Positions 1 to 64,000 of a stretch of 64,000 nt of DNA are shown in pieces (positions within the stretch are counted from its first letter, which is position 1; every line of letters begins with the position of its first letter). The notes under the pieces are model-generated. The model saw only the letters and a program-made list of their open reading frames with translations, did no database searches and was not told the origin of the DNA. The position numbers were made by a program, and so were the translations under genes. The stretch is from positions 352,001 through 416,000 of the forward strand of contig CAVUQO010000002.1 in the NCBI GenBank assembly GCA_963743635.1. Reading direction: 5' to 3'. This DNA is from Candidatus Babeliales bacterium. Lineage in GTDB: Bacteria; Babelota; Babeliae; Babelales; Vermiphilaceae.

Positions 1-30
1 AAAATGAATATGTGCTTTTTTGCGATACAT
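1..30 (-). CDS. murC: 5' end of probable UDP-N-acetylmuramate--L-alanine ligase (runs off window)
   Basis: Reverse strand reads MYRKKAHIHF, matching the MurC N-terminal 'HIHFIGIGG' start; only 10 codons visible. Confidence 0.5.
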   Translation of the reverse strand, partial: MYRKKAHIHF

Positions 31-58
31 GGAATATATCTCTCGATAGCAGGGATAG

Positions 59-414
59 TTAGAGTAGTTTTTGCAGTTTTACCAGACGTGCACGAATATC
101 AAGGAGTTGTTTTTTAACGTCACTTGGTAATGGTCCGTGCTCGTGATGGTAGTTCGTTTTGACGCAATAATATCTTTTTTAGATGTTGCGCCGAGTTTTT
201 GTTTTGCACCTGCAATGGTGAAACCTTGTTTGTAGAGTAATTCTTTGATGTATTCGAAGGTTGCAAGATCTTTACCTTCATAGAACCGTTGTCCGCCCTT
301 TGAGCGCGTTCCTCTGAGGTTAAATTCTTTTTCCCAAAAACGAATAACAAATCGTTCTACATTGAGTTGTTTGGCTAGGTCGCCAATACGGAATTGCTTT
401 CGCTGCATTTTCAT
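59..414 (-). CDS. MerR-family HTH transcriptional regulator (probable 1-nt error near 3' end)
   Basis: FRIGDLAKQLNVERFVIRFWEKEF...GGQRFY MerR HTH; a shifted frame continues QLLDIRARLVKLQKLL to TAA at 59-61. Confidence 0.8.
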
Positions 415-600
415 AATAAGTCCTTTTTAGTTTAAACTTGAACCAGTATAGCACTGTTTTTGTACTGGCGTAATGTAATTTTCCTTGATATCATAAGGAT
501 TGTTACAGATTTATTCAACCTGGTGGTTTCTAACAGTAATAAATATCAATGCTATTTCGCAATAGTCGAATTAAATATTAAGGTAATTTAAGGTATCATT

Positions 601-2138
601 ATGAACACAAAAGATCTATTAGTTGTGATGGTTTTAGCGTTGGTGACAACATGGTCCGTTGATTATTTTTTTTATGGCAGGAAGCCATTTCAACGCACAA
701 GCGAGTCTGGTCAGTCGGGTCAGCAGTTCCATGTGCCGGAACAAAAACGTGAATTATCCCCCCTCAATCGTGAAATAGATTTTATCTGTACTGAGCGCTC
801 TCAGCCAGCAGAATGTTATACTGTGGAAACGGAATATGCCTCATACGTATTCTCAACCGATGGCGGATCAATCGATTGCGTGACTTTCAAAGAAGTTCGC
901 GATGGCGCTACGATTGAATTAAATACCATACATTCCGAAGATGATACCAATCGAACACAACGTTGCTTCTTGCTTGCGCTCAACGAAAAGACTCCATACT
1001 TCTACACTTTGCATGAACATCGAGACCTCGATGATCAGGTGATCGTATCCTACAAGGCAGAAACGCCTGAGGTGTCAGTGCTTAAAACATTTACCATTTC
1101 GAAACTTACCTATCGCATTGATGTTGCCATTGCGCTGACTCCTAAAAAAGGTGAGATTAAACCGCGTCTCGTATTTCCATCGCCATTTATGCGCGCAATT
1201 CAGGAGCATGATAAGCTCTCTGCGGTTATGAGCAACCAACAAGGGGGTGTGGATATAGAAAAAACATTGAAGAATTTGGATGAAACTGGTTGGTTTGAGC
1301 CAACGCTCTTTGGTACTGCAAACAAATATTTCGTGCATGCAATGGTCAAGGATGAAGGTAATTTCGCCCATCGCGCTTACTACAGTCAGCTTGGCAACGA
1401 ACAGTTGTTGACCTTCCTTGAAGGCCCAACGATTAGTGAACCAACAACGTGGAACCTCTCATTCTACCTCGGGCCTAAGACTGAAGAAGCAATGAGTCCG
1501 GTCGATCCACGCCTTGAAAAAACACTCGATTATGCCGGATTATTGACGCCGATTTCTCAAGCGTTATTAAAATTGATGAAGCTCTTGCATTATTATTTAC
1601 ACAATTATGGTTTGGTGATTATTGCCATTACGGCACTCCTCAAGCTCATCTTATTGCCATTCACGATTGGCGGCGATAAAAAGGCGAAAGAACATGCAGA
1701 GTTCCAACGCAAGATGGCCTACATTCAAAAGAAATATAAAGACGATCAAGAAAGGCTCAAAGAAGAGCAAGCTGCATTGATTAAAAAGTATGGTCTTCCA
1801 GGTTTGCAGCGGATGTTTGCCGATGTTCATTCAGTTGCCGATATTCTTTGCATTAAATCCGATTTTGGGCAGTTCATTGCATCTCTATAAAGCGCCATTT
1901 TTATGGATTCCTGATTTATCAGCACGTGATCCATATTTCATATTGCCGGTGCTTATCGTGCTTTGCATGGTGATCCAGGCGTTGACGATGGATAAACAAG
2001 GCCGTTTGCCAGCATTGGCAATTGCATTAGTAATTGCAGCAGTTTCGATTAACTTTTCAGCAGGACTTTCGCTTGTATATTTTCACCAGCGCTTTATTGG
2101 GATTATTGCAATCGATGATACAAAAGAGGTTGGCGTAA
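601..2138 (+). CDS. yidC: Membrane protein insertase YidC (split by two apparent indels)
   Basis: N-terminal TM, periplasmic domain, [19 protein letters not shown], then [15 protein letters not shown] and [17 protein letters not shown] in the next frame. Confidence 0.92.
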
Positions 2139-2141
2139 TCT

Positions 2142-2745
2142 ATGGTACACAATGTCCCGTCCCTTGCGCAGCTGATTAAAACGTTGCAGCAGGTGCCGTA
2201 TTTAGCATCGAAAAATATCTATAAAGTTGCGAATCACTTTCTTCATATGGATGAAAAAAAGATCGAGCAATTTTGTGCGGTATTGCGCGATGCAAAGGCC
2301 AAGATCACGCAGTGCGATGTATGCGCCGCATGGCAAGAAAAGGGACATCCGTGTACGCTCTGTACCTCTCCAAAACGTGATCAATCTATTGTGTGCGTCG
2401 TTGAAACATGGCAGGAGTTTCTCGCCATTGAAAAGACGGGCGGTTACACCGGTGCCTATCACATTTTGGGCGGTGCAATTTCTCCGCTTAGAGGGCGTTG
2501 GTCCCGAAGATTTAACCATTGAACGTTTAGTGCGTCGGGTGCAAGAGGGAACCGTCAAAGAAGTTATTCTTGCAACCAATAACACGCCAGAAGGTGAAGC
2601 AACGGCTTCATTTATTGCCAGTAAAATCAAAAACATGCAGGTGCCGATCACGTGTTTAGCGCGCGGAGTTCCCGTTGGCTCATCATTGGAATATATGGAT
2701 CGAGTTACGGTGTATAAAGCGCTTTCAGATCGTCGCCCATTTTAG
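2142..2745 (+). CDS. recR: Recombination mediator RecR (frameshift near 2490)
   Basis: CDVC..CTLC zinc finger, [11 protein letters not shown], then GVGPEDL...[16 protein letters not shown]...ARGVPVG TOPRIM domain. Confidence 0.93.
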
Positions 2746-2751
2746 CTAAGG

Positions 2752-4065
2752 ATGCAGAGCATGAATCCCGAATTATATCGTAGTCGTAGAAATGAATTAC
2801 TTGAAAAGATACGCGAAGCGCATCCTGATAAAAAAGACGGCGCACTCGTCCTTTTTGCAGGATTTGAGCATGACGGCAGTGCGTTTCGCCAAGAAGGTTC
2901 ATTCTTTTATCTGACTGGCATTCGTGAACCGGGTGTAGCCTTATACGTAGACCTTGATGGAACTTCAACGTTATACATTCCCAACTGCGGCGAAACGCGC
3001 GCAAAATGGGTTATGGAAACTATTCCATTAACGCAAGAAAATGCTGATGAGTTGGGCGTTGATTATGTAAAGCCGCTTGGCGCACAATGCGTGAGTTATT
3101 CATTTCATCCATTTTTCCCTCAAGCAGAATATGAACATTTGCTCGCAGCACTTTCAGGAGTGCATGGCCGCGGCGGTTCGATCTTTACGCTGGCACCAAA
3201 CGATCAACGCAGTTGCGTTGAACAGCGCTTACTGCTCAAACGTTTAGAAGAATTTGTGCCAGGCATCCTTCAACCCGATCGTGGTGAGCAGAGTCGAACC
3301 ATCGTTGATGTATTGCCAATCATTGCGCATATGCGCCGCATCAAGAGCCAAGAAGAGATCGAATATCTCTATAAAGCAATTGAGATTACGGCACTCGCGC
3401 AGGAAGCTGCAGCTCATGCAATTGCAGATGGCGTGCGTGAATGTGAAGTGCAGGCAGGGCTTGAATACATTATTACCGGCTCAGCTTCGCGCACTACATT
3501 CCCTTCAATCGTGGCCACTGGTAAGAACGCAACGGTATTGCACTATAACATCAATCGCGACACGCTTATCGATGGTGATTTAGTGGTTGTCGATTGCGGT
3601 GCAGAATATGATTATTACTGCGCTGATATTACGCGAACCTATCCGGTTTCGGGTAAATTCACGGCGCGGCAAAAAGAGCTCTATACGATTGTGTTAGAGA
3701 CGCAGGAATATATCGCTTCCATTGCAAAGCCAGGCATGTGGCTCAACAATAAAGAAAAGCCGGATCAATCGCTCAATCATTTGACGAAGAAATTCTTGAA
3801 AGATAAAGGCGGCTACGATGAATATATGCCGCATGGCATCGGCCATTTCTTGGGCATCGATGTACATGATGTCGGTGATGTTTCAAAGCCGCTCGAAGAA
3901 GGTGACGTGATCACCATCGAACCGGGCGTTTATATCCCACAAGAAGGAATCGGCATTCGTATCGAAGATGATTATTGGATTGTTAAAGACGGCGCGGTCT
4001 GCTTGAGCGAAGATATCCCGAAAAGTATCAAAGAGATTGAAGCGCTCGTTAAAAAGACGCTATAA
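2752..4065 (+). CDS. pepP: Xaa-Pro aminopeptidase (M24B)
   Basis: FRQEGSFFYLTG N-domain; DCGAEY..ADITRT, HGIGHFLGIDVHD, TIEPGVY, GIRIEDD metal motifs. Confidence 0.93.
   Translation: MQSMNPELYRSRRNELLEKIREAHPDKKDGALVLFAGFEHDGSAFRQEGSFFYLTGIREPGVALYVDLDGTSTLYIPNCGETRAKWVMETIPLTQENADELGVDYVKPLGAQCVSYSFHPFFPQAEYEHLLAALSGVHGRGGSIFTLAPNDQRSCVEQRLLLKRLEEFVPGILQPDRGEQSRTIVDVLPIIAHMRRIKSQEEIEYLYKAIEITALAQEAAAHAIADGVRECEVQAGLEYIITGSASRTTFPSIVATGKNATVLHYNINRDTLIDGDLVVVDCGAEYDYYCADITRTYPVSGKFTARQKELYTIVLETQEYIASIAKPGMWLNNKEKPDQSLNHLTKKFLKDKGGYDEYMPHGIGHFLGIDVHDVGDVSKPLEEGDVITIEPGVYIPQEGIGIRIEDDYWIVKDGAVCLSEDIPKSIKEIEALVKKTL
3274..3300 (+). repeat. Palindromic element (type A variant) inserted in frame in pepP, encoding PDRGEQSRT
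   Basis: cccgatcgtggtgagcagagtcgaacc resembles the intergenic copy cccgttcatggtgag...tatcgaacca at about 31377-31411; 27 nt. Confidence 0.6.
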
Positions 4066-4085
4066 ATAATAACGTTAATGTAAAA

Positions 4086-4121
4086 TAAAGAAGGCTCCCG
4101 ATGAAGGAGCCTTCTTTATTT
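4086..4121. terminator. Bidirectional intrinsic terminator between convergent genes
   Basis: ataaagaaggctcc-cgatgaa-ggagccttctttatt hairpin with A/T tails. Confidence 0.85.
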
Positions 4122-4136
4122 GAGTGCGAACTTGAA

Positions 4137-4442
4137 TTATATATTGAGTGCATCAATGGCAGATTCAGCAGCATTTATAGCCATGCCGAGTGGAATGGTT
4201 ATTACAGTGGCAGCAATGAGGAGATGTGTGGCTGATAGTCCTCCTCTGTCGAGGCTTAGAGGATGTGTTGTGCGTGGCGCGACACATCCTTCATACATTA
4301 TGACGGCTGCTGCGCCTGCAGCATTGATAGATATGAAGGCGCCGGCCTTTGCTAGTGTGCATAACATACTCTCGTCACGACCGGCATGCGCCATAGGAAT
4401 GTTCAAGCAGAGTGCGAGTGCGGTGATTTGTAATAATTTCAT
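4137..4442 (-). CDS. Small exported/membrane protein, shared-signal trio member 3
   Basis: MKLLQITALALCLNIPMAHA signal, then two hydrophobic segments. Confidence 0.7.
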   Translation of the reverse strand: MKLLQITALALCLNIPMAHAGRDESMLCTLAKAGAFISINAAGAAAVIMYEGCVAPRTTHPLSLDRGGLSATHLLIAATVITIPLGMAINAAESAIDALNI

Positions 4443-4472
4443 AGGTTTCCTTTTGATTTTTTTTAAAGAGGT

Positions 4473-4838
4473 TTAGTTACATTTATTGTTATAGGCTATA
4501 GATTCGCAAGTCGTCATATAAATCCAGAAACCCGTTGCAAAGGCTGCGCCAACTGCGGCACATACAAAACCTTTTCGTATGTCATGCAAGGTATTGTTCT
4601 CTGGGGTTTGAGTTGTGTGTGTTGGAAGAAGAGGAGTATTTTCACGTGATGTGTTAAGAGCGGAGTTAATGCAATACATTCCATAGAGCCCCAATACAGA
4701 GGCGGCGCCGATCATTATGCTAAATGCTTCGAGTGAGTCCTCTCTTCCAAATCGCGAATAGCATCCTTGCTCGTCATTTGCAAGTGCCATGGGAGTATTT
4801 AAGCAGAGTGCAAGTGCGGTGATTTGTAATAATTTCAT
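4473..4838 (-). CDS. Small exported/membrane protein, shared-signal trio member 2
   Basis: MKLLQITALALCLNTPMALA signal, GAGG RBS, two hydrophobic segments. Confidence 0.72.
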   Translation of the reverse strand: MKLLQITALALCLNTPMALANDEQGCYSRFGREDSLEAFSIMIGAASVLGLYGMYCINSALNTSRENTPLLPTHTTQTPENNTLHDIRKGFVCAAVGAAFATGFWIYMTTCESIAYNNKCN

Positions 4839-4850
4839 GTATTAAACCTC

Positions 4851-5189
4851 TCAGTCCCATTCTTCACGCATGATATATTTGTACATGATAGAACTAATGC
4901 CAAGTAATCCGCCAGCCGTAAGATTTGCCGCTGCCTGGACACAGGCAACATCCTTTTGATATTGAATGTTGTATCGTTGTTCTGGAGTGAGATCTGTTTT
5001 TTTTAATTGGTTGTTATAGTGCCGAATATTCCATGCCTCCACGATGCCTGTAGCGACGAGATGGCTGGAGGCTATCGCGCCAACCCAATAAGTAGCCCTA
5101 ACATTAAGGGGTGAAATTTTGCCGTCATTGGCATGAGCTACGGGAATATTCAAGCAAAGTATGAGTGCGGTGATATGTAACAATTTCAT
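4851..5189 (-). CDS. Small exported/membrane protein, shared-signal trio member 1
   Basis: MKLLHITALILCLNIPVAHA signal, two hydrophobic segments. Confidence 0.72.
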   Translation of the reverse strand: MKLLHITALILCLNIPVAHANDGKISPLNVRATYWVGAIASSHLVATGIVEAWNIRHYNNQLKKTDLTPEQRYNIQYQKDVACVQAAANLTAGGLLGISSIMYKYIMREEWD

Positions 5190-5202
5190 GATCGTTTTTT
5201 CG

Positions 5203-6801
5203 TTATGCTTTGGGTTTGTGGAGTATATGTATGCCGGTGAGCATGAGCAAGCAAAGGGTTAATCCGATGCTCATGGAGATGAGCGCGTTGGTGCTGGTGC
5301 TATAACCGGTTAACTGTCCTGAGATTAAAAATGCAATGCCGGTGCATATAATCGTTGGCAGTGCATAAAAAATTTGCGTATATGCATGATCCAAGGGATA
5401 TGATGTGGTGCTCGTTGCCGCCATGATAGTGGTTTCAGAAATAGGTGATACGTGATCACCGCAGACTGCACCAGAAAATATGGCACCAATAACCGGAAAC
5501 AAGAGCGGAATATCAGATGGTTCAAGTGGGAGCGGGAGTGATGTGGTAGCTACGAGCATTGGAATCGCGATAGGAAGCAATAATGCGATCGTGCCCCAGG
5601 AAGTCCCGGTCATGACTGCAGTGATAACCGCCACTACGAAGAATGCAAACGGAAGCATCATAATGCTCATGCTATGCAGTAACGTTGCTGCTAAATAGTC
5701 ACCGGTATGCAAATCATCTTTGAGCAATGCGCCGAGTACCGATGCAAGGGTGATCATGATGATTGCCTGAATCATAAGCTCAAAACCTTCGTATACCAAC
5801 GTTGGTATGGCCGTGATAGCAATGCGTTTGCGTATGAGTGCGCTGATAAAGCTCACTATTAAACTTCCGAGCCCTGCAAAGAATAACACCGCAAAGGTAT
5901 TATCATTGTGTTGGAGTGCTTCCAGAACTGAGTTGGGCCCGCCAAAAATGAAGCAATCGCCTTTATATAAAATGCCTAAAATAACGCTTGCGATGAGCAG
6001 CGTGAGCGGAAAAATAAGATCAAAGAGCGAGCTGTGCATATGATGCTGAGTTGGGAGCGTGGCGATAGGTGAGGGTTTGCCGCCTAAAAGATTGCCCGTT
6101 TGCGCAGCGATGAGTTCATGTTTTTGCATGGGTCCATAAGAAATCTGGTAATGAATAATGAACCATATCGATGCGATTAAGATGATTGAATAAAAAATAA
6201 ACGGTATCGAGTTCAAGTAAATAAAGAATGGATTGGCGTAAATTTTAAGGCTAGCGCCTGCTTCCTGACCTACGCCTGCATAGTGCAGGTTGCTCGTAAT
6301 CATGGCAACCCAGCTTGAGATGGGCACTAAAATTACAAGAGGTCCTGAAAGAGAATGCACCAAAAAAGCAAGTTTTGAGCGGGGAATGCCTACATGATCA
6401 GTGAGGGGACGCATGACGGTGCCCACGGTCAGATTACTTAAATAATCGTCGATAAAAAGAACCATGGAGAGAAAAAAGGAATAACGCTCAGCGGAAGACT
6501 TTCTTTTGAGTCGGGGCGCAATCGTTTTGGCGAGTGCTTGAACGCCGCCGGTGTAGGCAATGAGCGTAATAAGGCTGCCGATAATGATCAGAAAGCCAAA
6601 GGAATAGAAGGTATCAATGTCGGCTACTTTTTCAAAAAAACGTTTGGCGAGCAGGGTAATCGATCCAACAAGAGAAGCATCAGCGGCTATAAATGCGGCT
6701 GAAACGAGCCCGACAATCAGGGAAGGGTTCAATTTGCGGGTAATGCAGGCGGTAATGAGGACGAGCAAGGGAGGGATTACCGACACGAAACAATTCTGCA
6801 T
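5203..6801 (-). CDS. Na+/H+ antiporter NhaC-family transporter
   Basis: FIDDYLSNLTVG, VPISSW, TGTSWGT, GAVCGDHVSPISETTIM motifs; polytopic. Confidence 0.88.
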   Translation of the reverse strand: MQNCFVSVIPPLLVLITACITRKLNPSLIVGLVSAAFIAADASLVGSITLLAKRFFEKVADIDTFYSFGFLIIIGSLITLIAYTGGVQALAKTIAPRLKRKSSAERYSFFLSMVLFIDDYLSNLTVGTVMRPLTDHVGIPRSKLAFLVHSLSGPLVILVPISSWVAMITSNLHYAGVGQEAGASLKIYANPFFIYLNSIPFIFYSIILIASIWFIIHYQISYGPMQKHELIAAQTGNLLGGKPSPIATLPTQHHMHSSLFDLIFPLTLLIASVILGILYKGDCFIFGGPNSVLEALQHNDNTFAVLFFAGLGSLIVSFISALIRKRIAITAIPTLVYEGFELMIQAIIMITLASVLGALLKDDLHTGDYLAATLLHSMSIMMLPFAFFVVAVITAVMTGTSWGTIALLLPIAIPMLVATTSLPLPLEPSDIPLLFPVIGAIFSGAVCGDHVSPISETTIMAATSTTSYPLDHAYTQIFYALPTIICTGIAFLISGQLTGYSTSTNALISMSIGLTLCLLMLTGIHILHKPKA

Positions 6802-6958
6802 ACAATCCTTTGAAAATAATTAAGGAGAATAATAGAGACGATACTGGCAAATAGAGTATCATGAAAAAGGTTTTATCAGAAGGTTTTGTTTGACCAAATG
6901 GTTCTTTTACTTTACAGTTATAGAGATTCCGTTCTTCTCGTTCTTCCAAGGCCTCTAT

Positions 6959-6999
6959 CCCGTTCGTCTTGAGGCGGAGCGTAGCGAAGATCGAAGGAT
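6959..6999 (+). repeat. Type A palindromic (REP-like) element
   Basis: cccgttcgtcttgag-[gcggagcgtagcgaaga]-tcgaagga. Confidence 0.7.
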
Positions 7000-7050
7000 A
7001 AAAAAAATTAGTCTTGATACAGAACACAAAAGAACAAAAGGTTCCTTATT

Positions 7051-7476
7051 ATGGATATGAATAAAGCTTTTTTCCTGAAAAATGAAGCACGCAAGCCGCG
7101 TTGGAAGCTAATTGACGCTAAGGGTAAAACCGTTGGTCGTTTGGCAACTCTTATCGCAGATACATTGCGCGGAAAAGACAAGGCTGAGTACACCCCGCAT
7201 ACAGACACTGGTGACTACGTAGTAGTTATCAATGTTGAGCACGTTGTGTTCACTGGTGATAAGTGGAATGACAAGATTTATGACCGCTACACAGGTTGGA
7301 TGGGTGGCTACAAAGTGGTTTCGGCTAAAGATATGCGCAAAAATCATCCAGAGCGCATTCTAGAGCAAGCAGTCAAAGGTATGTTGCCTAAGAACAAGCT
7401 TAATCGCCAAATCATCAAAAAGCTTAAACTTTATGCAGGTGCTGAGCACCCTCATAAAGCGCAAGTAACTTTATAG
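7051..7476 (+). CDS. rplM: 50S ribosomal protein L13
   Basis: WKLIDAKGKTVGRLAT..LRGKDKAEYTPHTDTGDYVVVIN. Confidence 0.97.
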   Translation: MDMNKAFFLKNEARKPRWKLIDAKGKTVGRLATLIADTLRGKDKAEYTPHTDTGDYVVVINVEHVVFTGDKWNDKIYDRYTGWMGGYKVVSAKDMRKNHPERILEQAVKGMLPKNKLNRQIIKKLKLYAGAEHPHKAQVTL

Positions 7477-7501
7477 TTCTGAGCGTTGCTTAAAAAATAC
7501 G

Positions 7502-7538
7502 AAAACCGGCAGGATTAATTTCCTGCCGGTTTTTTTTG
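7502..7538 (+). terminator. Intrinsic terminator after rplM
   Basis: aaaaccggcagga-ttaat-ttcctgccggttttttttt. Confidence 0.9.
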
Positions 7539-7591
7539 ATACTTTTTTTAACGGAAATTTGATCTAGTGCCGCAAGGGTAAAATCAAACTC

Positions 7592-8710
7592 TTACAGCGT
7601 AATGCCTATCATTCTGCAAATGTCATTGTAGGTTAAATACAGGGTAAGCGCGAGAATGCAAAGCCAGCTGGCGATGTGGATATACTCTTTTACTTGGTAA
7701 GGGAGTGGACGTCCTACAACCGCTTCGATGGTGTAAAATAGTATTTGGCCACCATCCAAAATAGGGAGCGGAATCAGGTTCAATACAGCCAAGTTAATGC
7801 TAATTACGGCAAGAAGGAAAATGAACGTTCCAAAGCCTTTGGTAGCACTGGTAGCCGTTTGTTGAATCATGCCAATCGGACCGCCCATGCCGGTGGTATC
7901 GAAAGTCTTGAAAATGCGCACGAATTGGTAGGCGGTATTTTTGATGTATGCATTGGCCATGCGGATACCTTGAGCGATAGACGCGCCCAGTGAGGCGCCA
8001 GGGACTGCTGCAATGTTAAATACTACTCCTAGAAAGGAAGTTGAGCCAAAATGGACGTTCACGGTATATTGTTCATTATTGCGCAGATAAGTTATCTGAT
8101 TTTCTATTTTTGGCGCATTAGTATCGGCTGCAGCTTCCTGAGCTTTGGCAGCGGCCGCTCGCATTGCTTGCACAAGCGTGAAAACATCACCATTGATTGC
8201 TTGGCCGTCAAAGGCGGTAATGGTATCTCCAGCCTGTAATCCTGCTTGAGAAGCCAACGATCCATCCTCGATATGGCTAATGGTAGGCGTTGCATTGAAG
8301 GGGTAGAGCATTTTAGAGTCAGGTAACCCGAGGCCACAGAGTGCAATGAGGGCGGTATAGGCAAAGATCAGGTTAAACATGATGCCGCCAAACATGACGA
8401 GCATTTTTTGATAGTAGGGCTTGCGGGCGAACGATCGATCATCGGCGCTTTGGGCATATTCTTGGTCGCCTTGGCCAACTTCAGCTGCTCCTGCAATTTC
8501 CACGTAGCCGCCAAGGGGGATCGCAGAAAGAGAGAATTCGGTGTCTCCAATGCGTTTGCTAATGAGCTTGGGGCCGAACCCTATCGAAAATGAGGGAGTA
8601 TGGATATTAAACAGCTTGCAAAAGAGAAAATGACCCAGTTCGTGAAAGCCTATTAGAAAGCCGACGCCAATAAGAGCGGGTAATATGAATAAAATATTGG
8701 TAAAATTCAT
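7592..8710 (-). CDS. rseP: RIP metalloprotease RseP (M50, PDZ)
   Basis: HELGH, FSIGFGP, IPLGGYV, PDZ, NLIPLPILDGG. Confidence 0.93.
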   Translation of the reverse strand: MNFTNILFILPALIGVGFLIGFHELGHFLFCKLFNIHTPSFSIGFGPKLISKRIGDTEFSLSAIPLGGYVEIAGAAEVGQGDQEYAQSADDRSFARKPYYQKMLVMFGGIMFNLIFAYTALIALCGLGLPDSKMLYPFNATPTISHIEDGSLASQAGLQAGDTITAFDGQAINGDVFTLVQAMRAAAAKAQEAAADTNAPKIENQITYLRNNEQYTVNVHFGSTSFLGVVFNIAAVPGASLGASIAQGIRMANAYIKNTAYQFVRIFKTFDTTGMGGPIGMIQQTATSATKGFGTFIFLLAVISINLAVLNLIPLPILDGGQILFYTIEAVVGRPLPYQVKEYIHIASWLCILALTLYLTYNDICRMIGITL

Positions 8711-8889
8711 AGATAATCCTTATACTAAGATACGAATAGAGAAATAAACTTTCATAAAGTTACCATCAAAGGTGTTATTCGTCTATAAAGTATCGCAAGA
8801 ACTAAAATTGCTTATTTGTATAAAGAACCCTCTGAGAGCGCGAGGGATAGCAGTTTCTTCTTTACCTGGATGACACTTGTATAATTTTC

Positions 8890-8917
8890 TTGAAAAAAAT
8901 TACAAAAAAGGTACACT
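8890..8917 (+). promoter_or_regulatory. Putative sigma70 promoter of str operon
   Basis: TTGAAA-16 nt-TACACT upstream of rpsL. Confidence 0.45.
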
Positions 8918-9022
8918 ACTAAGGACCTTCATGTCCCATTTTTTGTGCCAATAGCGCCTCAAAATGCGGTTTTTGAACTAAAGATATTACACGTTTTTCT
9001 AAAAATATAGGAACGGTTTACT

Positions 9023-9400
9023 ATGCCAACAATGAATCAACTTTGTCGATTTGGCAGAATCAGGCTTAAAATGAAGACCAAGAGCCCTGCGCTCAAAGGT
9101 GCTCCGCAAGCGCGTGGTGTGTGTACTCGTGTATTCACGCAAACGCCAAAAAAACCAAACTCAGCACTTCGAAAAGTTGCGCGTGTTAAGCTTTCAACGG
9201 GAATCGAAGTAACTGCGTATATTCCGGGCGAAGGCCACAATTTGCAAGAACACTCTGTGGTGTTAGTGCGTGGTGGCAGGGTAAAAGATTTGCCGGGTGT
9301 AAAATATCATATCGTTCGTGGTGCGCTTGATGCTGCCGGTGTTGAAAAGAGAAAGCAATCTCGTTCACTCTATGGTACCAAGATGCCAAAAGCTTCGTAA
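9023..9400 (+). CDS. rpsL: 30S ribosomal protein S12
   Basis: [22 protein letters not shown]. Confidence 0.99.
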
Positions 9401-9429
9401 CGAAATACAAATTATAAAGGATCTATGCT

Positions 9430-9912
9430 ATGCCTAGGCGCAAAAGAGAATTGAACAAACGAGTAATTGTTCCAGACTATCGTTATAACTCAGAGCTTAT
9501 TGAACGATTTATTAATGTAATTATGGAATGCGGCAAGAAAAGTACTGCGCGCGCCATAGTATATGATGCAATGGATATCCTTGCGACTAAAGCAAGTGGT
9601 GACAAGGCAAAGACTCTTGAAATGTTCAATAAAGCATACAACAACGTTGTTCCAGCTGTAGAAGTTCGCCCACGTAGAGTTGGTGGTAGTGTGTATCAAA
9701 TTCCTACCGAAGTTCGCCCAGATCGTGCGCGTGCATTAGCCCTCCGTTGGTTAAAGCAAGCTGCGCAAGAACGCACTGGTAAAACTATGGGTAACCGTTT
9801 GGCTCACGAATTGCTTGATGCTGTTGAAGGTCGTGGTGCTGCAGTGAAGAAAAAATCAGATGTCCACAGAATGGCTGAATCAAATCGTGCGTTCTCGCAT
9901 TTTGCTTGGTAG
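9430..9912 (+). CDS. rpsG: 30S ribosomal protein S7
   Basis: RRVGGSVYQIP, HRMAESNRAFSH. Confidence 0.99.
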   Translation: MPRRKRELNKRVIVPDYRYNSELIERFINVIMECGKKSTARAIVYDAMDILATKASGDKAKTLEMFNKAYNNVVPAVEVRPRRVGGSVYQIPTEVRPDRARALALRWLKQAAQERTGKTMGNRLAHELLDAVEGRGAAVKKKSDVHRMAESNRAFSHFAW

Positions 9913-9930
9913 TTGTAAAGGTTTTACAAA

Positions 9931-11994
9931 ATGAGTAATCCGCTTAATAGATACAGAAATATAGGTATTGCCGCTCACATTGATGCGGGCAAAACAACGG
10001 TGACGGAACGCATCCTTTTTTATACAGGTGTTTCTCACAAGATTGGTGAAGTTCATGAAGGTGAAACCACCATGGACTGGATGGAGCAAGAGCGTGAGCG
10101 TGGTATTACCATCACCTCTGCTGCGACACAGTGTTCATGGAAGAATCATGTCATTAACATTATTGATACTCCGGGACACGTTGATTTTACCATCGAAGTA
10201 GAGCGTTCATTGCGCGTGCTTGATGGTGTTGTTGCCGTATTTAGTGGTGTAGATGGTGTGCAGCCACAATCTGAAACCGTTTGGCGACAAGCTGATCGTC
10301 ATCATGTGCCTCGGCTCATGTTCATCAATAAGCTTGATCGTATTGGAGCTGACTACTTCAAGGTTGTGAGTGACGTCATCAACAAGTTGGGTGCTAATGC
10401 TGTAGCGATGCAAGTTCCTGTGGGATCGTCAGAAAACTTTAATGGTATCATCGATGTTCTTACCAACAGACTGGCAACATTCTCTGGTGAAATGGGTGAA
10501 ACTGTAGTTTGGACAGAAGTTCCCGCTGAATATGCAGATACCGTAGCGGCAACTCGAGAAAAAATTATTGCAGCTGCATGTGATTGTAGTGATGCGCTTG
10601 CTGATAAATACTTGAACGAAGAAGAGCTTTCAGTTGATGAAATTAAAGCAGCAATTCGTCAAGGCGTGATTGACATCAAGGTTGTACCAGCATTTGCGGG
10701 TAGTGCCTTTAAGAATAAGGGCGTACAGCTCCTTCTTGATGCAGTGGTAGATTATTTACCATCTCCTTTAGATGTTCCGCCTGTTGAGGGTATTAATCCA
10801 AAAACAGAGCAAAAGGAAAAGCGTGAGGCAGATCCTAAAGCGCCATTTAGCGCCTTAGTATTCAAAATTATGACAGATCCATTTGTGGGTGTTCTGAACT
10901 TTATTCGTGTGTATTCTGGAACGCTAGAATCAGGATCTTACGTAATTAATGCTCGTACGGGCAACAAAGAGCGCGTAAGCCGTTTGGTAAGAATGCATGC
11001 AAATAAACGTGAGGAAATTAACAGTGTTTCTGCCGGCGATATCGCAGCAGTTATGGGTGTTAAAGATGCAATTACTGGTGACACTCTCTGTGCAGAAGGT
11101 CATTTGATAGCTCTTGAATCAATTACACCTCCTGTTCCTGTTATTACCACTTCGGTTGAGCCTAAAAACAAAGCCGATTATGAAAAAATGGCTTTGTCTT
11201 TGAAAAAACTTATGCAAGAAGACCCGTCATTCCAATTCAGTTATGATGAAGAAACGGGGCAAACGGTAATTTCTGGTATGGGTGAGTTGCACCTTGAAAT
11301 TATTGTTGATCGTCTTAAGCGTGAGCATAAGGTAGAGGTGAATCAAGGTAAGTTGCAGGTTGCGTATAAAGAAACGATTCAAAAGCCGGTTGAAGCTGAA
11401 GGTAAATTCATCAAGCAATCGGGTGGTCGTGGACAATATGGACACGTGTGGTTTAAGTTTGAGCCTCTCGAACGTGGCAAAGGCATCGAATTCGAAAACA
11501 AAGTTGTCGGTGGAACAATTCCTCGTGAATTTATTCCTGGTGCAAAAAAAGGTTTCGAAGAAGCAGTTGTTACGGGAGTTCTTGGTGGATATCCGGTAGT
11601 TGATATTAAGGGAACTTTGTATGATGGTTCATACCATGATGTTGACTCTTCTGAACTTGCGTTCAAAATTGCTGCATCAATGGCATTTAAGAGCGGTTGT
11701 GCGAAAGCATCTCCGTGCTTGTTAGAGCCAATTATGAAGGTTGAAGTTGACACACCAGATGAGTACATGGGAGACGTTATGGGCGACCTTAACTCTCGTC
11801 GTGGTCGTGTCTTGGGTATGGATGCAAAGGGCGACAAGCAAGTTATTACTGCGGAAGTACCGTTAGGCGAAATGTTTGCATATGCAACCGCTTTGCGTTC
11901 AATGACCAAAGGTCGCGCGACATATTCAATGGTATTTGAATGCTATCGCGAAGTACCGAAAAATGTTGAGAGTCAGATTTTAGAAAAGAAATAG
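9931..11994 (+). CDS. fusA: Elongation factor G
   Basis: [38 protein letters not shown]. Confidence 0.99.
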
Positions 11995-12035
11995 TGTTGT
12001 GTGCGTTATAAAAGAATCCGTAGGAGTAAATAACA

Positions 12036-13226
12036 ATGGCAAAAGACGTATTTGAACGTAAAAAACCCCACGTAAACGTGGGTACAATCGGCCACGTTGA
12101 TCATGGTAAAACAACGTTGACCGCTGCAATTACAAAATATTTAGCATCAAAAGGCTTAGCGGAATTCCGCGCGTTTGATCAAATTGATAAAGCGCCAGAA
12201 GAAAAAGCACGTGGTATTACTATTTCTACTTCACATGTTGAGTATGAAACAGCTAATCGTCACTATGCACACGTTGACTGTCCTGGTCACGCTGACTATG
12301 TTAAAAACATGATCACAGGTGCCGCACAGATGGACGGCGCAATCTTGGTTGTATCAGCTGCAGACGGTGCGATGCCTCAAACTCGAGAACATATCGTTCT
12401 AGCTAAGAACGTAAACGTACCAGCACTTGTTGTTTTCCTCAACAAATGCGACATGGTAGACGACGTAGATATGATCGATATGGTTGAAGAAGAAATCAGA
12501 GATCTATTGAAAAAATATGATTTCCCTGGTGATACAATTCCATTCATCCGTGGTTCAGCATTGAAAGCTCTAGAGGGCGATTCAGGCGAATATGGATATC
12601 CGGCAATCGACAGATTAATGAACGCTCTTGATACCTCTATTCCTTTACCTACACGTGAAGTGGATAAGCCATTCTTGATGCCAGTTGAAGGTGTCTTCTC
12701 AATTTCTGGCCGTGGTACTGTTGCTACTGGTAGAATTGAAACAGGCCAAGTTAAAGTTGGTGAAGAAGTTGCGGTTATCGGTTTCGGTACTAATGCAAAA
12801 ACTATTGTTACTGGCGTTGAAATGTTCAGAAAGATTCTGAATGAAGGTCAAGCTGGTGATAACGTTGGTCTTCTTCTTCGTGGTATCAAAAAGGAAGACG
12901 TTGAACGTGGAATGGTTATTGCTAAGCCTGGTTCAGTGACTCCTCATAAGAAATTCAAATGTAAGGTCTACATTCTTTCTAAAGAAGAAGGTGGTCGTCA
13001 CAGTGCATTCTTCAATGGTTACCGTCCACAGTTCTATTTCCGAACCACTGACGTTACTGGTGTAGTAACATTGCCAGCTGGTCGTGAAATGGTAATGCCT
13101 GGTGATAACGTTGAGTTGAACGTAGAGTTGATTTCGCCTATTGCTATGAATAAAGACTTACGTTTTGCTATCCGTGAAGGCGGTAGAACGGTTGGTTCAG
13201 GTGTTGTAACTGAGATCACTGATTAA
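12036..13226 (+). CDS. tuf: Elongation factor Tu
   Basis: [26 protein letters not shown]. Confidence 0.99.
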
Positions 13227-13238
13227 TTAGGTAGCTCA

Positions 13239-13544
13239 ATGAAAAAACAAAAAATTCGTTTAACGCTCAAGTCATATGATCATCAGTTGCTTGATAAAGC
13301 AACTAAGCAAATAGCTTTGACAGTTAAAAGAACAGGTTCCGATTTAATGGGACCTGTTCCGATGCCTAACAAACATCGATGTTTTACAGTATTACGTTCG
13401 CCGCATGTTAACAAAAAATCGCGAGAGCAATTTGAGTTAATCACGCACAAACGTATTTTAGAAATTCTTTCACCGTCAGATCAAACGATGGATGCGCTTA
13501 TGAAGCTCAACATATCGTCTGGCGTTGATGTGGAAATTAAGTAG
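13239..13544 (+). CDS. rpsJ: 30S ribosomal protein S10
   Basis: [14 protein letters not shown]. Confidence 0.98.
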
Positions 13545-13563
13545 TCAGCGAGGGTCATTCAAT

Positions 13564-14193
13564 ATGATTACAGGTATTTGGGGTAAAAAAATAGGAATGA
13601 CGCAAATCTTTGCTGGTGAAAAGGCTGTACCAGTTACGGTTTTGGACATTTCAAATTGGGTTGTTACCCAAGTGAAAACCAAAGAACGTGATGGATACAA
13701 TGCAGTGCAGGTAGGTTGTATAAAAGACAAACATGCGCAGGCAACATTTGCGGATGCATGGTTGAAAAAACCGAATGCATATTTCCAATTTTTTAAAGAA
13801 ATTACATTGCATGAAAATGCAATAGCAGCTGAATTTGCGGTTGGCGCACCCATAGATGTACAGAAAATATTTACAGCAGGCGATAGTGCCGATGTTCGTG
13901 GTACGAGCAAAGGTTGTGGTTTTGCCGGGGTAATGCGTCGTCATAATTTCGCAGGGGGTCGGGCTAGTCATGGATCAACCATGGGTAAACGACCGGGATC
14001 ATTGAGCTTTATGCGTTCGCAAGGGCGTGTTATAAAAGGCAAAAAAATGCCTGGCCATATGGGAACCACAACACACATGGTGCAAAACCTTGATGTCGTT
14101 CAAGTGCGTCCTGAGGACAACCTTATCCTTGTAAAAGGGGCGGTGCCAGGTAAAGCCGGTTCATTAGTGTTTATTAGAAAAGCAAAGGCGTAG
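13564..14193 (+). CDS. rplC: 50S ribosomal protein L3
   Basis: GKKIGMTQ, GTSKGCGFAGVMRRHNF, KGKKMPGHMG. Confidence 0.97.
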   Translation: MITGIWGKKIGMTQIFAGEKAVPVTVLDISNWVVTQVKTKERDGYNAVQVGCIKDKHAQATFADAWLKKPNAYFQFFKEITLHENAIAAEFAVGAPIDVQKIFTAGDSADVRGTSKGCGFAGVMRRHNFAGGRASHGSTMGKRPGSLSFMRSQGRVIKGKKMPGHMGTTTHMVQNLDVVQVRPEDNLILVKGAVPGKAGSLVFIRKAKA

Positions 14194-14200
14194 GTAACTC

Positions 14201-14863
14201 ATGAGTGATCAAAATCAATTGCGTGCAAACAAGCAAGAAGCGTCCAATGTGGTAAGGACTATATCCTTCGCAGACGTGAATATTGATGCGTCGCAAAAGA
14301 AGACAGTTTCTGATAAAGCTTTTTCAGTTTGGGTTAGAGCATTACTACAAAATTGGCGTCAAGGGACTGTTGCATGCAAAGGTCGCTCTGATGTAGCTTA
14401 TTCAAACAAGAAGCCGTGGAAACAAAAAGGTACAGGGCGTGCTCGTGCAGGTTCTCGACGTTCTCCATTATGGAGAGGTGGCGGTGTAATATTCGGACCA
14501 CAAGCGAGAGAGAAATTATTGCGAGTTCCGCAAAGTTTAAGAAAGAATGTCTTGGGTGCATTGGCATCTGAATATCTAGATGCAGGCAGAATTGCTTGCT
14601 TAGATTGGCATTTGCAAGGTGATGTGCCTAGAACGGCGCAAGCGTACATGGCACTAAAAGATGCCCAATTGGTTAGTAAACCGATTAATCTTTTTCTACC
14701 GACAGATGATCACTTAACGTATGCATCATTTGCAAATATTCCAAATGTTCGTATTTTCTTCTTCGATCAATCAAATGCATTTGATTTAGCAAACAGTTAT
14801 CATTGGGTATTTTTGAAAAAAGATTTTGACCGCTTTAAAGAGATGGTGACTAAATGGATCTAA
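14201..14863 (+). CDS. rplD: 50S ribosomal protein L4
   Basis: [28 protein letters not shown]. Confidence 0.96.
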
Positions 14864-15210
14864 GTATTTACGACGTTATTCAGAAACCTGTCATTAGTGA
14901 AAAAGCATATAAACTAAACAGAGATTTTAAAAAGCTCGTTTTGAGAGTGCATATGCATGCTAATAAGCCTATGATTAAAGAGGCTCTCAAGAAACTATTT
15001 AATGTTGAAGTAACGAATATTTGTATTCTTGTTCGTAAAGGCAAGAATCGTAGAGTTGGTAGAAGATCAGTGCAAGGTTCTGATGCGAAAAAAGCGATTG
15101 TAACTTTGGCAGAAGGATATTCTATCAATTTATTTGACCAAGCTGGGGATATGATCAATATTCCTGCTGCGGGTAACGTAGAACAAGCTACGAAACAATC
15201 GAAAGAGTAA
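14854..15210 (+). CDS. rplW: 50S ribosomal protein L23 (C-terminal extension)
   Basis: PVISEKA, ANKPMIK, KKAIVTL; operon position. Confidence 0.95.
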
Positions 15211-15223
15211 TTAAGAGTTTTTT

Positions 15224-16054
15224 ATGGCAATAGTTACACGAAAGCCTCGAAATCCTTCGCTGAGATTTCAAACATTTGTTGATACAAGTGATATCACTAC
15301 AAACAAGCCTGAACGAAGCCTTGTTATGGGATTACGCAAAAAGGGTGGACGAAATGCATACGGACGCATTACCGTTCGTCACAAAGGTGGCGGCGCAGCG
15401 CGTAAGTATCGTTTAATCGACTTTAAGCGTAGTGAACGTGATATAGAGGGTAAATTAACCACTATAGAATATGATCCAAATCGAAACGTTCGTATTGGAC
15501 TCGTTGTTTATGCAAATGGGGCAAAAGCATACATGCTATTGCCACAAGACTTACACGTTGGAAGCTCAGTTATTGCAAGCGATAAAGCCGATGCGCGCGT
15601 AGGTAATGCGTTACCTCTAGCTCGTATTCCGGTTGGTTTTATGGTTCATAATATTGAAATGACACCGGGGACTGGCGGCAAACTTGTACGTAGTGCAGGA
15701 ATGGCGGCACAGCTTATGGCCAAAACTGAAGAACATGCGACATTAAAAATGCCATCGGGTGAAATTCGTATGTTACCGTTAAGCTGCTGGGCTACTGTGG
15801 GCGTTCTTGGTAATGCAGATTTCAAGAACATTTCATGGGGTAAAGCAGGACGTACGCGTAACAGAGGTATTCGTCCAACGGTGCGTGGTATGGCTATGAA
15901 CCCTGTTGATCACCCACATGGCGGTGGTGAAGGACGTTCAAAGTCAGGATCACATCCAATGACTCCATGGGGTAAAGGATGTAAGGGTACACGAACACGT
16001 GTGCGCAAAAATCCTCTTATCTTGAAACGACGTAAAACGAAGAAAGCTTCTTAA
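15224..16054 (+). CDS. rplB: 50S ribosomal protein L2
   Basis: GRITVRHKGGG, EYDPNR, MNPVDHPHGGGEG. Confidence 0.99.
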   Translation: MAIVTRKPRNPSLRFQTFVDTSDITTNKPERSLVMGLRKKGGRNAYGRITVRHKGGGAARKYRLIDFKRSERDIEGKLTTIEYDPNRNVRIGLVVYANGAKAYMLLPQDLHVGSSVIASDKADARVGNALPLARIPVGFMVHNIEMTPGTGGKLVRSAGMAAQLMAKTEEHATLKMPSGEIRMLPLSCWATVGVLGNADFKNISWGKAGRTRNRGIRPTVRGMAMNPVDHPHGGGEGRSKSGSHPMTPWGKGCKGTRTRVRKNPLILKRRKTKKAS

Positions 16055-16070
16055 GTTAAGAGTATAAAGT

Positions 16071-16358
16071 ATGTCTAGATCAACTAAAAAAGGTCCCTAT
16101 GTACAACCTTGTTTGATGGAAAAAGTCAATAAGGTAAAAGCAGGCAATAAGCGAGATGTTATTAAAACATGGTCGCGCCGTAGCATGGTTCTCCCTGATT
16201 TTGTGGGAATAACCTTTGCAGTACATAATGGCAAAAAATTTGTTTCTGTCTTCGTGACAGAAAACATGGTAGGTCACTATTTGGGCGAATTTGTGCCAAC
16301 GCGCACCTTCAAACAGCATAGTGGTCAGCGAAAAGCAGGCGCTCCAGCCGCTAAATAA
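16071..16358 (+). CDS. rpsS: 30S ribosomal protein S19
   Basis: [24 protein letters not shown]. Confidence 0.98.
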
Positions 16359-16440
16359 GGCTTTGGGGCTTGCTGATATGCAAAAATACAGGTAAATTAT
16401 ATATATAATATATTGCAATAGTAACGTTGAGGTTTGCAGA

Positions 16441-16788
16441 ATGCAATTTAATGCAAAAGCCCGCTATGTGCGTTTTTCTCCGTATAAACTGAGACCTGTG
16501 GCAGATGTAGTCCGTGGTAAGGATGTTTCATTTGCCTTGAATTGGTTAGCTACGCATGCAGTTAAACGAATTGTACCGGTTCAGAAAGCGATTGAATCAG
16601 CGGTTGCCAATGCAAAACAGCAAGGCAATCTTGATAAAGGCATGCTCTATGTCGATGAAATTCGCGTAGACGAAGGTCCTTCATATAAATATTATAAACC
16701 GGGTGCTATGGGGCGTTCAAATCCCCAAAAAAGACGGTTTAGTCATATTAGCGTTATAGTAAAATCGTTATCCAAGAGTAAGGATTAG
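16441..16788 (+). CDS. rplV: 50S ribosomal protein L22
   Basis: SPYKLRPVADVVRG, SAVANA, VDEGP. Confidence 0.97.
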   Translation: MQFNAKARYVRFSPYKLRPVADVVRGKDVSFALNWLATHAVKRIVPVQKAIESAVANAKQQGNLDKGMLYVDEIRVDEGPSYKYYKPGAMGRSNPQKRRFSHISVIVKSLSKSKD

Positions 16789-16789
16789 T

Positions 16790-17422
16790 GTGGGACAAAA
16801 AGTACATCCAATAGGATTTCGCTTAGGCGTCTATCGTACATGGGATTCTCGATGGTTTGCACGGGGTATGTATGGTACTGAGCTATTAGAAGATTTTAAG
16901 ATCAGAAAATATCTAAAGACCAAAATGAAGCATGCCGAAATCTCTAAAATTGAGATTGAAAAAGCAGGAGATAACGTACGCGTTATTATTCATGCTGGCC
17001 GGCCAGGTGTGGTCATTGGTAAAAAAGGTCAGGAAATTGAATCGTTAAAACTTGAGCTTGCTAAATTAGTGAACAGAAAGAACGTTGAAGTATCTGTTCA
17101 GGAAGTTGAAAATCCTGACATGGATGCTGTTCTTGTTGCCCAAAATATCGCTGAACAACTTGTTAAACGAGCAAGTTATAAAAAAGCGATGAAACGGGCT
17201 ACAATGTCTGCAATGAAGAGTGGAGCAAAGGGAATAAAAATTTGTTGCGCAGGTCGTTTGCAAGGTGCAGAAATCGCTCGGACAGAATGGGAACGAGTTG
17301 GTTCAACACCATTACATACTCTTCGGTCAAACGTTGACTATGGCTTTGCTGAAGCACTTACCACATATGGAATTATTGGGGTAAAAGTGTGGATTTGCAA
17401 AGGCGAATTTCAACATGCGTGA
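16790..17422 (+). CDS. rpsC: 30S ribosomal protein S3
   Basis: GQKVHPIGFRLG, GRLQGAEIAR, PLHTLR (GTG start). Confidence 0.98.
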   Translation: MGQKVHPIGFRLGVYRTWDSRWFARGMYGTELLEDFKIRKYLKTKMKHAEISKIEIEKAGDNVRVIIHAGRPGVVIGKKGQEIESLKLELAKLVNRKNVEVSVQEVENPDMDAVLVAQNIAEQLVKRASYKKAMKRATMSAMKSGAKGIKICCAGRLQGAEIARTEWERVGSTPLHTLRSNVDYGFAEALTTYGIIGVKVWICKGEFQHA

Positions 17423-17446
17423 TAGCTACTACATGGAAGATTAATC

Positions 17447-17878
17447 ATGTTGATGCCAAAGAAAATAAAATATAGAAAAGTGCAACGTGGGAATATGAGG
17501 GGATTGGCCAAAGCTGGTCGTACCGTCTTATTCGGAGAATATGGTCTTCAGGCTGTAGAACCCGCATGGCTCACTGCACAGCAAATTGAATCAGTTCGCG
17601 TAACAGTGGCTAGAAAACTAAAGAAAATAGGTAAATTCTTTTTACGTGTTTTTCCTGACAAACCGGTTACTAAAAAACCAGCCGAAACTCGAATGGGTAA
17701 AGGTAAAGGGGCTCCAGAATTTTGGGTTTCAGTGATTAGACGAGGCCGTGTATTGTGTGAGATTTCTGGACTTGATGAGCAATTGGCTCGTGAAGTGCTT
17801 AAACAAGCATCATACAAACTCCCTATGAAAACAAAGTTTGTAAAGAAAGAACTGGAATCAGAAGAAGGTAACGCGTAA
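17447..17878 (+). CDS. rplP: 50S ribosomal protein L16
   Basis: [20 protein letters not shown]. Confidence 0.98.
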
Positions 17879-17897
17879 ATAACGCTGGGTTATATAT

Positions 17898-18104
17898 ATG
17901 ATACTCAAGGAATTAAAGCAAGAGCTGCAAAAAATGGACGCAAATCAACTTAAAGAAAAAGTTGATGCACTCCGTCGTGAGCTTTTTGGTTTGCGTCTTA
18001 ACGCAACAACGTCACATGTAAAAGACTATTCGCAAATCTCCAAATTAAAACGTGGTATTGCTATGGGTCTAACGTATGCGGCACAAAAAACTCAAGCTCG
18101 TTAA
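17898..18104 (+). CDS. rpmC: 50S ribosomal protein L29
   Basis: LRRELFGLRL..ISKLKRGIA; operon position. Confidence 0.92.
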   Translation: MILKELKQELQKMDANQLKEKVDALRRELFGLRLNATTSHVKDYSQISKLKRGIAMGLTYAAQKTQAR

Positions 18105-18122
18105 CAAGGAATATGAGTTGCT

Positions 18123-18389
18123 ATGAGTAACGAACAAAAAAAACGAATGCATATCGGCGAAGTAGTTTCAGACAAAATGGATAAAACCGTTGTGGTGAAT
18201 TTGCCGCGTTCGTTCAAACATAAACAATTTCATAAAACGATACGGACGTTGAAAAAATACAAAGTTCATGATGAAAATAATAGCGCTAAAGTTGGCGATG
18301 TTATTGAATTTTATGAAGGTCGTCCTGTATCAAAAACTAAGTGTATGTATCTTGCTCGCATCGTTAAAACAAACTCGGTTAATGAGTAA
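18123..18389 (+). CDS. rpsQ: 30S ribosomal protein S17
   Basis: GEVVSDKMDKTVVV, HDENN, RPVSKTK. Confidence 0.97.
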   Translation: MSNEQKKRMHIGEVVSDKMDKTVVVNLPRSFKHKQFHKTIRTLKKYKVHDENNSAKVGDVIEFYEGRPVSKTKCMYLARIVKTNSVNE

Positions 18390-18408
18390 GGCATAGAGGT
18401 ATAAAGAA

Positions 18409-18774
18409 ATGATACAGAAAGAATCATACTTAATGGTGGCAGATAATTCTGGTGCAAAAGAATTACAATGTATTCACATTATCGGTAGCACGCGTAAGCG
18501 TTATGCCTATATTGGTGACACCATTAAATGTGCAGTTAAAAAAGCAATACCTGGCGGCACCGTTAAAAAGGGTGAAGTAGTTACAGCAGTTATTGTTCGA
18601 ACCAGAAAAGAATTCCGTCGTGCCGATGGTAGCTATATTCGTTTTGGCGACAATGCAGCAGTAATTATTAAGGATAAAGAACCGATTGCTACACGTATCT
18701 TTGGTCCTATTGCGCGTGAGCTACGACCTAAAGGCTACGCAAAGATTATTTCTTTAGCGCCTGAAGTACTATAA
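18409..18774 (+). CDS. rplN: 50S ribosomal protein L14
   Basis: [26 protein letters not shown]. Confidence 0.98.
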
Positions 18775-18785
18775 GGGGAAATGTT

Positions 18786-19094
18786 ATGGTGGCCAGAATT
18801 AAAATAAATGACACGGTAATGATTATTTCCGGTAAAGACAAGGGAAAAACAGGGACCGTCATTGATATTTTTGCCAAAAAAGGTAAAGTTATGGTTAAGG
18901 GCGTTTCTCTTGTTACTCGTCATGTTAAGCCGAGAAAACAGGGAGAAACTGGTGGAATCAAGAAACAGGAAGGTTATATTGACCTTTCTAATGTGATGCC
19001 AGTATGTCCAGAAACCCACAAGCCTGCTCGAATTGGCAGCAAAACTTTAGAAAATGGTGAAAAAGTTCGGGTGTTTCGTGTTGCAAAACGTTAA
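18786..19094 (+). CDS. rplX: 50S ribosomal protein L24
   Basis: DTVMIISGKDKGKTG KOW motif. Confidence 0.96.
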   Translation: MVARIKINDTVMIISGKDKGKTGTVIDIFAKKGKVMVKGVSLVTRHVKPRKQGETGGIKKQEGYIDLSNVMPVCPETHKPARIGSKTLENGEKVRVFRVAKR

Positions 19095-19136
19095 TCGTTT
19101 TGCATTAAGCCCGAGCAGCGCACTACAAGGATTATA

Positions 19137-19721
19137 ATGGCGAAAACAAAAGAAGCAGCACGTTCTACAAATGAGGCAGTAGTGCCACGTTTGAAAAAGA
19201 AATATGAAGACGAAATTCGTCCTCAATTACAAAAAGATCTTAAGCTTGCAAATATTATGCAAGTGCCAAGACTTGAAAAAATTGTTCTCAATGTTGGGGT
19301 CAAAGATGCTCTTACCAATAGCAAAGCGATTCAGGTCGTTGTAGACGGTATTGCGCGCATTGCAGGGCAGGCTCCCATTAAAACAATAGCAAAGAAATCC
19401 ATTGCAGGATTTAAGTTGCGTGAAGGAATGCCAATCGGCGTGAAAGTTACGTTGCGAAGAAAAAAAATGTACGAATTTTTGGATAAACTTATAACGTTAA
19501 GTTTGCCAAAAGTACGTGATTTTCAAGGTGTAACAAGAAAATTCGACGGGCAAGGTAACTACAATCTAGGTGTGAAGGAATGGTTCATATTTCCTGAGAT
19601 TGATTATGATGTAACTGATAAGTCTTATGGTCTTAACATTACATTGCATACCACCGCTCAAGACAATGACAGTGGTTTAAAATTATTAGAATCATTTGGT
19701 ATGCCATTCCGTAAGGCATAA
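19137..19721 (+). CDS. rplE: 50S ribosomal protein L5
   Basis: [30 protein letters not shown]. Confidence 0.98.
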
Positions 19722-19740
19722 CTCAGGCGAGGTATTATTC

Positions 19741-19926
19741 ATGGCCAAACAGGCATTGATAGAAAAAGCAAATAGAACACCAAAGTTTTCAACACGCGCA
19801 TATAATCGCTGTAAGCTTTGTGGCAGACCACGCGGCTACATGCGTTTTTTTAGTATGTGTCGTATTTGTGTCCGGAAGTTTGCCTTAGAAGGTTTGCTAC
19901 CAGGTGTTAAGAAAGCAAGTTGGTAA
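19741..19926 (+). CDS. rpsN: 30S ribosomal protein S14, zinc-binding type Z
   Basis: MAKQALI...[10 protein letters not shown]...CRIC...LPGVKKASW. Confidence 0.97.
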
Positions 19927-19947
19927 TCGTAGGAAGGAACCATTCTA

Positions 19948-20346
19948 ATGTCAATAGATGCAATAGGAAATTTTCTCACTATCATTCGAAATGGCTTGAT
20001 GAATTCAAGTCCATTTGTAGTTATGCCATACTCAAATATGAGATATGAAATAACTCAAATTCTTAAAGACGAAGGTTTTATTAAGAATTTCGCAATACTG
20101 AACGAAAATGAATTAACTCAAAAGAGTATCAAGATTTTTCTTAAGTATGTTGATGGTGAATCCGCTATTCACGAAATTACGCGCATCAGCAGGCCTGGTC
20201 GTCGTATGTATTCAGGCATAAAAAACGTCAAGCCAGTTATTGGTGGCTTGGGTCTATCTATTTTAACAACAAATAAGGGCGTCATTACACACAAAAAAGC
20301 TAAAGAGCTAGGTTTGGGTGGTGAGGTTCTGTGTACGATCTGGTAA
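19948..20346 (+). CDS. rpsH: 30S ribosomal protein S8
   Basis: LTIIRNG, ISRPGRRMY, GGEVLC. Confidence 0.98.
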   Translation: MSIDAIGNFLTIIRNGLMNSSPFVVMPYSNMRYEITQILKDEGFIKNFAILNENELTQKSIKIFLKYVDGESAIHEITRISRPGRRMYSGIKNVKPVIGGLGLSILTTNKGVITHKKAKELGLGGEVLCTIW

Positions 20347-20358
20347 AAGGATGCAACT

Positions 20359-20895
20359 ATGTCAAAAATAGGTAGAAAGCCGATAGATCTCGACAATGTT
20401 GTCGTAGACATTAAGGGGCAAGATGTTCACTACAAAGGTCCAAATGCTTCGGGCGTTTACGTTGTAGCTGACGCATTAAAACCAGAGCTCAACGAAAAGC
20501 AGCTTGTGTTACGTCCTGTAAAAAAAACGCGTGATCTTAATGCAGTGTGGGGGCTCAACAGAGCATTGCTTGCAAACAAAATTAAGGGGGCAAGCCAAGG
20601 GTTCAGTAAGGACATTGTAATTACTGGTCTTGGTTTCAAAGCTGTTATGACGGGAAACAAAGTTGTTTTCTCTCTCGGTTACAGCCATAAAATAGATTTT
20701 GAATTACCAAAAAATGTTTCTCTTGATATTGATAAAAGTGGTCAAAAGCTCACTTTTAAATCTCCTGATAAAGAACTAGTTGGTTTTGTATGTAGTCAAG
20801 TGAAGGCATTCCGTGTATCAGAACCATATAAGGGAACTGGTATCAAGCTTTCAACAGAAACTATTTTCCGTAAAGCCGGTAAAACAAAATCATAA
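20359..20895 (+). CDS. rplF: 50S ribosomal protein L6
   Basis: MSKIGRKP, LGYSH, EPYKGTGI. Confidence 0.97.
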   Translation: MSKIGRKPIDLDNVVVDIKGQDVHYKGPNASGVYVVADALKPELNEKQLVLRPVKKTRDLNAVWGLNRALLANKIKGASQGFSKDIVITGLGFKAVMTGNKVVFSLGYSHKIDFELPKNVSLDIDKSGQKLTFKSPDKELVGFVCSQVKAFRVSEPYKGTGIKLSTETIFRKAGKTKS

Positions 20896-20925
20896 TAAAT
20901 GATTAGAATAATATGAGGTATTACT

Positions 20926-21282
20926 GTGTCAGTATTACGAAAAATTCAACAAAGAAAAAATAGAAGAGCAATACGCGTGCGTACTTCTATACGTGCGTGT
21001 AGCTCATTGCCACGTGTTTCTGTACATCGAACGCTTAATCAAATTTATGCGCAAATTATCGATGATTCAGCAAGCAAGACAATGGTCAGCTTTTCTTCAT
21101 TAGAACTCAAAGATGTTTCTGGTGATAAAAAGACAGTAGCTCATGCAGTTGGCAAAGAACTTGCGCAGCGTGCACAAGCAAAAGGCATTGCATCAGTAGT
21201 ATTTGACAGAGGATCCTTCTTGTACCACGGGCGCATTAAAGCGCTTGCCGATGGATTACGAGAAGGTGGATTAACGCTTTAA
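20926..21282 (+). CDS. rplR: 50S ribosomal protein L18
   Basis: IYAQIIDD, VVFDRGSFLYHGRIKALAD. Confidence 0.97.
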   Translation: MSVLRKIQQRKNRRAIRVRTSIRACSSLPRVSVHRTLNQIYAQIIDDSASKTMVSFSSLELKDVSGDKKTVAHAVGKELAQRAQAKGIASVVFDRGSFLYHGRIKALADGLREGGLTL

Positions 21283-21297
21283 GCAATAGGATAATTG

Positions 21298-21798
21298 ATG
21301 GCTGAAGCAAAGGAAACATCTATTGTTGATCACGTAGTCAATGTACGACGTGTAACAAAAGTTACTAAGGGTGGTAAGCGCTTTTCATTCTCAGCATTGG
21401 TAGTTTCAGGAAACCAAGCAGGAGAAATCGGTATAGCGCTTGGTAAAGGACGTGAGCTTTCACTTGCTATTACTAAGGCAACAAATAGAGCTCGCAAAGA
21501 AATGATCAAGGTTCCATTGCGTGGTAGTACTATTCCATACGATGTCATTGGACGTCATGGTGCAAGCAAAGTCATTATGCGCGCTGCATAAAAAGGTACT
21601 GGTATTATTGCGGGTGGTGCAGTTCGCTATGTAATGGCAGCGGTCGGTGTCAATGATGTACTTGCAAAATCTGTTGGTTCATCAAATCGACAAAATGTAG
21701 TTAAAGCAACTTTGAATGCGCTTGCTCAATTACGATCAGCGGCTCACTTGGCAAAGTTGAGATGAAAAACAGTTAAAGAATTGATGGGAACCAAATAA
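21298..21798 (+). CDS. rpsE: 30S ribosomal protein S5 (two in-frame stops, probably sequencing errors)
   Basis: [15 protein letters not shown]; frame continues through TAA 21589 into [12 protein letters not shown] and through TGA 21763 to TAA 21796-21798. Confidence 0.93.
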
Positions 21799-31504: not shown

Positions 31505-34225
31505 TTATCCCTGCTCCATAATGCGCACGCTGCTGCCATTCGTTCCCTTTTCCACCATGAAATGGATCGGAAATTGATCCTTCATTGAAGGTAAGTGCGA
31601 TACGATAATGATCTTGGCAAAATCATCTTGGATCTTATGGAGTGCATCCATGATGTGTGCCAAGCCTTCTTCATCCTGCGAACCAAATCCTTCATCGATG
31701 ATGAGTGTTTGCAGCGAGGTGTTGGCACGACGCGCAAGCAGCTTAGAAATCGCGATGCGAAGGGCAAAATCGATTCTAAATGCTTCACCGCCTGAAAACA
31801 GTTCATAAGGGCGTACGCCGGCGGCATCAGATATTTTGATGTCGAGCGTTTCTTTGGTGCCACCCTTTTTTAAATCGCGCAATGATTCAATGAAAAGTTG
31901 CGCTTGATTATCAGTTAGTTTCGAAAGCAGATGATTTGCTTCCTGTTCAATTTCAGGAATAGCATCTTCGATCAGAAGTGCTTGAATGCCATCTTTGCTG
32001 GTGGCCATTGCAATCGCTTGATAATCGTAGGCTGTTTCTTTGAGTTCTTTGAGCGATTTGAGATGCTGCGCGTGCTGCGTTGCAAGATTCTTTAACTTCT
32101 CAGCCTGATTTTCAAGGCTTCCCTTCAGTTGGAGCAGACCTTCTTTATGGTGCTGTAACGTGCGCATTTCTTGCGCGAGCGTATTTTTGGTGAGTAGCAG
32201 ATCCCTCTCTTCATCAACCAATGATGCATAGGCTGCATGTGCAGTGGTCAATTCTCTGATTTTATGACGCAGTTCCTTGAGTGCTACACATACTGCTTTG
32301 ACTGTTTCGAAGCGTTGATCTTGCAGCTGAATTTCTTTTTTAATGCCCTCATAGTGCATTAATTTTTGCTCAATATCTTGGAGTTTTTTGCGATATTCTG
32401 CATGTTTTTTTTCATCGTATGCCAATGATTGAAGCGCTTGCTCGATCTGCTTGTAGACCATGTAACTGCTCTTTGTGGAGCGGATGATCTTGAAGGCCTT
32501 CTTCATGGTGAGTGTTATGGCGGCAACCTGCGCGGTTTCTTGTTGAATCTTTGTCGTGAATTCCGCGGTGAGTTGCATATGTTTTACCTGATTGGCTTGC
32601 AGCTCAGTTAGCGTGAGTTCAAGGGCAGTTTTTTGTTTGGCTAACTGCTCAATGGTAACGCGTGTAACTTTCAGATCATTACTGAGTTGTTGGTGCGCTT
32701 TGATCGTTTCATGCTGTTCGACGAGTATTGTTTTCAAACGCGTGATAAGCGTGCGCAGGCGATTAAGGCGATGATGATAAAATGATTCTTGTTTGGTGAA
32801 CTGATCTTTTAAAAATCGTTTGCGTGATACCGATAAATTTTGTTCACATAATGGACAGCTTGGATTGGCAGTATCATCAGCGAGCGCATGCTTTTGCGAA
32901 AGGCCGTCTAATTCCTGTTTTATGAGATTACCTTCGGCAATAAAGCGCTGATAATATTCCTTGCGCTTGGTAAATTGTGCCTCCATAACAACAAGATCTT
33001 TTTCTGTGAGCGTTGCCGACTGTTCTTTTTTGGCGAGCTCTGCAATCTGTTTGGTAAGGCTTGTTTGCTCGTTTTGGGCGGTGAGTTGTTGTTTGCCAAT
33101 TTCTTGCAATGCCTTTTCATTGGCGGTCGATTCCAACTTTAATCGCTCGAGTATGAGCGTTTGTTCCTGCAGGGCAGTTGCTTGTTCTTGCTGTACCGTT
33201 TGCTCGATTTTCTGCAGGCCTTCCCTTGCTTTTAAAAGCTGTTCTCTTAATTGCAACTGCTTTTGCAGCTGATCTTGATACATGAAAAGAATCTCTGAAG
33301 TTTGTTTTCGTTCACTTTCGATATCTTCAATCTGCGGCAATGACCAGTAGGTTTTATTAACGGTGCGCCATTGGGCACGAGTAGTGCGCAGCTGCGTTAA
33401 TAATTTTTGTTCCTGTTCGATGTGTTGCTGATGCGTTACTTGCAATGCATGAAACTCTTTTTGTTGTGTAACGAGTGCAGCCTGCTTTTTTTCGAGTTCT
33501 TGCGTCCGCTGTGCAAAGGCGGTTTCTTGTTGAGCAATACAGTTTAAAGTCTCGATTGAGGATTTGATTTCTTGCTGAATAGCGGGCGTTTGCTCGAGTT
33601 CTTTTGAGATTGCTTCATCAAGACGTTCAATCATTTGATATTGTGCGACGGTGTCTCGTATTTTATCCATCGCGAGCCGTTTGATCGTATCATATTGATC
33701 AAGACCGAGTATGGAAGCGAGAATTTCTTTCCGCTCTTTGGGCGATTTTTTTGAGAATTCATTTGCTGATCCCTGGCGTAAAAATGCAGAGTTGCTGAAT
33801 GCATCAAAAGAAAGATGTAAGGTTTGTTCAATCTTCTCTTGCGTGTCGCGAATAGTTTTGCCCGTGAGCGGAATGATACTATTTTTTTCGGCATCGAGAA
33901 GACCGAATTCAAGCCCTGCAAGGGGTTTGCCGTACGTGATCGCAAATTCACGGCGTACACGATAGAGTTGGTTGTTGAATTCAAAATCAAAGATCACCAT
34001 CATCTGCGTTTGCCCAAGGTGCACGAGTCCTTGATCTGCTTTTACCGTTGCGGATGTTTTGCGCGCTTGGCCCCATAATGCCCAGGTGATGGCATCTAAT
34101 AATGCAGATTTGCCGTGTCCGTTTTTACCCGACAGGCAGATGAGTGGATAGTTTGAAAACTCGATCGTTTGTAACGTCGGCCCGTAACTGAGAAAATTTT
34201 TGAGTTGTAGTCGTACTGGAATCAT
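31505..34225 (-). CDS. sbcC: SbcC/Rad50-like SMC-family ATPase
   Basis: LKNFLSY, GKNGHGKS Walker A, LRQG, CPLC zinc hook, FSGGE, LIIDEGFGSQD, IIIVSH. Confidence 0.92.
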   Translation of the reverse strand: MIPVRLQLKNFLSYGPTLQTIEFSNYPLICLSGKNGHGKSALLDAITWALWGQARKTSATVKADQGLVHLGQTQMMVIFDFEFNNQLYRVRREFAITYGKPLAGLEFGLLDAEKNSIIPLTGKTIRDTQEKIEQTLHLSFDAFSNSAFLRQGSANEFSKKSPKERKEILASILGLDQYDTIKRLAMDKIRDTVAQYQMIERLDEAISKELEQTPAIQQEIKSSIETLNCIAQQETAFAQRTQELEKKQAALVTQQKEFHALQVTHQQHIEQEQKLLTQLRTTRAQWRTVNKTYWSLPQIEDIESERKQTSEILFMYQDQLQKQLQLREQLLKAREGLQKIEQTVQQEQATALQEQTLILERLKLESTANEKALQEIGKQQLTAQNEQTSLTKQIAELAKKEQSATLTEKDLVVMEAQFTKRKEYYQRFIAEGNLIKQELDGLSQKHALADDTANPSCPLCEQNLSVSRKRFLKDQFTKQESFYHHRLNRLRTLITRLKTILVEQHETIKAHQQLSNDLKVTRVTIEQLAKQKTALELTLTELQANQVKHMQLTAEFTTKIQQETAQVAAITLTMKKAFKIIRSTKSSYMVYKQIEQALQSLAYDEKKHAEYRKKLQDIEQKLMHYEGIKKEIQLQDQRFETVKAVCVALKELRHKIRELTTAHAAYASLVDEERDLLLTKNTLAQEMRTLQHHKEGLLQLKGSLENQAEKLKNLATQHAQHLKSLKELKETAYDYQAIAMATSKDGIQALLIEDAIPEIEQEANHLLSKLTDNQAQLFIESLRDLKKGGTKETLDIKISDAAGVRPYELFSGGEAFRIDFALRIAISKLLARRANTSLQTLIIDEGFGSQDEEGLAHIMDALHKIQDDFAKIIIVSHLPSMKDQFPIHFMVEKGTNGSSVRIMEQG

Positions 34226-34386
34226 GTTTTTATGCCCTTTTATTGTATGCAGTAGTGTAACACGTGTATATCGAAGGGGGAATAACAAACTTTATATTTT
34301 TTAGTGCTATAATCGTATACAATAATCTTCAACATGAGCAATACGTGAAAATAATAAGAAACTAAAGAGATTGTTATTATTGTGTT

Positions 34387-34527
34387 CCGTTACCCGTTCG
34401 AGACGTTCTTCATCCCGCTTTGCGAGATTCAGAACCCTCAGGGCGAACGGAAAAAATATCCATTCCCCGTTCGCCCTGAGGATTTTTCGACCCTTTAGGA
34501 GAGAAAAATATCGAATGGGTTAGGGGA
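34387..34527. repeat. Inverted doublet of type A palindromic elements
   Basis: ...ctcagggcgaacgg-spacer-ccgttcgccctgag...tcgaatggg. Confidence 0.8.
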
Positions 34528-34609
34528 TAAAAGTAATATTGTTATAGATATGTGTGAATTTTATAATTTGCTCAGACTTAATGAATATGATTAGAAATCA
34601 GGAAAAATT

Positions 34610-36013
34610 ATGATAGATGCTATATTTCGTGAATATGATATTCGAGGCAAGGTTGGATCTGAACTTATTATCGATCAGGTCTATGATCTTGGCCGTGCAG
34701 TAGCCTACTATTTTGTAGAGCATAATCCGCATGTGCGTACGGTCGTAGTTGGTATGGATGGTCGGACGCATTCACCGGCAATTAAAGATGAGCTCGTGCG
34801 TGGCTTACGTGATTCAGGATTGGACGTACTGTTTGTTGGGTTATGTCCATCACCGGCTCTTTATTTTGCCTTATATACGCGTGATGTGCAGGCAGGCCTC
34901 ATGATCACGGCTTCTCATAATCCAGGAGAATACAATGGATTTAAGATTTGCTTAGGTAAAGATTCAGTGTGGGGGACGCAAGTTGCCGTTATTCGTGATT
35001 TATATAAAGAGAAAAAAAGAATTAATGCTACGCGTGTCGGCGTCTTAAAAGAAGAACCGATTGTACCCGCTTATATTGCATGGCTGGTCAATCACTTTCC
35101 GAAACTCAAAGGTATGCCGTTATCGGTGGTAATCGATTGTGGTAACGGTGCAGGAGGAGCGGTAATTCCTGATTTAGTGCGTGCGATGGAGTGGCCGAAT
35201 ATAACATTGCTTTACTGCGAGGTTGATGGTACTTATCCGCATCATGAAGCCGATCCGGTAAAAGAAGAAAATATGCTCGATGTGAAACGTCTCTTGCTCG
35301 AAACGGACATTCAACTTGGTGTTGGCCTCGATGGTGATGCGGATCGCATGGTGGCGATGACAAAAAAAGGCTTCTTGGTTCCGGGCGATCAACTCTTGGC
35401 ATTATTTAGTCAGCAACTGCTTGCAAAAAAGCCCGGCAGTTCGATTGTATTCGATATCAAAAGTTCTTCAGGACTTGCAGAATTGATTACAAAATGGGGC
35501 GGAAAGCCGTTCATGTCTCCTTCAGGACATGCGATTGTAAAAGATCACATGCATCAGCATCATGCGCAGATTGGCGGTGAATTGAGTTGTCATTTTTTCT
35601 TTGAAGACGATTATTTTGGGTATGATGATGGCATTTATGCGATGCTTCGTTTATTTGCATTACTGCATGAAACGCATGAAACGCTTGATGCGCTCTTGAA
35701 AGTATTTCCTACAAAATATAGTTCGCGCGAAATACGCATTGCGTGTCCCGATGATAAAAAACATGCGATCGTAGAAGAGGTACGTGATTATTTTAGAAAA
35801 CGGCCCGACGTTTCTCTCATGGTCATCGATGGTGCGCGCGTTGCAACTGATTATGGCTGGGGTATTGTGCGCGTTTCTAATACGCAGCCAGCACTCAGCA
35901 TGCGCTTTGAAGCAAATACGCCAGAGGGATTGGTCAAAATAAAAGAAGAATTTCTTGCTGCATTAGCGCCACATTTTGATATAACTATCCTCAAAAAGGA
36001 ACTTGAGTTATAG
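34610..36013 (+). CDS. Phosphomannomutase/phosphoglucomutase
   Basis: FREYDIRG, TASHNP, DGDADR, GELSCH, RVSNTQP. Confidence 0.95.
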   Translation: MIDAIFREYDIRGKVGSELIIDQVYDLGRAVAYYFVEHNPHVRTVVVGMDGRTHSPAIKDELVRGLRDSGLDVLFVGLCPSPALYFALYTRDVQAGLMITASHNPGEYNGFKICLGKDSVWGTQVAVIRDLYKEKKRINATRVGVLKEEPIVPAYIAWLVNHFPKLKGMPLSVVIDCGNGAGGAVIPDLVRAMEWPNITLLYCEVDGTYPHHEADPVKEENMLDVKRLLLETDIQLGVGLDGDADRMVAMTKKGFLVPGDQLLALFSQQLLAKKPGSSIVFDIKSSSGLAELITKWGGKPFMSPSGHAIVKDHMHQHHAQIGGELSCHFFFEDDYFGYDDGIYAMLRLFALLHETHETLDALLKVFPTKYSSREIRIACPDDKKHAIVEEVRDYFRKRPDVSLMVIDGARVATDYGWGIVRVSNTQPALSMRFEANTPEGLVKIKEEFLAALAPHFDITILKKELEL

Positions 36014-36857
36014 GAATTCTACCGTGCGTGATATCGGATTACATTTACGAATGCAGAAAGAATTATGTGATGTGGCGCAGCGAGCCGTTGCGTTAACGTT
36101 ACCATTTTTCCAATGCTTTTTGCGTCCAATGGGTTCGAAAGAACCCATTTTTTTTAGCAAGGCCGATGTCGATCTTTTTTTAAGAGAGTATAGGCCAGCA
36201 TTTAATTCCTTGTATTTGCATGGTTCCTACTGGATCAATTTAGCAAATATTAGTCGCACAAAGCATCACATTCTTACCAAGGAATTGCAGTGGGCAAAAA
36301 AACTTTCGTTTACGCACATGATTTTACATCCTGGTTCTGCAAAGGGGGCAGTTGATCGGCAAGAGGGGATTGATGCATTAGCGCGTACCTTAAATGATAT
36401 CTTAAAGCGTGAGCATGATATCAAAATTGTGCTTGAAAATACGGCACACGGAAAAATGTCGATCGGCGGCAATATGCATGATTTTGCACATATTTTAGAA
36501 AAATTGGAGTGTCCGGATCGGGTGATGTTTTGTATCGATACTGCGCATGCATTTGCCTATGGCTATAATGTACGCGACCCTCAGGGGCAGGATGCATTCA
36601 TCGCTTTACTTGAAAAAACGATTGGTATTGAGCGTATTGCGCTTTTGCACGTCAATGACACCCATGAACATTTAGGATCGTGCATGGATCGGCATCATAT
36701 GATTGGCGATGGTGCCATTGGTGAGGAAGCATTGCGGCGTTTTGTCTTGCATCCGCAATTACACACTATTCCGATGCTCATGGAACCTCCTGTTATCACT
36801 TTTTCTGAAGAGCATGGTATGCTCAAAAAAGTTTTATCATGGCACACTGAAAAATAA
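36003..36857 (+). CDS. nfo: Endonuclease IV
   Basis: HGSYWINL, HPGS, LENTA, CIDTAH, HVND, DRHHMIG. Confidence 0.93.
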   Translation: MSYRNSTVRDIGLHLRMQKELCDVAQRAVALTLPFFQCFLRPMGSKEPIFFSKADVDLFLREYRPAFNSLYLHGSYWINLANISRTKHHILTKELQWAKKLSFTHMILHPGSAKGAVDRQEGIDALARTLNDILKREHDIKIVLENTAHGKMSIGGNMHDFAHILEKLECPDRVMFCIDTAHAFAYGYNVRDPQGQDAFIALLEKTIGIERIALLHVNDTHEHLGSCMDRHHMIGDGAIGEEALRRFVLHPQLHTIPMLMEPPVITFSEEHGMLKKVLSWHTEK

Positions 36858-36868
36858 GGAGCAGTAAG

Positions 36869-37873
36869 ATGCGTATAGCAGTGAACGGTTTTGGCCGTAT
36901 AGGACGAAATTTTGTGCGAGCGCTTATGCAAGATGAGGAAGCACAAAAAAGCATTACACTGGTCGCCATTAATGTCGGGCCAGCAGATCCAGAATCAATC
37001 CCTTACATCTTTAAGTATGACACGCTAATGGGCATCTTTCCTGGTGCAGTACTGCTTGAAAATTCAATGCTCCATATTAATGGGCATACCATTAGTCTGT
37101 TAGCCGAAACATCACCTGAAAATATTGATTGGAGCATGCGTGATGTTGACTGGGTGGTTGATTGTAGCGGACACTTCACTCATCGCGATCAGGCAGTAAA
37201 GCATCTAGCTGCAGGAGCACGCGGCGTACTAATCTCTGCGCCAGCAAAAGACGAAGATATTACGATTATACCTGGCGTTAATGAATCAGCATTCAATCCT
37301 GAAAAACATCGTATTGTCTCACTCGGTAGTTGTACGACCAACGCATTATTGCCCCTCACCAAATGTATTCATGACGCATTTAAGATCACCCAGGGCTTTA
37401 TGACAACGGTGCATGCATACACCAACAGCCAGGTGCTTTTGGATGTGAGTGTACCAGGCGATGTACGTAGATCTCGTGCGGCTGCACTGAATATTATCCC
37501 AACCAGCACCGGCGCGATGAAGGTACTCGGCAAAGTAATGCCGGAATTGGATGGAAAAATCCAAGGAATCGCATTGCGCGTGCCAGTTGGTAAGGTTTCT
37601 ATTATCGATTTAGTGGTTAATACGCAAAAACCGATGACCGTTAATGCGATTCATGACGCAATACGTATTGCGAGTAATGGCGCTATGAAAGGCATTATGG
37701 ATCTTTCCAAGGAACCGCTCGTTTCGAGTGATTATAGTGGTAATGGGTATTCGGTTATCGTTGATGGCTTATTGACGGAGGCGGATGGCACCATGGCAAA
37801 AATAGTCGGCTGGTATGATAATGAATGGGCCTATAGTGTTCGGTTGAAGGACTTCCTTTTAAAAATTGCATAG
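36869..37873 (+). CDS. gap: Glyceraldehyde-3-phosphate dehydrogenase type I
   Basis: NGFGRIGR, SCTTN, NIIPTSTGA, WYDNEW. Confidence 0.96.
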   Translation: MRIAVNGFGRIGRNFVRALMQDEEAQKSITLVAINVGPADPESIPYIFKYDTLMGIFPGAVLLENSMLHINGHTISLLAETSPENIDWSMRDVDWVVDCSGHFTHRDQAVKHLAAGARGVLISAPAKDEDITIIPGVNESAFNPEKHRIVSLGSCTTNALLPLTKCIHDAFKITQGFMTTVHAYTNSQVLLDVSVPGDVRRSRAAALNIIPTSTGAMKVLGKVMPELDGKIQGIALRVPVGKVSIIDLVVNTQKPMTVNAIHDAIRIASNGAMKGIMDLSKEPLVSSDYSGNGYSVIVDGLLTEADGTMAKIVGWYDNEWAYSVRLKDFLLKIA

Positions 37874-37975
37874 CAATAACGTGAAATTTTGCTTCACAAC
37901 GAGGCTGTTTTGCTTTACTCTATAGTGGTCTACATCTTAGGTTAGATACGTATTTGAGCTTATAAAAATTATGGC

Positions 37976-38052
37976 GGGCCCATAGCTCAGTCGGTTAGAG
38001 CAATCGGCTCATAACCGAGAGGTCCCAGGTTCAAGTCCTGGTGGGCCCACCA
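37976..38052 (+). tRNA. tRNA with CAT anticodon, most like tRNA-Ile2 (lysidine)
   Basis: GGGCCCA/TGGGCCC acceptor, CTCATAA loop, GGTTCAAGTCC T-arm, encoded CCA; G1-C72 pair excludes fMet. Confidence 0.9.
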
Positions 38053-38228
38053 GTCATTTTTCAATCCTCTTTAGCTGAGAGCTTTCTTCGCAGCGGATAA
38101 AAATGACTGGCGAGCCTGTCCTTCGAAGCTCGGTAACGAGCGAACTAGGGCCAGTTTTTTTAAGGATTTAAGATAAAACGCTTCGCATATGGTTGCCATG
38201 TGGAATGTCCAAAAAAAGCGGGAATCGT

Positions 38229-38972
38229 ATGATGAGCCAAAATCCATTCAAGCTATTTCTGAGTCTTGTAACATTCGATAATGAATTACGTGCACTCGAA
38301 GAAAAAATCATCCAGGTGCAGGACAAAAAAGAAGCTCTTATTGAGCAAAAAGACAAGCTAATCAGCGCCGTTGAACAGCTGAAAAAACAAGAGCATGACG
38401 TTCGCAAAGAAGTTGATATGCATGAACTGCATATGAAAGAGCTCGATGCAAAAGAGCAGTCAAAAAAACATCAATTAGATGATATCAATACTCCCAAAGA
38501 ATATACTCTTGTGAAACGTGAGATCGAAGCGATCAATCGTGAACAGCATGAGCATGAACATACGCTGATGCAGGTGTGGAACACCCTTGAATCAGTGCAT
38601 AAAACATTCGAAACCAAAGAGCATGAACTAGTCGGCGCGCTTGCCGCACTTGATACTGAGATTGCAGCATTGCAAGCGCAGGAAGATCAGATGGAAGCAT
38701 CTCATGAAGAAAGAATGGCGCATCGCAAAGAACATCTTGCGGGTATTCCAGAAGACTGGCTTGAGAAATATCGTGCGATGCAATCACGCGTTACTGATCC
38801 TGTGGTTCCTGTACAACAAGGAAGCTGCAGTGCGTGCTTTTATGATATTACTGAACAAAAATTAGTCGCATTAAAGCGGCATGCACTCTTGCAGTGCGAA
38901 GGATGCTATCGCTTTTTATATATGCCCGATAGAGCAGAAAATACCGAACAATCAGAGCATAAGGATAGTTAA
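38229..38972 (+). CDS. Coiled-coil + C4 zinc-ribbon protein (CT398/DUF164-like)
   Basis: Long coiled coil, CSAC...CEGCYRFLY. Confidence 0.88.
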   Translation: MMSQNPFKLFLSLVTFDNELRALEEKIIQVQDKKEALIEQKDKLISAVEQLKKQEHDVRKEVDMHELHMKELDAKEQSKKHQLDDINTPKEYTLVKREIEAINREQHEHEHTLMQVWNTLESVHKTFETKEHELVGALAALDTEIAALQAQEDQMEASHEERMAHRKEHLAGIPEDWLEKYRAMQSRVTDPVVPVQQGSCSACFYDITEQKLVALKRHALLQCEGCYRFLYMPDRAENTEQSEHKDS

Positions 38973-38980
38973 CGCAGATC

Positions 38981-39463
38981 ATGGAATTGTCACATAAAAA
39001 AACTCACGCTCATTACTGGAAGCTGTACATCGATGGTGCATCGAGGAATAATCCCGGTGTATCTGGCGCTGGTGTCTATATTTTAAAAGATAATAAACCG
39101 GTTTTCATGAACGGTTATTTTCTTGGTATTAAAACTAATAATCAAGCCGAATATTTGGCTCTTTTATTGGGTCTTTATAATGTCGTATCGTTAATGGGTC
39201 CTGAAGATTTATTAATGATCATTTCCGATTCTCTCTTACTCGTGCGTCAATTGCAGGGTGCCTATGCGATTCGTAATGAATACATTCGTGTAGCGCATGG
39301 CGTTGCGCGGGAACTGCTCGCTGATATTCACTATGACGTTGGTCATGTGTTACGCGAAGAAAACAAACATGCTGATAAATTAGCCAATAAAGGTATTGAT
39401 GATAAAATCATGGTGCCGACAGAATTTTCGAACATTTTGCGAGCACATGGTATTTCGTTATAA
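38981..39463 (+). CDS. rnhA: Ribonuclease HI
   Basis: YIDGASRNNPG, TNNQAEY, SDSLL, HVLREENKHADKLAN. Confidence 0.93.
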   Translation: MELSHKKTHAHYWKLYIDGASRNNPGVSGAGVYILKDNKPVFMNGYFLGIKTNNQAEYLALLLGLYNVVSLMGPEDLLMIISDSLLLVRQLQGAYAIRNEYIRVAHGVARELLADIHYDVGHVLREENKHADKLANKGIDDKIMVPTEFSNILRAHGISL

Positions 39464-40706
39464 CTTTTTTATTTATCTTCTGAGTGGACTCATTGCAGCG
39501 CAGTGTGTCTCAATCCACGCTGTAAAAAAACCGTCTTTAAAAGAACGAGCACAAGATGTAGATGCAGACATTAGTTATGACATCGCATCACATGATGCCG
39601 CACCTTCTGATAACCCACCCGAATATAAAAAAGAACGCACGTGCAACGTTCGTATTCTACTCGATGAACATGATCGTTCTGCTAAAGGTTCATGGGATTT
39701 TGAGAGTGATGAAGGGTTTGCGCTCAGTGATGAGCTCGTGCCTGTGCGTAGTATGAGCCATGATGATCGTGTTTTAACGATTAGCCATGCGCGTGGTTCA
39801 CTCTATCTGAACGGCCGTCGTTGCACCAAAAAAAAGCTGCATATTATTCCACGTGATGGAAAAATCACCAATGACGATCGCAGCTATCACGGCTCAATGT
39901 TGATTGTTGCCCATGAGCAATCATGGCTGCTGATTAACATGATCGATTTAGAAGAATATATCTATTCAGTACTCCAAACTGAAAGTTGGCCCGGATGGCC
40001 ACTTGAGGTGAATAAAGCATTTGCCATTACCTCTCGTACGTATGCAATCGCCATGATGTTACGCTCAAATGCTAACAAGCTCCCCTATCATTTACGCAAT
40101 ACCAATGCGCATCAAACCTATCAAGGGGTGCACAGCAATACTGATCTTTGGCGCGCAGTTGATCACACCAAGGGATTATTTATTGGCTATGAAAACAAGC
40201 CTATCCTGGCCATGTTTGATGCATGCTGTGGCGGCATTATTCCTGCACACATTAAAGATTTTGATTTTCGAAAAGCGCCTTATCTTGCGCGAGAATATGC
40301 CTGTACTCATTGCAAGCGCTGCAAGATCTATAATTGGGACGTTGAGTATGATCTGAGCGATTTTGAAAAAATTATCAAAAATGAATATCCCCATCTGAGT
40401 AAGATTAAAAAAATCGAAATTACCAAGCGTGATAAGGCCGGTTTGACGCACACCGTCAATATCGTCGGCCATAAAAATAAACAATCTATTACCGGAAAAA
40501 AATTCTATTCCTTGCTCAAGGATGTAAAAAGTTTTGCGTATGACATTCATATGCGCGAAGATATGGTCCATATCAAAGGCACCGGCTATGGCCATCATTT
40601 GGGCCTATGTCAATGGGGCGCGCGCGAAATGGTGCGCGATGGCTCCGATTATCGTTCGGTTTTACGCTTCTATTATCCAGGCACTTGTTTCATGACGCTG
40701 GTATAG
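39447..40706 (+). CDS. SpoIID/LytB-domain lytic transglycosylase
   Basis: N-terminal hydrophobic segment; LEEYIYSVLQTE, AITSRTYA, QTYQG, GYGHHLGLCQWGA, YYPG. Confidence 0.92.
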   Translation: MVFRYNFFIYLLSGLIAAQCVSIHAVKKPSLKERAQDVDADISYDIASHDAAPSDNPPEYKKERTCNVRILLDEHDRSAKGSWDFESDEGFALSDELVPVRSMSHDDRVLTISHARGSLYLNGRRCTKKKLHIIPRDGKITNDDRSYHGSMLIVAHEQSWLLINMIDLEEYIYSVLQTESWPGWPLEVNKAFAITSRTYAIAMMLRSNANKLPYHLRNTNAHQTYQGVHSNTDLWRAVDHTKGLFIGYENKPILAMFDACCGGIIPAHIKDFDFRKAPYLAREYACTHCKRCKIYNWDVEYDLSDFEKIIKNEYPHLSKIKKIEITKRDKAGLTHTVNIVGHKNKQSITGKKFYSLLKDVKSFAYDIHMREDMVHIKGTGYGHHLGLCQWGAREMVRDGSDYRSVLRFYYPGTCFMTLV

Positions 40707-40811
40707 CCCTTCCGTCTTCGCCAAGGCTTAGCCGGACACAGTCGTGAGGGCCTGACGGCACTTCTCCCAGCCTTCGCATAAAGCTTCGGCGGGCGCAGCA
40801 GGATGAGCGAA
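40707..40811. repeat. Nested palindromic elements (type B inside type A)
   Basis: ccctt[ccgtcttcgccaaggcttagccggacacagt]cg...[ccttcgcataaagcttcggcgggcgcag]caggatgagcg. Confidence 0.7.
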
Positions 40812-40823
40812 AATCTTAAAAAT

Positions 40824-40865
40824 AAAAAAGCCCCCGGATTAATTTCCGAGGGCTTTTTTATTTTA
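40824..40865. terminator. Bidirectional terminator
   Basis: aaaaaagcccccgga-ttaat-ttccgagggcttttt. Confidence 0.85.
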
Positions 40866-40891
40866 GAATGAGAATCTAAATTCTTTGATTT

Positions 40892-41770
40892 TTATTCCTT
40901 GTTGCTCTTGAGTGCATTGCAGCGTTCTGTAATTGCCGTAGTCAAAAGAGAAGACATTTTGTCCACTAAATGATTCACGCTTTCGTTATGAGCGAGTAAT
41001 TCTTCAAGACTAAGAGTTTTTTGTGGAGCCTGACTACTTGAGGAACCATTGTTGGGTGCAGTAGCAACAGGTGCTGCAGAGGTTGCAGTTGGCTGAGCAT
41101 TATTGTTGTTATTATTCTTTTTTGCAGGAATCATTGCTTGCAATACGAGTGCATCACGTTGCATTTTGAGGTTCGCAAGTTGTACTTTGAACATAGTCAT
41201 TTGAAGAAGTTCCAAAAGTTGTTGCTTTTCTTCTTCAGGCGTTAGTTTCTTTGTTTACTGTTTTGCTTCTCGTGGTGCTTGCGAACTTTCTCCTTTTTCC
41301 ATATTGGTAGGCGCTCGCGTTGTTTTCAGTTGGAGGAGTTTGTCTCTGCGTGTGGTATTGCTATTTTTGAAAAATTCCCGCGTCGTTCTTCGAAGCTCTT
41401 TGGCCACGAGGGAATACGCTTGAGCGAGATATTGTCCATTTTCGTTAATTAATTGTGCTGTTTCTTCGCTTGTGTCAACACCTGCTGCGGCGATCATTGC
41501 GGAGGTAGTGGATAGTATAGATTCTGCACGTGTGGATTGCTCACGCAAGGGGGTAGCCTCGATTGAACCTTCTGGAGAAAATAGTGTTATTAGTTCGAGG
41601 TTTCTTTGGATCGCGATTGCTTGCAGGCATTGGAGGGTGAGCCGTAGCTGCATGGAATCGGACATTACTTCTTGCGGTGCTTGTAAAATTTCGCCTTTTT
41701 CCATAGCGCGCATGGAAGAAGTGCTGAGAAGAATGAGCAGAGATAATGATAATAGGCGTGCGTGTTTCAT
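40892..41770 (-). CDS. Secreted helical/low-complexity orphan protein (probably one gene split near 41255)
   Basis: Signal ending SMRA-MEKGE; downstream ORF lacks its own good start; Asn run and S/T/A/P linker. Confidence 0.6.
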
Positions 41771-41944
41771 GGTTTTTCCTTCATGAATATCTTGTACTAT
41801 GTTGGTTGTTTTGCGTGTCTAGTGTAACAGAGAGTGATTTGTTTGTGTAGCAAGATGGTTGTTGTTTTGCGCTTTTATTATCCAAGCACTTGTATCATGA
41901 CGCTGGTATAGCGATTCTGACTTTGTCCATAGCGGGATTTCATT

Positions 41945-42089
41945 TTTCCGTCCTGATCGAAGGCCCAGAGGGGCCAAAGTTGAAGGATGATAAGGATATA
42001 AATAGGTGTTCGAATCCTTCAACAGCGCTCGCCCTTCGACCCTTCGACAGGCTCAGGGCTCAGGGGCTGCTTCGCTCAGGACGAACAGA
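41945..42089. repeat. Palindromic-element doublet with triple nesting
   Basis: tccttcaacagcgctc[gcccttcgac[ccttcgacaggctcaggg]ctcaggg]gctgcttcgctcaggacgaac. Confidence 0.75.
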
Positions 42090-42137
42090 GATTGTTCGTA
42101 TACTTGTTTCATGAAGTTGATATCAGATATCCTGGTT

Positions 42138-42521
42138 AATGCGAACTGGATCTAAGAAGCGTTCATTACGAGATGGTGTTTTTATTATAAAAATAAGTAA
42201 AATTTCCTCCTCCGTTCGTCTCGAGTGATGCTATCCAGAACGTAGTGAGGGAGAGCATTGTGCGAGAGATATTAATCAGATAAATCCCTTTTTTAAAGGA
42301 ACGGAATGCATAGAAGCTTTATAAGGAATATTATTTTATCCACAATCTCTCGCACATTTTCCTCCATCACTATGTTCAGGATGAAAACACTCCCATGCTT
42401 CGCTAAGGCTACGCAGGGCACGCGAGACGACTGCGTCCGGCGTAGTTCCGTGAGGAACGTAGACGGAACGGGAAAGGGAATAACTTATTAAATATTAACT
42501 TTATTACGTCGAGTTCGCGTT
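42138..42521. mobile_element. MITE-like composite with imperfect TIRs; inner ~165 bp is an inverted copy of 63028-63204
   Basis: aatgcgaactggatctaa ... ttacgtcgagttcgcgtt; shared block ctttataaggaatatt...cccatgcttcgc.aaggctacgcagggcacgcg.gacgactgcgtccggcgtagtt. Confidence 0.75.
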
Positions 42522-42546
42522 GGTTAAAAAAGGATAAAGGAGATGT

Positions 42547-43014
42547 ATGCCTGGTTACAGACAACATTTAGTAGGTGGTGCAGTTGCCTATCTTTCATTG
42601 CTATTACTCTGTTCGTGGCTGAATCCAACGTTCACCACCGCGATCGAGTGGTTGGGATTTTGTTTGATTGGGTCACTGTTTCCCGATATTGATATCGGCA
42701 GTAAAGGAAGATATGTATTTTATCGTATCTTCCTTATTTTTTTACTCGTGTTTCTGGTGCGGCAAAATACCATGGCGCTCTGCCTTCTGGGCGTACTCAT
42801 GATCTTGCCGATGCTGGTTTCGCATCGTGGATTATTCCATCGATGGTGGTTTGTAACGGGATTGCCGTTTGCGGTTGCTGGGCTTTGTAGTTGTTCGTTT
42901 GCAACGTGTCAAGATGCTTTCATGCTTGATGCATTTTTCTTCGCCGCAGGCGCATTATCACATTTATATCTTGATTTAGGATTGCGCAAAATGATGCGTG
43001 TACGCTCCCGTTAA
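42547..43014 (+). CDS. Metal-dependent membrane hydrolase (YdjM/LexA-binding family)
   Basis: N-terminal His, GSLFPDID, HRGLFH, SHLYLD. Confidence 0.85.
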   Translation: MPGYRQHLVGGAVAYLSLLLLCSWLNPTFTTAIEWLGFCLIGSLFPDIDIGSKGRYVFYRIFLIFLLVFLVRQNTMALCLLGVLMILPMLVSHRGLFHRWWFVTGLPFAVAGLCSCSFATCQDAFMLDAFFFAAGALSHLYLDLGLRKMMRVRSR

Positions 43015-43550
43015 TGAGATTGGTTGGATTTTGACATACGCAGGGTTAATGTTGCGCAGTAAGAAGATTCAGCTGGTATTGCCTGAGAAGGTTCTCTGCG
43101 TGAGTATGCGGAATCACCAAAATTTACGTTGGTCACTTCTTGATCCATATTCACGGTAACCTCGCGCGTTACGGATTCCTCGACGGGTTTGAGACGCATG
43201 ATCGTGTGCATGTAATGGCACTGGCATTTGATATTCGCTGCATTTTCATTGATTGCAGTAACCGTTACTATCGCTGTTGCTCCCGGTATCGTTAATGTTT
43301 TTGTCGAAGGGAGTAACGGATTTATCAATTTTCCATCTTGAGTAGGAAAATATAATCTTTGACTATCCCTGCCGTGTTTTGCACTCAAGTAAGCACCGAT
43401 AAATATCATCGCGTTGGCTTGTTTTTGAGTGTCAGCGGGAATGCTCGTGTTGCTTGAGGCATCATCCATTGCTTGGAGTGCAAAGGGGAATAGTAAGATA
43501 ATTGAGAATGTCATTCTGAGTGATGCCGTAGACATGTATCGAAGAATCAT
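43011..43550 (-). CDS. Secreted orphan protein (array family); N-terminus palindrome-derived
   Basis: MILRYMSTASLRM then TFSIILLFPFALQA-MDD. Confidence 0.72.
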   Translation of the reverse strand: MILRYMSTASLRMTFSIILLFPFALQAMDDASSNTSIPADTQKQANAMIFIGAYLSAKHGRDSQRLYFPTQDGKLINPLLPSTKTLTIPGATAIVTVTAINENAANIKCQCHYMHTIMRLKPVEESVTREVTVNMDQEVTNVNFGDSAYSRREPSQAIPAESSYCATLTLRMSKSNQSH

Positions 43551-43621
43551 GGGAGCCCTTTTTATAGTGAGGTAAAAAACTTGCAGCATCTTAGCACAAA
43601 AATAAGTTCCTGCAAAATCTA

Positions 43622-45031
43622 TTATTTTTTAGCACTTGAAGAAGCCGATACCAAGTACAGCGCAATAAAGCCGGCGATAAATCCAGGAATGAGTGGTAAA
43701 TGATTGAGCCAGAGGCCAGTTGAGGGCCAGATTGCTGCCGTTAAGCCACCAGCTAAGATACTTGCAAGTGCTCCATAGCGATTGACGCCTGTGCCGTAGA
43801 GTGATGCAATCACGAACGGGCCAAATGAGCTGCCGAGTCCGGACCATGCATAGTTTACCAAATTCATCACCGTCGTACTTTCTTCCCACGCAATACACAG
43901 CGCAATGCCTGATACCACTAATGCCGCGCAGCGAGATACGAAAATAAGTTGTTTTGAAGTGGCATTCTTTTTAAACCATTGCCCATAAATATCTTCTGCA
44001 ATTACCGATCCTGAGATCAGGATATGACTATCCATGGTGGAAAGCGTTGCAGCGAGAATGCCGCAGAGTGCAAATCCGGCGATAAGCGGTGGGAATAATT
44101 CTTTTGCCATGAAAATGAAAATGAGTTCATTATTCGCCATCTCTGGATAATAGGCAACGCCAATAATCCCAATGAATACAGCCGCGAGGAGTACCATGAT
44201 TTGCCACGATATACCAATGCGTTTTGCGTATTTGATTTTAGTAACATCATCGATTGCCATGAAATTCACTAGAATGTGCGGCTGACCAAAATAACCAAGA
44301 CCCCAGCCCAGTGCAAGCAAGAGACCGCTCAATAAATCGGTCTGTGTCGCCGCAAGGTTAAACGATAATCCTTTTGCGTAGAATGCGTCGCTAATGATAT
44401 TCCAAGAACCAAGTTTGATATAAGCAGCAACGGGTACCAACACGATCATGGCGAGTAAGAACATGCCTTGAAAAAAGTCACACCATGCAACGGCAATAAA
44501 GCCGCCAATGAGTGTGTAGAGTGCGGCACACGTTAAGGCGAGTATGATTCCTTGTTGATATTCTAATCCTAATCCAGCTTTAAAGAGCCATCCAAGACCA
44601 ACGAGTCCTGACGCAATATAAAAGGTAAAAAAGAGCACGGTCATGAGTGCGCTCACGAGGCGAATCATGCCGGACGTGTCATTAAATCGGTGTTCAAAAA
44701 ATGATGAGAGGGTAAGGCTGTGATATTTTTCAGTTGCCATGCGTAGTTTTGGCGCGATGTATTGCCAGTTAAGATACATACCAATTACGAGTCCGATTGG
44801 CATCCATGCTGCGGTTAACCCCTTCATATAAACCCAAGAGGGCACCGCGAGAAAGAGATATGCTCCCATATCGGTTGCCTGAGTAGCAACGGCAGTGACC
44901 CAATAATTGATGGATCGATTGCCAAGCATAAATTCTGAAGACGTAGCTTTATTGTGCCAAGAGACCATTAAGCCGATCAGCGTAAGGGCACAAAAATAGA
45001 TGATAAACGCAGTTACAATAAGAGTATCCAT
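43622..45031 (-). CDS. putP: Sodium/proline symporter
   Basis: SSS family; GGFIAVAWCDFFQG, WGLGYFGQPHIL, ILAATLSTMDS, YAWSGLGSSFGP. Confidence 0.9.
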   Translation of the reverse strand: MDTLIVTAFIIYFCALTLIGLMVSWHNKATSSEFMLGNRSINYWVTAVATQATDMGAYLFLAVPSWVYMKGLTAAWMPIGLVIGMYLNWQYIAPKLRMATEKYHSLTLSSFFEHRFNDTSGMIRLVSALMTVLFFTFYIASGLVGLGWLFKAGLGLEYQQGIILALTCAALYTLIGGFIAVAWCDFFQGMFLLAMIVLVPVAAYIKLGSWNIISDAFYAKGLSFNLAATQTDLLSGLLLALGWGLGYFGQPHILVNFMAIDDVTKIKYAKRIGISWQIMVLLAAVFIGIIGVAYYPEMANNELIFIFMAKELFPPLIAGFALCGILAATLSTMDSHILISGSVIAEDIYGQWFKKNATSKQLIFVSRCAALVVSGIALCIAWEESTTVMNLVNYAWSGLGSSFGPFVIASLYGTGVNRYGALASILAGGLTAAIWPSTGLWLNHLPLIPGFIAGFIALYLVSASSSAKK

Positions 45032-45104
45032 AAAGACCTCATAGGTTTATAGGAAAATATTTTTTTTAATAGGGCAAGATTAGGTATTAGGAAAAGGGTA
45101 CCCG

Positions 45105-45176
45105 TTAGGGACGGGATACGCAAGGCCTTGCTTGAATGGGGCAAGAGATAAGAAGAAGCGCGATGGCATACTTCAT
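45105..45176 (-). CDS. 23-aa uORF upstream of putP (MKYAIALLLISCPIQARPCVSRP); effector remnant or leader peptide
   Basis: AGGAAAGG RBS, ATG 45176, TAA 45105; signal-like sequence similar to array members. Confidence 0.45.
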   Translation of the reverse strand: MKYAIALLLISCPIQARPCVSRP

Positions 45177-45239
45177 AAAGAACCTTTCCTAACTTGGAAA
45201 TAAAAACAACATCATTTTAGCAGATTGAGAGGAGTATGG

Positions 45240-45725
45240 CTATTGTTTTTGAAATACTGAAATCCTATCTGCCAGAATCCTGAGTGTACAGGATAGGTGA
45301 GGGAGAACTCTTTCAAATGAGGTGCCGTCTTGGGCTAAGTAATCGAATGTCACCATTTTAGCTTCTTGTATCACTTCAATTCCCGATTGAGTTCTTTTTT
45401 GTATGGAGTACATGATGGTTAGGATTGATTTTAGGGAAAGGGGAAGTTGTACGCGCTGGTCTGGATTAAAAGAGAGATTTGCCGATTCTATATTTACGCT
45501 ATACCTATCATAGGGTTGTGGCGGCTTTTGGGCGGGTTTGAGCGTATTATCATTAAGATCAATATAAGAATATTTTCCGGTATAAATCGTGTCCTGGGAG
45601 TCATTGTCTACGAGAGTTGGTGTGACATATAGGTATTGTAAGGGCACGGGTTGGGGGCGTGAACCAGATGGCGCAGTGTGTGTGGTGCAAGAGATGAGCA
45701 GAAGGAGGGTGATACCGTGCTTCAT
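45240..45725 (-). CDS. Secreted orphan protein (array family)
   Basis: MKHGITLLLLISCTTHTA signal, AGGA RBS, beta-rich pattern. Confidence 0.72.
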   Translation of the reverse strand: MKHGITLLLLISCTTHTAPSGSRPQPVPLQYLYVTPTLVDNDSQDTIYTGKYSYIDLNDNTLKPAQKPPQPYDRYSVNIESANLSFNPDQRVQLPLSLKSILTIMYSIQKRTQSGIEVIQEAKMVTFDYLAQDGTSFERVLPHLSCTLRILADRISVFQKQ

Positions 45726-45884
45726 AACTATTTCATCCTAAAGAGTGTCCATAACAAACTTATTATGATTTTATGTGAAAATATAACGCTAGTGAGTATA
45801 GCAGTCTCGATACTTTTTGTAAGAAGGTCGGGCGATATAATGAATTTTAATTCGTTATATGTTTAACCATTGGAGAGAAATTGG

Positions 45885-46346
45885 CTAGTTTTCGAGCGGT
45901 TGGACGACTAAGAGCTTTCTCGTGTTTTTTATTGAGATCTCGAGATCTATCTTTTGCCCGTCATGGACTACAGTATCGGAGTGGTCTTCCGTACGATTAT
46001 GACCCACTTTAAATAATTTTTGCTCAGAATAGAGACGAGTGGAATCATTGCGGTCACCTTTTCTCAGGGAGTATTTTACGAGCATTTCTGAAAATCTCTT
46101 GTCTAGTGTTATGCTTACTATTTTAGCAGTGAGAAAGTAGTCACTTGTTTGGGGTTCCGTTTGCCATCCTTGGAGTTTGAGTTCGTCATTAACCACTCTG
46201 TGATATACCTCTTGATTGTAGAGAACCTGCTTGCTCGATAAAATTTGTGTAGCGATTGTATATTCTTGTTCTATTTCTGTTTTTATTTCCATAGCATTGA
46301 GCATGAAGGGCGTGCATAGAAATATCAGGGACAGTATGTGTATCAT
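45885..46346 (-). CDS. Secreted orphan protein (array family)
   Basis: MIHILSLIFLCTPFMLNA-MEIK; AAGG RBS before 46346. Confidence 0.75.
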   Translation of the reverse strand: MIHILSLIFLCTPFMLNAMEIKTEIEQEYTIATQILSSKQVLYNQEVYHRVVNDELKLQGWQTEPQTSDYFLTAKIVSITLDKRFSEMLVKYSLRKGDRNDSTRLYSEQKLFKVGHNRTEDHSDTVVHDGQKIDLEISIKNTRKLLVVQPLEN

Positions 46347-46419
46347 GATGAACCTTTTGTGGCTGTGAATAGTAAATAATGCTTTATTATAGCATGTTTT
46401 TGCCATCATGTGAATAATC

Positions 46420-46539
46420 TCAAGTAAAAACCGGACCTGATAGTTTCTCAGATTCCATTGCATTGAGTGCAAGGGGTCCCGTCGAAAAGCTGAGGATAAG
46501 GATGATCGGGATGGGGAGGGTGCGAGTCCGCAGATTCAT
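46420..46539 (-). pseudogene. Truncated array member (MNLRTRTLPIPIILILSFSTGPLALNA-MESEK...)
   Basis: AAGGA RBS, intact signal with A-ME junction, stop after 39 aa. Confidence 0.55.
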
Positions 46540-46553
46540 AAATAATCCTTTAA

Positions 46554-46882
46554 TTAATTCTCTTTATCCAATATCAGGTGCTCTGCTTTAATCACTGCTA
46601 AGTATTGTGTATATGATGATTCTTGAGCTATACCAATGGTAAGTTCTTCTCCGAAGGGAACGGTGATCGTTGCGGAATTCACCTCTTTTGGACATAAGTT
46701 CGAAATTGTTTTGCTTAGCTCCCATACATTCTTACTACAGCCTGGTTGGATTCATCTTCATCGATGGACTCCATGCAGCGGACGAGGTGTGGTGAGAAAA
46801 AAAGTGTGAGAATCAGGCCCTTCGACAGTATTCCTACAGGGCTCAGAATGAGCGGGAAAGTAATGATATTTTTGAAAGACAT
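46554..46882 (-). pseudogene. Frameshifted, shortened array member with in-frame palindromic element in its signal
   Basis: MSFKNIITF[PLILSPVGILSKG]LILTLFFSPHLVRC-MESID..., continuing in a shifted frame as WELSK..ATITVPFGEELTI..KEN*. Confidence 0.6.
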
Positions 46883-47034
46883 GATAATTTTTTCGTTGTT
46901 AGATTTGTGTTTCCTGCGCTTTTTTCAAAAGTAGCTTTATGGTAAGTATATGTTTAATTGCAGCTGTTGGGTAGGGATTTTCTTGTATTCCCCAATGTAA
47001 ATGGATGCCCCAAATTCATAATAATCATCCTTAA

Positions 47035-47556
47035 TTAAAAACTTACTGTTTGTTTAATGCTCATGATGAATTTTTCATTATCCAATGATATGAATTGCGT
47101 GTGTGGATCGCGTTGCAATAAATTAATATCCATCATTACTGGCGCGGTCTTTTGAGAAGCGGCTTCAGGATCAGTCGTTGTCTTGAGGAGAGAATATTGG
47201 AGTATGATTTTTTGAAACAATGCGCGCCAATCGCGTTGATTCACTTTGCTTCCATCGGTAATCAATTTCAAGAGTTTTGTTTGCACACCATATTCTTGAG
47301 ATGCTTGCGGCACATCGGCGTCAGTGAGGTTACGTGTGGCATACCTCGAGTCATGCGAATAAATCCCATAGGTGTGAGTATGATCATAGAGCAGTGTCTG
47401 TTCTTCTTGTTGCCTACACACGGTGATCGCGAGCGCGATGGTTATAAGAGGTTTTTGAGGGGGCATTGCGGGTTTAGAAATTCTTAGACCTGCATGCACA
47501 TGAGATATGAAAAATAATCCATGCATGACAGGAATAATGAGAGCTTTTTTAATCAT
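47035..47556 (-). CDS. Secreted orphan protein (array family)
   Basis: MIKKALIIPVMHGLFFISHVHA-GLRISK; AAGGA RBS. Confidence 0.75.
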   Translation of the reverse strand: MIKKALIIPVMHGLFFISHVHAGLRISKPAMPPQKPLITIALAITVCRQQEEQTLLYDHTHTYGIYSHDSRYATRNLTDADVPQASQEYGVQTKLLKLITDGSKVNQRDWRALFQKIILQYSLLKTTTDPEAASQKTAPVMMDINLLQRDPHTQFISLDNEKFIMSIKQTVSF

Positions 47557-47702
47557 AACAATCCTTATTATAAAAATCAGATCCATTGCAGACCCGATCC
47601 AGGGTAATGATTGTCTGCCAAGTGGGTCAAGAGTTTAGTCTTGCTGCGTAAAATTTACCGCATTAGGCCTTTGTTACAGTCTTTTCATCGTTTCAGAAGA
47701 AA

Positions 47703-48173
47703 TTATTTTTTGATGGTGCTTTGAATGGTTACCTGTATCGGCTGGCCGAATTCATCGTGCATCGATAATGGATATGTTTTGGCACTTGAGGCATTAAGGG
47801 GAATTTTTATTGTGCCAACAGCCGATGGGCCTTCTACTTTTTTTACTTTGCATTCGAATTCGGCATAGCCTGTATCGCGATCGACTTCTTGGAGTTCTAT
47901 TTCTAAATTATAACTTTCGGTATCTTGATGGCCAGCCAAGAGCCCGCCAGTTGTAGGCACTAAGGTATCAGATTGTCCTTTGAAATATAGAAATCTTGCA
48001 ACGCTGCGCGTGCCATTCTTTTGAGGAATTTTCATTTCAGCAACGATATTCATTTGCGATGGCAGAGAATGTAACATGAGAGAGTTGAATGCACGCATCG
48101 CTGCATTGTCATAACGCTGCATTGCATGGCTGACAGCGGGAAGTAATAATAGGAGTGCTAAAAAATGTCTCAC
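47703..48173 (-). CDS. Secreted orphan protein (array family)
   Basis: GTG start, RHFLALLLLLPAVSHA-MQRY; AAGGA RBS. Confidence 0.75.
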   Translation of the reverse strand: MRHFLALLLLLPAVSHAMQRYDNAAMRAFNSLMLHSLPSQMNIVAEMKIPQKNGTRSVARFLYFKGQSDTLVPTTGGLLAGHQDTESYNLEIELQEVDRDTGYAEFECKVKKVEGPSAVGTIKIPLNASSAKTYPLSMHDEFGQPIQVTIQSTIKK

Positions 48174-48390
48174 TAATTTTCCTTGGTTCTTAACATATTG
48201 AAGAATAAATGCTATATAAACTCGATTTATAGTATCAAAGTAGACATTTTTATTCAATGATTAGGAGGAAATAGACCTTTATATATTCATAGTATGACTT
48301 AGAAAATGAATGCGATTTACAATGGCCTTATATTGTAATCGAAAAAAAGTATTTAAATGTTATGAAGATATCTTAATGAAAGAATAACTA

Positions 48391-49431
48391 ATGAAAAAAT
48401 CACTATCAATACTGGTATTAGCACTTGCAATATCAGCGAACGCATACGCAGCAGAAGTAAGTACCTTCAGTGAACATGCGATCATATTCTCAGGCAATGC
48501 AACGAAAGAGTTGGCGCAAAGTATAGCGGACTACTTGGGAGTCAATCTAGGTTCGGCGATCGTATCAAAATTTAATGATGGAGAAATCCAGATCCAGGCG
48601 CAGGAAAGTGTGCGGGGTAAGGATGTCTTTATCGTGCAATCAACCTGCCATACTGTAACCCAAAGCGTGAATGATAACTTGATGGAATTATTCTTGCTCA
48701 TTCGTACTATGAAGCGAGCATCGGCCGCAAGCATTACAATCGTTATCCCCTACTATGGTTATGCACGGCAAGATCGCAAAGCGATGTCTCGCGTGCCAAT
48801 TTCCGCAGCGGACGTTGCAATGATGTTAGAAGAAGGTGGTGCCGATCGCGTGTTAACGATCGATTTACACTGCGGACAAATTCAAGGGTTTTTCCGTAAT
48901 GTACCGGTTGACAACTTATTCTCATCGCCGATTTTTATCGACTATTTTGTAAACAAACAACTCGATAACGTGGTGGTGGTTTCTCCCGATGCAGGCGGCG
49001 TGGATCGTGCGTATAAGTTTGCACAACAATTGCGCAAAAAAGGCGTACCTGCTGAAATGGCGCTCATTAGCAAACGTCGCGCAAGCGCGGGCGTCATTGA
49101 ATCGATGTATTTGATTGGTGATGTGAATGGCGCTGATGCGATTATTGTTGATGATATTTGTGATACGGCAGGAACGCTAGTCAAGGCTGCGCAATTGCTC
49201 AAAGATAATGGTGCGCGTCGCGTGTTTGCGGTCATTCCGCACGGAGTCTTTTCGGGCAATGCACTCGATAAGATTCGTAAATCAGTGATTTGCGAAATGG
49301 TGATTGCAGATACCGTTCCATTGCGCGAGCAAGCGCCAGACAATCTCGTCGTTCTTTCAGTGAGTAAGTTATTGGGCGATGCGATATTGCGCATTTATAA
49401 CGGCAATTCGGTATCTGCATTGTTTGACTAA
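48391..49431 (+). CDS. prs: Ribose-phosphate pyrophosphokinase with N-terminal Sec signal peptide
   Basis: FNDGE, ESVRGKDV, PYYGYARQDRK, DLHCGQIQGFF, VSPDAGG, IIVDDICDTAGTL; preceded by MKKSLSILVLALAISANAYA. Confidence 0.95.
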   Translation: MKKSLSILVLALAISANAYAAEVSTFSEHAIIFSGNATKELAQSIADYLGVNLGSAIVSKFNDGEIQIQAQESVRGKDVFIVQSTCHTVTQSVNDNLMELFLLIRTMKRASAASITIVIPYYGYARQDRKAMSRVPISAADVAMMLEEGGADRVLTIDLHCGQIQGFFRNVPVDNLFSSPIFIDYFVNKQLDNVVVVSPDAGGVDRAYKFAQQLRKKGVPAEMALISKRRASAGVIESMYLIGDVNGADAIIVDDICDTAGTLVKAAQLLKDNGARRVFAVIPHGVFSGNALDKIRKSVICEMVIADTVPLREQAPDNLVVLSVSKLLGDAILRIYNGNSVSALFD

Positions 49432-49546
49432 CCCTTCGTGACAGCCTGAGGGTGCCGTAAGTCATCTTACTCCGCATCCTTCCGTCTTCGCCCCGGTCAT
49501 CCTGAGGCCCGAAGGGATCGAAGGACGTCGGACTACGTCGTCACAT
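49430..49546. repeat. Nested palindromic elements (type A inside type B)
   Basis: cctt-ccgtcttcgc[cccggtcatcctgaggcccgaagggatcgaagga]cgtcggactacgtcgtcaca. Confidence 0.65.
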
Positions 49547-49587
49547 TTTTCATATCACGTCCTTCTCTGCGCTGCGGAATGTTATAA

Positions 49588-49620
49588 TAAACCCCCAGGA
49601 TTAATCGTCCTGGGCTTTTC
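49588..49620. terminator. Terminator between prs and convergent array gene
   Basis: cccagga-ttaatcg-tcctggg-cttttc. Confidence 0.7.
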
Positions 49621-49644
49621 TATTAACGCGAACTATAGTGTTTT

Positions 49645-50154
49645 TTAATGTAGATATTCTGAGCTTGGATATATTTCTATGCGTAGTAAAAAAGCGTCAT
49701 AACCACGTTCCTGGAATCTTTCTTCATGCTGAATTTTAGATTGCGCATGCAACGGAAGCACTATAGATTGTGCCTGGTGCAGGATAACAGGTTCATCATT
49801 TTCTTTTCTTTTGCTGAGTGCATATTGCAGCGCAGCGTTTCGAGTAGTTGGGCATATCCCGAGCTTTACTTCTGCGCTATAGGTATAGTTTTGGTTGTCT
49901 TCCCCATTTTCTGTTGGGTCAGATTTTCCTGGGTTATCGGCATTCATTAAATAGCCTTTTTCTTTATAGAGCGTAGGTCGCAGAGCATCATCGACAGTGT
50001 ATTGTGACATCTTTATAAAAAAATCTTCTTGAGTCTTCTCATTGATCAGATGCACTGACATGACAAGGTGCTTTATAGCACCTGGTGGAGAGCTCTTGGG
50101 CCCCGCTTCAAGCGTCAAGGGCAAGAGTAGCAGTAATCGAGCAATATGTGTCAT
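49645..50154 (-). CDS. Secreted orphan protein (array family)
   Basis: MTHIARLLLLLPLTLEA-GPKSS. Confidence 0.78.
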   Translation of the reverse strand: MTHIARLLLLLPLTLEAGPKSSPPGAIKHLVMSVHLINEKTQEDFFIKMSQYTVDDALRPTLYKEKGYLMNADNPGKSDPTENGEDNQNYTYSAEVKLGICPTTRNAALQYALSKRKENDEPVILHQAQSIVLPLHAQSKIQHEERFQERGYDAFLLRIEIYPSSEYLH

Positions 50155-50312
50155 GAACTTCCCTTTTTAAAGCACTATGAACATGTCCGATTGAGCATTA
50201 TAGATGAGCTCGGATGGTTACACAAGTAAATGCGGGATAAGGAGCATGCAAAGTGCCATTCTAAAAGCTGCACGCAGCTCTGATTGCATTGAGTAATCTT
50301 CTTTTTGAGAGC

Positions 50313-50780
50313 TTAAGGAAGAGCTTTTACTTGGTATTTTATTGCTGCAGACCCATCATCATGATTTTTACATACGCTTAATAATTCTATTAAATACTTC
50401 TTAGATTGAATCGTGGGATCACGAGGCAATGTAGAGCAGGTGATTGCTTGAGGTTTATTATGCTTCCTCTCATGGTCAATAAGGTCTATGAAAAGAGATG
50501 TGAGCCCATTCGTGCGTATAAAATCATGACCGTAAAGATCCATGGTGACTTGTGCTGCGGTGATTATGAAATCATCAACATACGGAACGGGCATTTCGAG
50601 TGCTGCTCTTTCCGCCATTGGTCCAGGCCTTGGTGCTGGTTGATCTTTACCAGCCATAACGGTGAGTGGAAAAAGCAAGCAGAGCATGGCGAGTGAAAAT
50701 ATATTATTCATCCTGAGTAATGCGGTACGCATGTATCGACTGCGTCCGACGAAGTTTTTAAATGTAGACGGAAGGGTCAT
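50313..50780 (-). CDS. Secreted orphan protein with nested palindromic elements encoding its N-terminus
   Basis: MTL[PSTFKNFVGRS]RYMRTALLRM-NNIFSLAMLCLLFPLTVMA-GKD; AAGGA RBS before 50780. Confidence 0.68.
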   Translation of the reverse strand: MTLPSTFKNFVGRSRYMRTALLRMNNIFSLAMLCLLFPLTVMAGKDQPAPRPGPMAERAALEMPVPYVDDFIITAAQVTMDLYGHDFIRTNGLTSLFIDLIDHERKHNKPQAITCSTLPRDPTIQSKKYLIELLSVCKNHDDGSAAIKYQVKALP

Positions 50781-50819
50781 GGGATCCTTATTGTTCGGTC
50801 CGTGGTGATAATGAGATTT

Positions 50820-51383
50820 TTAATCAATGAGTTGTTGGTAGGCGTTAATCATGAGTATAACCGTATCTCGAGGGATTAGATGGTCCAGTTCGGTTTCAAT
50901 GATACATACATGCATTGCCTCAGGACCAATATCTAAATGTATCGCATCGTATTTATTCACATTGACTGCATCACTTCTGGCAATTATGGTGCGGTCAGGG
51001 TTAACGTTTACCGTTGTGATAGCAAGTTGTGTGTTGAGGATATAGTCGCAATATACTTGATAATTCGATTGATCTACATCTATTGCCGATGTTTTGACCG
51101 TATATTTTTCGCGCCATGCAGCTATCTTGCGTTCAGCATTATCGGCATGAATTTTTCTTTTATCGTCATTACTATCAAGATGAAATTCATCGTAACATTC
51201 GAATGTATCATCGTGGTTGCGGCGATAGTATGCCTGATGGGAAAAGATTGTTTCGCGCGTGGTGGTATTGATAAGCGCCGATGCGATTACTATTTTTGCA
51301 AGAGGGGGTGCGGATGGAAGCCCCGCTTCCATTGCATTAAGCGCAAGAGAAAAGAGCAACAGAGGTGCGCATATTTTTTTCAT
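50820..51383 (-). CDS. Secreted orphan protein (array family)
   Basis: MKKICAPLLLFSLALNA-MEAG. Confidence 0.78.
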   Translation of the reverse strand: MKKICAPLLLFSLALNAMEAGLPSAPPLAKIVIASALINTTTRETIFSHQAYYRRNHDDTFECYDEFHLDSNDDKRKIHADNAERKIAAWREKYTVKTSAIDVDQSNYQVYCDYILNTQLAITTVNVNPDRTIIARSDAVNVNKYDAIHLDIGPEAMHVCIIETELDHLIPRDTVILMINAYQQLID

Positions 51384-51479
51384 GAAAACCTTGTGAATGA
51401 AAAGTATTAATACAACGTGACAAGTTTATCACAATTTAATGCGTCATAAAAGTGAATTGTGCTGATGTGTAATACAAAA

Positions 51480-51989
51480 TTAGTCGATCGTTTCTACACT
51501 ATCATCATCGGCAAGGGACGTCATAGCGATATCATTCTCGTTTCTTATATTGATGAGTGAAACTTTGAATTTTAAGAGCATGTCATCATCTAATTTTGTG
51601 GTGACTGTGCGACCAAATTTGATTTCTATAGGGTACTCTTTGGGCATAGCGCCTTTACCCAATCGTACCCAACAGCTTAATGACGCAGTTTTTTCTGCTT
51701 GATTGAAGGTAGCATTCTCGATGGTGATGCGATTATCTTTAATAACTATCTCGCGCGGGGTCTCTATTTTTGTATAAGTATCATTATCGTTGTACCTATA
51801 GTTGTGACACTCCTGTGAAATTACCTGTCCACTGCGTGCAGCGCAGAGTGCTGCGTCAATACGTAAGTCTTTGTTCTTGGTGCACATACAAGGCATGCAG
51901 GCCGTGAGTATTGTTAATATGGACGTACACGGTCCAGGTATCGTGAGTAAGGGGTGTATGACGCATAGTAGGGCTATAAGACGTTTCAT
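51480..51989 (-). CDS. Secreted orphan protein, Cys-rich N-terminus (array family)
   Basis: AGGAG RBS; MKRLIALLCVIHPLLTIP-GPCTS..ACMPCMC. Confidence 0.78.
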   Translation of the reverse strand: MKRLIALLCVIHPLLTIPGPCTSILTILTACMPCMCTKNKDLRIDAALCAARSGQVISQECHNYRYNDNDTYTKIETPREIVIKDNRITIENATFNQAEKTASLSCWVRLGKGAMPKEYPIEIKFGRTVTTKLDDDMLLKFKVSLINIRNENDIAMTSLADDDSVETID

Positions 51990-52019
51990 GATTTCTCCTT
52001 TTTTTAGTAAAATAACCCC

Positions 52020-52571
52020 TTAAGGATTACGATTATTCGAAATGGTTAATTCAACTTTGCGTTTGGTATCATCGGTGATGTCTAGTTTAAATGTCATTGA
52101 AAAATCGGTATGCAATGGCACTTCCACCTCTTTTTCGATGATGTGCTCGGTTGCGTACGTTTTTGTTATACATCGAATGATCACCGATTTTGAAGATTGA
52201 CCGAGTAAGCTGAGCTCTGCTTCATGGAGATATGAGGAAGGCTCAATGGTGGTTAATCTATCGGGGGTGACAACCAAAGAAGAATCATTTTTTGTTAAAT
52301 ATAAATGTTTGGCAATAGAGTGGAGGGTAGTCTGTGTTTGTGGTTGTGCACCGATTACTATTTCATTCGTGTACTGATTGCGGGCATAAGATCCTGGCAC
52401 AATACGTTTCACATAAAATTCAAGTACCGCGCTAATGCGTATTGCTGATGGAAGATCTGTTAGAAGCGATACGCTATCTGTGGTTGGAATTTTAGGGTGT
52501 GGGCGGGACATGCAAGCTCCTGCCGCAAGCAGCATTGGACATGCTGCGAACGCTAAAATAAGACGTTTCAC
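52020..52571 (-). CDS. Secreted orphan protein (array family)
   Basis: GTG start after AAGGGGGG; KRLILAFAACPMLLAA-GACMSRP. Confidence 0.75.
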   Translation of the reverse strand: MKRLILAFAACPMLLAAGACMSRPHPKIPTTDSVSLLTDLPSAIRISAVLEFYVKRIVPGSYARNQYTNEIVIGAQPQTQTTLHSIAKHLYLTKNDSSLVVTPDRLTTIEPSSYLHEAELSLLGQSSKSVIIRCITKTYATEHIIEKEVEVPLHTDFSMTFKLDITDDTKRKVELTISNNRNP

Positions 52572-52670
52572 GATCCCCCCTTTTTCCATTCTCATTGTTC
52601 CCTTGCATAGAAGGCTAGCACAAAGTGGATGGATAAAAAAAGATAAAGCGTCTTAGAGGCAGTTTTCGTG

Positions 52671-53160
52671 TTAAGAGTTGTTATTCATATGCTTATCATC
52701 GTGCGGGATTGACCAGGTATCATCTTGAATGGGCAGCGGTGCAAAGCTTACCTGTTTAATGATGCGTGGCCTGACCGCCTCATTGATTGGGGATAATGAG
52801 AATCGGACATACTTGGTCGGGTCTGCGGGATATGATTTGACGATGTTTTGCATGCCAAACATAATATGAGCCATCACGAGGGTGGGTTTATTGCTGCCCG
52901 TTGGTATATCATATTCAATTGCTGCATACCGAGCTTTATGATAGATCGTACACTTTTTTAAGGTGATTTTATGCTGCGTGTGAGATAAATCGTTCGATGT
53001 ATAATTACCTTGGTCATCCACAGTATAGACTGTGTGTTCTACCGCTTCTCCCGTCTCCGCTTCCTATTACACAAATAGATGCAGTCAAGTGCATGATATC
53101 TGGCCCAGCGATAATTGATAATGGATATGTCATAAGCAGCATAATAAGACGATGGTTCAT
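52671..53160 (-). CDS. Secreted orphan protein (array family), frameshift near 53020
   Basis: GGAGG RBS; MNHRLIMLLMTYPLSIIA-GPD..., joins the 52671-53021 frame. Confidence 0.65.
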
Positions 53161-53311
53161 AGTTTTCCCTCCACAATTACAGTATTCCCAAAAAAGGAGG
53201 GTAGCAGAATTGCTTATAATAAAAAAAGGGAATGCGTTTTTGGTACACATTCCCTGAATAGATAGGTCGTTTTTTTAACGGTTATTATTACCTGCATTAT
53301 CATTCGTTATA

Positions 53312-53463
53312 GAATCTATCCCAAAATTAATTTTTGACATGAAAATGAAAGGTTTTTCATCTCCGTTACCCATTCGATACGCTTCGCTACTCAGGGCGAA
53401 CGGGGAATAAATATCATTATTGAGTAATTAATTCTAAGAATCTATGAATTTTGGAGTAGGTTC
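53312..53463. mobile_element. MITE-like element with TIRs enclosing a type A palindrome
   Basis: gaatctatcccaaaatt ... aattttggagtaggttc; inner ccattcgatacgcttcgctactcagggcgaacgggg. Confidence 0.65.
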
Positions 53464-53511
53464 ATAGTCAGATGTATGCTCTGGTAGGAGCTCTGTGAGA
53501 TGCGCTTCTAT

Positions 53512-54057
53512 TCATTGCTTATCTTGGATGATATAGGCGCCCGCTTTTACGATAATGGTTGGATCATCAGTTTCATATTCTTTAAACTCATTGAATGAGA
53601 AATCTCTATTATCTTTTGTAATTGGGGCATTGAACGCGTTTAACAGAGCGATAGAGGTGCTTATGCTTTCGGTAGTACGGTTGCTTGATTCAACGGGATC
53701 ATCTTCCAGCAAAGTATCAATATCTTCTGCTATGCGTTGTTGTTCAGGGCGTGGGCGCGGATTATATATAGCCTCAAAATCTATTCGGCATGTTTTAATG
53801 TCGCCGCCGCATACAAAAACGGGAATACTATATTTCAGATCATCACTGGGTTTTTTATGTTGAGCTCCAAGACCTGTCTTTTCATTGTAGATGTTATACG
53901 CATAAGCCAAGGTTTCGTGAGTACCACTGGATGAGGCATTTTTTTTGAGTATTTCTACCATGATTTTCACCGTCAGGTCTTTGGGCTTAGAATTGGATTG
54001 CCCAGCATGGACGATGATTGGTAACAGAAGGATAAGTAAGCTGACGGCGTGTTTCAT
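53512..54057 (-). CDS. Secreted orphan protein (array family)
   Basis: MKHAVSLLILLLPIIVHA-GQSNSKPK; AGGA RBS. Confidence 0.78.
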   Translation of the reverse strand: MKHAVSLLILLLPIIVHAGQSNSKPKDLTVKIMVEILKKNASSSGTHETLAYAYNIYNEKTGLGAQHKKPSDDLKYSIPVFVCGGDIKTCRIDFEAIYNPRPRPEQQRIAEDIDTLLEDDPVESSNRTTESISTSIALLNAFNAPITKDNRDFSFNEFKEYETDDPTIIVKAGAYIIQDKQ

Positions 54058-54064
54058 AAGGATC

Positions 54065-54592
54065 CTATTCATTGCCCGGATCACTTTTTATTTCAGACAA
54101 AAGTATATGCATATGAAGCATTGGATTGGTTGGATCTTTGCAAACCAGTGGGCACTTGCCACTAAAGTCCAATCTCAACCTGTCTTCTATTCGTTGGCCA
54201 TCTTTTTGGGTAGTGTACCGCAGAGATACGGTACTCAGCAAATGTTTCTCAAAAGCAGCAGATTGTATGATTGGCGTCAGAGTATATCCGTTTGAACTGA
54301 TGTTTTTAGTATAGGTGGCAGTCGCAGGAGCGAGATTAGAAATGCCATTTTTGCAGTTTCTAAATATCGCATAGTAGCTTGCTATAACTCTGGGATCATG
54401 GTCAGGAAGATCATCAATATCGTCCGAAAGAATGTGCCAGGTAAGTTTTAAATCAACTTTGCGATCATTATCTGGTTGCGATCGCATTGTATACGATCTA
54501 TCTTGCATTGCCATCATAGTGATCGGGCAGCATGTCAGAAGTAGTCCAAAGGACGAAGACTGAAGCAGAAGGAAAATGAGTATTCGTTTCAT
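54065..54592 (-). CDS. Secreted orphan protein with 33-bp type B palindrome in its signal peptide
   Basis: MKRILIFLLL[QSSSFGLLLTC]CPITMMA-MQDR. Confidence 0.75.
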   Translation of the reverse strand: MKRILIFLLLQSSSFGLLLTCCPITMMAMQDRSYTMRSQPDNDRKVDLKLTWHILSDDIDDLPDHDPRVIASYYAIFRNCKNGISNLAPATATYTKNISSNGYTLTPIIQSAAFEKHLLSTVSLRYTTQKDGQRIEDRLRLDFSGKCPLVCKDPTNPMLHMHILLSEIKSDPGNE

Positions 54593-54646
54593 CTGTTTCT
54601 TTCATAAAAATAAGTTAAAAACCATTACAGTATAGTGTTTTTATCT

Positions 54647-55459
54647 CTATATCTCAATCTCAAACACACGCTGAGCGTTGATGCTCGTTGCATATGCAAC
54701 TTCTTCTAATGATAAGCCGCGCAGCTGCGCAAGATATTCTGCGATGGTGCGAATTTGTGCGGGGCTGTTTTGTTTGCCGCGCATTGCTTGCGGCGGTAAG
54801 AAGGGCGCATCGGTTTCGAGAACAATTTTATCGAGCGGCACCGTGCGGGCGATTTCGCGCAGATATTCATTCTTCGGATACGTAATGATGCCGCCGAGGC
54901 CGATCACGAATCCCATCGCGATCACTTCGTTTGCAAATTCTTGATCTTCAGAAAAGCAGTGAATGATGCCGCGCGAAATTTGACCTTTATATTCTTGGAG
55001 GAATTCGAGGGTCTCGTCGCGTGCATCTCGCGTGTGCACAATTAATGCCAAATTTTCTTCCAAAGCGAGGTCAATTTGAGCACGAAATGCATCTTTTTGA
55101 CGATCCAAATTAGTATCTGGATAGTGCCTGTCCAAGCCTGTTTCGCCTATAGCGACAATTTTATTTTTTTTATGTTCTTTAACAAAACTCTTGATTTTCA
55201 AAAAATCAGTATGCCATGTTTGTGTACAGTCGTTAGGATGTATACCAACTGCAGCATGAATTGATGCATACTGACGAGCAAGTTGAATACAATTAAAACT
55301 TTCCACCAAGCTTGTACCAACGTTAATGATGGTTGTGACCCCCCGGGAGGAAGCTTCATCAACTATGGGCGCAGCAAGGCGAAGAACATCAGGAGTAATT
55401 TCTGTGTCGAATGTTTTTTTAATCATCAGGTTAATATGGCAATGTGTATCAATAAGCAT
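54647..55459 (-). CDS. tatD: TatD-family hydrolase
   Basis: DTHCH, GIHP, IGETGLD, HTRDA, IIHCF, LETDAPFL. Confidence 0.95.
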   Translation of the reverse strand: MLIDTHCHINLMIKKTFDTEITPDVLRLAAPIVDEASSRGVTTIINVGTSLVESFNCIQLARQYASIHAAVGIHPNDCTQTWHTDFLKIKSFVKEHKKNKIVAIGETGLDRHYPDTNLDRQKDAFRAQIDLALEENLALIVHTRDARDETLEFLQEYKGQISRGIIHCFSEDQEFANEVIAMGFVIGLGGIITYPKNEYLREIARTVPLDKIVLETDAPFLPPQAMRGKQNSPAQIRTIAEYLAQLRGLSLEEVAYATSINAQRVFEIEI

Positions 55460-55569
55460 AGCGCTCCTTTGTAATGACGATGCATGTAGCCTTCAAGAAT
55501 TTCTTTTAGGAAATCATTGGACTCTTCTAAGTTTTGATTCATTCAATATAGAACGAAAGCTTCTAGTAT

Positions 55570-55597
55570 TTGACAAACCGATAAATCGAACTACTAT
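55570..55597 (+). promoter_or_regulatory. Putative sigma70 promoter of hup
   Basis: TTGACA-16 nt-TACTAT. Confidence 0.6.
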
Positions 55598-55687
55598 AGG
55601 GTACTAGATGACAATAAAAAATAAAGTAGAGTTGTACTGAAGTAGCAGTCTGTTTAACCATTACTTACTTAATGTAAGGAGATAAGT

Positions 55688-55975
55688 ATGAACAAGAGTG
55701 AATTAATTGATTCGCTAAGCGAAGAAACAGCTTTCAGCAAGAAAGATGTTTCTCGTGTGCTTGACTCATTGACCCGTATTGTGGAACGCACCTTGAAAAA
55801 AGGTGAAAAGGTATCTATCACTGGGTTTGGAAGCTTCTGGCTTTCAAATCGCCCAGCTCGTAAAGGTATCAATCCATCGACGAAAGAGCGCATTAACCTC
55901 CCTGCGGTTAACGTACCTCGTTTCAAAGCTGGAAAAAACTTACGAGAAGTTGTTAGATCTGTTAAAGTTCGTTAA
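55688..55975 (+). CDS. hup: HU-family DNA-binding protein
   Basis: MNKSELID, GFGSF, RKGINPSTKE, PRFKAGKNL. Confidence 0.96.
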   Translation: MNKSELIDSLSEETAFSKKDVSRVLDSLTRIVERTLKKGEKVSITGFGSFWLSNRPARKGINPSTKERINLPAVNVPRFKAGKNLREVVRSVKVR

Positions 55976-56010
55976 GTGAAGCTTACGCTTTAAACGCAGG
56001 TTTTACTCGC

Positions 56011-56038
56011 TAAGGTCGCCATTGGCGACCTTTTTTAT
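56011..56038 (+). terminator. Terminator after hup
   Basis: aaggtcgcca-t-tggcgacctttttt. Confidence 0.85.
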
Positions 56039-56113
56039 TGGGCTTCGTAGAAAGCCTTCTTTTTATGTAGAGGGTTAACCATATGCATATAAGAAATCGA
56101 AGAGTTTCTCATT

Positions 56114-56180
56114 CCCCGCTCGCCCTGAGGGTTATGGGTCAAGTGAAACGAGACGAAAAACGTCTCGAACGGGTGCGGGG
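56114..56180 (+). repeat. Type A palindromic element
   Basis: ccccgctcgccctgagg...cgtctcgaacgggtgcgggg. Confidence 0.75.
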
Positions 56181-56379
56181 TAAAAGGTTATACGCTCATT
56201 AATAATCGCCAGCCTGGATCAATTAAAGCTGTCCTTTGAAGGTTTATGCGAACTAGGAATAAACTTTTCTGGCTCTTTATACGCCCTAAATCCTTCCCAA
56301 TAAGCTTGCCCATTGCATTTCTTTCGATCTGATTTACACTAAAGACCGTACGACTATGATCTAAACGCGCGGAGTTCAC

Positions 56380-57615
56380 ATGATCGATTTAGGCCTACTC
56401 AGAGAAGAACGAGAAAAGGTTATTGCCTTAATTAAGAAAAAAGAACCATCTTTTGATGCGCAAGCACTTGCGGATCTTGATGTCCAACAACGATCCCTTC
56501 GATCAGAAGTGGAAGCGTTGCGGGCTGAAAAAAACGAATTAGCACGCCAAGGCAAAGCGGGGATCACCCCTGAACTGCGCGAGCGATCGATTCACGTCAG
56601 CAAACAATTAAAAGAAAAAGAACCGCTCCTTGAAGAAGTGGAAGCACGCTTTAAGGAATTGTATCTTTCATGCCCAAATCTGATTTTGGACGATGTTCCA
56701 GCAGGGAACAAAGAATCCAATAAAGTAGTCAAAGAGTGGGGCTCAAAAAGATCATTCGATTTTCATGTGAAGAATCATGTAGAGCTGGGCGCTGAGCTTG
56801 GCTGGTTCGATTTCAATGCGGCGGTGACTATGACCGGCAGCAACTTTGTATTTTATAAGCGTGATGCCGTTAAATATATGTATGCGCTGACCATGTTCAT
56901 GCTTAAAAATAATATGAAGCATGGATTTGATCCGGTTATCCCTCCCTATATGATTAATGAAAAATCTCTAGAAGTTTCAGGGAATTTTCCTAAATTCCGT
57001 GAGCAGGTATATGCAATGCCAGCTGATGGATTATATATGTCCCCAACTTCAGAAGTAAATTTGGCAAGCATATACCGCGATCATATTTTCATGACGCAAG
57101 AATTACCAATTCGTTTGACCGCATGGTCCAGCTGTTTTAGACGCGAAGCGGGCGGTTACGGCTCAACTGAGCGTGGACTCATTCGTATTCATCAGTTTGA
57201 AAAAGTTGAACTTTACACCATTTGTACGCCAGAAAATTCACAAGATGAACAAGATCGCATGATTGCGAGTGCAGAAGATATTTTACAACAACTTGGTTTG
57301 CACTATCGCATTAGCTTATTAGCGGCACAAGATTGTTCATTCCAATCAGCAAAAACATATGACGTTGAAGTATGGTTGCCGGGCCAAAAAGCATATTATG
57401 AAGTATCATCAATTAGTAACTGTACTGATTTTCAGGCACGCCGTGGATTATTGCGATTTAAAGTAACGTCTGAAAGTAAAACAGAACTGGTTAACACCTT
57501 GAATGGTTCATCACTTGCATTACCACGCTTGATGGTGGCATTAATGGAAACCTATCAGCAAGCTGATGGCTCCATTGCAATGCCAGAGATATTGAAAAAA
57601 GAGGGTATTTTTTAA
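56380..57615 (+). CDS. serS: Serine--tRNA ligase
   Basis: N-terminal coiled coil, PTSEV, CFRREAG, GLIRIHQFEKVE, SNCTDFQARR, TLNGS. Confidence 0.98.
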   Translation: MIDLGLLREEREKVIALIKKKEPSFDAQALADLDVQQRSLRSEVEALRAEKNELARQGKAGITPELRERSIHVSKQLKEKEPLLEEVEARFKELYLSCPNLILDDVPAGNKESNKVVKEWGSKRSFDFHVKNHVELGAELGWFDFNAAVTMTGSNFVFYKRDAVKYMYALTMFMLKNNMKHGFDPVIPPYMINEKSLEVSGNFPKFREQVYAMPADGLYMSPTSEVNLASIYRDHIFMTQELPIRLTAWSSCFRREAGGYGSTERGLIRIHQFEKVELYTICTPENSQDEQDRMIASAEDILQQLGLHYRISLLAAQDCSFQSAKTYDVEVWLPGQKAYYEVSSISNCTDFQARRGLLRFKVTSESKTELVNTLNGSSLALPRLMVALMETYQQADGSIAMPEILKKEGIF

Positions 57616-57627
57616 CGAGATGGTAGC

Positions 57628-58503
57628 ATGATGTTATCGCACGAGATACTCACCAAAATTAAACACATCGAGATTTATACACGGCGTATTTTAAATAATA
57701 CGCTTGCCGGGGATAGCCGCTCTGCGGTGAGAGGTTCTGGTTTTGAGTTTGATCAGATTCGTGAATATCAAATGGGCGATGATGTCCGGTATATTGATTG
57801 GAAATCATCGGTTCGCATGAACACGTTGCTCACCAAGCAGTATATCGAAGAGCGGAGTCGGACGGTGATAGTGGCGGTTGATTGCTCAGGCTCAGCCTTT
57901 TTCTCATCAAATGAAGACTTGCGTTTTGATACGATCGCACGTATGGCAAGCGTGTTGGCGCTCGCAGCTGAATACAGCAAAGATCATGTCGGGTTATTGA
58001 TGTTTTCAGACAAGGTTGAACTGTTTATTCCGCCAAAACGAGGACGCATGCATACGCGCATGATTATGGAACGTTTATTTGATCGTAAACCGGCGCAAGT
58101 GGGGACCGATTTGAATAGTGCGTTTGAATATCTAGCGCGACGTACGATCAGCAAATCATTAGTATTCATGATCTCAGATTTTATTACGGAGCGACCATTT
58201 ACCAAATATATGGGAATTGTAGCGAAGAAACATGATTTAATTGCGATACGCTGCCTCGATCCGTATGAAAAAGAATTTCCTTCAGTGGGATTTTTGCCGA
58301 TACAAGATAGTGAGACGGGTGAAATAGCATTGCTTGATACGCGTGGTAAAGGTGGAGCTCGTCTCAATGCATTATTAGGCGAACGCGTTGTAGAACAAAA
58401 TCATCTTTTTAAACAGCATGGCATTGATCTTTTGGATGTGCGGATTGATCATTCGTTTATGAACGAACTGATTTCTTTTTTCCGTCGTCGTATGATGTAT
58501 TAA
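57628..58503 (+). CDS. DUF58-domain (VWA-like) protein
   Basis: GFEFDQIREYQMGDDVRYIDW, DCSGS, ISDF. Confidence 0.93.
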   Translation: MMLSHEILTKIKHIEIYTRRILNNTLAGDSRSAVRGSGFEFDQIREYQMGDDVRYIDWKSSVRMNTLLTKQYIEERSRTVIVAVDCSGSAFFSSNEDLRFDTIARMASVLALAAEYSKDHVGLLMFSDKVELFIPPKRGRMHTRMIMERLFDRKPAQVGTDLNSAFEYLARRTISKSLVFMISDFITERPFTKYMGIVAKKHDLIAIRCLDPYEKEFPSVGFLPIQDSETGEIALLDTRGKGGARLNALLGERVVEQNHLFKQHGIDLLDVRIDHSFMNELISFFRRRMMY

Positions 58504-58515
58504 GATGAGGATATC

Positions 58516-59031
58516 ATGGTAACGAATGAAACAGCAGAAATATACGATATTTACGGCATCTGGCATGTGCCATTTTGGCAAACAAGGCCTTTTATTATTA
58601 CGATGTGGATACTGTTTGGGTTACTCGTACTTGCATTCATATATGGCATTATCCGCTTGATACTCAAAAGAAAGAAAAAAGTGCAGCCATGGACGTGGGC
58701 AAATCGCGAACTTGATGCTTTGTGGAAACAGCGTGGTGTTACGCGAGAAGATGGTAAACGATTTTATTTTCAATTAACCGAGATTATTAAAATATATTTA
58801 GAAAAACGATATGGTTATCAGGTGCGCAGTGCCACTGATCTTGAGCTCTTAGCATACCTTCGTGAATGTGATTTCGCGCCAGACTTATGGAACGATTTAT
58901 CACTGATTTTTGAAGGCGCTCAAGAAATTAAATTTGCTAATTTAGATGCCATTCCAGAAGAAATAGAGCGCGCATTTGCGCTCGCCAAGGCATTTGTTGC
59001 CAAAACAAGTTCAAATACAGACGTAGTATAA
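58516..59031 (+). CDS. Single-TM protein of DUF58/Bat-type clusters (DUF4381-like)
   Basis: IYDI..TM..FYFQLTEIIKIYLEKRY..T..EL..IKFA. Confidence 0.65.
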   Translation: MVTNETAEIYDIYGIWHVPFWQTRPFIITMWILFGLLVLAFIYGIIRLILKRKKKVQPWTWANRELDALWKQRGVTREDGKRFYFQLTEIIKIYLEKRYGYQVRSATDLELLAYLRECDFAPDLWNDLSLIFEGAQEIKFANLDAIPEEIERAFALAKAFVAKTSSNTDVV

Positions 59032-59043
59032 GGTTGACGCTTC

Positions 59044-60204
59044 GTGTCATATGATTATTCCTCCGATACGCGTTCTTTATATATTCACTGGCCGTTTTGC
59101 CCATATCGGTGTGCATTTTGCCCCTTTGTGACGGTTGTTGGCCAGGATGAACATAAAGAGCGATATCACAAAGTACTCTGCGCAGAGATTGAAGCAGGTA
59201 TGCAGCAATTTGGCAGAAAATTGCCGTTAGATACGATATATTTCGGAGGCGGTACGCCAAGTACCTATCCGGATGACCTGCTACTTGACATGTTTGGTAT
59301 ACTAAGAAAAAGCTGTGAAATAACCGAGAAGACCGAGATAACGATAGAAGTGAATCCAGGTACCGTGCGTGAGGAACAAATGGAATTATGGAAAACATTG
59401 GGTATCAATCGGATTAGTATTGGAGTTCAAAGTCTCAATACGCGTGTTTTGCATTCATTAAACAGACGTCAAAGTGTGGAAGATGTAGCGTTTGTGGTAC
59501 AACATGCATCACACTATTGTGATCGCGTATCAGTAGACCTTATTATAGGTCTTCCTGGTGTATCAGAAGATGAATGGAAAACATTAGTGCAAACGGTTAT
59601 GCAATGGCCGATTCAACATGTATCGATCTATTTTCTGACGATACATGAGAACACGTTATTGTATTTTAGAGTGAAACAAAAAACGGTTTCGTTACCCTGT
59701 GATGATGCCGTGGTTGACATGTATATGTGGACGGTCGATACGTTGAGTCAGTATGGCTTTACTCAGTATGAAATTTCAAGCTTTGCAAAAGCAGGGTGTG
59801 AATCGAAACATAATAAAACGTATTGGCAACGTAAACCATATAAGGGATTCGGGCTCGGAGCATGCTCATTTGATGGGCATACTCGCACGCAAAATGATAA
59901 GAATTTTATGAAATATATGCAAAGTCTTGAAATGTCACAAGACGTAACAGTATTTTCTGAAACGTTAACCCAAGAGGATGCTCGTTTAGAAAGAATGATG
60001 CTTGCGCTACGTACCATGCATGGTTTATCTCACCAAGAATTAGTTGATGGATTAAATGATCATCAACAACAAGAAATAGATAAAACGATTGGTCTACTGT
60101 GTGAGCGCAAACTTCTTGTTATGCGCGACGAACGATTGGTATTAACACCGGCTGGATTGGCGATGGAGCATGATATTGCTGCTCGTTTATCAAGCTGTTT
60201 CTAA
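59044..60204 (+). CDS. hemW: Radical SAM heme chaperone HemW (HemN-like)
   Basis: LYIHWPFCPYRCAFC, FGGGTPS, EVNP, RISIGVQS, YEISSF, HNKTYW. Confidence 0.9.
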   Translation: MSYDYSSDTRSLYIHWPFCPYRCAFCPFVTVVGQDEHKERYHKVLCAEIEAGMQQFGRKLPLDTIYFGGGTPSTYPDDLLLDMFGILRKSCEITEKTEITIEVNPGTVREEQMELWKTLGINRISIGVQSLNTRVLHSLNRRQSVEDVAFVVQHASHYCDRVSVDLIIGLPGVSEDEWKTLVQTVMQWPIQHVSIYFLTIHENTLLYFRVKQKTVSLPCDDAVVDMYMWTVDTLSQYGFTQYEISSFAKAGCESKHNKTYWQRKPYKGFGLGACSFDGHTRTQNDKNFMKYMQSLEMSQDVTVFSETLTQEDARLERMMLALRTMHGLSHQELVDGLNDHQQQEIDKTIGLLCERKLLVMRDERLVLTPAGLAMEHDIAARLSSCF

Positions 60205-60254
60205 TGTAGATATATATAATTTAATGAATAGCTTTTACGATAAGGTGGGGCTGT

Positions 60255-60716
60255 ATGGCAAAGCATGTTGGGGTTAAATTACCTGATGATTTGATCAGTG
60301 TATTGAAAAAAGGAGAAACCGTTGCGATTTTGGCGACCTTTTCAGAAAAAGGGTTACCTCACACAACGCCGATACAATGCATTTATCCAAAAGGTCTTGA
60401 AAGCATTTTGATTACTATCAATAAAGATCATGCGGGATACCATAATATGGTATGGCAAAAGAAAGTGATGATGTGCTTTCTTGATGAAAATAACGTTGCT
60501 TACAGTGTGCTCGGTAGAGCAGGTGTAGTGCGCGCTCCATCACAAATTCATCCATTGATGAACGTGGTGCGTATCGATATCATTGATATTAAAAGCGACC
60601 GTTCCGTCTTGACTAAGGTTGAATCCGGTGTTAGATGGACATATACGTCATGGGAAGCCGAAGAGCTTTCAAAAGGTTTAATGGATGAGCTGAAAGATTT
60701 AGCAAAAACATTATAA
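60255..60716 (+). CDS. Pyridoxamine 5'-phosphate oxidase-like FMN-binding split-barrel protein
   Basis: ILATFSEKGLPHTTPI...HNM...KV.MCF pattern. Confidence 0.65.
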   Translation: MAKHVGVKLPDDLISVLKKGETVAILATFSEKGLPHTTPIQCIYPKGLESILITINKDHAGYHNMVWQKKVMMCFLDENNVAYSVLGRAGVVRAPSQIHPLMNVVRIDIIDIKSDRSVLTKVESGVRWTYTSWEAEELSKGLMDELKDLAKTL

Positions 60717-60763
60717 TTGTAGTGAAACTAATTAATTATTGAGCAAACAAAGGAGTATTGCTT

Positions 60764-60988
60764 ATGTCAAGTTGTAGTCAAAGATCATTTCTCATTGGTG
60801 GAATAATCTTGGTAGCTGTTGTTGTATTGTATTATATGATGCAATCTGGTTGTTGCGCGGGCCATAAATCAGAGGCGCAAACGGAATCTGCGCAGATGAA
60901 TACCTCGCTGGATGTTGAGAATGCGCAGCCAATTGAAAATCTCGAAGATGCTGAAGTAATAGCTGAAGCAGTATCTGAGGCGGCGTAA
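60764..60988 (+). CDS. Small single-TM acidic protein
   Basis: AGGAG RBS; SFLIGGIILVAVVVLYY. Confidence 0.65.
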   Translation: MSSCSQRSFLIGGIILVAVVVLYYMMQSGCCAGHKSEAQTESAQMNTSLDVENAQPIENLEDAEVIAEAVSEAA

Positions 60989-61054
60989 TAATATCGGCAA
61001 TCCAATCTGTTCTGATTGAGCAGTATATACCTTAACACTATAAAGGAAGTTTGA

Positions 61055-61369
61055 ATGCGTAATACAAAATCGTGGATCATTGGTGGCATAATCGTGATCA
61101 TTGCTGGCGTTGCAGTCTATGTTGCAGTCCAATCTAATTTCTTCTCTAAGAGTATGAAAGAAGACGCTGGAATCGTTGACGTTGATACTGATGTCGATTC
61201 TACTGGATCTTTAGACGCAGAAAATCCATATGACGAAGAAAATCCATATGACGAAGAAGGTCAATATGGCAAAGATGAAGATCACATGCCATCTGAAGAC
61301 TTTGTCGAACGTATCGATGTAGCAATCGATGCTGTAGACGTTGAAGTAGAAGAATCAGAAGCATTATAA
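61055..61369 (+). CDS. Small single-TM acidic protein with ENPYDE duplication
   Basis: SWIIGGIIVIIAGVAVYV; ENPYDE-ENPYDE. Confidence 0.7.
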   Translation: MRNTKSWIIGGIIVIIAGVAVYVAVQSNFFSKSMKEDAGIVDVDTDVDSTGSLDAENPYDEENPYDEEGQYGKDEDHMPSEDFVERIDVAIDAVDVEVEESEAL

Positions 61370-61517
61370 ATAACAATATGATAGCTCGAATGTTAGTTCA
61401 TGGTGCAGATCGTGAAATACATACGAGCTTTCAATCTATTAAATCACTACACTCAATGAATGAGCAAAACAGTATAATCATGATTGATAGAGTCTTGGGC
61501 AAAAAGGAGTCTTGCTT

Positions 61518-62839
61518 ATGCGTGGTATAAAATCGTTTTTCATGAGTGGGATGGTGCTCTGTGTGCTGTATCTCATAATGCAATCAACGTTCTTTTCAAA
61601 TGTCTTATTTAATCAGAATGCGCAGACCTCTAATGGCGCTACTCAAAACTGGTATTCACGTTTTAATCTTCCCTTGAGTGCGGATGCAGAGCAAGCAGAA
61701 GCACCGGTAGAAGAAACACCGGCGGAAACGCCAACGGAAACTCCGGCAGAAGCACCAGCGGAAACACCTGCGGAAACGCCCGCACCGGCAGCAGAAGAAA
61801 AGAAGGAAGAAGCTCCTGCAGCAGCCGCACCAGCACCGACTGAAGAGCCCAAGAAAGAAGAAGCACCAGCGGCCGCACCAGCTGAAGCAAAACCAGCTGA
61901 GGCTGAAAAAAAGAAGAAGAAAAACCAGAAGTAGAGGGCATCGATACGGTCGATTTGAAAGAACCAGCCGGAAATTGGTTATTAAAACGTAAATGGTGGA
62001 CTGCAGCGCAAGAGCGTTATAGCCAAATTAAGGATGTCTTTGATCAGATTCACGAAGCACGCATGCCGTTTTATACTCGTCGCGCAAAAATTGATCGCGA
62101 TGTTCTTGAGCCGCTCTATATTCATGCAGGATTGGATCGATCAGATCTCATTGATGTACTGAGCAAGTTCAATACCTTATTAGATGTTGAGCAAGAAAAG
62201 CATAAAGCTCTTGATGAACAAGATCAGGCAATGCAAGCAAAGGCTCTCGCGCAGAAAAAAGTTCTTGAAGATTTGCAAAAAGATGTCACTGATCTCGCTC
62301 AGTATGATGTAGGGCTTGATGAATTCCTCAATACATTGATGGAACAAATAAACGCAGCACGTAGTTATCAAAATAAGGCTTGGCAGGCATACGTCAATAT
62401 CGGCAACGAGCTGAATGATAAACGAGCTCATGATCTTTATTATGAGATGGTTAGTTATCTGGAAGGTGCAACCGCGATTCAAGGATACATTAACGGGGAC
62501 TTCCAAAAAGCGTTTACTCAATTGGAAAAAACAGTTGCTGAACAGGCAAAACGTATCACCGATACGCTGACATCGCTTAAAGAAAGTAATATCGATTTCA
62601 AAGAGTACAGCCAAAAGCTGGATGAAAAAATACAGAACGAAGGTAAAACTGAAGAACCGGAAGCAGCGCCAGAGGAGCCTGAACAAGAGGGTTTCATGGG
62701 GATGCTGATGTCGTGGTGGAACATGATTAAGGATGCGTTCGTTTCGGCCTATGATTGGGTCATGAGCTTTTTCTCAGGATCATCAGATGCCGCGGCGGAA
62801 ACTCCAGAATCAACTTCATCTTCAGATACTGCAAGCTAG
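61518..62839 (+). CDS. TM-anchored protein with Pro/Ala/Glu repeat linker and helical domain (probable indel near 61915)
   Basis: ETPAETP repeats; shifted frame reads EKPEVEGIDTVDLKEPAGNW into the 61955 ORF. Confidence 0.7.
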
Positions 62840-62863
62840 CAATCCGCATCGCACACGATATTT

Positions 62864-62897
62864 AAAAGGCCCACTCAATTGCGAGTGGGCCTTTTTC
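62864..62897 (+). terminator. Intrinsic terminator
   Basis: aaaaggcccactc-aattgc-gagtgggccttttt. Confidence 0.9.
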
Positions 62898-62900
62898 GTT

Positions 62901-63218
62901 ACCGCGAACTTGATGTCCCTTCATTGCCCTGAACGGCAGTCGGGCTTCGGAATTAACTCTTCACTGTCGTTCAGAGCAATCGGGCTTTGGAATGAATTGG
63001 AATGAATAGGATAAGAGTCTATAAAATCCTTTCCCCCGTTCTGTCTACGTTTATCCGGGCCTTCCGGCTCGGCAAACTACGCCGGACGCAGTCGTCCCGC
63101 GTGCCCTGCGTAGCCTTGGCGAAGCATGGGAGTGATTCTATACTGAACGCAGTGAGGTAGAGAATTGTGCGAGGAATTGTTGATAAATAATATTCCTTAT
63201 AAAGTCGAGTTCACAGGT
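62901..63218. mobile_element. MITE-like composite related to 42138-42521
   Basis: accgcgaacttga ... tcgagttcacaggt ends; 18-bp IR hairpin attgccctgaacggcagt/actgtcgttcagagcaat; nested type A and B elements. Confidence 0.72.
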
Positions 63219-63297
63219 GCTAACATTTGATAACCATTTGGAATAATGTTATTTTTACCAACGAATTTTAAAAACACACAAAACCATAAGGAACAAT

Positions 63298-63669
63298 ATG
63301 ATCACTATACGAAACATCTTTTGCGCAATCATGTTGGTGAGCACTGCATCGCTCTTCGCTATGGATGCGAACAAGGAAATGAAAAAGGCAGCGGATGAAG
63401 CGTATGCACGTACGCAGGTAGAGCTTGCATTGAAGCGAGTAAATATCCCTGCAAATCTGACGCTAGCGCAACGTAAAGCTGCATGTGATAATGCAGTACA
63501 AGTAGCAACCATTTTTGGTTCTCCTTCTAAGGATCCAAAAGATTATGACGATTTTATTATTCTTGCTCTTAAGCATGAACAAGAAGGATTACCGAAAAAC
63601 TGGTGTGGGACCTGCCATCCTTCAGAATCAAAGGAACAATCGCAGCGTGATGATTCAAAGGCAGAATAG
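63298..63669 (+). CDS. Secreted orphan protein
   Basis: AAGGA RBS; MITIRNIFCAIMLVSTASLFA-MDANK. Confidence 0.75.
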   Translation: MITIRNIFCAIMLVSTASLFAMDANKEMKKAADEAYARTQVELALKRVNIPANLTLAQRKAACDNAVQVATIFGSPSKDPKDYDDFIILALKHEQEGLPKNWCGTCHPSESKEQSQRDDSKAE

Positions 63670-63694
63670 CTAAAATAAGCAATTTTCCTCCCTT

Positions 63695-63724
63695 AAAGGC
63701 CTCTCGATCAGGAGAGGCCTTTTG
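63695..63724 (+). terminator. Intrinsic terminator
   Basis: aaaggcctctc-gatcag-gagaggcctttt. Confidence 0.85.
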
Positions 63725-63816
63725 CATTTGATAGATTTAACGTAGAAAACAGCGTAAATAACGTTTGATAAGCGCCTTCAATTATGCTATTTTTACTACT
63801 AAATAAATTTTGATAT

Positions 63817-63903
63817 GCCGAGGTGGTGGAACTGGCAGACACGCAGCCTTGAGGTGGCTGTGGGAGAAATCCTATAGGGGTTCGAGTCCCCTCTTCGGCA
63901 CCA
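63817..63903 (+). tRNA. tRNA-Leu(GAG)
   Basis: GCCGAGG acceptor, CAGCC-TTGAGGT-GGCTG anticodon arm, long variable arm, GGTTCGAGTCC, CCA. Confidence 0.95.
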
Positions 63904-64000
63904 GTCTTTCCTCCTGGGTTTGGGCTCGAAGTTGAACTATGGCTACGCCTGGATCGCCAGTTTATTACTCATTGAATTGTGATTATTAATATACAAAAAT

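What the first reader, a model, noticed from the sequence alone, without database searches (positions are those of the whole stretch)
43011..54592. Palindromic repeats inserted in frame into effector signal peptides (Rickettsia RPE-like)
Seen: elements that are intergenic elsewhere occur in frame in 5' coding regions. (a) 46818-46856, 39 nt, type A, encodes PLILSPVGILSKG. (b) 54530-54562, 33 nt, type B, encodes QSSSFGLLLTC; removing it leaves a canonical MKRILIFLLL-CPITMMA signal. (c) The 43550 gene begins with a type A copy, LRYMSTASLRM. (d) The 50780 gene has the equivalent LRYMRTALLRM with a further 33-nt type B copy (50739-50771) nested in it. (e) A degenerate LILSFSTG occurs in the 46539 remnant. 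The inserts in (a), (b) and (d) are multiples of 3. Known: Rickettsia palindromic elements create in-frame peptides. Inference: cleaved signal peptides act as a safe harbour, and the inserts may tune export or translation through 5' hairpins.
Basis: partly seen in the sequence, partly recalled or inferred. Interest (0 to 1): 0.82.

Follow-up and report, generated by a model that had tools for sequence, protein, structure and literature searches.

The report
In-frame palindromic repeats in signal peptides
Short hairpin-forming repeats that litter this amoeba-associated bacterium's genome have landed, in frame, in the export-signal codons of several small secreted proteins and in a few housekeeping genes, a new example of a known phenomenon.

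Summary
Three of the five items hold.

- **(b)** A 33-nt type B copy scores 33.2 bits. Two homologues (71% and 65% identical) lack exactly its 11 residues.
- **(c)** A 36-nt type A copy sits directly after the start codon. A syntenic relative keeps the same leader, ribosome-binding site and ATGA but has no element.
- **(d)** A type B plus type A composite scores 39.8 and 36 bits. No homologue exists to test an empty site.
- **(a)** Marginal, at 12.4 bits.
- **(e)** Unsupported.

Both families are structured repeats, mostly intergenic, and widespread in Babeliales (Dependentiae). In-frame copies are not special to signal peptides. They also sit in MetRS (11 orthologues lack the insert), MutL, a UvrD-like helicase and a DEAD-box helicase. 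In a second genus they sit in MnmE and GrpE.

- "Safe harbour" is plausible only as passive tolerance.
- "Effector" is untested.
- "Hairpin tuning" has no support: fold z-scores range from -1.5 to +1.2.

New detail: half of the ATGA-ended type A copies abut a stop codon or the TGA inside ATGA.

Closest known are the Rickettsia RPEs and the GTAG/CGTC-tagged REPs. This scan has noted in-frame repeats in signal peptides of other genomes before.

The parts
54530..54562 (-). (b) 33-nt type B (CGTC-tagged) hairpin element, in frame in the hydrophobic core of the signal peptide; encodes QSSSFGLLLTC
   Evidence: R2 hit 54528-54567(-), 33.2 bits. Homologues P0002 and P0003 lack exactly these 11 residues. 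Contigs of runs X1 and X3 cover it with 0 differences.
54065..54592 (-). Host gene of (b): 175-aa small secreted protein of unknown function, otherwise intact
   Evidence: ORF. No Pfam family. Aligns over 97-98% of its length with the homologues, at 71% and 65% identity by BLASTP (75% and 70% in the MAFFT alignment).
43511..43546 (-). (c) 36-nt type A element directly after ATGA of the start codon; ends in ATGA, giving a second in-frame ATG at 43514-43512
   Evidence: R1 hit 43511-43545(-), 22.8 bits. Syntenic locus L057 keeps the leader, SD and ATGA but has no element. Homologues P0006-P0008 start MK.I..IILL.
43011..43550 (-). Host gene of (c): 179-aa secreted all-beta protein; the ancestral start is ATG 43550-43548
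   Evidence: Fold model has pLDDT above 90 in the core, and residues 1-44 are of low confidence.
50708..50776 (-). (d) 69-nt composite (type A 5' end, type B module, type A hairpin and 3' end) between ATGA 50780-50777 and a regenerated ATG at 50711-50709
   Evidence: R2 hit 50738-50776(-), 39.8 bits. R1 hit 50707-50742(-), 36 bits. The same composite architecture occurs at C2:431480 and C3:459793.
50313..50780 (-). Host gene of (d): 155-aa orphan secreted protein; AAGGA lies 4 nt before ATG 50780
   Evidence: No close homologue, so no empty-site test was possible.
46813..46856 (+). (a) probable degenerate superfamily copy, antisense to a 55-aa gene remnant (46715-46882, minus strand), read as PLILSPVGILSKG
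   Evidence: R1 gives only 12.4 bits, E 0.12 per window. Both terminal boxes match. The host ORF is truncated.
46478..46505 (+). (e) claimed degenerate copy in the 39-aa remnant starting at 46539; not supported
   Evidence: No R1 or R2 hit at E<=10. Found only by a permissive pattern.
53365..53404 (+). Intergenic type A-superfamily copy inside the array
   Evidence: R1, 50.3 bits.
49492..49530 (-). Intergenic superfamily copy inside the array
   Evidence: R1, 21.8 bits.

Best explanation
The genome is a 1.45-Mb Dependentiae/Babeliales genome. It carries a modular superfamily of short REP-like hairpin repeats.

- **Type A.** CCCTTCGATAC, a covarying 5-bp stem, then TACTCAGG(A/G)(T/C)GA. It bears the GTAG tag on the other strand.
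- **Type B.** CCGTCT(T/A)CG, a stem, then CT(T/A)CG(T/C)CGGAC(A/G). It is CGTC-tagged.

The repeats spread as selfish DNA. Copies that landed in coding sequence survive only where the length is a multiple of three, the frame is open, and the 11-23 added residues are harmless. The tolerated places are disordered loops and linkers of housekeeping proteins and the cleaved N-terminal signal peptides of small, fast-evolving secreted proteins.

In this array, (b) is an insertion into the hydrophobic core of a signal peptide. (c) and (d) are insertions directly after the start codon.

**Shown:** family membership, hairpin covariation, empty sites for (b) and (c), and conservation of the upstream SD and ATG for (c).

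**Inferred:**
- Translation still starts at the upstream ATG, so the element is translated into a longer, basic n-region.
- The peptide is removed with the signal.
- Persistence reflects tolerance, not a regulatory function.
- The array is hit often because it lies in an element-rich variable region.
For: **Family and structure**
- Model scores for (b), (c) and (d).
- Stems covary. Type A: 88% of cells paired, with 0 of 500 shuffles reaching the observed covariation score or paired fraction (12 of 500 reached the count of pairs changed on both sides, 149 of 500 the count of further pair types). Type B: 89.7% paired, again 0 of 500 on those two measures.

**Empty sites**
- (b): 2 of 2 homologues lack the 11 residues.
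- (c): 3 of 3 homologues and the syntenic locus L057 lack the element, while the leader, SD and ATGA are conserved.

**Start codons**
- SD-like AAGG/AGGA lies 4-8 nt before the upstream ATG in (c), (d) and C3:352442.
- In this genome AGGA is present upstream of 39% of unambiguous starts, against 7% background.

**Same families in frame in conserved genes**
- MetRS has 14 residues between its two CxxC motifs. The 11 orthologues are 10-16 residues shorter at that spot.
- MutL linker, UvrD-like C-terminus and DEAD-box N-terminus.
- MnmE and GrpE in genome G017.

**Local density**
- The array holds 6 hits in 11.8 kb against 1.2 expected.

**Frame use**
- Type B is read in a neutral or hydrophobic frame in the two signal peptides (QSSSFGLLLTC, PSTFKNFVGRS). 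It is read in a charged frame in MutL and DEAD-box (SVFAEATSDRQ, SVFAKASSDRS).
Against: - There is no expression or N-terminal protein data. No RNA run holds the region.
- (c), (d) and C3:352442 each regenerate an in-frame ATG directly before a normal-length signal peptide. Translation could therefore start downstream, leaving the element untranslated.
- (d) has no homologue, so no empty site was shown.
- (a) and (e) lie in gene remnants. Some insertions may therefore accompany or cause gene decay.
- Enrichment at N-termini is nominal: 6 of 12 host genes against 14% expected, p about 0.003. It rests on hand curation and uncertain starts.
- In G017 only 1 of 5-6 in-gene copies is next to a signal-like region.
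- No transposase was found that could move the elements (the genome is 85% complete).
Confidence: 0.8

Rival explanations
1. For (c), (d) and C3:352442 the element is not translated. It lies in what is now a 5' leader, and the protein starts at the ATG that the element's own ...CAG(G/A)ATGA end supplies.
For: - In all three, the second ATG is followed at once by a signal peptide of normal length (15-20 residues), like those of the homologues.
- Di Nocera et al. 2013 (PMC3733652, passages read) judge that many REPs at predicted ORF N-termini are extragenic.
Against: - No SD-like motif stands at a normal distance before the second ATG. The upstream ATG has one in all three.
- For (c), the upstream SD and ATG are conserved with the syntenic relative.
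- The frame is open between the two ATGs in all three.
- This reading cannot apply to (b), where the insert lies after the only start, inside the hydrophobic core.
Confidence: 0.25
2. The inserts are adaptive. Their hairpins tune translation initiation or export of the secreted proteins.
For: - The elements are structured, with covarying stems.
- They sit within the first 25 codons.
- Three hits fall in one array.
Against: - The 5' regions fold no better than shuffles: z = -0.08 (b), +1.21 (c), +0.09 (d), -1.48 (a).
- The in-gene copies score lower than intergenic ones, for example (c) at 22.8 bits against 50-64 bits.
- The same elements sit in housekeeping genes and mostly between genes.
- Homologues do without them.
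Confidence: 0.1
3. Type A lands at codon 2 because of insertion-site choice, not because signal peptides are safe. The ATGA-ended subfamily integrates directly 3' of T(A/G)A, which is any stop codon and also the TGA inside ATGA. Being 36 nt long and ending in ATGA, it restores both the frame and a start codon.
For: - Of 26 ATGA-ended R1 copies, 10 have a same-strand predicted gene's stop codon abutting or within a few bases of the left box. In 8 the stop directly abuts it, one lies 1 nt off and one about 5 nt off.
- 3 more of the 26 sit at ATGA starts. None of the 75 GCGA-ended copies does either.
- 36 nt is the commonest length (8 copies).
Against: - T(A/G)A may simply be part of the element's imperfect terminal inverted repeat.
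- No target-site duplication is seen, and no transposase was found.
- REP ends supplying stop codons are already described (PMC3733652, passage).
- (b) is type B and lies mid-peptide, so this cannot explain it.
- In C3:352442 the TGA is one codon further away.
Confidence: 0.3
4. The resemblances are chance, or reflect shared ancestry of paralogous signal peptides, not inserted elements.
For: - (e) has no model support and (a) is marginal.
- The (c) and (d) peptides resemble each other.
Against: - Genome-wide E-values run from 8e-5 to 2e-7 for (b) and (d), and 0.002 for (c).
- Seeds excluded the candidates.
- Homologues of (b) and (c) lack the segments.
Confidence: 0.03

Closest known systems
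Rickettsia palindromic elements (RPE; Ogata et al. 2000, 2002, as summarised in PMC10969869 and PMC3733652; passages read)
   Same: - Dispersed palindromic repeats of an obligate intracellular bacterium.
- Many are inserted in frame in unrelated genes, with the host ORF kept.
- Orthologues lack the insert.
- N-terminal inserts are known.
- R. conorii RPE sequences end in CGTC according to PMC3733652, like type B here.
   Different: - Different phylum (Dependentiae).
- Much shorter: 27-69 nt here, against about 150 bp stated for the first RPEs.
- No sequence homology was tested.
- Here the documented cases include the hydrophobic core of a signal peptide and codon 2.
GTAG- and CGTC-tagged REPs (Di Nocera et al. 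2013, PMC3733652; passages read)
   Same: - Short tagged stem-loops.
- Several families per genome.
- Mostly downstream of ORFs.
- Ends that supply stop codons.
- Intragenic copies in repair genes (UvrD), tRNA synthetases and RNA helicases.
- Many copies at ORF N-termini.
   Different: - No RAYT/Y1 transposase was found here.
- Dependentiae is not among the phyla named in the passages I read.
- The paper treats many N-terminal cases as probably untranslated and does not discuss signal peptides. Its two uses of the word "signal" are unrelated.
- Its Additional file 3, listing the intragenic REPs, was not opened.
Intragenic MITEs giving in-frame fusions (ERIC, QMITE1, Anabaena MITEs; review PMC10969869, passages read)
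   Same: Non-autonomous repeats that can be read through in frame.
   Different: No clear terminal inverted repeats with target-site duplication here. The elements are smaller. The review text has no occurrence of "signal peptide".

Membership tests
Rickettsia palindromic elements (RPE) | Dispersed, hairpin-forming repeat family | tested here: met
   130 R1 matches and 68 R2 matches at E<=10 in the genome. Stems covary.
Rickettsia palindromic elements (RPE) | In-frame insertion in protein-coding genes, with orthologues lacking the insert | tested here: met
   MetRS against 11 orthologues. (b) against 2 homologues. (c) against 3 homologues and syntenic DNA.
Rickettsia palindromic elements (RPE) | Sequence homology to the RPE-1 to RPE-10 families, in the genus Rickettsia | not tested
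   No RPE sequences were at hand. The organism is Dependentiae/Babeliales by MetRS relatives. No Rfam family matches the elements.
CGTC-tagged REPs (Di Nocera 2013) | Short stem-loop with CGTC at one end | tested here: met
   Type B alignment A2: C7, G8 and C10 are invariant and T9 is at least 90% conserved, at the foot of the outer stem. (d) keeps CGTC. (b) keeps only GTC: it reads CAGTC where the consensus has CCGTC.
GTAG-tagged REPs (Di Nocera 2013) | Short stem-loop with GTAG at one end | tested here: met
   12 of 16 type A seeds read CTAC (GTAG on the other strand) directly beside the inner stem. 4 of 16 read TTAC or CTCC.
GTAG/CGTC-tagged REPs | Associated RAYT (Y1 transposase, PF01797) in the genome | tested here: not met
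   No PF01797 match in G000, while the control genomes matched. The genome is 85% complete, and the paper notes that REPtrons can be missing.
MITE (type II) | Terminal inverted repeats with target-site duplication | tested here: inconclusive
   The ends are only imperfectly complementary. The triplet to the left varies while the right end is constant, so no duplication is seen.
Secreted effector | Known effector domain or secretion-system signal | tested here: inconclusive
   None of the 12 array proteins has a Pfam family. Sec-type signal peptides were read by eye only. The model is all-beta. Best Foldseek E is 0.016 and best VIA Z is 6.5, within the noise range.

The most novel reading that the evidence does not exclude
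The ATGA-ended type A subfamily seeks codon boundaries. It integrates directly 3' of T(A/G)A, meaning stop codons and the TGA hidden in ATGA starts. Because it is 36 nt long and ends in ATGA, it rebuilds both the reading frame and a start codon. It can therefore colonise the very first codon of genes, notably M-K/M-N/M-T signal peptides, without killing them. Its open frame supplies the basic residues that a signal-peptide n-region wants.
Probability: 0.3. Interest if true: 0.65.

Novelty: new member of a known kind. Interest (0 to 1): 0.45.

Why it matters
- **A second lineage.** It extends the Rickettsia-type "selfish DNA inside genes" phenomenon to Dependentiae/Babeliales, another lineage of obligate intracellular bacteria. 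The element families are shared by many genera of the order: type B (R2) in 19 and type A (R1) in 16 of 30 other genomes searched.
- **A clean proof.** (b) is an empty-site-proven case of a repeat surviving inside the hydrophobic core of a signal peptide.
- **Annotation.** Such inserts lengthen or disguise signal peptides and start codons, so secretome predictions for these genomes will be off.
- **A recurrent pattern.** Together with earlier notes of this scan on other phyla, it suggests that cleaved leaders are a recurrent tolerated site.
- **A testable clue.** The stop-codon and ATGA association of one subfamily is a clue to how these elements integrate.

Tried and rejected
- One search was over the size limit and was repeated in smaller pieces.
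- **Consensus folding.** RNAalifold found no consensus structure on A1. I supplied the structure by eye and tested it by pair counts.
- **Orthologues of (c).** None in 30 related genomes.
- **Homologues of (d).** No close ones. The exhaustive search found only weak matches to repeat domains of giant proteins.
- **Array paralogy.** The array proteins are barely similar to each other, best E about 1e-4, so paralogue-based empty sites were not usable.
- **Unbiased repeat scan.** A scan of an intergenic-repeat library against coding sequence found MetRS, MutL and others. It was too insensitive to recover (b), (c) and (d).
- **Signal-peptide predictor.** My crude predictor called 641 ORFs. That is far too permissive, so I dropped it and made no secretome-wide enrichment test.
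- **Rfam.** Nothing on the elements.
- **Transposase.** No PF01797 match.
- **Expression.** No RNA holder is listed for the region.
- **Population variation.** The DNA contigs laid showed no allele without the inserts.
- **Structure searches.** No convincing match.
- The sixth sequence (L042:60-165) was the wrong stretch and is ignored.
- **Literature.** Searches for Dependentiae with palindromic, RPE with signal peptide, and MITE with signal peptide and in-frame found no paper on this.

Full report
**Setting.** The window is C2:352001-416000 of a 1.45-Mb, 42% GC, three-contig genome. Its MetRS is closest (52-62% identity) to records titled Candidatus Dependentiae, Babeliaceae and Babeliales.

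Window 43.0-54.6 kb holds about a dozen minus-strand ORFs of 150-190 aa with N-terminal signal-like sequences that typically end ..A|M(E/Q/D). There are also several remnants. None has a Pfam family. They are barely similar to one another, best E about 1e-4.

A fold model of the (c) protein is an eight-strand all-beta domain with core pLDDT above 90. It has no convincing structural relative: Foldseek best E 0.016, VIA best Z 6.5, which is within noise. "Effector" is therefore unverified.

**The repeat families.** The genome is full of a modular superfamily of short palindromic repeats.

- **Type A** reads CCCTTCGATAC, then a 5-bp stem with a 3-nt loop, then TACTCAGG(A/G)(T/C)GA.
- **Type B** reads CCGTCT(T/A)CG, then a stem, then CT(T/A)CG(T/C)CGGAC(A/G).

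I aligned 16 type A and 20 type B copies, none of them the candidates.

- Type A: the stated pairs are 88% standard, and 16 cells are changed on both sides. None of 500 shuffles reached the observed covariation score, paired fraction or count of doubly changed cells (12 and 149 of 500 reached the two weaker measures). Slid controls give 21-56% paired.
- Type B: 89.7% of cells are paired.

RNAalifold alone found nothing.

Type B carries CGTC at the foot of its outer stem. 12 of 16 type A seeds carry GTAG on the opposite strand beside the inner stem. These are the two tags by which Di Nocera et al. 2013 sort REPs. That paper also states that R. conorii RPE sequences end in CGTC (PMC3733652, passages).

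No Y1 transposase (PF01797) was found in this 85%-complete genome.

Both models also hit other genomes of the order at E<=0.001. R2 hits 19 of 30 other genomes and R1 hits 16 of 30, with 1 to 65 copies each.

**The five items.**

- **(b)** scores 33.2 bits with R2, with all pairs standard. E is 8.1e-5 genome-wide.
- **(d)** scores 39.8 bits with R2 and 36 bits with R1. The B-inside-A arrangement recurs at two other loci. It may therefore have arrived as one composite.
- **(c)** scores 22.8 bits, E 0.0019 genome-wide.
- **(a)** scores 12.4 bits, E 0.12 for the window alone. Both terminal boxes fit. Its host is a 55-aa remnant.
- **(e)** is not scored.

Contigs from four DNA runs of two studies cover the region. 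(b) is covered by X1 and X3, (c) by X1, X2 and X3, and (d) by X1, X2 and X4. No difference is listed at the elements and no insert-free allele appears.

**Empty sites.**

- **(b)** The protein database holds two homologues, 71% and 65% identical, of 162 and 166 aa. They read MKRILISLLL-CPLTMMAMQ and MKRILISLVL-LPLTMMAMG. They lack exactly QSSSFGLLLTC and align over the rest of the protein.
- **(c)** Three homologues (47-60% identical) start MK(R/H/Y)I(L/F)(P/S)IILL. A syntenic metagenome contig runs symporter, one small gene, the homologue, then the YdjM-like gene on the other strand. It keeps the leader, the AAGG-type ribosome-binding site and ATGA at the same place, then runs straight into the signal peptide.

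The window's ATG at 43550 is therefore the ancestral start, and the 36-nt element lies directly after ATGA. The exact junction cannot be resolved, because the N-termini also differ by two codons.

- **(d)** No homologue exists.

**Which ATG?** (c), (d) and a third case outside the window (C3:352442-352487, 37.8 bits) share one architecture. An SD-like motif lies 4-8 nt before an ATG. The element follows in an open frame. The element's own ...CAG(G/A)ATGA end then gives a second in-frame ATG, followed at once by a normal signal peptide.

This genome uses AAGG/AGGA 5-8 nt upstream of starts: 39% of unambiguous starts against 7% background. That favours the upstream ATG. The element would then be read as a basic n-region (LRY....LLRM). 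The downstream start is not excluded.

**Not special to signal peptides.** I sorted the 109 R1 and 41 R2 hits at E<0.01 against ORFs and checked the hosts by Pfam.

- **MetRS:** PTHSLRSATQGERG, a 42.9-bit copy, lies between the two CxxC motifs. The 11 orthologues are 10-16 residues shorter there.
- **MutL:** three modules in the linker between the N- and C-terminal domains.
- **UvrD-like helicase:** one copy after the helicase domains.
- **DEAD-box helicase:** one copy in the N-terminal RD-rich tail.
- **MurD-like ligase:** a weak hit.
- **C-terminal tails:** RNase HII and a membrane protein.
- **Another N-terminal case** next to a signal-like core (C2:334969).

In G017, another genus, I examined 52 of the 54 listed hits. 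In-frame copies lie in MnmE and GrpE. Two lie at N-termini, one of them just before a signal-like hydrophobic stretch of a TPR protein. One forms a C-terminal tail.

The host list (repair genes, tRNA synthetase, RNA helicase) echoes the one in PMC3733652.

**Enrichment.** Counting host genes by hand, 6 of 12 carry the insert within the first 40 codons, and 5 of those 6 are signal-bearing. The first 40 codons make up 14% of coding sequence. The binomial p is about 0.003.

This is nominal only. Starts are uncertain and n is small. The array is itself a hot spot, with 6 hits in 11.8 kb against 1.2 expected, p 0.0016. My signal-peptide predictor was too permissive to give a denominator.

Type B is read in a neutral or hydrophobic frame in both signal peptides and in a charged frame in MutL and DEAD-box. 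That fits a selective filter, but it rests on two cases against two.

**Hairpin tuning.** The 5' regions with the elements fold no better than dinucleotide shuffles: z = -0.08, +1.21, +0.09 and -1.48.

**Junction preference.** Of the 26 R1 copies that end in ATGA, 10 have a same-strand predicted gene's stop codon at the left box (8 directly abutting it, one 1 nt and one about 5 nt off). 3 more sit at ATGA starts. None of the 75 GCGA-ended copies does either. REP ends that supply stop codons are already described (PMC3733652). The start-codon version, and the regeneration of ATG, are what I did not find described.

**Verdict.** This is a real, RPE-like phenomenon in a new lineage, with two clean empty-site proofs.

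- It is a new member of a known kind.
- The safe-harbour idea survives only as passive tolerance.
- The regulatory idea has no support.
- Earlier notes of this scan describe in-frame repeats in signal peptides of other phyla. I did not check those notes.

Noticed in passing
genome-wide, e.g. C3:232094-232139, C2:430030-430074, C3:569511-569556 (outside the window): 10 of 26 ATGA-ended type A copies have a same-strand gene's stop codon T(A/G)(A/G) at the element's left box (8 directly abutting). 0 of 75 GCGA-ended copies do.
   Followed up: partly
G000 C1:16584-17183, C2:7347-7937, C3:789744-790367: Three pilin-like genes carry a GFTLGE-type motif. Each is preceded in frame by about 170 nt that matches 21-23 intergenic repeat segments, with no start codon near the motif. 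This resembles earlier scan notes on repeats in prepilin leaders.
   Followed up: no
window 48391-49431 (+): The ribose-phosphate pyrophosphokinase ORF begins with a signal-peptide-like MKKSLSILVLALAISANAYAAE. The Pfam domain starts at residue 31. This is odd for a cytoplasmic enzyme; the start may be miscalled.
   Followed up: no
window 52671-53250 (-), base 53057: This array gene is split into two ORFs in the window. Contigs of runs X1, X2 and X4 all lack one base at 53057. The frameshift may therefore be an assembly error or a strain difference.
   Followed up: partly
window 53365-53404: One contig of run X2 carries 29 extra letters with type B features inside the loop of this type A-like copy, or of a look-alike elsewhere (table 5c). 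This suggests that modules nest in one another.
   Followed up: no
window 50313-50780 (-), residues about 42-147: The mature part of the (d) protein weakly matches a domain repeated up to 17-19 times in giant proteins of 2,345-2,430 aa (P0009, P0010).
   Followed up: no
window 30065-31120: Seven tandem copies of a 126-nt unit.
   Followed up: no
G002:C1:524426-524470 and G011:C2:40429-40475: In two relatives a type A copy lies within about 30 nt of the MetRS gene, downstream in G002 and upstream in G011. In G000 a copy is inside the gene.
   Followed up: no
G000 C3:802830-805853: A 1008-aa gene carries an internal 20-residue segment (VLQQAQDEREPVHGEQGRTT) that matches at least 3 intergenic repeat segments, up to 6 at its deepest point. 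Its identity was not checked.
   Followed up: no

Follow-up and report, generated by a model that had tools for sequence, protein, structure and literature searches.

PRPP synthase (Prs, ribose-phosphate diphosphokinase) is regarded as a strictly cytoplasmic housekeeping enzyme, and PRPP supply limits both purine synthesis and purine salvage in eukaryotic cells. In bacteria, prs genes under the control of NrtR occur in NAD-salvage clusters. To our knowledge, almost no effector of known function has been described from Dependentiae or from environmental chlamydiae. A full-text literature search found no paper describing a leader-bearing PRPP synthase, and the terms 'PRPP', 'pyrophosphokinase' and 'signal peptide' occur nowhere in the text of the TM6 comparative-genomics paper. 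A functional analogue is the hexokinase of the microsporidian Nematocida, a core metabolic kinase with a signal peptide in an intracellular, nucleotide-stealing parasite equipped with NTT transporters; the secreted enzyme is proposed to push host carbon toward PRPP and nucleotides, and microsporidia are described as being without any PRPP synthase (PMC5113988). The Nematocida system differs from the one described below in the enzyme involved, which acts upstream of PRPP, and in the parasite, a eukaryote with secretion of the ER type.

The window analysed here, a 64,000-nucleotide stretch of the genome of a Candidatus Babeliales bacterium (phylum Dependentiae; genome G000), carries a gene for a Prs with an N-terminal leader (leader-Prs). 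DNA of the window occurs in peat and soil metagenome runs, one of which may be its source, and no RNA run was listed as containing it. Compared with ordinary bacterial class I Prs (E. coli 6asv/4s2u; B. subtilis 1dkr), the encoded protein shares the two-domain fold, retains every catalytic motif and adds a 20-residue Sec-type leader. One loop reads RKAMS-RVPISAADVA, which is one residue shorter than its E. coli counterpart (RRVRSARVPITAKVVA) and has Ala-Asp in place of Lys. Compared with the PRS of protists (Guillardia, Hemiselmis, Gregarina, Neospora, Eimeria, Cardiosporidium and Thalassiosira), this loop is identical or near-identical and the overall identity is 43-57%, whereas the protist enzymes have either no N-terminal extension or a long non-hydrophobic one (median 56 aa), none of 32 being Sec-leader-like. 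We consider it somewhat probable that the product of the gene is an active-looking class I PRPP synthase which is exported via Sec and belongs to a leader-bearing, protist-like clade moving laterally among protist-dwelling bacteria.

Gene structure and the PRPP synthase domain

The features of the locus are listed in Table 1. The ORF at 48391..49431 (+ strand) encodes 346 aa with the N-terminus MKKSLSILVLALAISANAYA|AEV, and no further 5′ extension is possible because of the in-frame TAA just upstream. The initial annotation had stated that there is no alternative Met ahead of IIFSGN; when the sequence was read directly, no in-frame ATG, GTG or TTG was found from M1 to IIFSGN. The first in-frame candidate start after M1 is a TTG at L41, within the Prs domain, and a start there would cost the protein its conserved FSGN strand. 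A true start downstream of the hydrophobic region was therefore rejected, both for lack of any start codon ahead of the first beta-strand and in view of the upstream stop, and the predicted leader cannot be a start artefact.

Table 1. Features of the leader-Prs locus (positions within the window).
Feature	Position	Strand	Basis or remark
Flanking orphan ORF, 184 aa	47703..48257	-	no Pfam match; hydrophobic leader after a probably over-extended start; no paralogue
In-frame TAA stop	48385..48387	+	two codons 5′ of the ATG; sequence read directly
Predicted Sec/SPase I signal peptide, residues 1-20	48391..48450	+	n-region MKK, h-region SLSILVLALAIS (12 residues), c-region ANAYA
Predicted mature class I ribose-phosphate diphosphokinase (PRPP synthase), residues 21-346, plus stop codon	48451..49431	+	Pfam, NCBIfam, alignment to E. 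coli Prs, AlphaFold2
Pribosyltran_N, residues 31-150	48481..48840	+	PF13793, E 3.1e-52, profile 2-117 of 117
Loop signature RVPISAADVA, residues 134-143	48790..48819	+	common to protist PRS; R.PI[ST]AK..A in ordinary bacterial Prs
KRR of the catalytic flexible loop, K228-R230	49072..49080	+	alignment to E. coli Prs
PRPP/ribose-5-phosphate binding loop VDDICDTAGT, V253-T262	49147..49176	+	sequence and alignment to E. coli Prs
Flanking orphan ORF, 169 aa	49645..50154	-	no Pfam match; leader-like N-terminus MTHIARLLLLLPLTLEA

The ORF product generated Pfam hits on Pribosyltran_N, Pribosyl_synth and Pribosyltran, with PF14572 extending to residue 345, and scored above the cut-offs of two NCBIfam models (PRK01259, 408.9 bits, cut-off 297; TIGR01251, 360.3 bits, cut-off 113). 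It aligned with E. coli Prs (6asv) over residues 32-346 at 321.7 bits, with the motifs YYGYARQDRK, DLHCGQIQGFF, VVSPDAGGV, KRR and VDDICDTAGT intact. Residues R126, Q127, D128, K130, H160, D254, D255, D258 and T259 are among those in invariant columns of our alignment (A1), where K228 and R230 are nearly invariant. The AlphaFold2 model has a mean pLDDT of 88.1 and a pTM of 0.85. Pfam, NCBIfam and the E. coli alignment bear out the complete Prs domain with intact catalytic and PRPP-binding motifs that had been noted at first, and the ORF, as judged from its sequence, is a complete, active-looking class I PRPP synthase.

The Sec-type signal peptide reported ahead of this domain was also recognised on direct inspection, with the MKK n-region, a 12-residue hydrophobic core and small residues (A-Y-A) at positions -3 to -1 of the predicted cleavage site, which reads ANAYA|A. 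It is a plain Sec/SPase I leader, with no additional secretion signal apparent. A lipoprotein was rejected, as no Cys lies close to the cleavage site and a lipobox-like sequence occurs in only three of 132 clade leaders. In the AlphaFold2 model, residues 2-29 form one continuous helix followed by a beta-strand (30-34); the predicted helix would fit a cleaved signal and an anchor alike and does not discriminate between them.

Conservation of the leader across the clade

Leaders were scored with a heuristic of our own, not SignalP, which requires the N-terminus to extend by 15 aa or more and to contain a hydrophobic core. By this heuristic, a leader-like extension is present in 132 of the 143 scorable clade members, in none of the 32 members of the eukaryotic sister group and in 3 of 83 other Prs. 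Orthologs without the leader are the exception, and most of these are shorter start calls of sequences that carry the leader elsewhere (P0079 vs P0073, P0080 vs P0072). Applied to ORFs of at least 100 aa, the same heuristic was positive for 686 of 1342, about half, including false positives such as CTP synthase, Ldh and saccharopine dehydrogenase, whose domains begin at residue 3-8; ribosomal proteins, EF-Tu, EF-G and GAPDH within the window were negative.

Across clade sequences that are 44-86% identical, the leader features are kept, conserved in kind while the sequence drifts. The hydrophobic run has a median length of 13 residues among the 132 leaders; K or R directly precedes it in 128 and a small-x-small site is present in 130, while 50 have 22 or more consecutive uncharged residues. 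Many orthologs have their predicted cleavage site directly next to the first beta-strand (e.g. ...NA|QIMLFSGN).

Loop signature and phylogeny

The initial annotation had linked RVPISAADVA to protist enzymes, as opposed to the AK form of ordinary bacteria. This proved accurate, as the identical sequence is present in the PRS of Gregarina, Neospora, Eimeria, Cardiosporidium and Thalassiosira and the ordinary bacterial representatives carry the AK form (Table 1). The nearest relatives of the window Prs are PRS of cryptophytes, apicomplexans and a diatom, which have the RVPISA[AS]D loop in common with it; the protist genes with this loop are nuclear and lie on large scaffolds.

In a FastTree phylogeny of 283 rows, all 168 SAAD/SASD/AAAD rows fell within one 185-row clade (support 98), and the leader clade joined the eukaryotic sister group with a support of 85, the value also obtained in a quick ML tree. 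A careful ML tree joined the cryptophytes and the leader clade at 99/98; this sister relation should not be leaned on, because the tree constrained to monophyly of the SAAD-type eukaryotes was 6.9 lnL better than the free-search tree. In AU tests on groups named after the trees were seen, forcing the leader clade together with ordinary bacteria was 46.2 lnL worse but not formally rejected (p-AU 0.070), and monophyly of the SAAD-type eukaryotes without bacteria was not rejected (p-AU 0.617). In no tree built here did the leader clade branch with ordinary bacterial Prs. The trees and the loop favour the eukaryotic derivation that had been raised as a possibility, but the AU tests formally reject neither a bacterial affinity nor eukaryote monophyly; a eukaryotic origin of leader-Prs is favoured, not proven. 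The composition of the gene did not support recent acquisition of foreign DNA: its GC content is 0.458 (genome mean 0.428, sd 0.028) and its GC3 is 0.450 (genome mean 0.389, sd 0.052).

Distribution and relation to the native Prs

Members of the leader-Prs clade come from Babeliales (Dependentiae), Chlamydiota, 'Verrucomicrobia' MAGs and one alphaproteobacterial MAG. The distribution of the clade within Dependentiae is patchy (16 of 261 genomes, in 8 families); it is also present in Chlamydiae, Parachlamydiaceae and 'Verrucomicrobia' MAGs, each time with the leader. The native Prs of Dependentiae belongs to the same enzyme family and matches TIGR01251 above its cut-off (139-245 bits), but is 283-325 aa long, leaderless and only 24-34% identical to the window Prs. 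These comparisons set leader-Prs apart from the phylum's native Prs as an enzyme of its own.

A second, leaderless Prs of the native type accompanies leader-Prs in 7 of 10 further leader-Prs genomes and in genome G010, i.e. in 8 of 11 others; none turned up in the remaining three of the ten (G205, G085 and G119, 92-97% complete). Neither a second, signal-less prs nor a native Prs was found in the source genome, which is 85% complete. The initial annotation had set against its own reading a sole cytoplasmic prs that branches with ordinary bacterial enzymes; one part of this was found, a sole prs in an 85%-complete genome, and the branching appeared in no tree. The source genome also encodes a genuine leaderless uracil phosphoribosyltransferase (Upp; NF001097, 215.5 bits, cut-off 114), an enzyme that requires PRPP in the cytoplasm. 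The sole-prs status and the leaderless Upp speak against a purely exported role in this organism.

Genomic neighbourhood and secretion context

Both flanking genes had been called secreted orphans, which agrees with the lack of Pfam matches and the hydrophobic N-terminus of each. The downstream ORF has one 30%-identical paralogue at C2:118409-118903. That the flanking array might be a paralogous family was rejected: when 16 of its small ORFs were compared by BLASTP with all ORFs of the set, there were no mutual matches at E<=1e-4, and one ORF had one distant paralogue elsewhere.

In relatives, leader-Prs has recurrent neighbours. Among 14 Dependentiae loci, 4 have NrtR next to it and 6 have next to it a leader-bearing NTPase_I-T (ITPase-like) gene, with or without an adenine phosphoribosyltransferase (Apt) domain; the Chlamydiota locus L053 has both. 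The neighbours in G010 are a leader-bearing Apt and an XPRT-like gene. The adjoining Nudix and NrtR_WHD regulator recalls the NrtR-controlled prs of NAD-salvage clusters. In relatives, the place that NadV or PncB has in those clusters is taken by a fusion of an ITPase-like domain with a type I adenine phosphoribosyltransferase, and both enzymes are leader-bearing; the source genome differs further in lacking NrtR. Given the linkage of a leader-bearing Apt to leader-Prs, extracytoplasmic salvage is indicated no less than a stimulation of host synthesis. NrtR (PF21906) and NTPase_I-T (PF01931) had no match in the source genome, and no leader-bearing phosphoribosyltransferase was found there. Therefore, the linked module of leader-Prs, NrtR and a leader-bearing ITPase-like/Apt protein cannot be invoked for this genome, where the gene lies between orphan ORFs, and this explanation was rejected for it.

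Four TLC/NTT nucleotide transporters are encoded in the source genome, in line with the nucleotide-scavenging parasite that had been envisaged. The genome also has a signal peptidase I (TIGR02227 match in a 668-aa frame) and two secretins (PF00263), from which an export route is predicted to exist. Its leader-bearing proteins, again by our own heuristic, include four RING and one IBR protein as well as SET, C2H2 zinc-finger, ankyrin, WD40 and LRR proteins, which would be sensible only inside a eukaryotic cell.

Proposed role and alternatives

The combination of a leader and protist likeness in a tiny protist-parasitic bacterium, and in more than 100 relatives from other intracellular bacteria, suggests that the enzyme is exported and that it taps or boosts the nucleotide supply of the host. 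The course of events that we infer for export, site of action and benefit to the parasite would be as follows. A protist-type PRS gene would have entered an intracellular bacterium, acquired a Sec leader, and then spread among Dependentiae, Chlamydiota and other host-associated lineages. SPase I would cleave at AYA|AE, and the mature enzyme would act beyond the bacterial cytoplasm, either in the periplasm or, through the secretin pathway or vesicles, in the host cytosol. There it would turn host ribose-5-phosphate and ATP into PRPP, on the assumption that both substrates are available outside the cytoplasm. With the additional PRPP, host enzymes or, in relatives, the co-encoded exported adenine phosphoribosyltransferase may form more nucleotides, which the parasite would import via its four NTT transporters.

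A broader proposal is possible, and we advance it tentatively: a eukaryote-derived PRPP synthase refitted with a Sec leader would be a secreted metabolic effector traded between unrelated protist-infecting phyla (Dependentiae and Chlamydiota among them); at times, its gene would travel with those for NrtR and an exported ITPase-like/Apt protein as a mobile module of three genes. The enzyme would make PRPP in the host or at the parasite surface for a larger nucleotide harvest. Bacteria would then have their own equivalent of the secreted hexokinase of microsporidia, and the enzyme would be the first example of an exported PRPP synthase. The clade would provide Dependentiae and environmental chlamydiae with a concrete, testable metabolic effector, link two unrelated intracellular phyla via common, laterally moving nucleotide-acquisition genes, and offer a simple entry to secretion in Dependentiae, being one soluble enzyme with a standard assay.

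Two other readings are each unlikely. The first holds that the enzyme is exported but stays in the periplasm, where host ATP, ribose-5-phosphate and bases diffuse in and exported phosphoribosyltransferases use the PRPP, leaving host metabolism unmanipulated. The leader-bearing Apt or ITPase-like-Apt fusions beside leader-Prs in relatives, the Apt and XPRT-like pair of G010 and the plain Sec/SPase I character of the leader would all suit such an enzyme. In the source genome, however, where leader-bearing phosphoribosyltransferases, NTPase_I-T and NrtR were not found, no periplasmic consumer of PRPP is visible, and other leader-bearing proteins (RING, IBR, SET) would have to pass beyond the periplasm to act.

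The second, of similarly low probability, is a housekeeping Prs with a membrane tether, in which the N-terminus either stays uncleaved as an anchor or acts as a weak signal, and the catalytic domain serves the cytoplasmic PRPP needs of the bacterium, the native Prs having been replaced. This would explain the sole prs here and in three of the ten other genomes as well as the leaderless Upp, and the single long helix of the model and the long uncharged stretches in 50 of the leaders are consistent with it. On the other hand, a separate leaderless Prs is kept in most other leader-Prs genomes, and both the short median hydrophobic run and the nearly universal cleavage-type site argue for a cleaved signal. 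The hydrophobic run is preceded by a K/R-rich n-region and followed by acidic residues (AEVSTFSE), a charge pattern for which the positive-inside rule predicts an outside location of the Prs domain, and in the many orthologs whose cleavage site abuts the first beta-strand, an uncleaved leader would pin the fold to the membrane.

Compared with these two readings and with export via Sec, an annotation artefact, in which the real start is downstream or the ORF is unexpressed and the leader meaningless, is very improbable: gene callers in public records do sometimes start at an internal Met in MLF[ST]GN (P0049, P0108), but the start-codon-free leader with its upstream stop, the FSGN strand that a start at L41 would remove and the leader features kept over divergent sequences all contradict it.

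The leader-bearing PRPP synthase and its clade

The window protein comprises 346 residues with the N-terminus MKKSLSILVLALAISANAYAAEV. A TAA lies in frame two codons 5′ of its ATG, no in-frame ATG, GTG or TTG was found between the start and the conserved first strand, IIFSGN, when the sequence was read directly, and the earliest alternative start is a TTG at residue 41, within the domain; the initial annotation had noted that no alternative Met precedes IIFSGN. From residue 31 the protein is a class I ribose-phosphate diphosphokinase end to end, with the Pfam domains Pribosyltran_N, Pribosyl_synth and Pribosyltran and NCBIfam scores of 408.9 bits for PRK01259 (cut-off 297) and 360.3 bits for TIGR01251 (cut-off 113). 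The top relative of solved structure was E. coli Prs (321.7 bits), and human PRPS1 scored about 262 bits. RQDRK, DLH..QIQGFF, the KRR loop and the PRPP loop VDDICDTAGT were intact in the alignment, so that the annotated complete Prs with its catalytic and PRPP-binding motifs was confirmed by Pfam, NCBIfam and comparison with E. coli Prs. AlphaFold2 (30 aligned sequences; mean pLDDT 88.1) modelled residues 2-29 as a single helix leading into strand 30-34, and the usual flexible loop, 125-136, was predicted to be disordered.

The 120 best homologs, 61-92% identical and mostly 340-380 aa long, nearly all open with one or two basic residues ahead of a hydrophobic stretch and a small-x-small site. 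Their leaders are not conserved in sequence, and automated annotations name these proteins simply ribose-phosphate pyrophosphokinase. A FastTree of 283 rows combined the window protein with 14 Dependentiae orthologs, four native, leaderless Dependentiae Prs, 119 homologs (all of the 120 but one below 300 aa) and 145 of 150 library representatives (five below 290 aa were left out). The window protein fell within a 145-row clade (support 94), in which, by our own heuristic and not SignalP, 137 of 143 anchorable rows carried an N-terminal extension of at least 15 aa and 132 a hydrophobic core as well. The same heuristic found leader-like N-termini in 0 of 32 scorable rows of the eukaryotic sister group (33 rows) and in 3 of the remaining 83. 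In the 132 clade leaders, the hydrophobic run had a median of 13 residues (range 10-23) and was immediately preceded by K/R in 128; 130 had a small-x-small site and three were lipobox-like. Several leaderless exceptions were shorter start calls of proteins that have the leader in another record. As judged from sequence, the predicted leader is a conserved trait of the whole clade, and the expectation that orthologs keep the signal was borne out. Two leader-bearing clade members, P0122 (547 aa) and P0148 (478 aa), have 130-200 extra residues C-terminal to the Prs domain and may be fusions.

Distribution and relatives

Dependentiae (TM6) are described in two reports as a phylum of protist intracellular parasites (PMC4776705, PMC6561590). 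The genome holding the window, G000, is assigned to Babeliales within this phylum, and G119 is of the same order. In most relatives the sole Prs is leaderless, 283-325 aa long and 24-34% identical to the window protein, which is not the phylum's own Prs. A search of 261 Dependentiae genomes turned up leader-Prs in 16, G000 among them, dispersed over eight families. No second prs was found in G000 (1.45 Mb, three contigs, estimated 85% complete; relatives 0.7-2.4 Mb) with either the window protein or native Prs as query. The second, signal-less prs envisaged initially was found elsewhere and not in G000: seven of ten other genomes with leader-Prs had a native-type Prs scoring above the TIGR01251 cut-off, and G010 had both types; at that cut-off, none was found in G205, G085 and G119 (92-97% complete). 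Metagenome runs from peat and soil contain the window DNA.

Beyond Dependentiae, the leader type appeared under the record titles Chlamydiae, Chlamydiota, Parachlamydiaceae and Rhabdochlamydiaceae, as well as in 'Verrucomicrobia' MAGs and one alphaproteobacterial MAG. The closest leaderless proteins were eukaryotic, from Gregarina (two), Neospora, Eimeria, Cardiosporidium, Thalassiosira profunda, MMETSP and MERC transcripts and a cryptophyte group (Guillardia, Hemiselmis), several of them encoded on 0.2-3 Mb scaffolds. The annotated protist-like loop proved correct: RVPISA[AS]D[VI]A is common to leader-Prs and these eukaryotic PRS, including the named apicomplexans and T. profunda, and all 168 SAAD/SASD/AAAD rows of the 283-row tree lay inside one 185-row clade (support 98), the signature being absent from other rows. 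A quick PMSF tree (105 rows) joined the leader clade and these eukaryotes with support 85. In a more careful tree (82 rows, LG+C20+F+G4 PMSF), 24 of 25 chosen leader rows formed one clade (94/91), sister to 10 cryptophyte PRS (99/98), with opisthokont-type PRPS further out and the remaining leader row, P0167, a long branch elsewhere. In AU tests, a tree that grouped the leader clade with ordinary bacteria was 46.2 lnL worse (p=0.070), and one that kept all SAAD-type eukaryotes together, with the bacteria outside, was 6.9 lnL better and not rejected (p=0.617); rows and groups for trees and tests were chosen after earlier trees had been seen. Regarding the proposed eukaryotic derivation, trees and loop therefore favour a protist affinity, which the AU tests do not formally secure. 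Bacteria with the gene are few and unevenly distributed, and every one of them is host-associated, which would make eukaryote-to-bacterium transfer the more economical reading.

Gene neighbourhood

In the window, prs is a lone plus-strand gene among minus-strand orphan ORFs with leaders; the annotated secreted orphans on both flanks stood as orphans, their secretion being predicted. Nearly all ORFs of this run (about a dozen, 155-195 aa) have leader-like N-termini; no Pfam family was found in five scanned, and BLASTP detected no similarity among them at E<=1e-4. One has a single paralogue, 30% identical. That these ORFs resemble one another in size, strand and leader and not in sequence suggests a fast-evolving secreted family or effector nursery.

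Next to leader-Prs, four of the 14 Dependentiae loci (L002, L025, L027, L029) have a Nudix + NrtR_WHD regulator and six (L024, L025/L043, L026, L027, L029, L030) a leader-bearing NTPase_I-T; the Chlamydiota locus L053 has both. The NTPase_I-T is ITPase/XTPase-like and often fused to adenine phosphoribosyltransferase: the four full-length Dependentiae copies carry a fused phosphoribosyltransferase domain, and the L024 fusion, the sole copy run against NCBIfam, matched TIGR01090 (188.1 bits; cut-off 185.85). With leader-Prs these two genes make up a three-gene set that occurs in both Babeliales and a Chlamydiota MAG and has the look of a module passed on laterally. In G010, leader-bearing Apt and an XPRT-like protein flank leader-Prs, and in G205 a divergent PurF/amidophosphoribosyltransferase-like protein (TIGR01134 129.7 bits, under the cut-off of 350) with the hydrophobic N-terminus MGKRYFFLLAALYAW... 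lies directly 3′. Leaders on both PRPP maker and PRPP user argue for chemistry outside the cytoplasm. A search of G000 (~85% complete) found no NrtR, NTPase_I-T or leader-bearing phosphoribosyltransferase.

Positions of the features discussed
Feature	Sequence	Position	Strand
Leader-Prs	window	48391..49431	+
Run of orphan ORFs	window	41255-54592	-
ORF of the run with a paralogue	window	49645-50154	-
Its paralogue	G000 C2	118409-118903	
Internal control region	window	7000-29000	
PurF-like protein	L028 (G205)	2538-4010	
Three-gene set	L043 (Babeliales)	1946-4966	
Three-gene set	L053 (Chlamydiota)	2459-4960	
Three-gene set	L027, L029, L024, L030		
Signal peptidase I	G000 C3 (L122/L123)	523097-524905	
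NTT gene, upp, phosphoribosyltransferase-like gene	G000 C3	406696-410586	
Leader-bearing eukaryote-type-domain protein	L141	7006-8298	
Same class	L142	18654-19895	
Same class	L143	1108-2196	
Same class	L155	11281-12474	
Same class	L155	10265-11239	
Same class	L197	7297-7881	
Same class	L170	18853-19689	

Secretome and proposed function

Hydrophobic N-termini were scored by our heuristic in 686 of 1342 G000 ORFs of at least 100 aa, in line with the 44% by Phobius given for Chromulinavorax destructans in PMC6561590. All ORFs in an ordinary ribosomal-protein/EF-G/EF-Tu region, the internal control, were leader-negative, as were the window's ribosomal proteins, EF-G, EF-Tu and GAPDH. Of 279 ORFs meeting stricter criteria, 278 were scanned and 100 matched a Pfam family (58/139 at E<=1e-5, 42/139 at E<=1e-8), including four RING (RING-H2), one IBR (RING-IBR, RBR-like), SET, a C2H2 zinc-finger array, ankyrin, WD40, LRR, Sel1, DnaJ, PLA2_B, PAF-AH, sulfotransferase, many GNATs and envelope proteins, with at least three false positives (CTP synthase, Ldh, saccharopine dehydrogenase). 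Since ubiquitin-ligase and histone-methyltransferase domains can work nowhere but in a eukaryotic cell, proteins with leaders plausibly reach the host, and those with eukaryote-type domains are likely host-directed effectors with a Sec leader, not a type III/IV signal. Prs is the sole nucleotide-pathway enzyme in the leader set. G000 encodes signal peptidase I and two secretins; the signal peptidase has two tandem domain copies in one 668-aa open frame.

The best-supported reading is that of a predicted exported PRPP synthase raising nucleotide formation for a nucleotide-importing parasite. The enzyme would use host ribose-5-phosphate and ATP, either in the host cytosol or in the periplasm, and the PRPP would increase the formation of nucleotides for import; the suggested search for nucleotide transporters returned four TLC/NTT genes in G000. 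No description of a signal-peptide PRPP synthase was found in the main texts of open-access papers and preprints, and the nearest idea in print concerns a hexokinase of Nematocida with a signal peptide, proposed in PMC5113988 to stimulate host nucleotide production. The main difficulty for export is that G000 has a bona fide leaderless Upp and no other prs was found there; possible ways out are that the 15% of the genome not recovered holds a second prs, that some of the enzyme stays in the cytoplasm, or that PRPP is taken up. A salvage enzyme confined to the periplasm, which would share the extracytoplasmic chemistry and stand apart from the host-directed domains of the secretome, is improbable. 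Equally doubtful is a membrane-tethered housekeeping enzyme, with the only Prs found in G000 on one side and the small-x-small sites and coexisting native Prs of other genomes on the other. An artefactual leader, set beside the in-frame stop and its recurrence across the clade, is hardly credible. Elsewhere in G000, a small nucleotide-acquisition cluster is made up of one of the four NTT genes and, no more than 2 kb from it, the leaderless upp and a gene for a 216-aa phosphoribosyltransferase-like protein.
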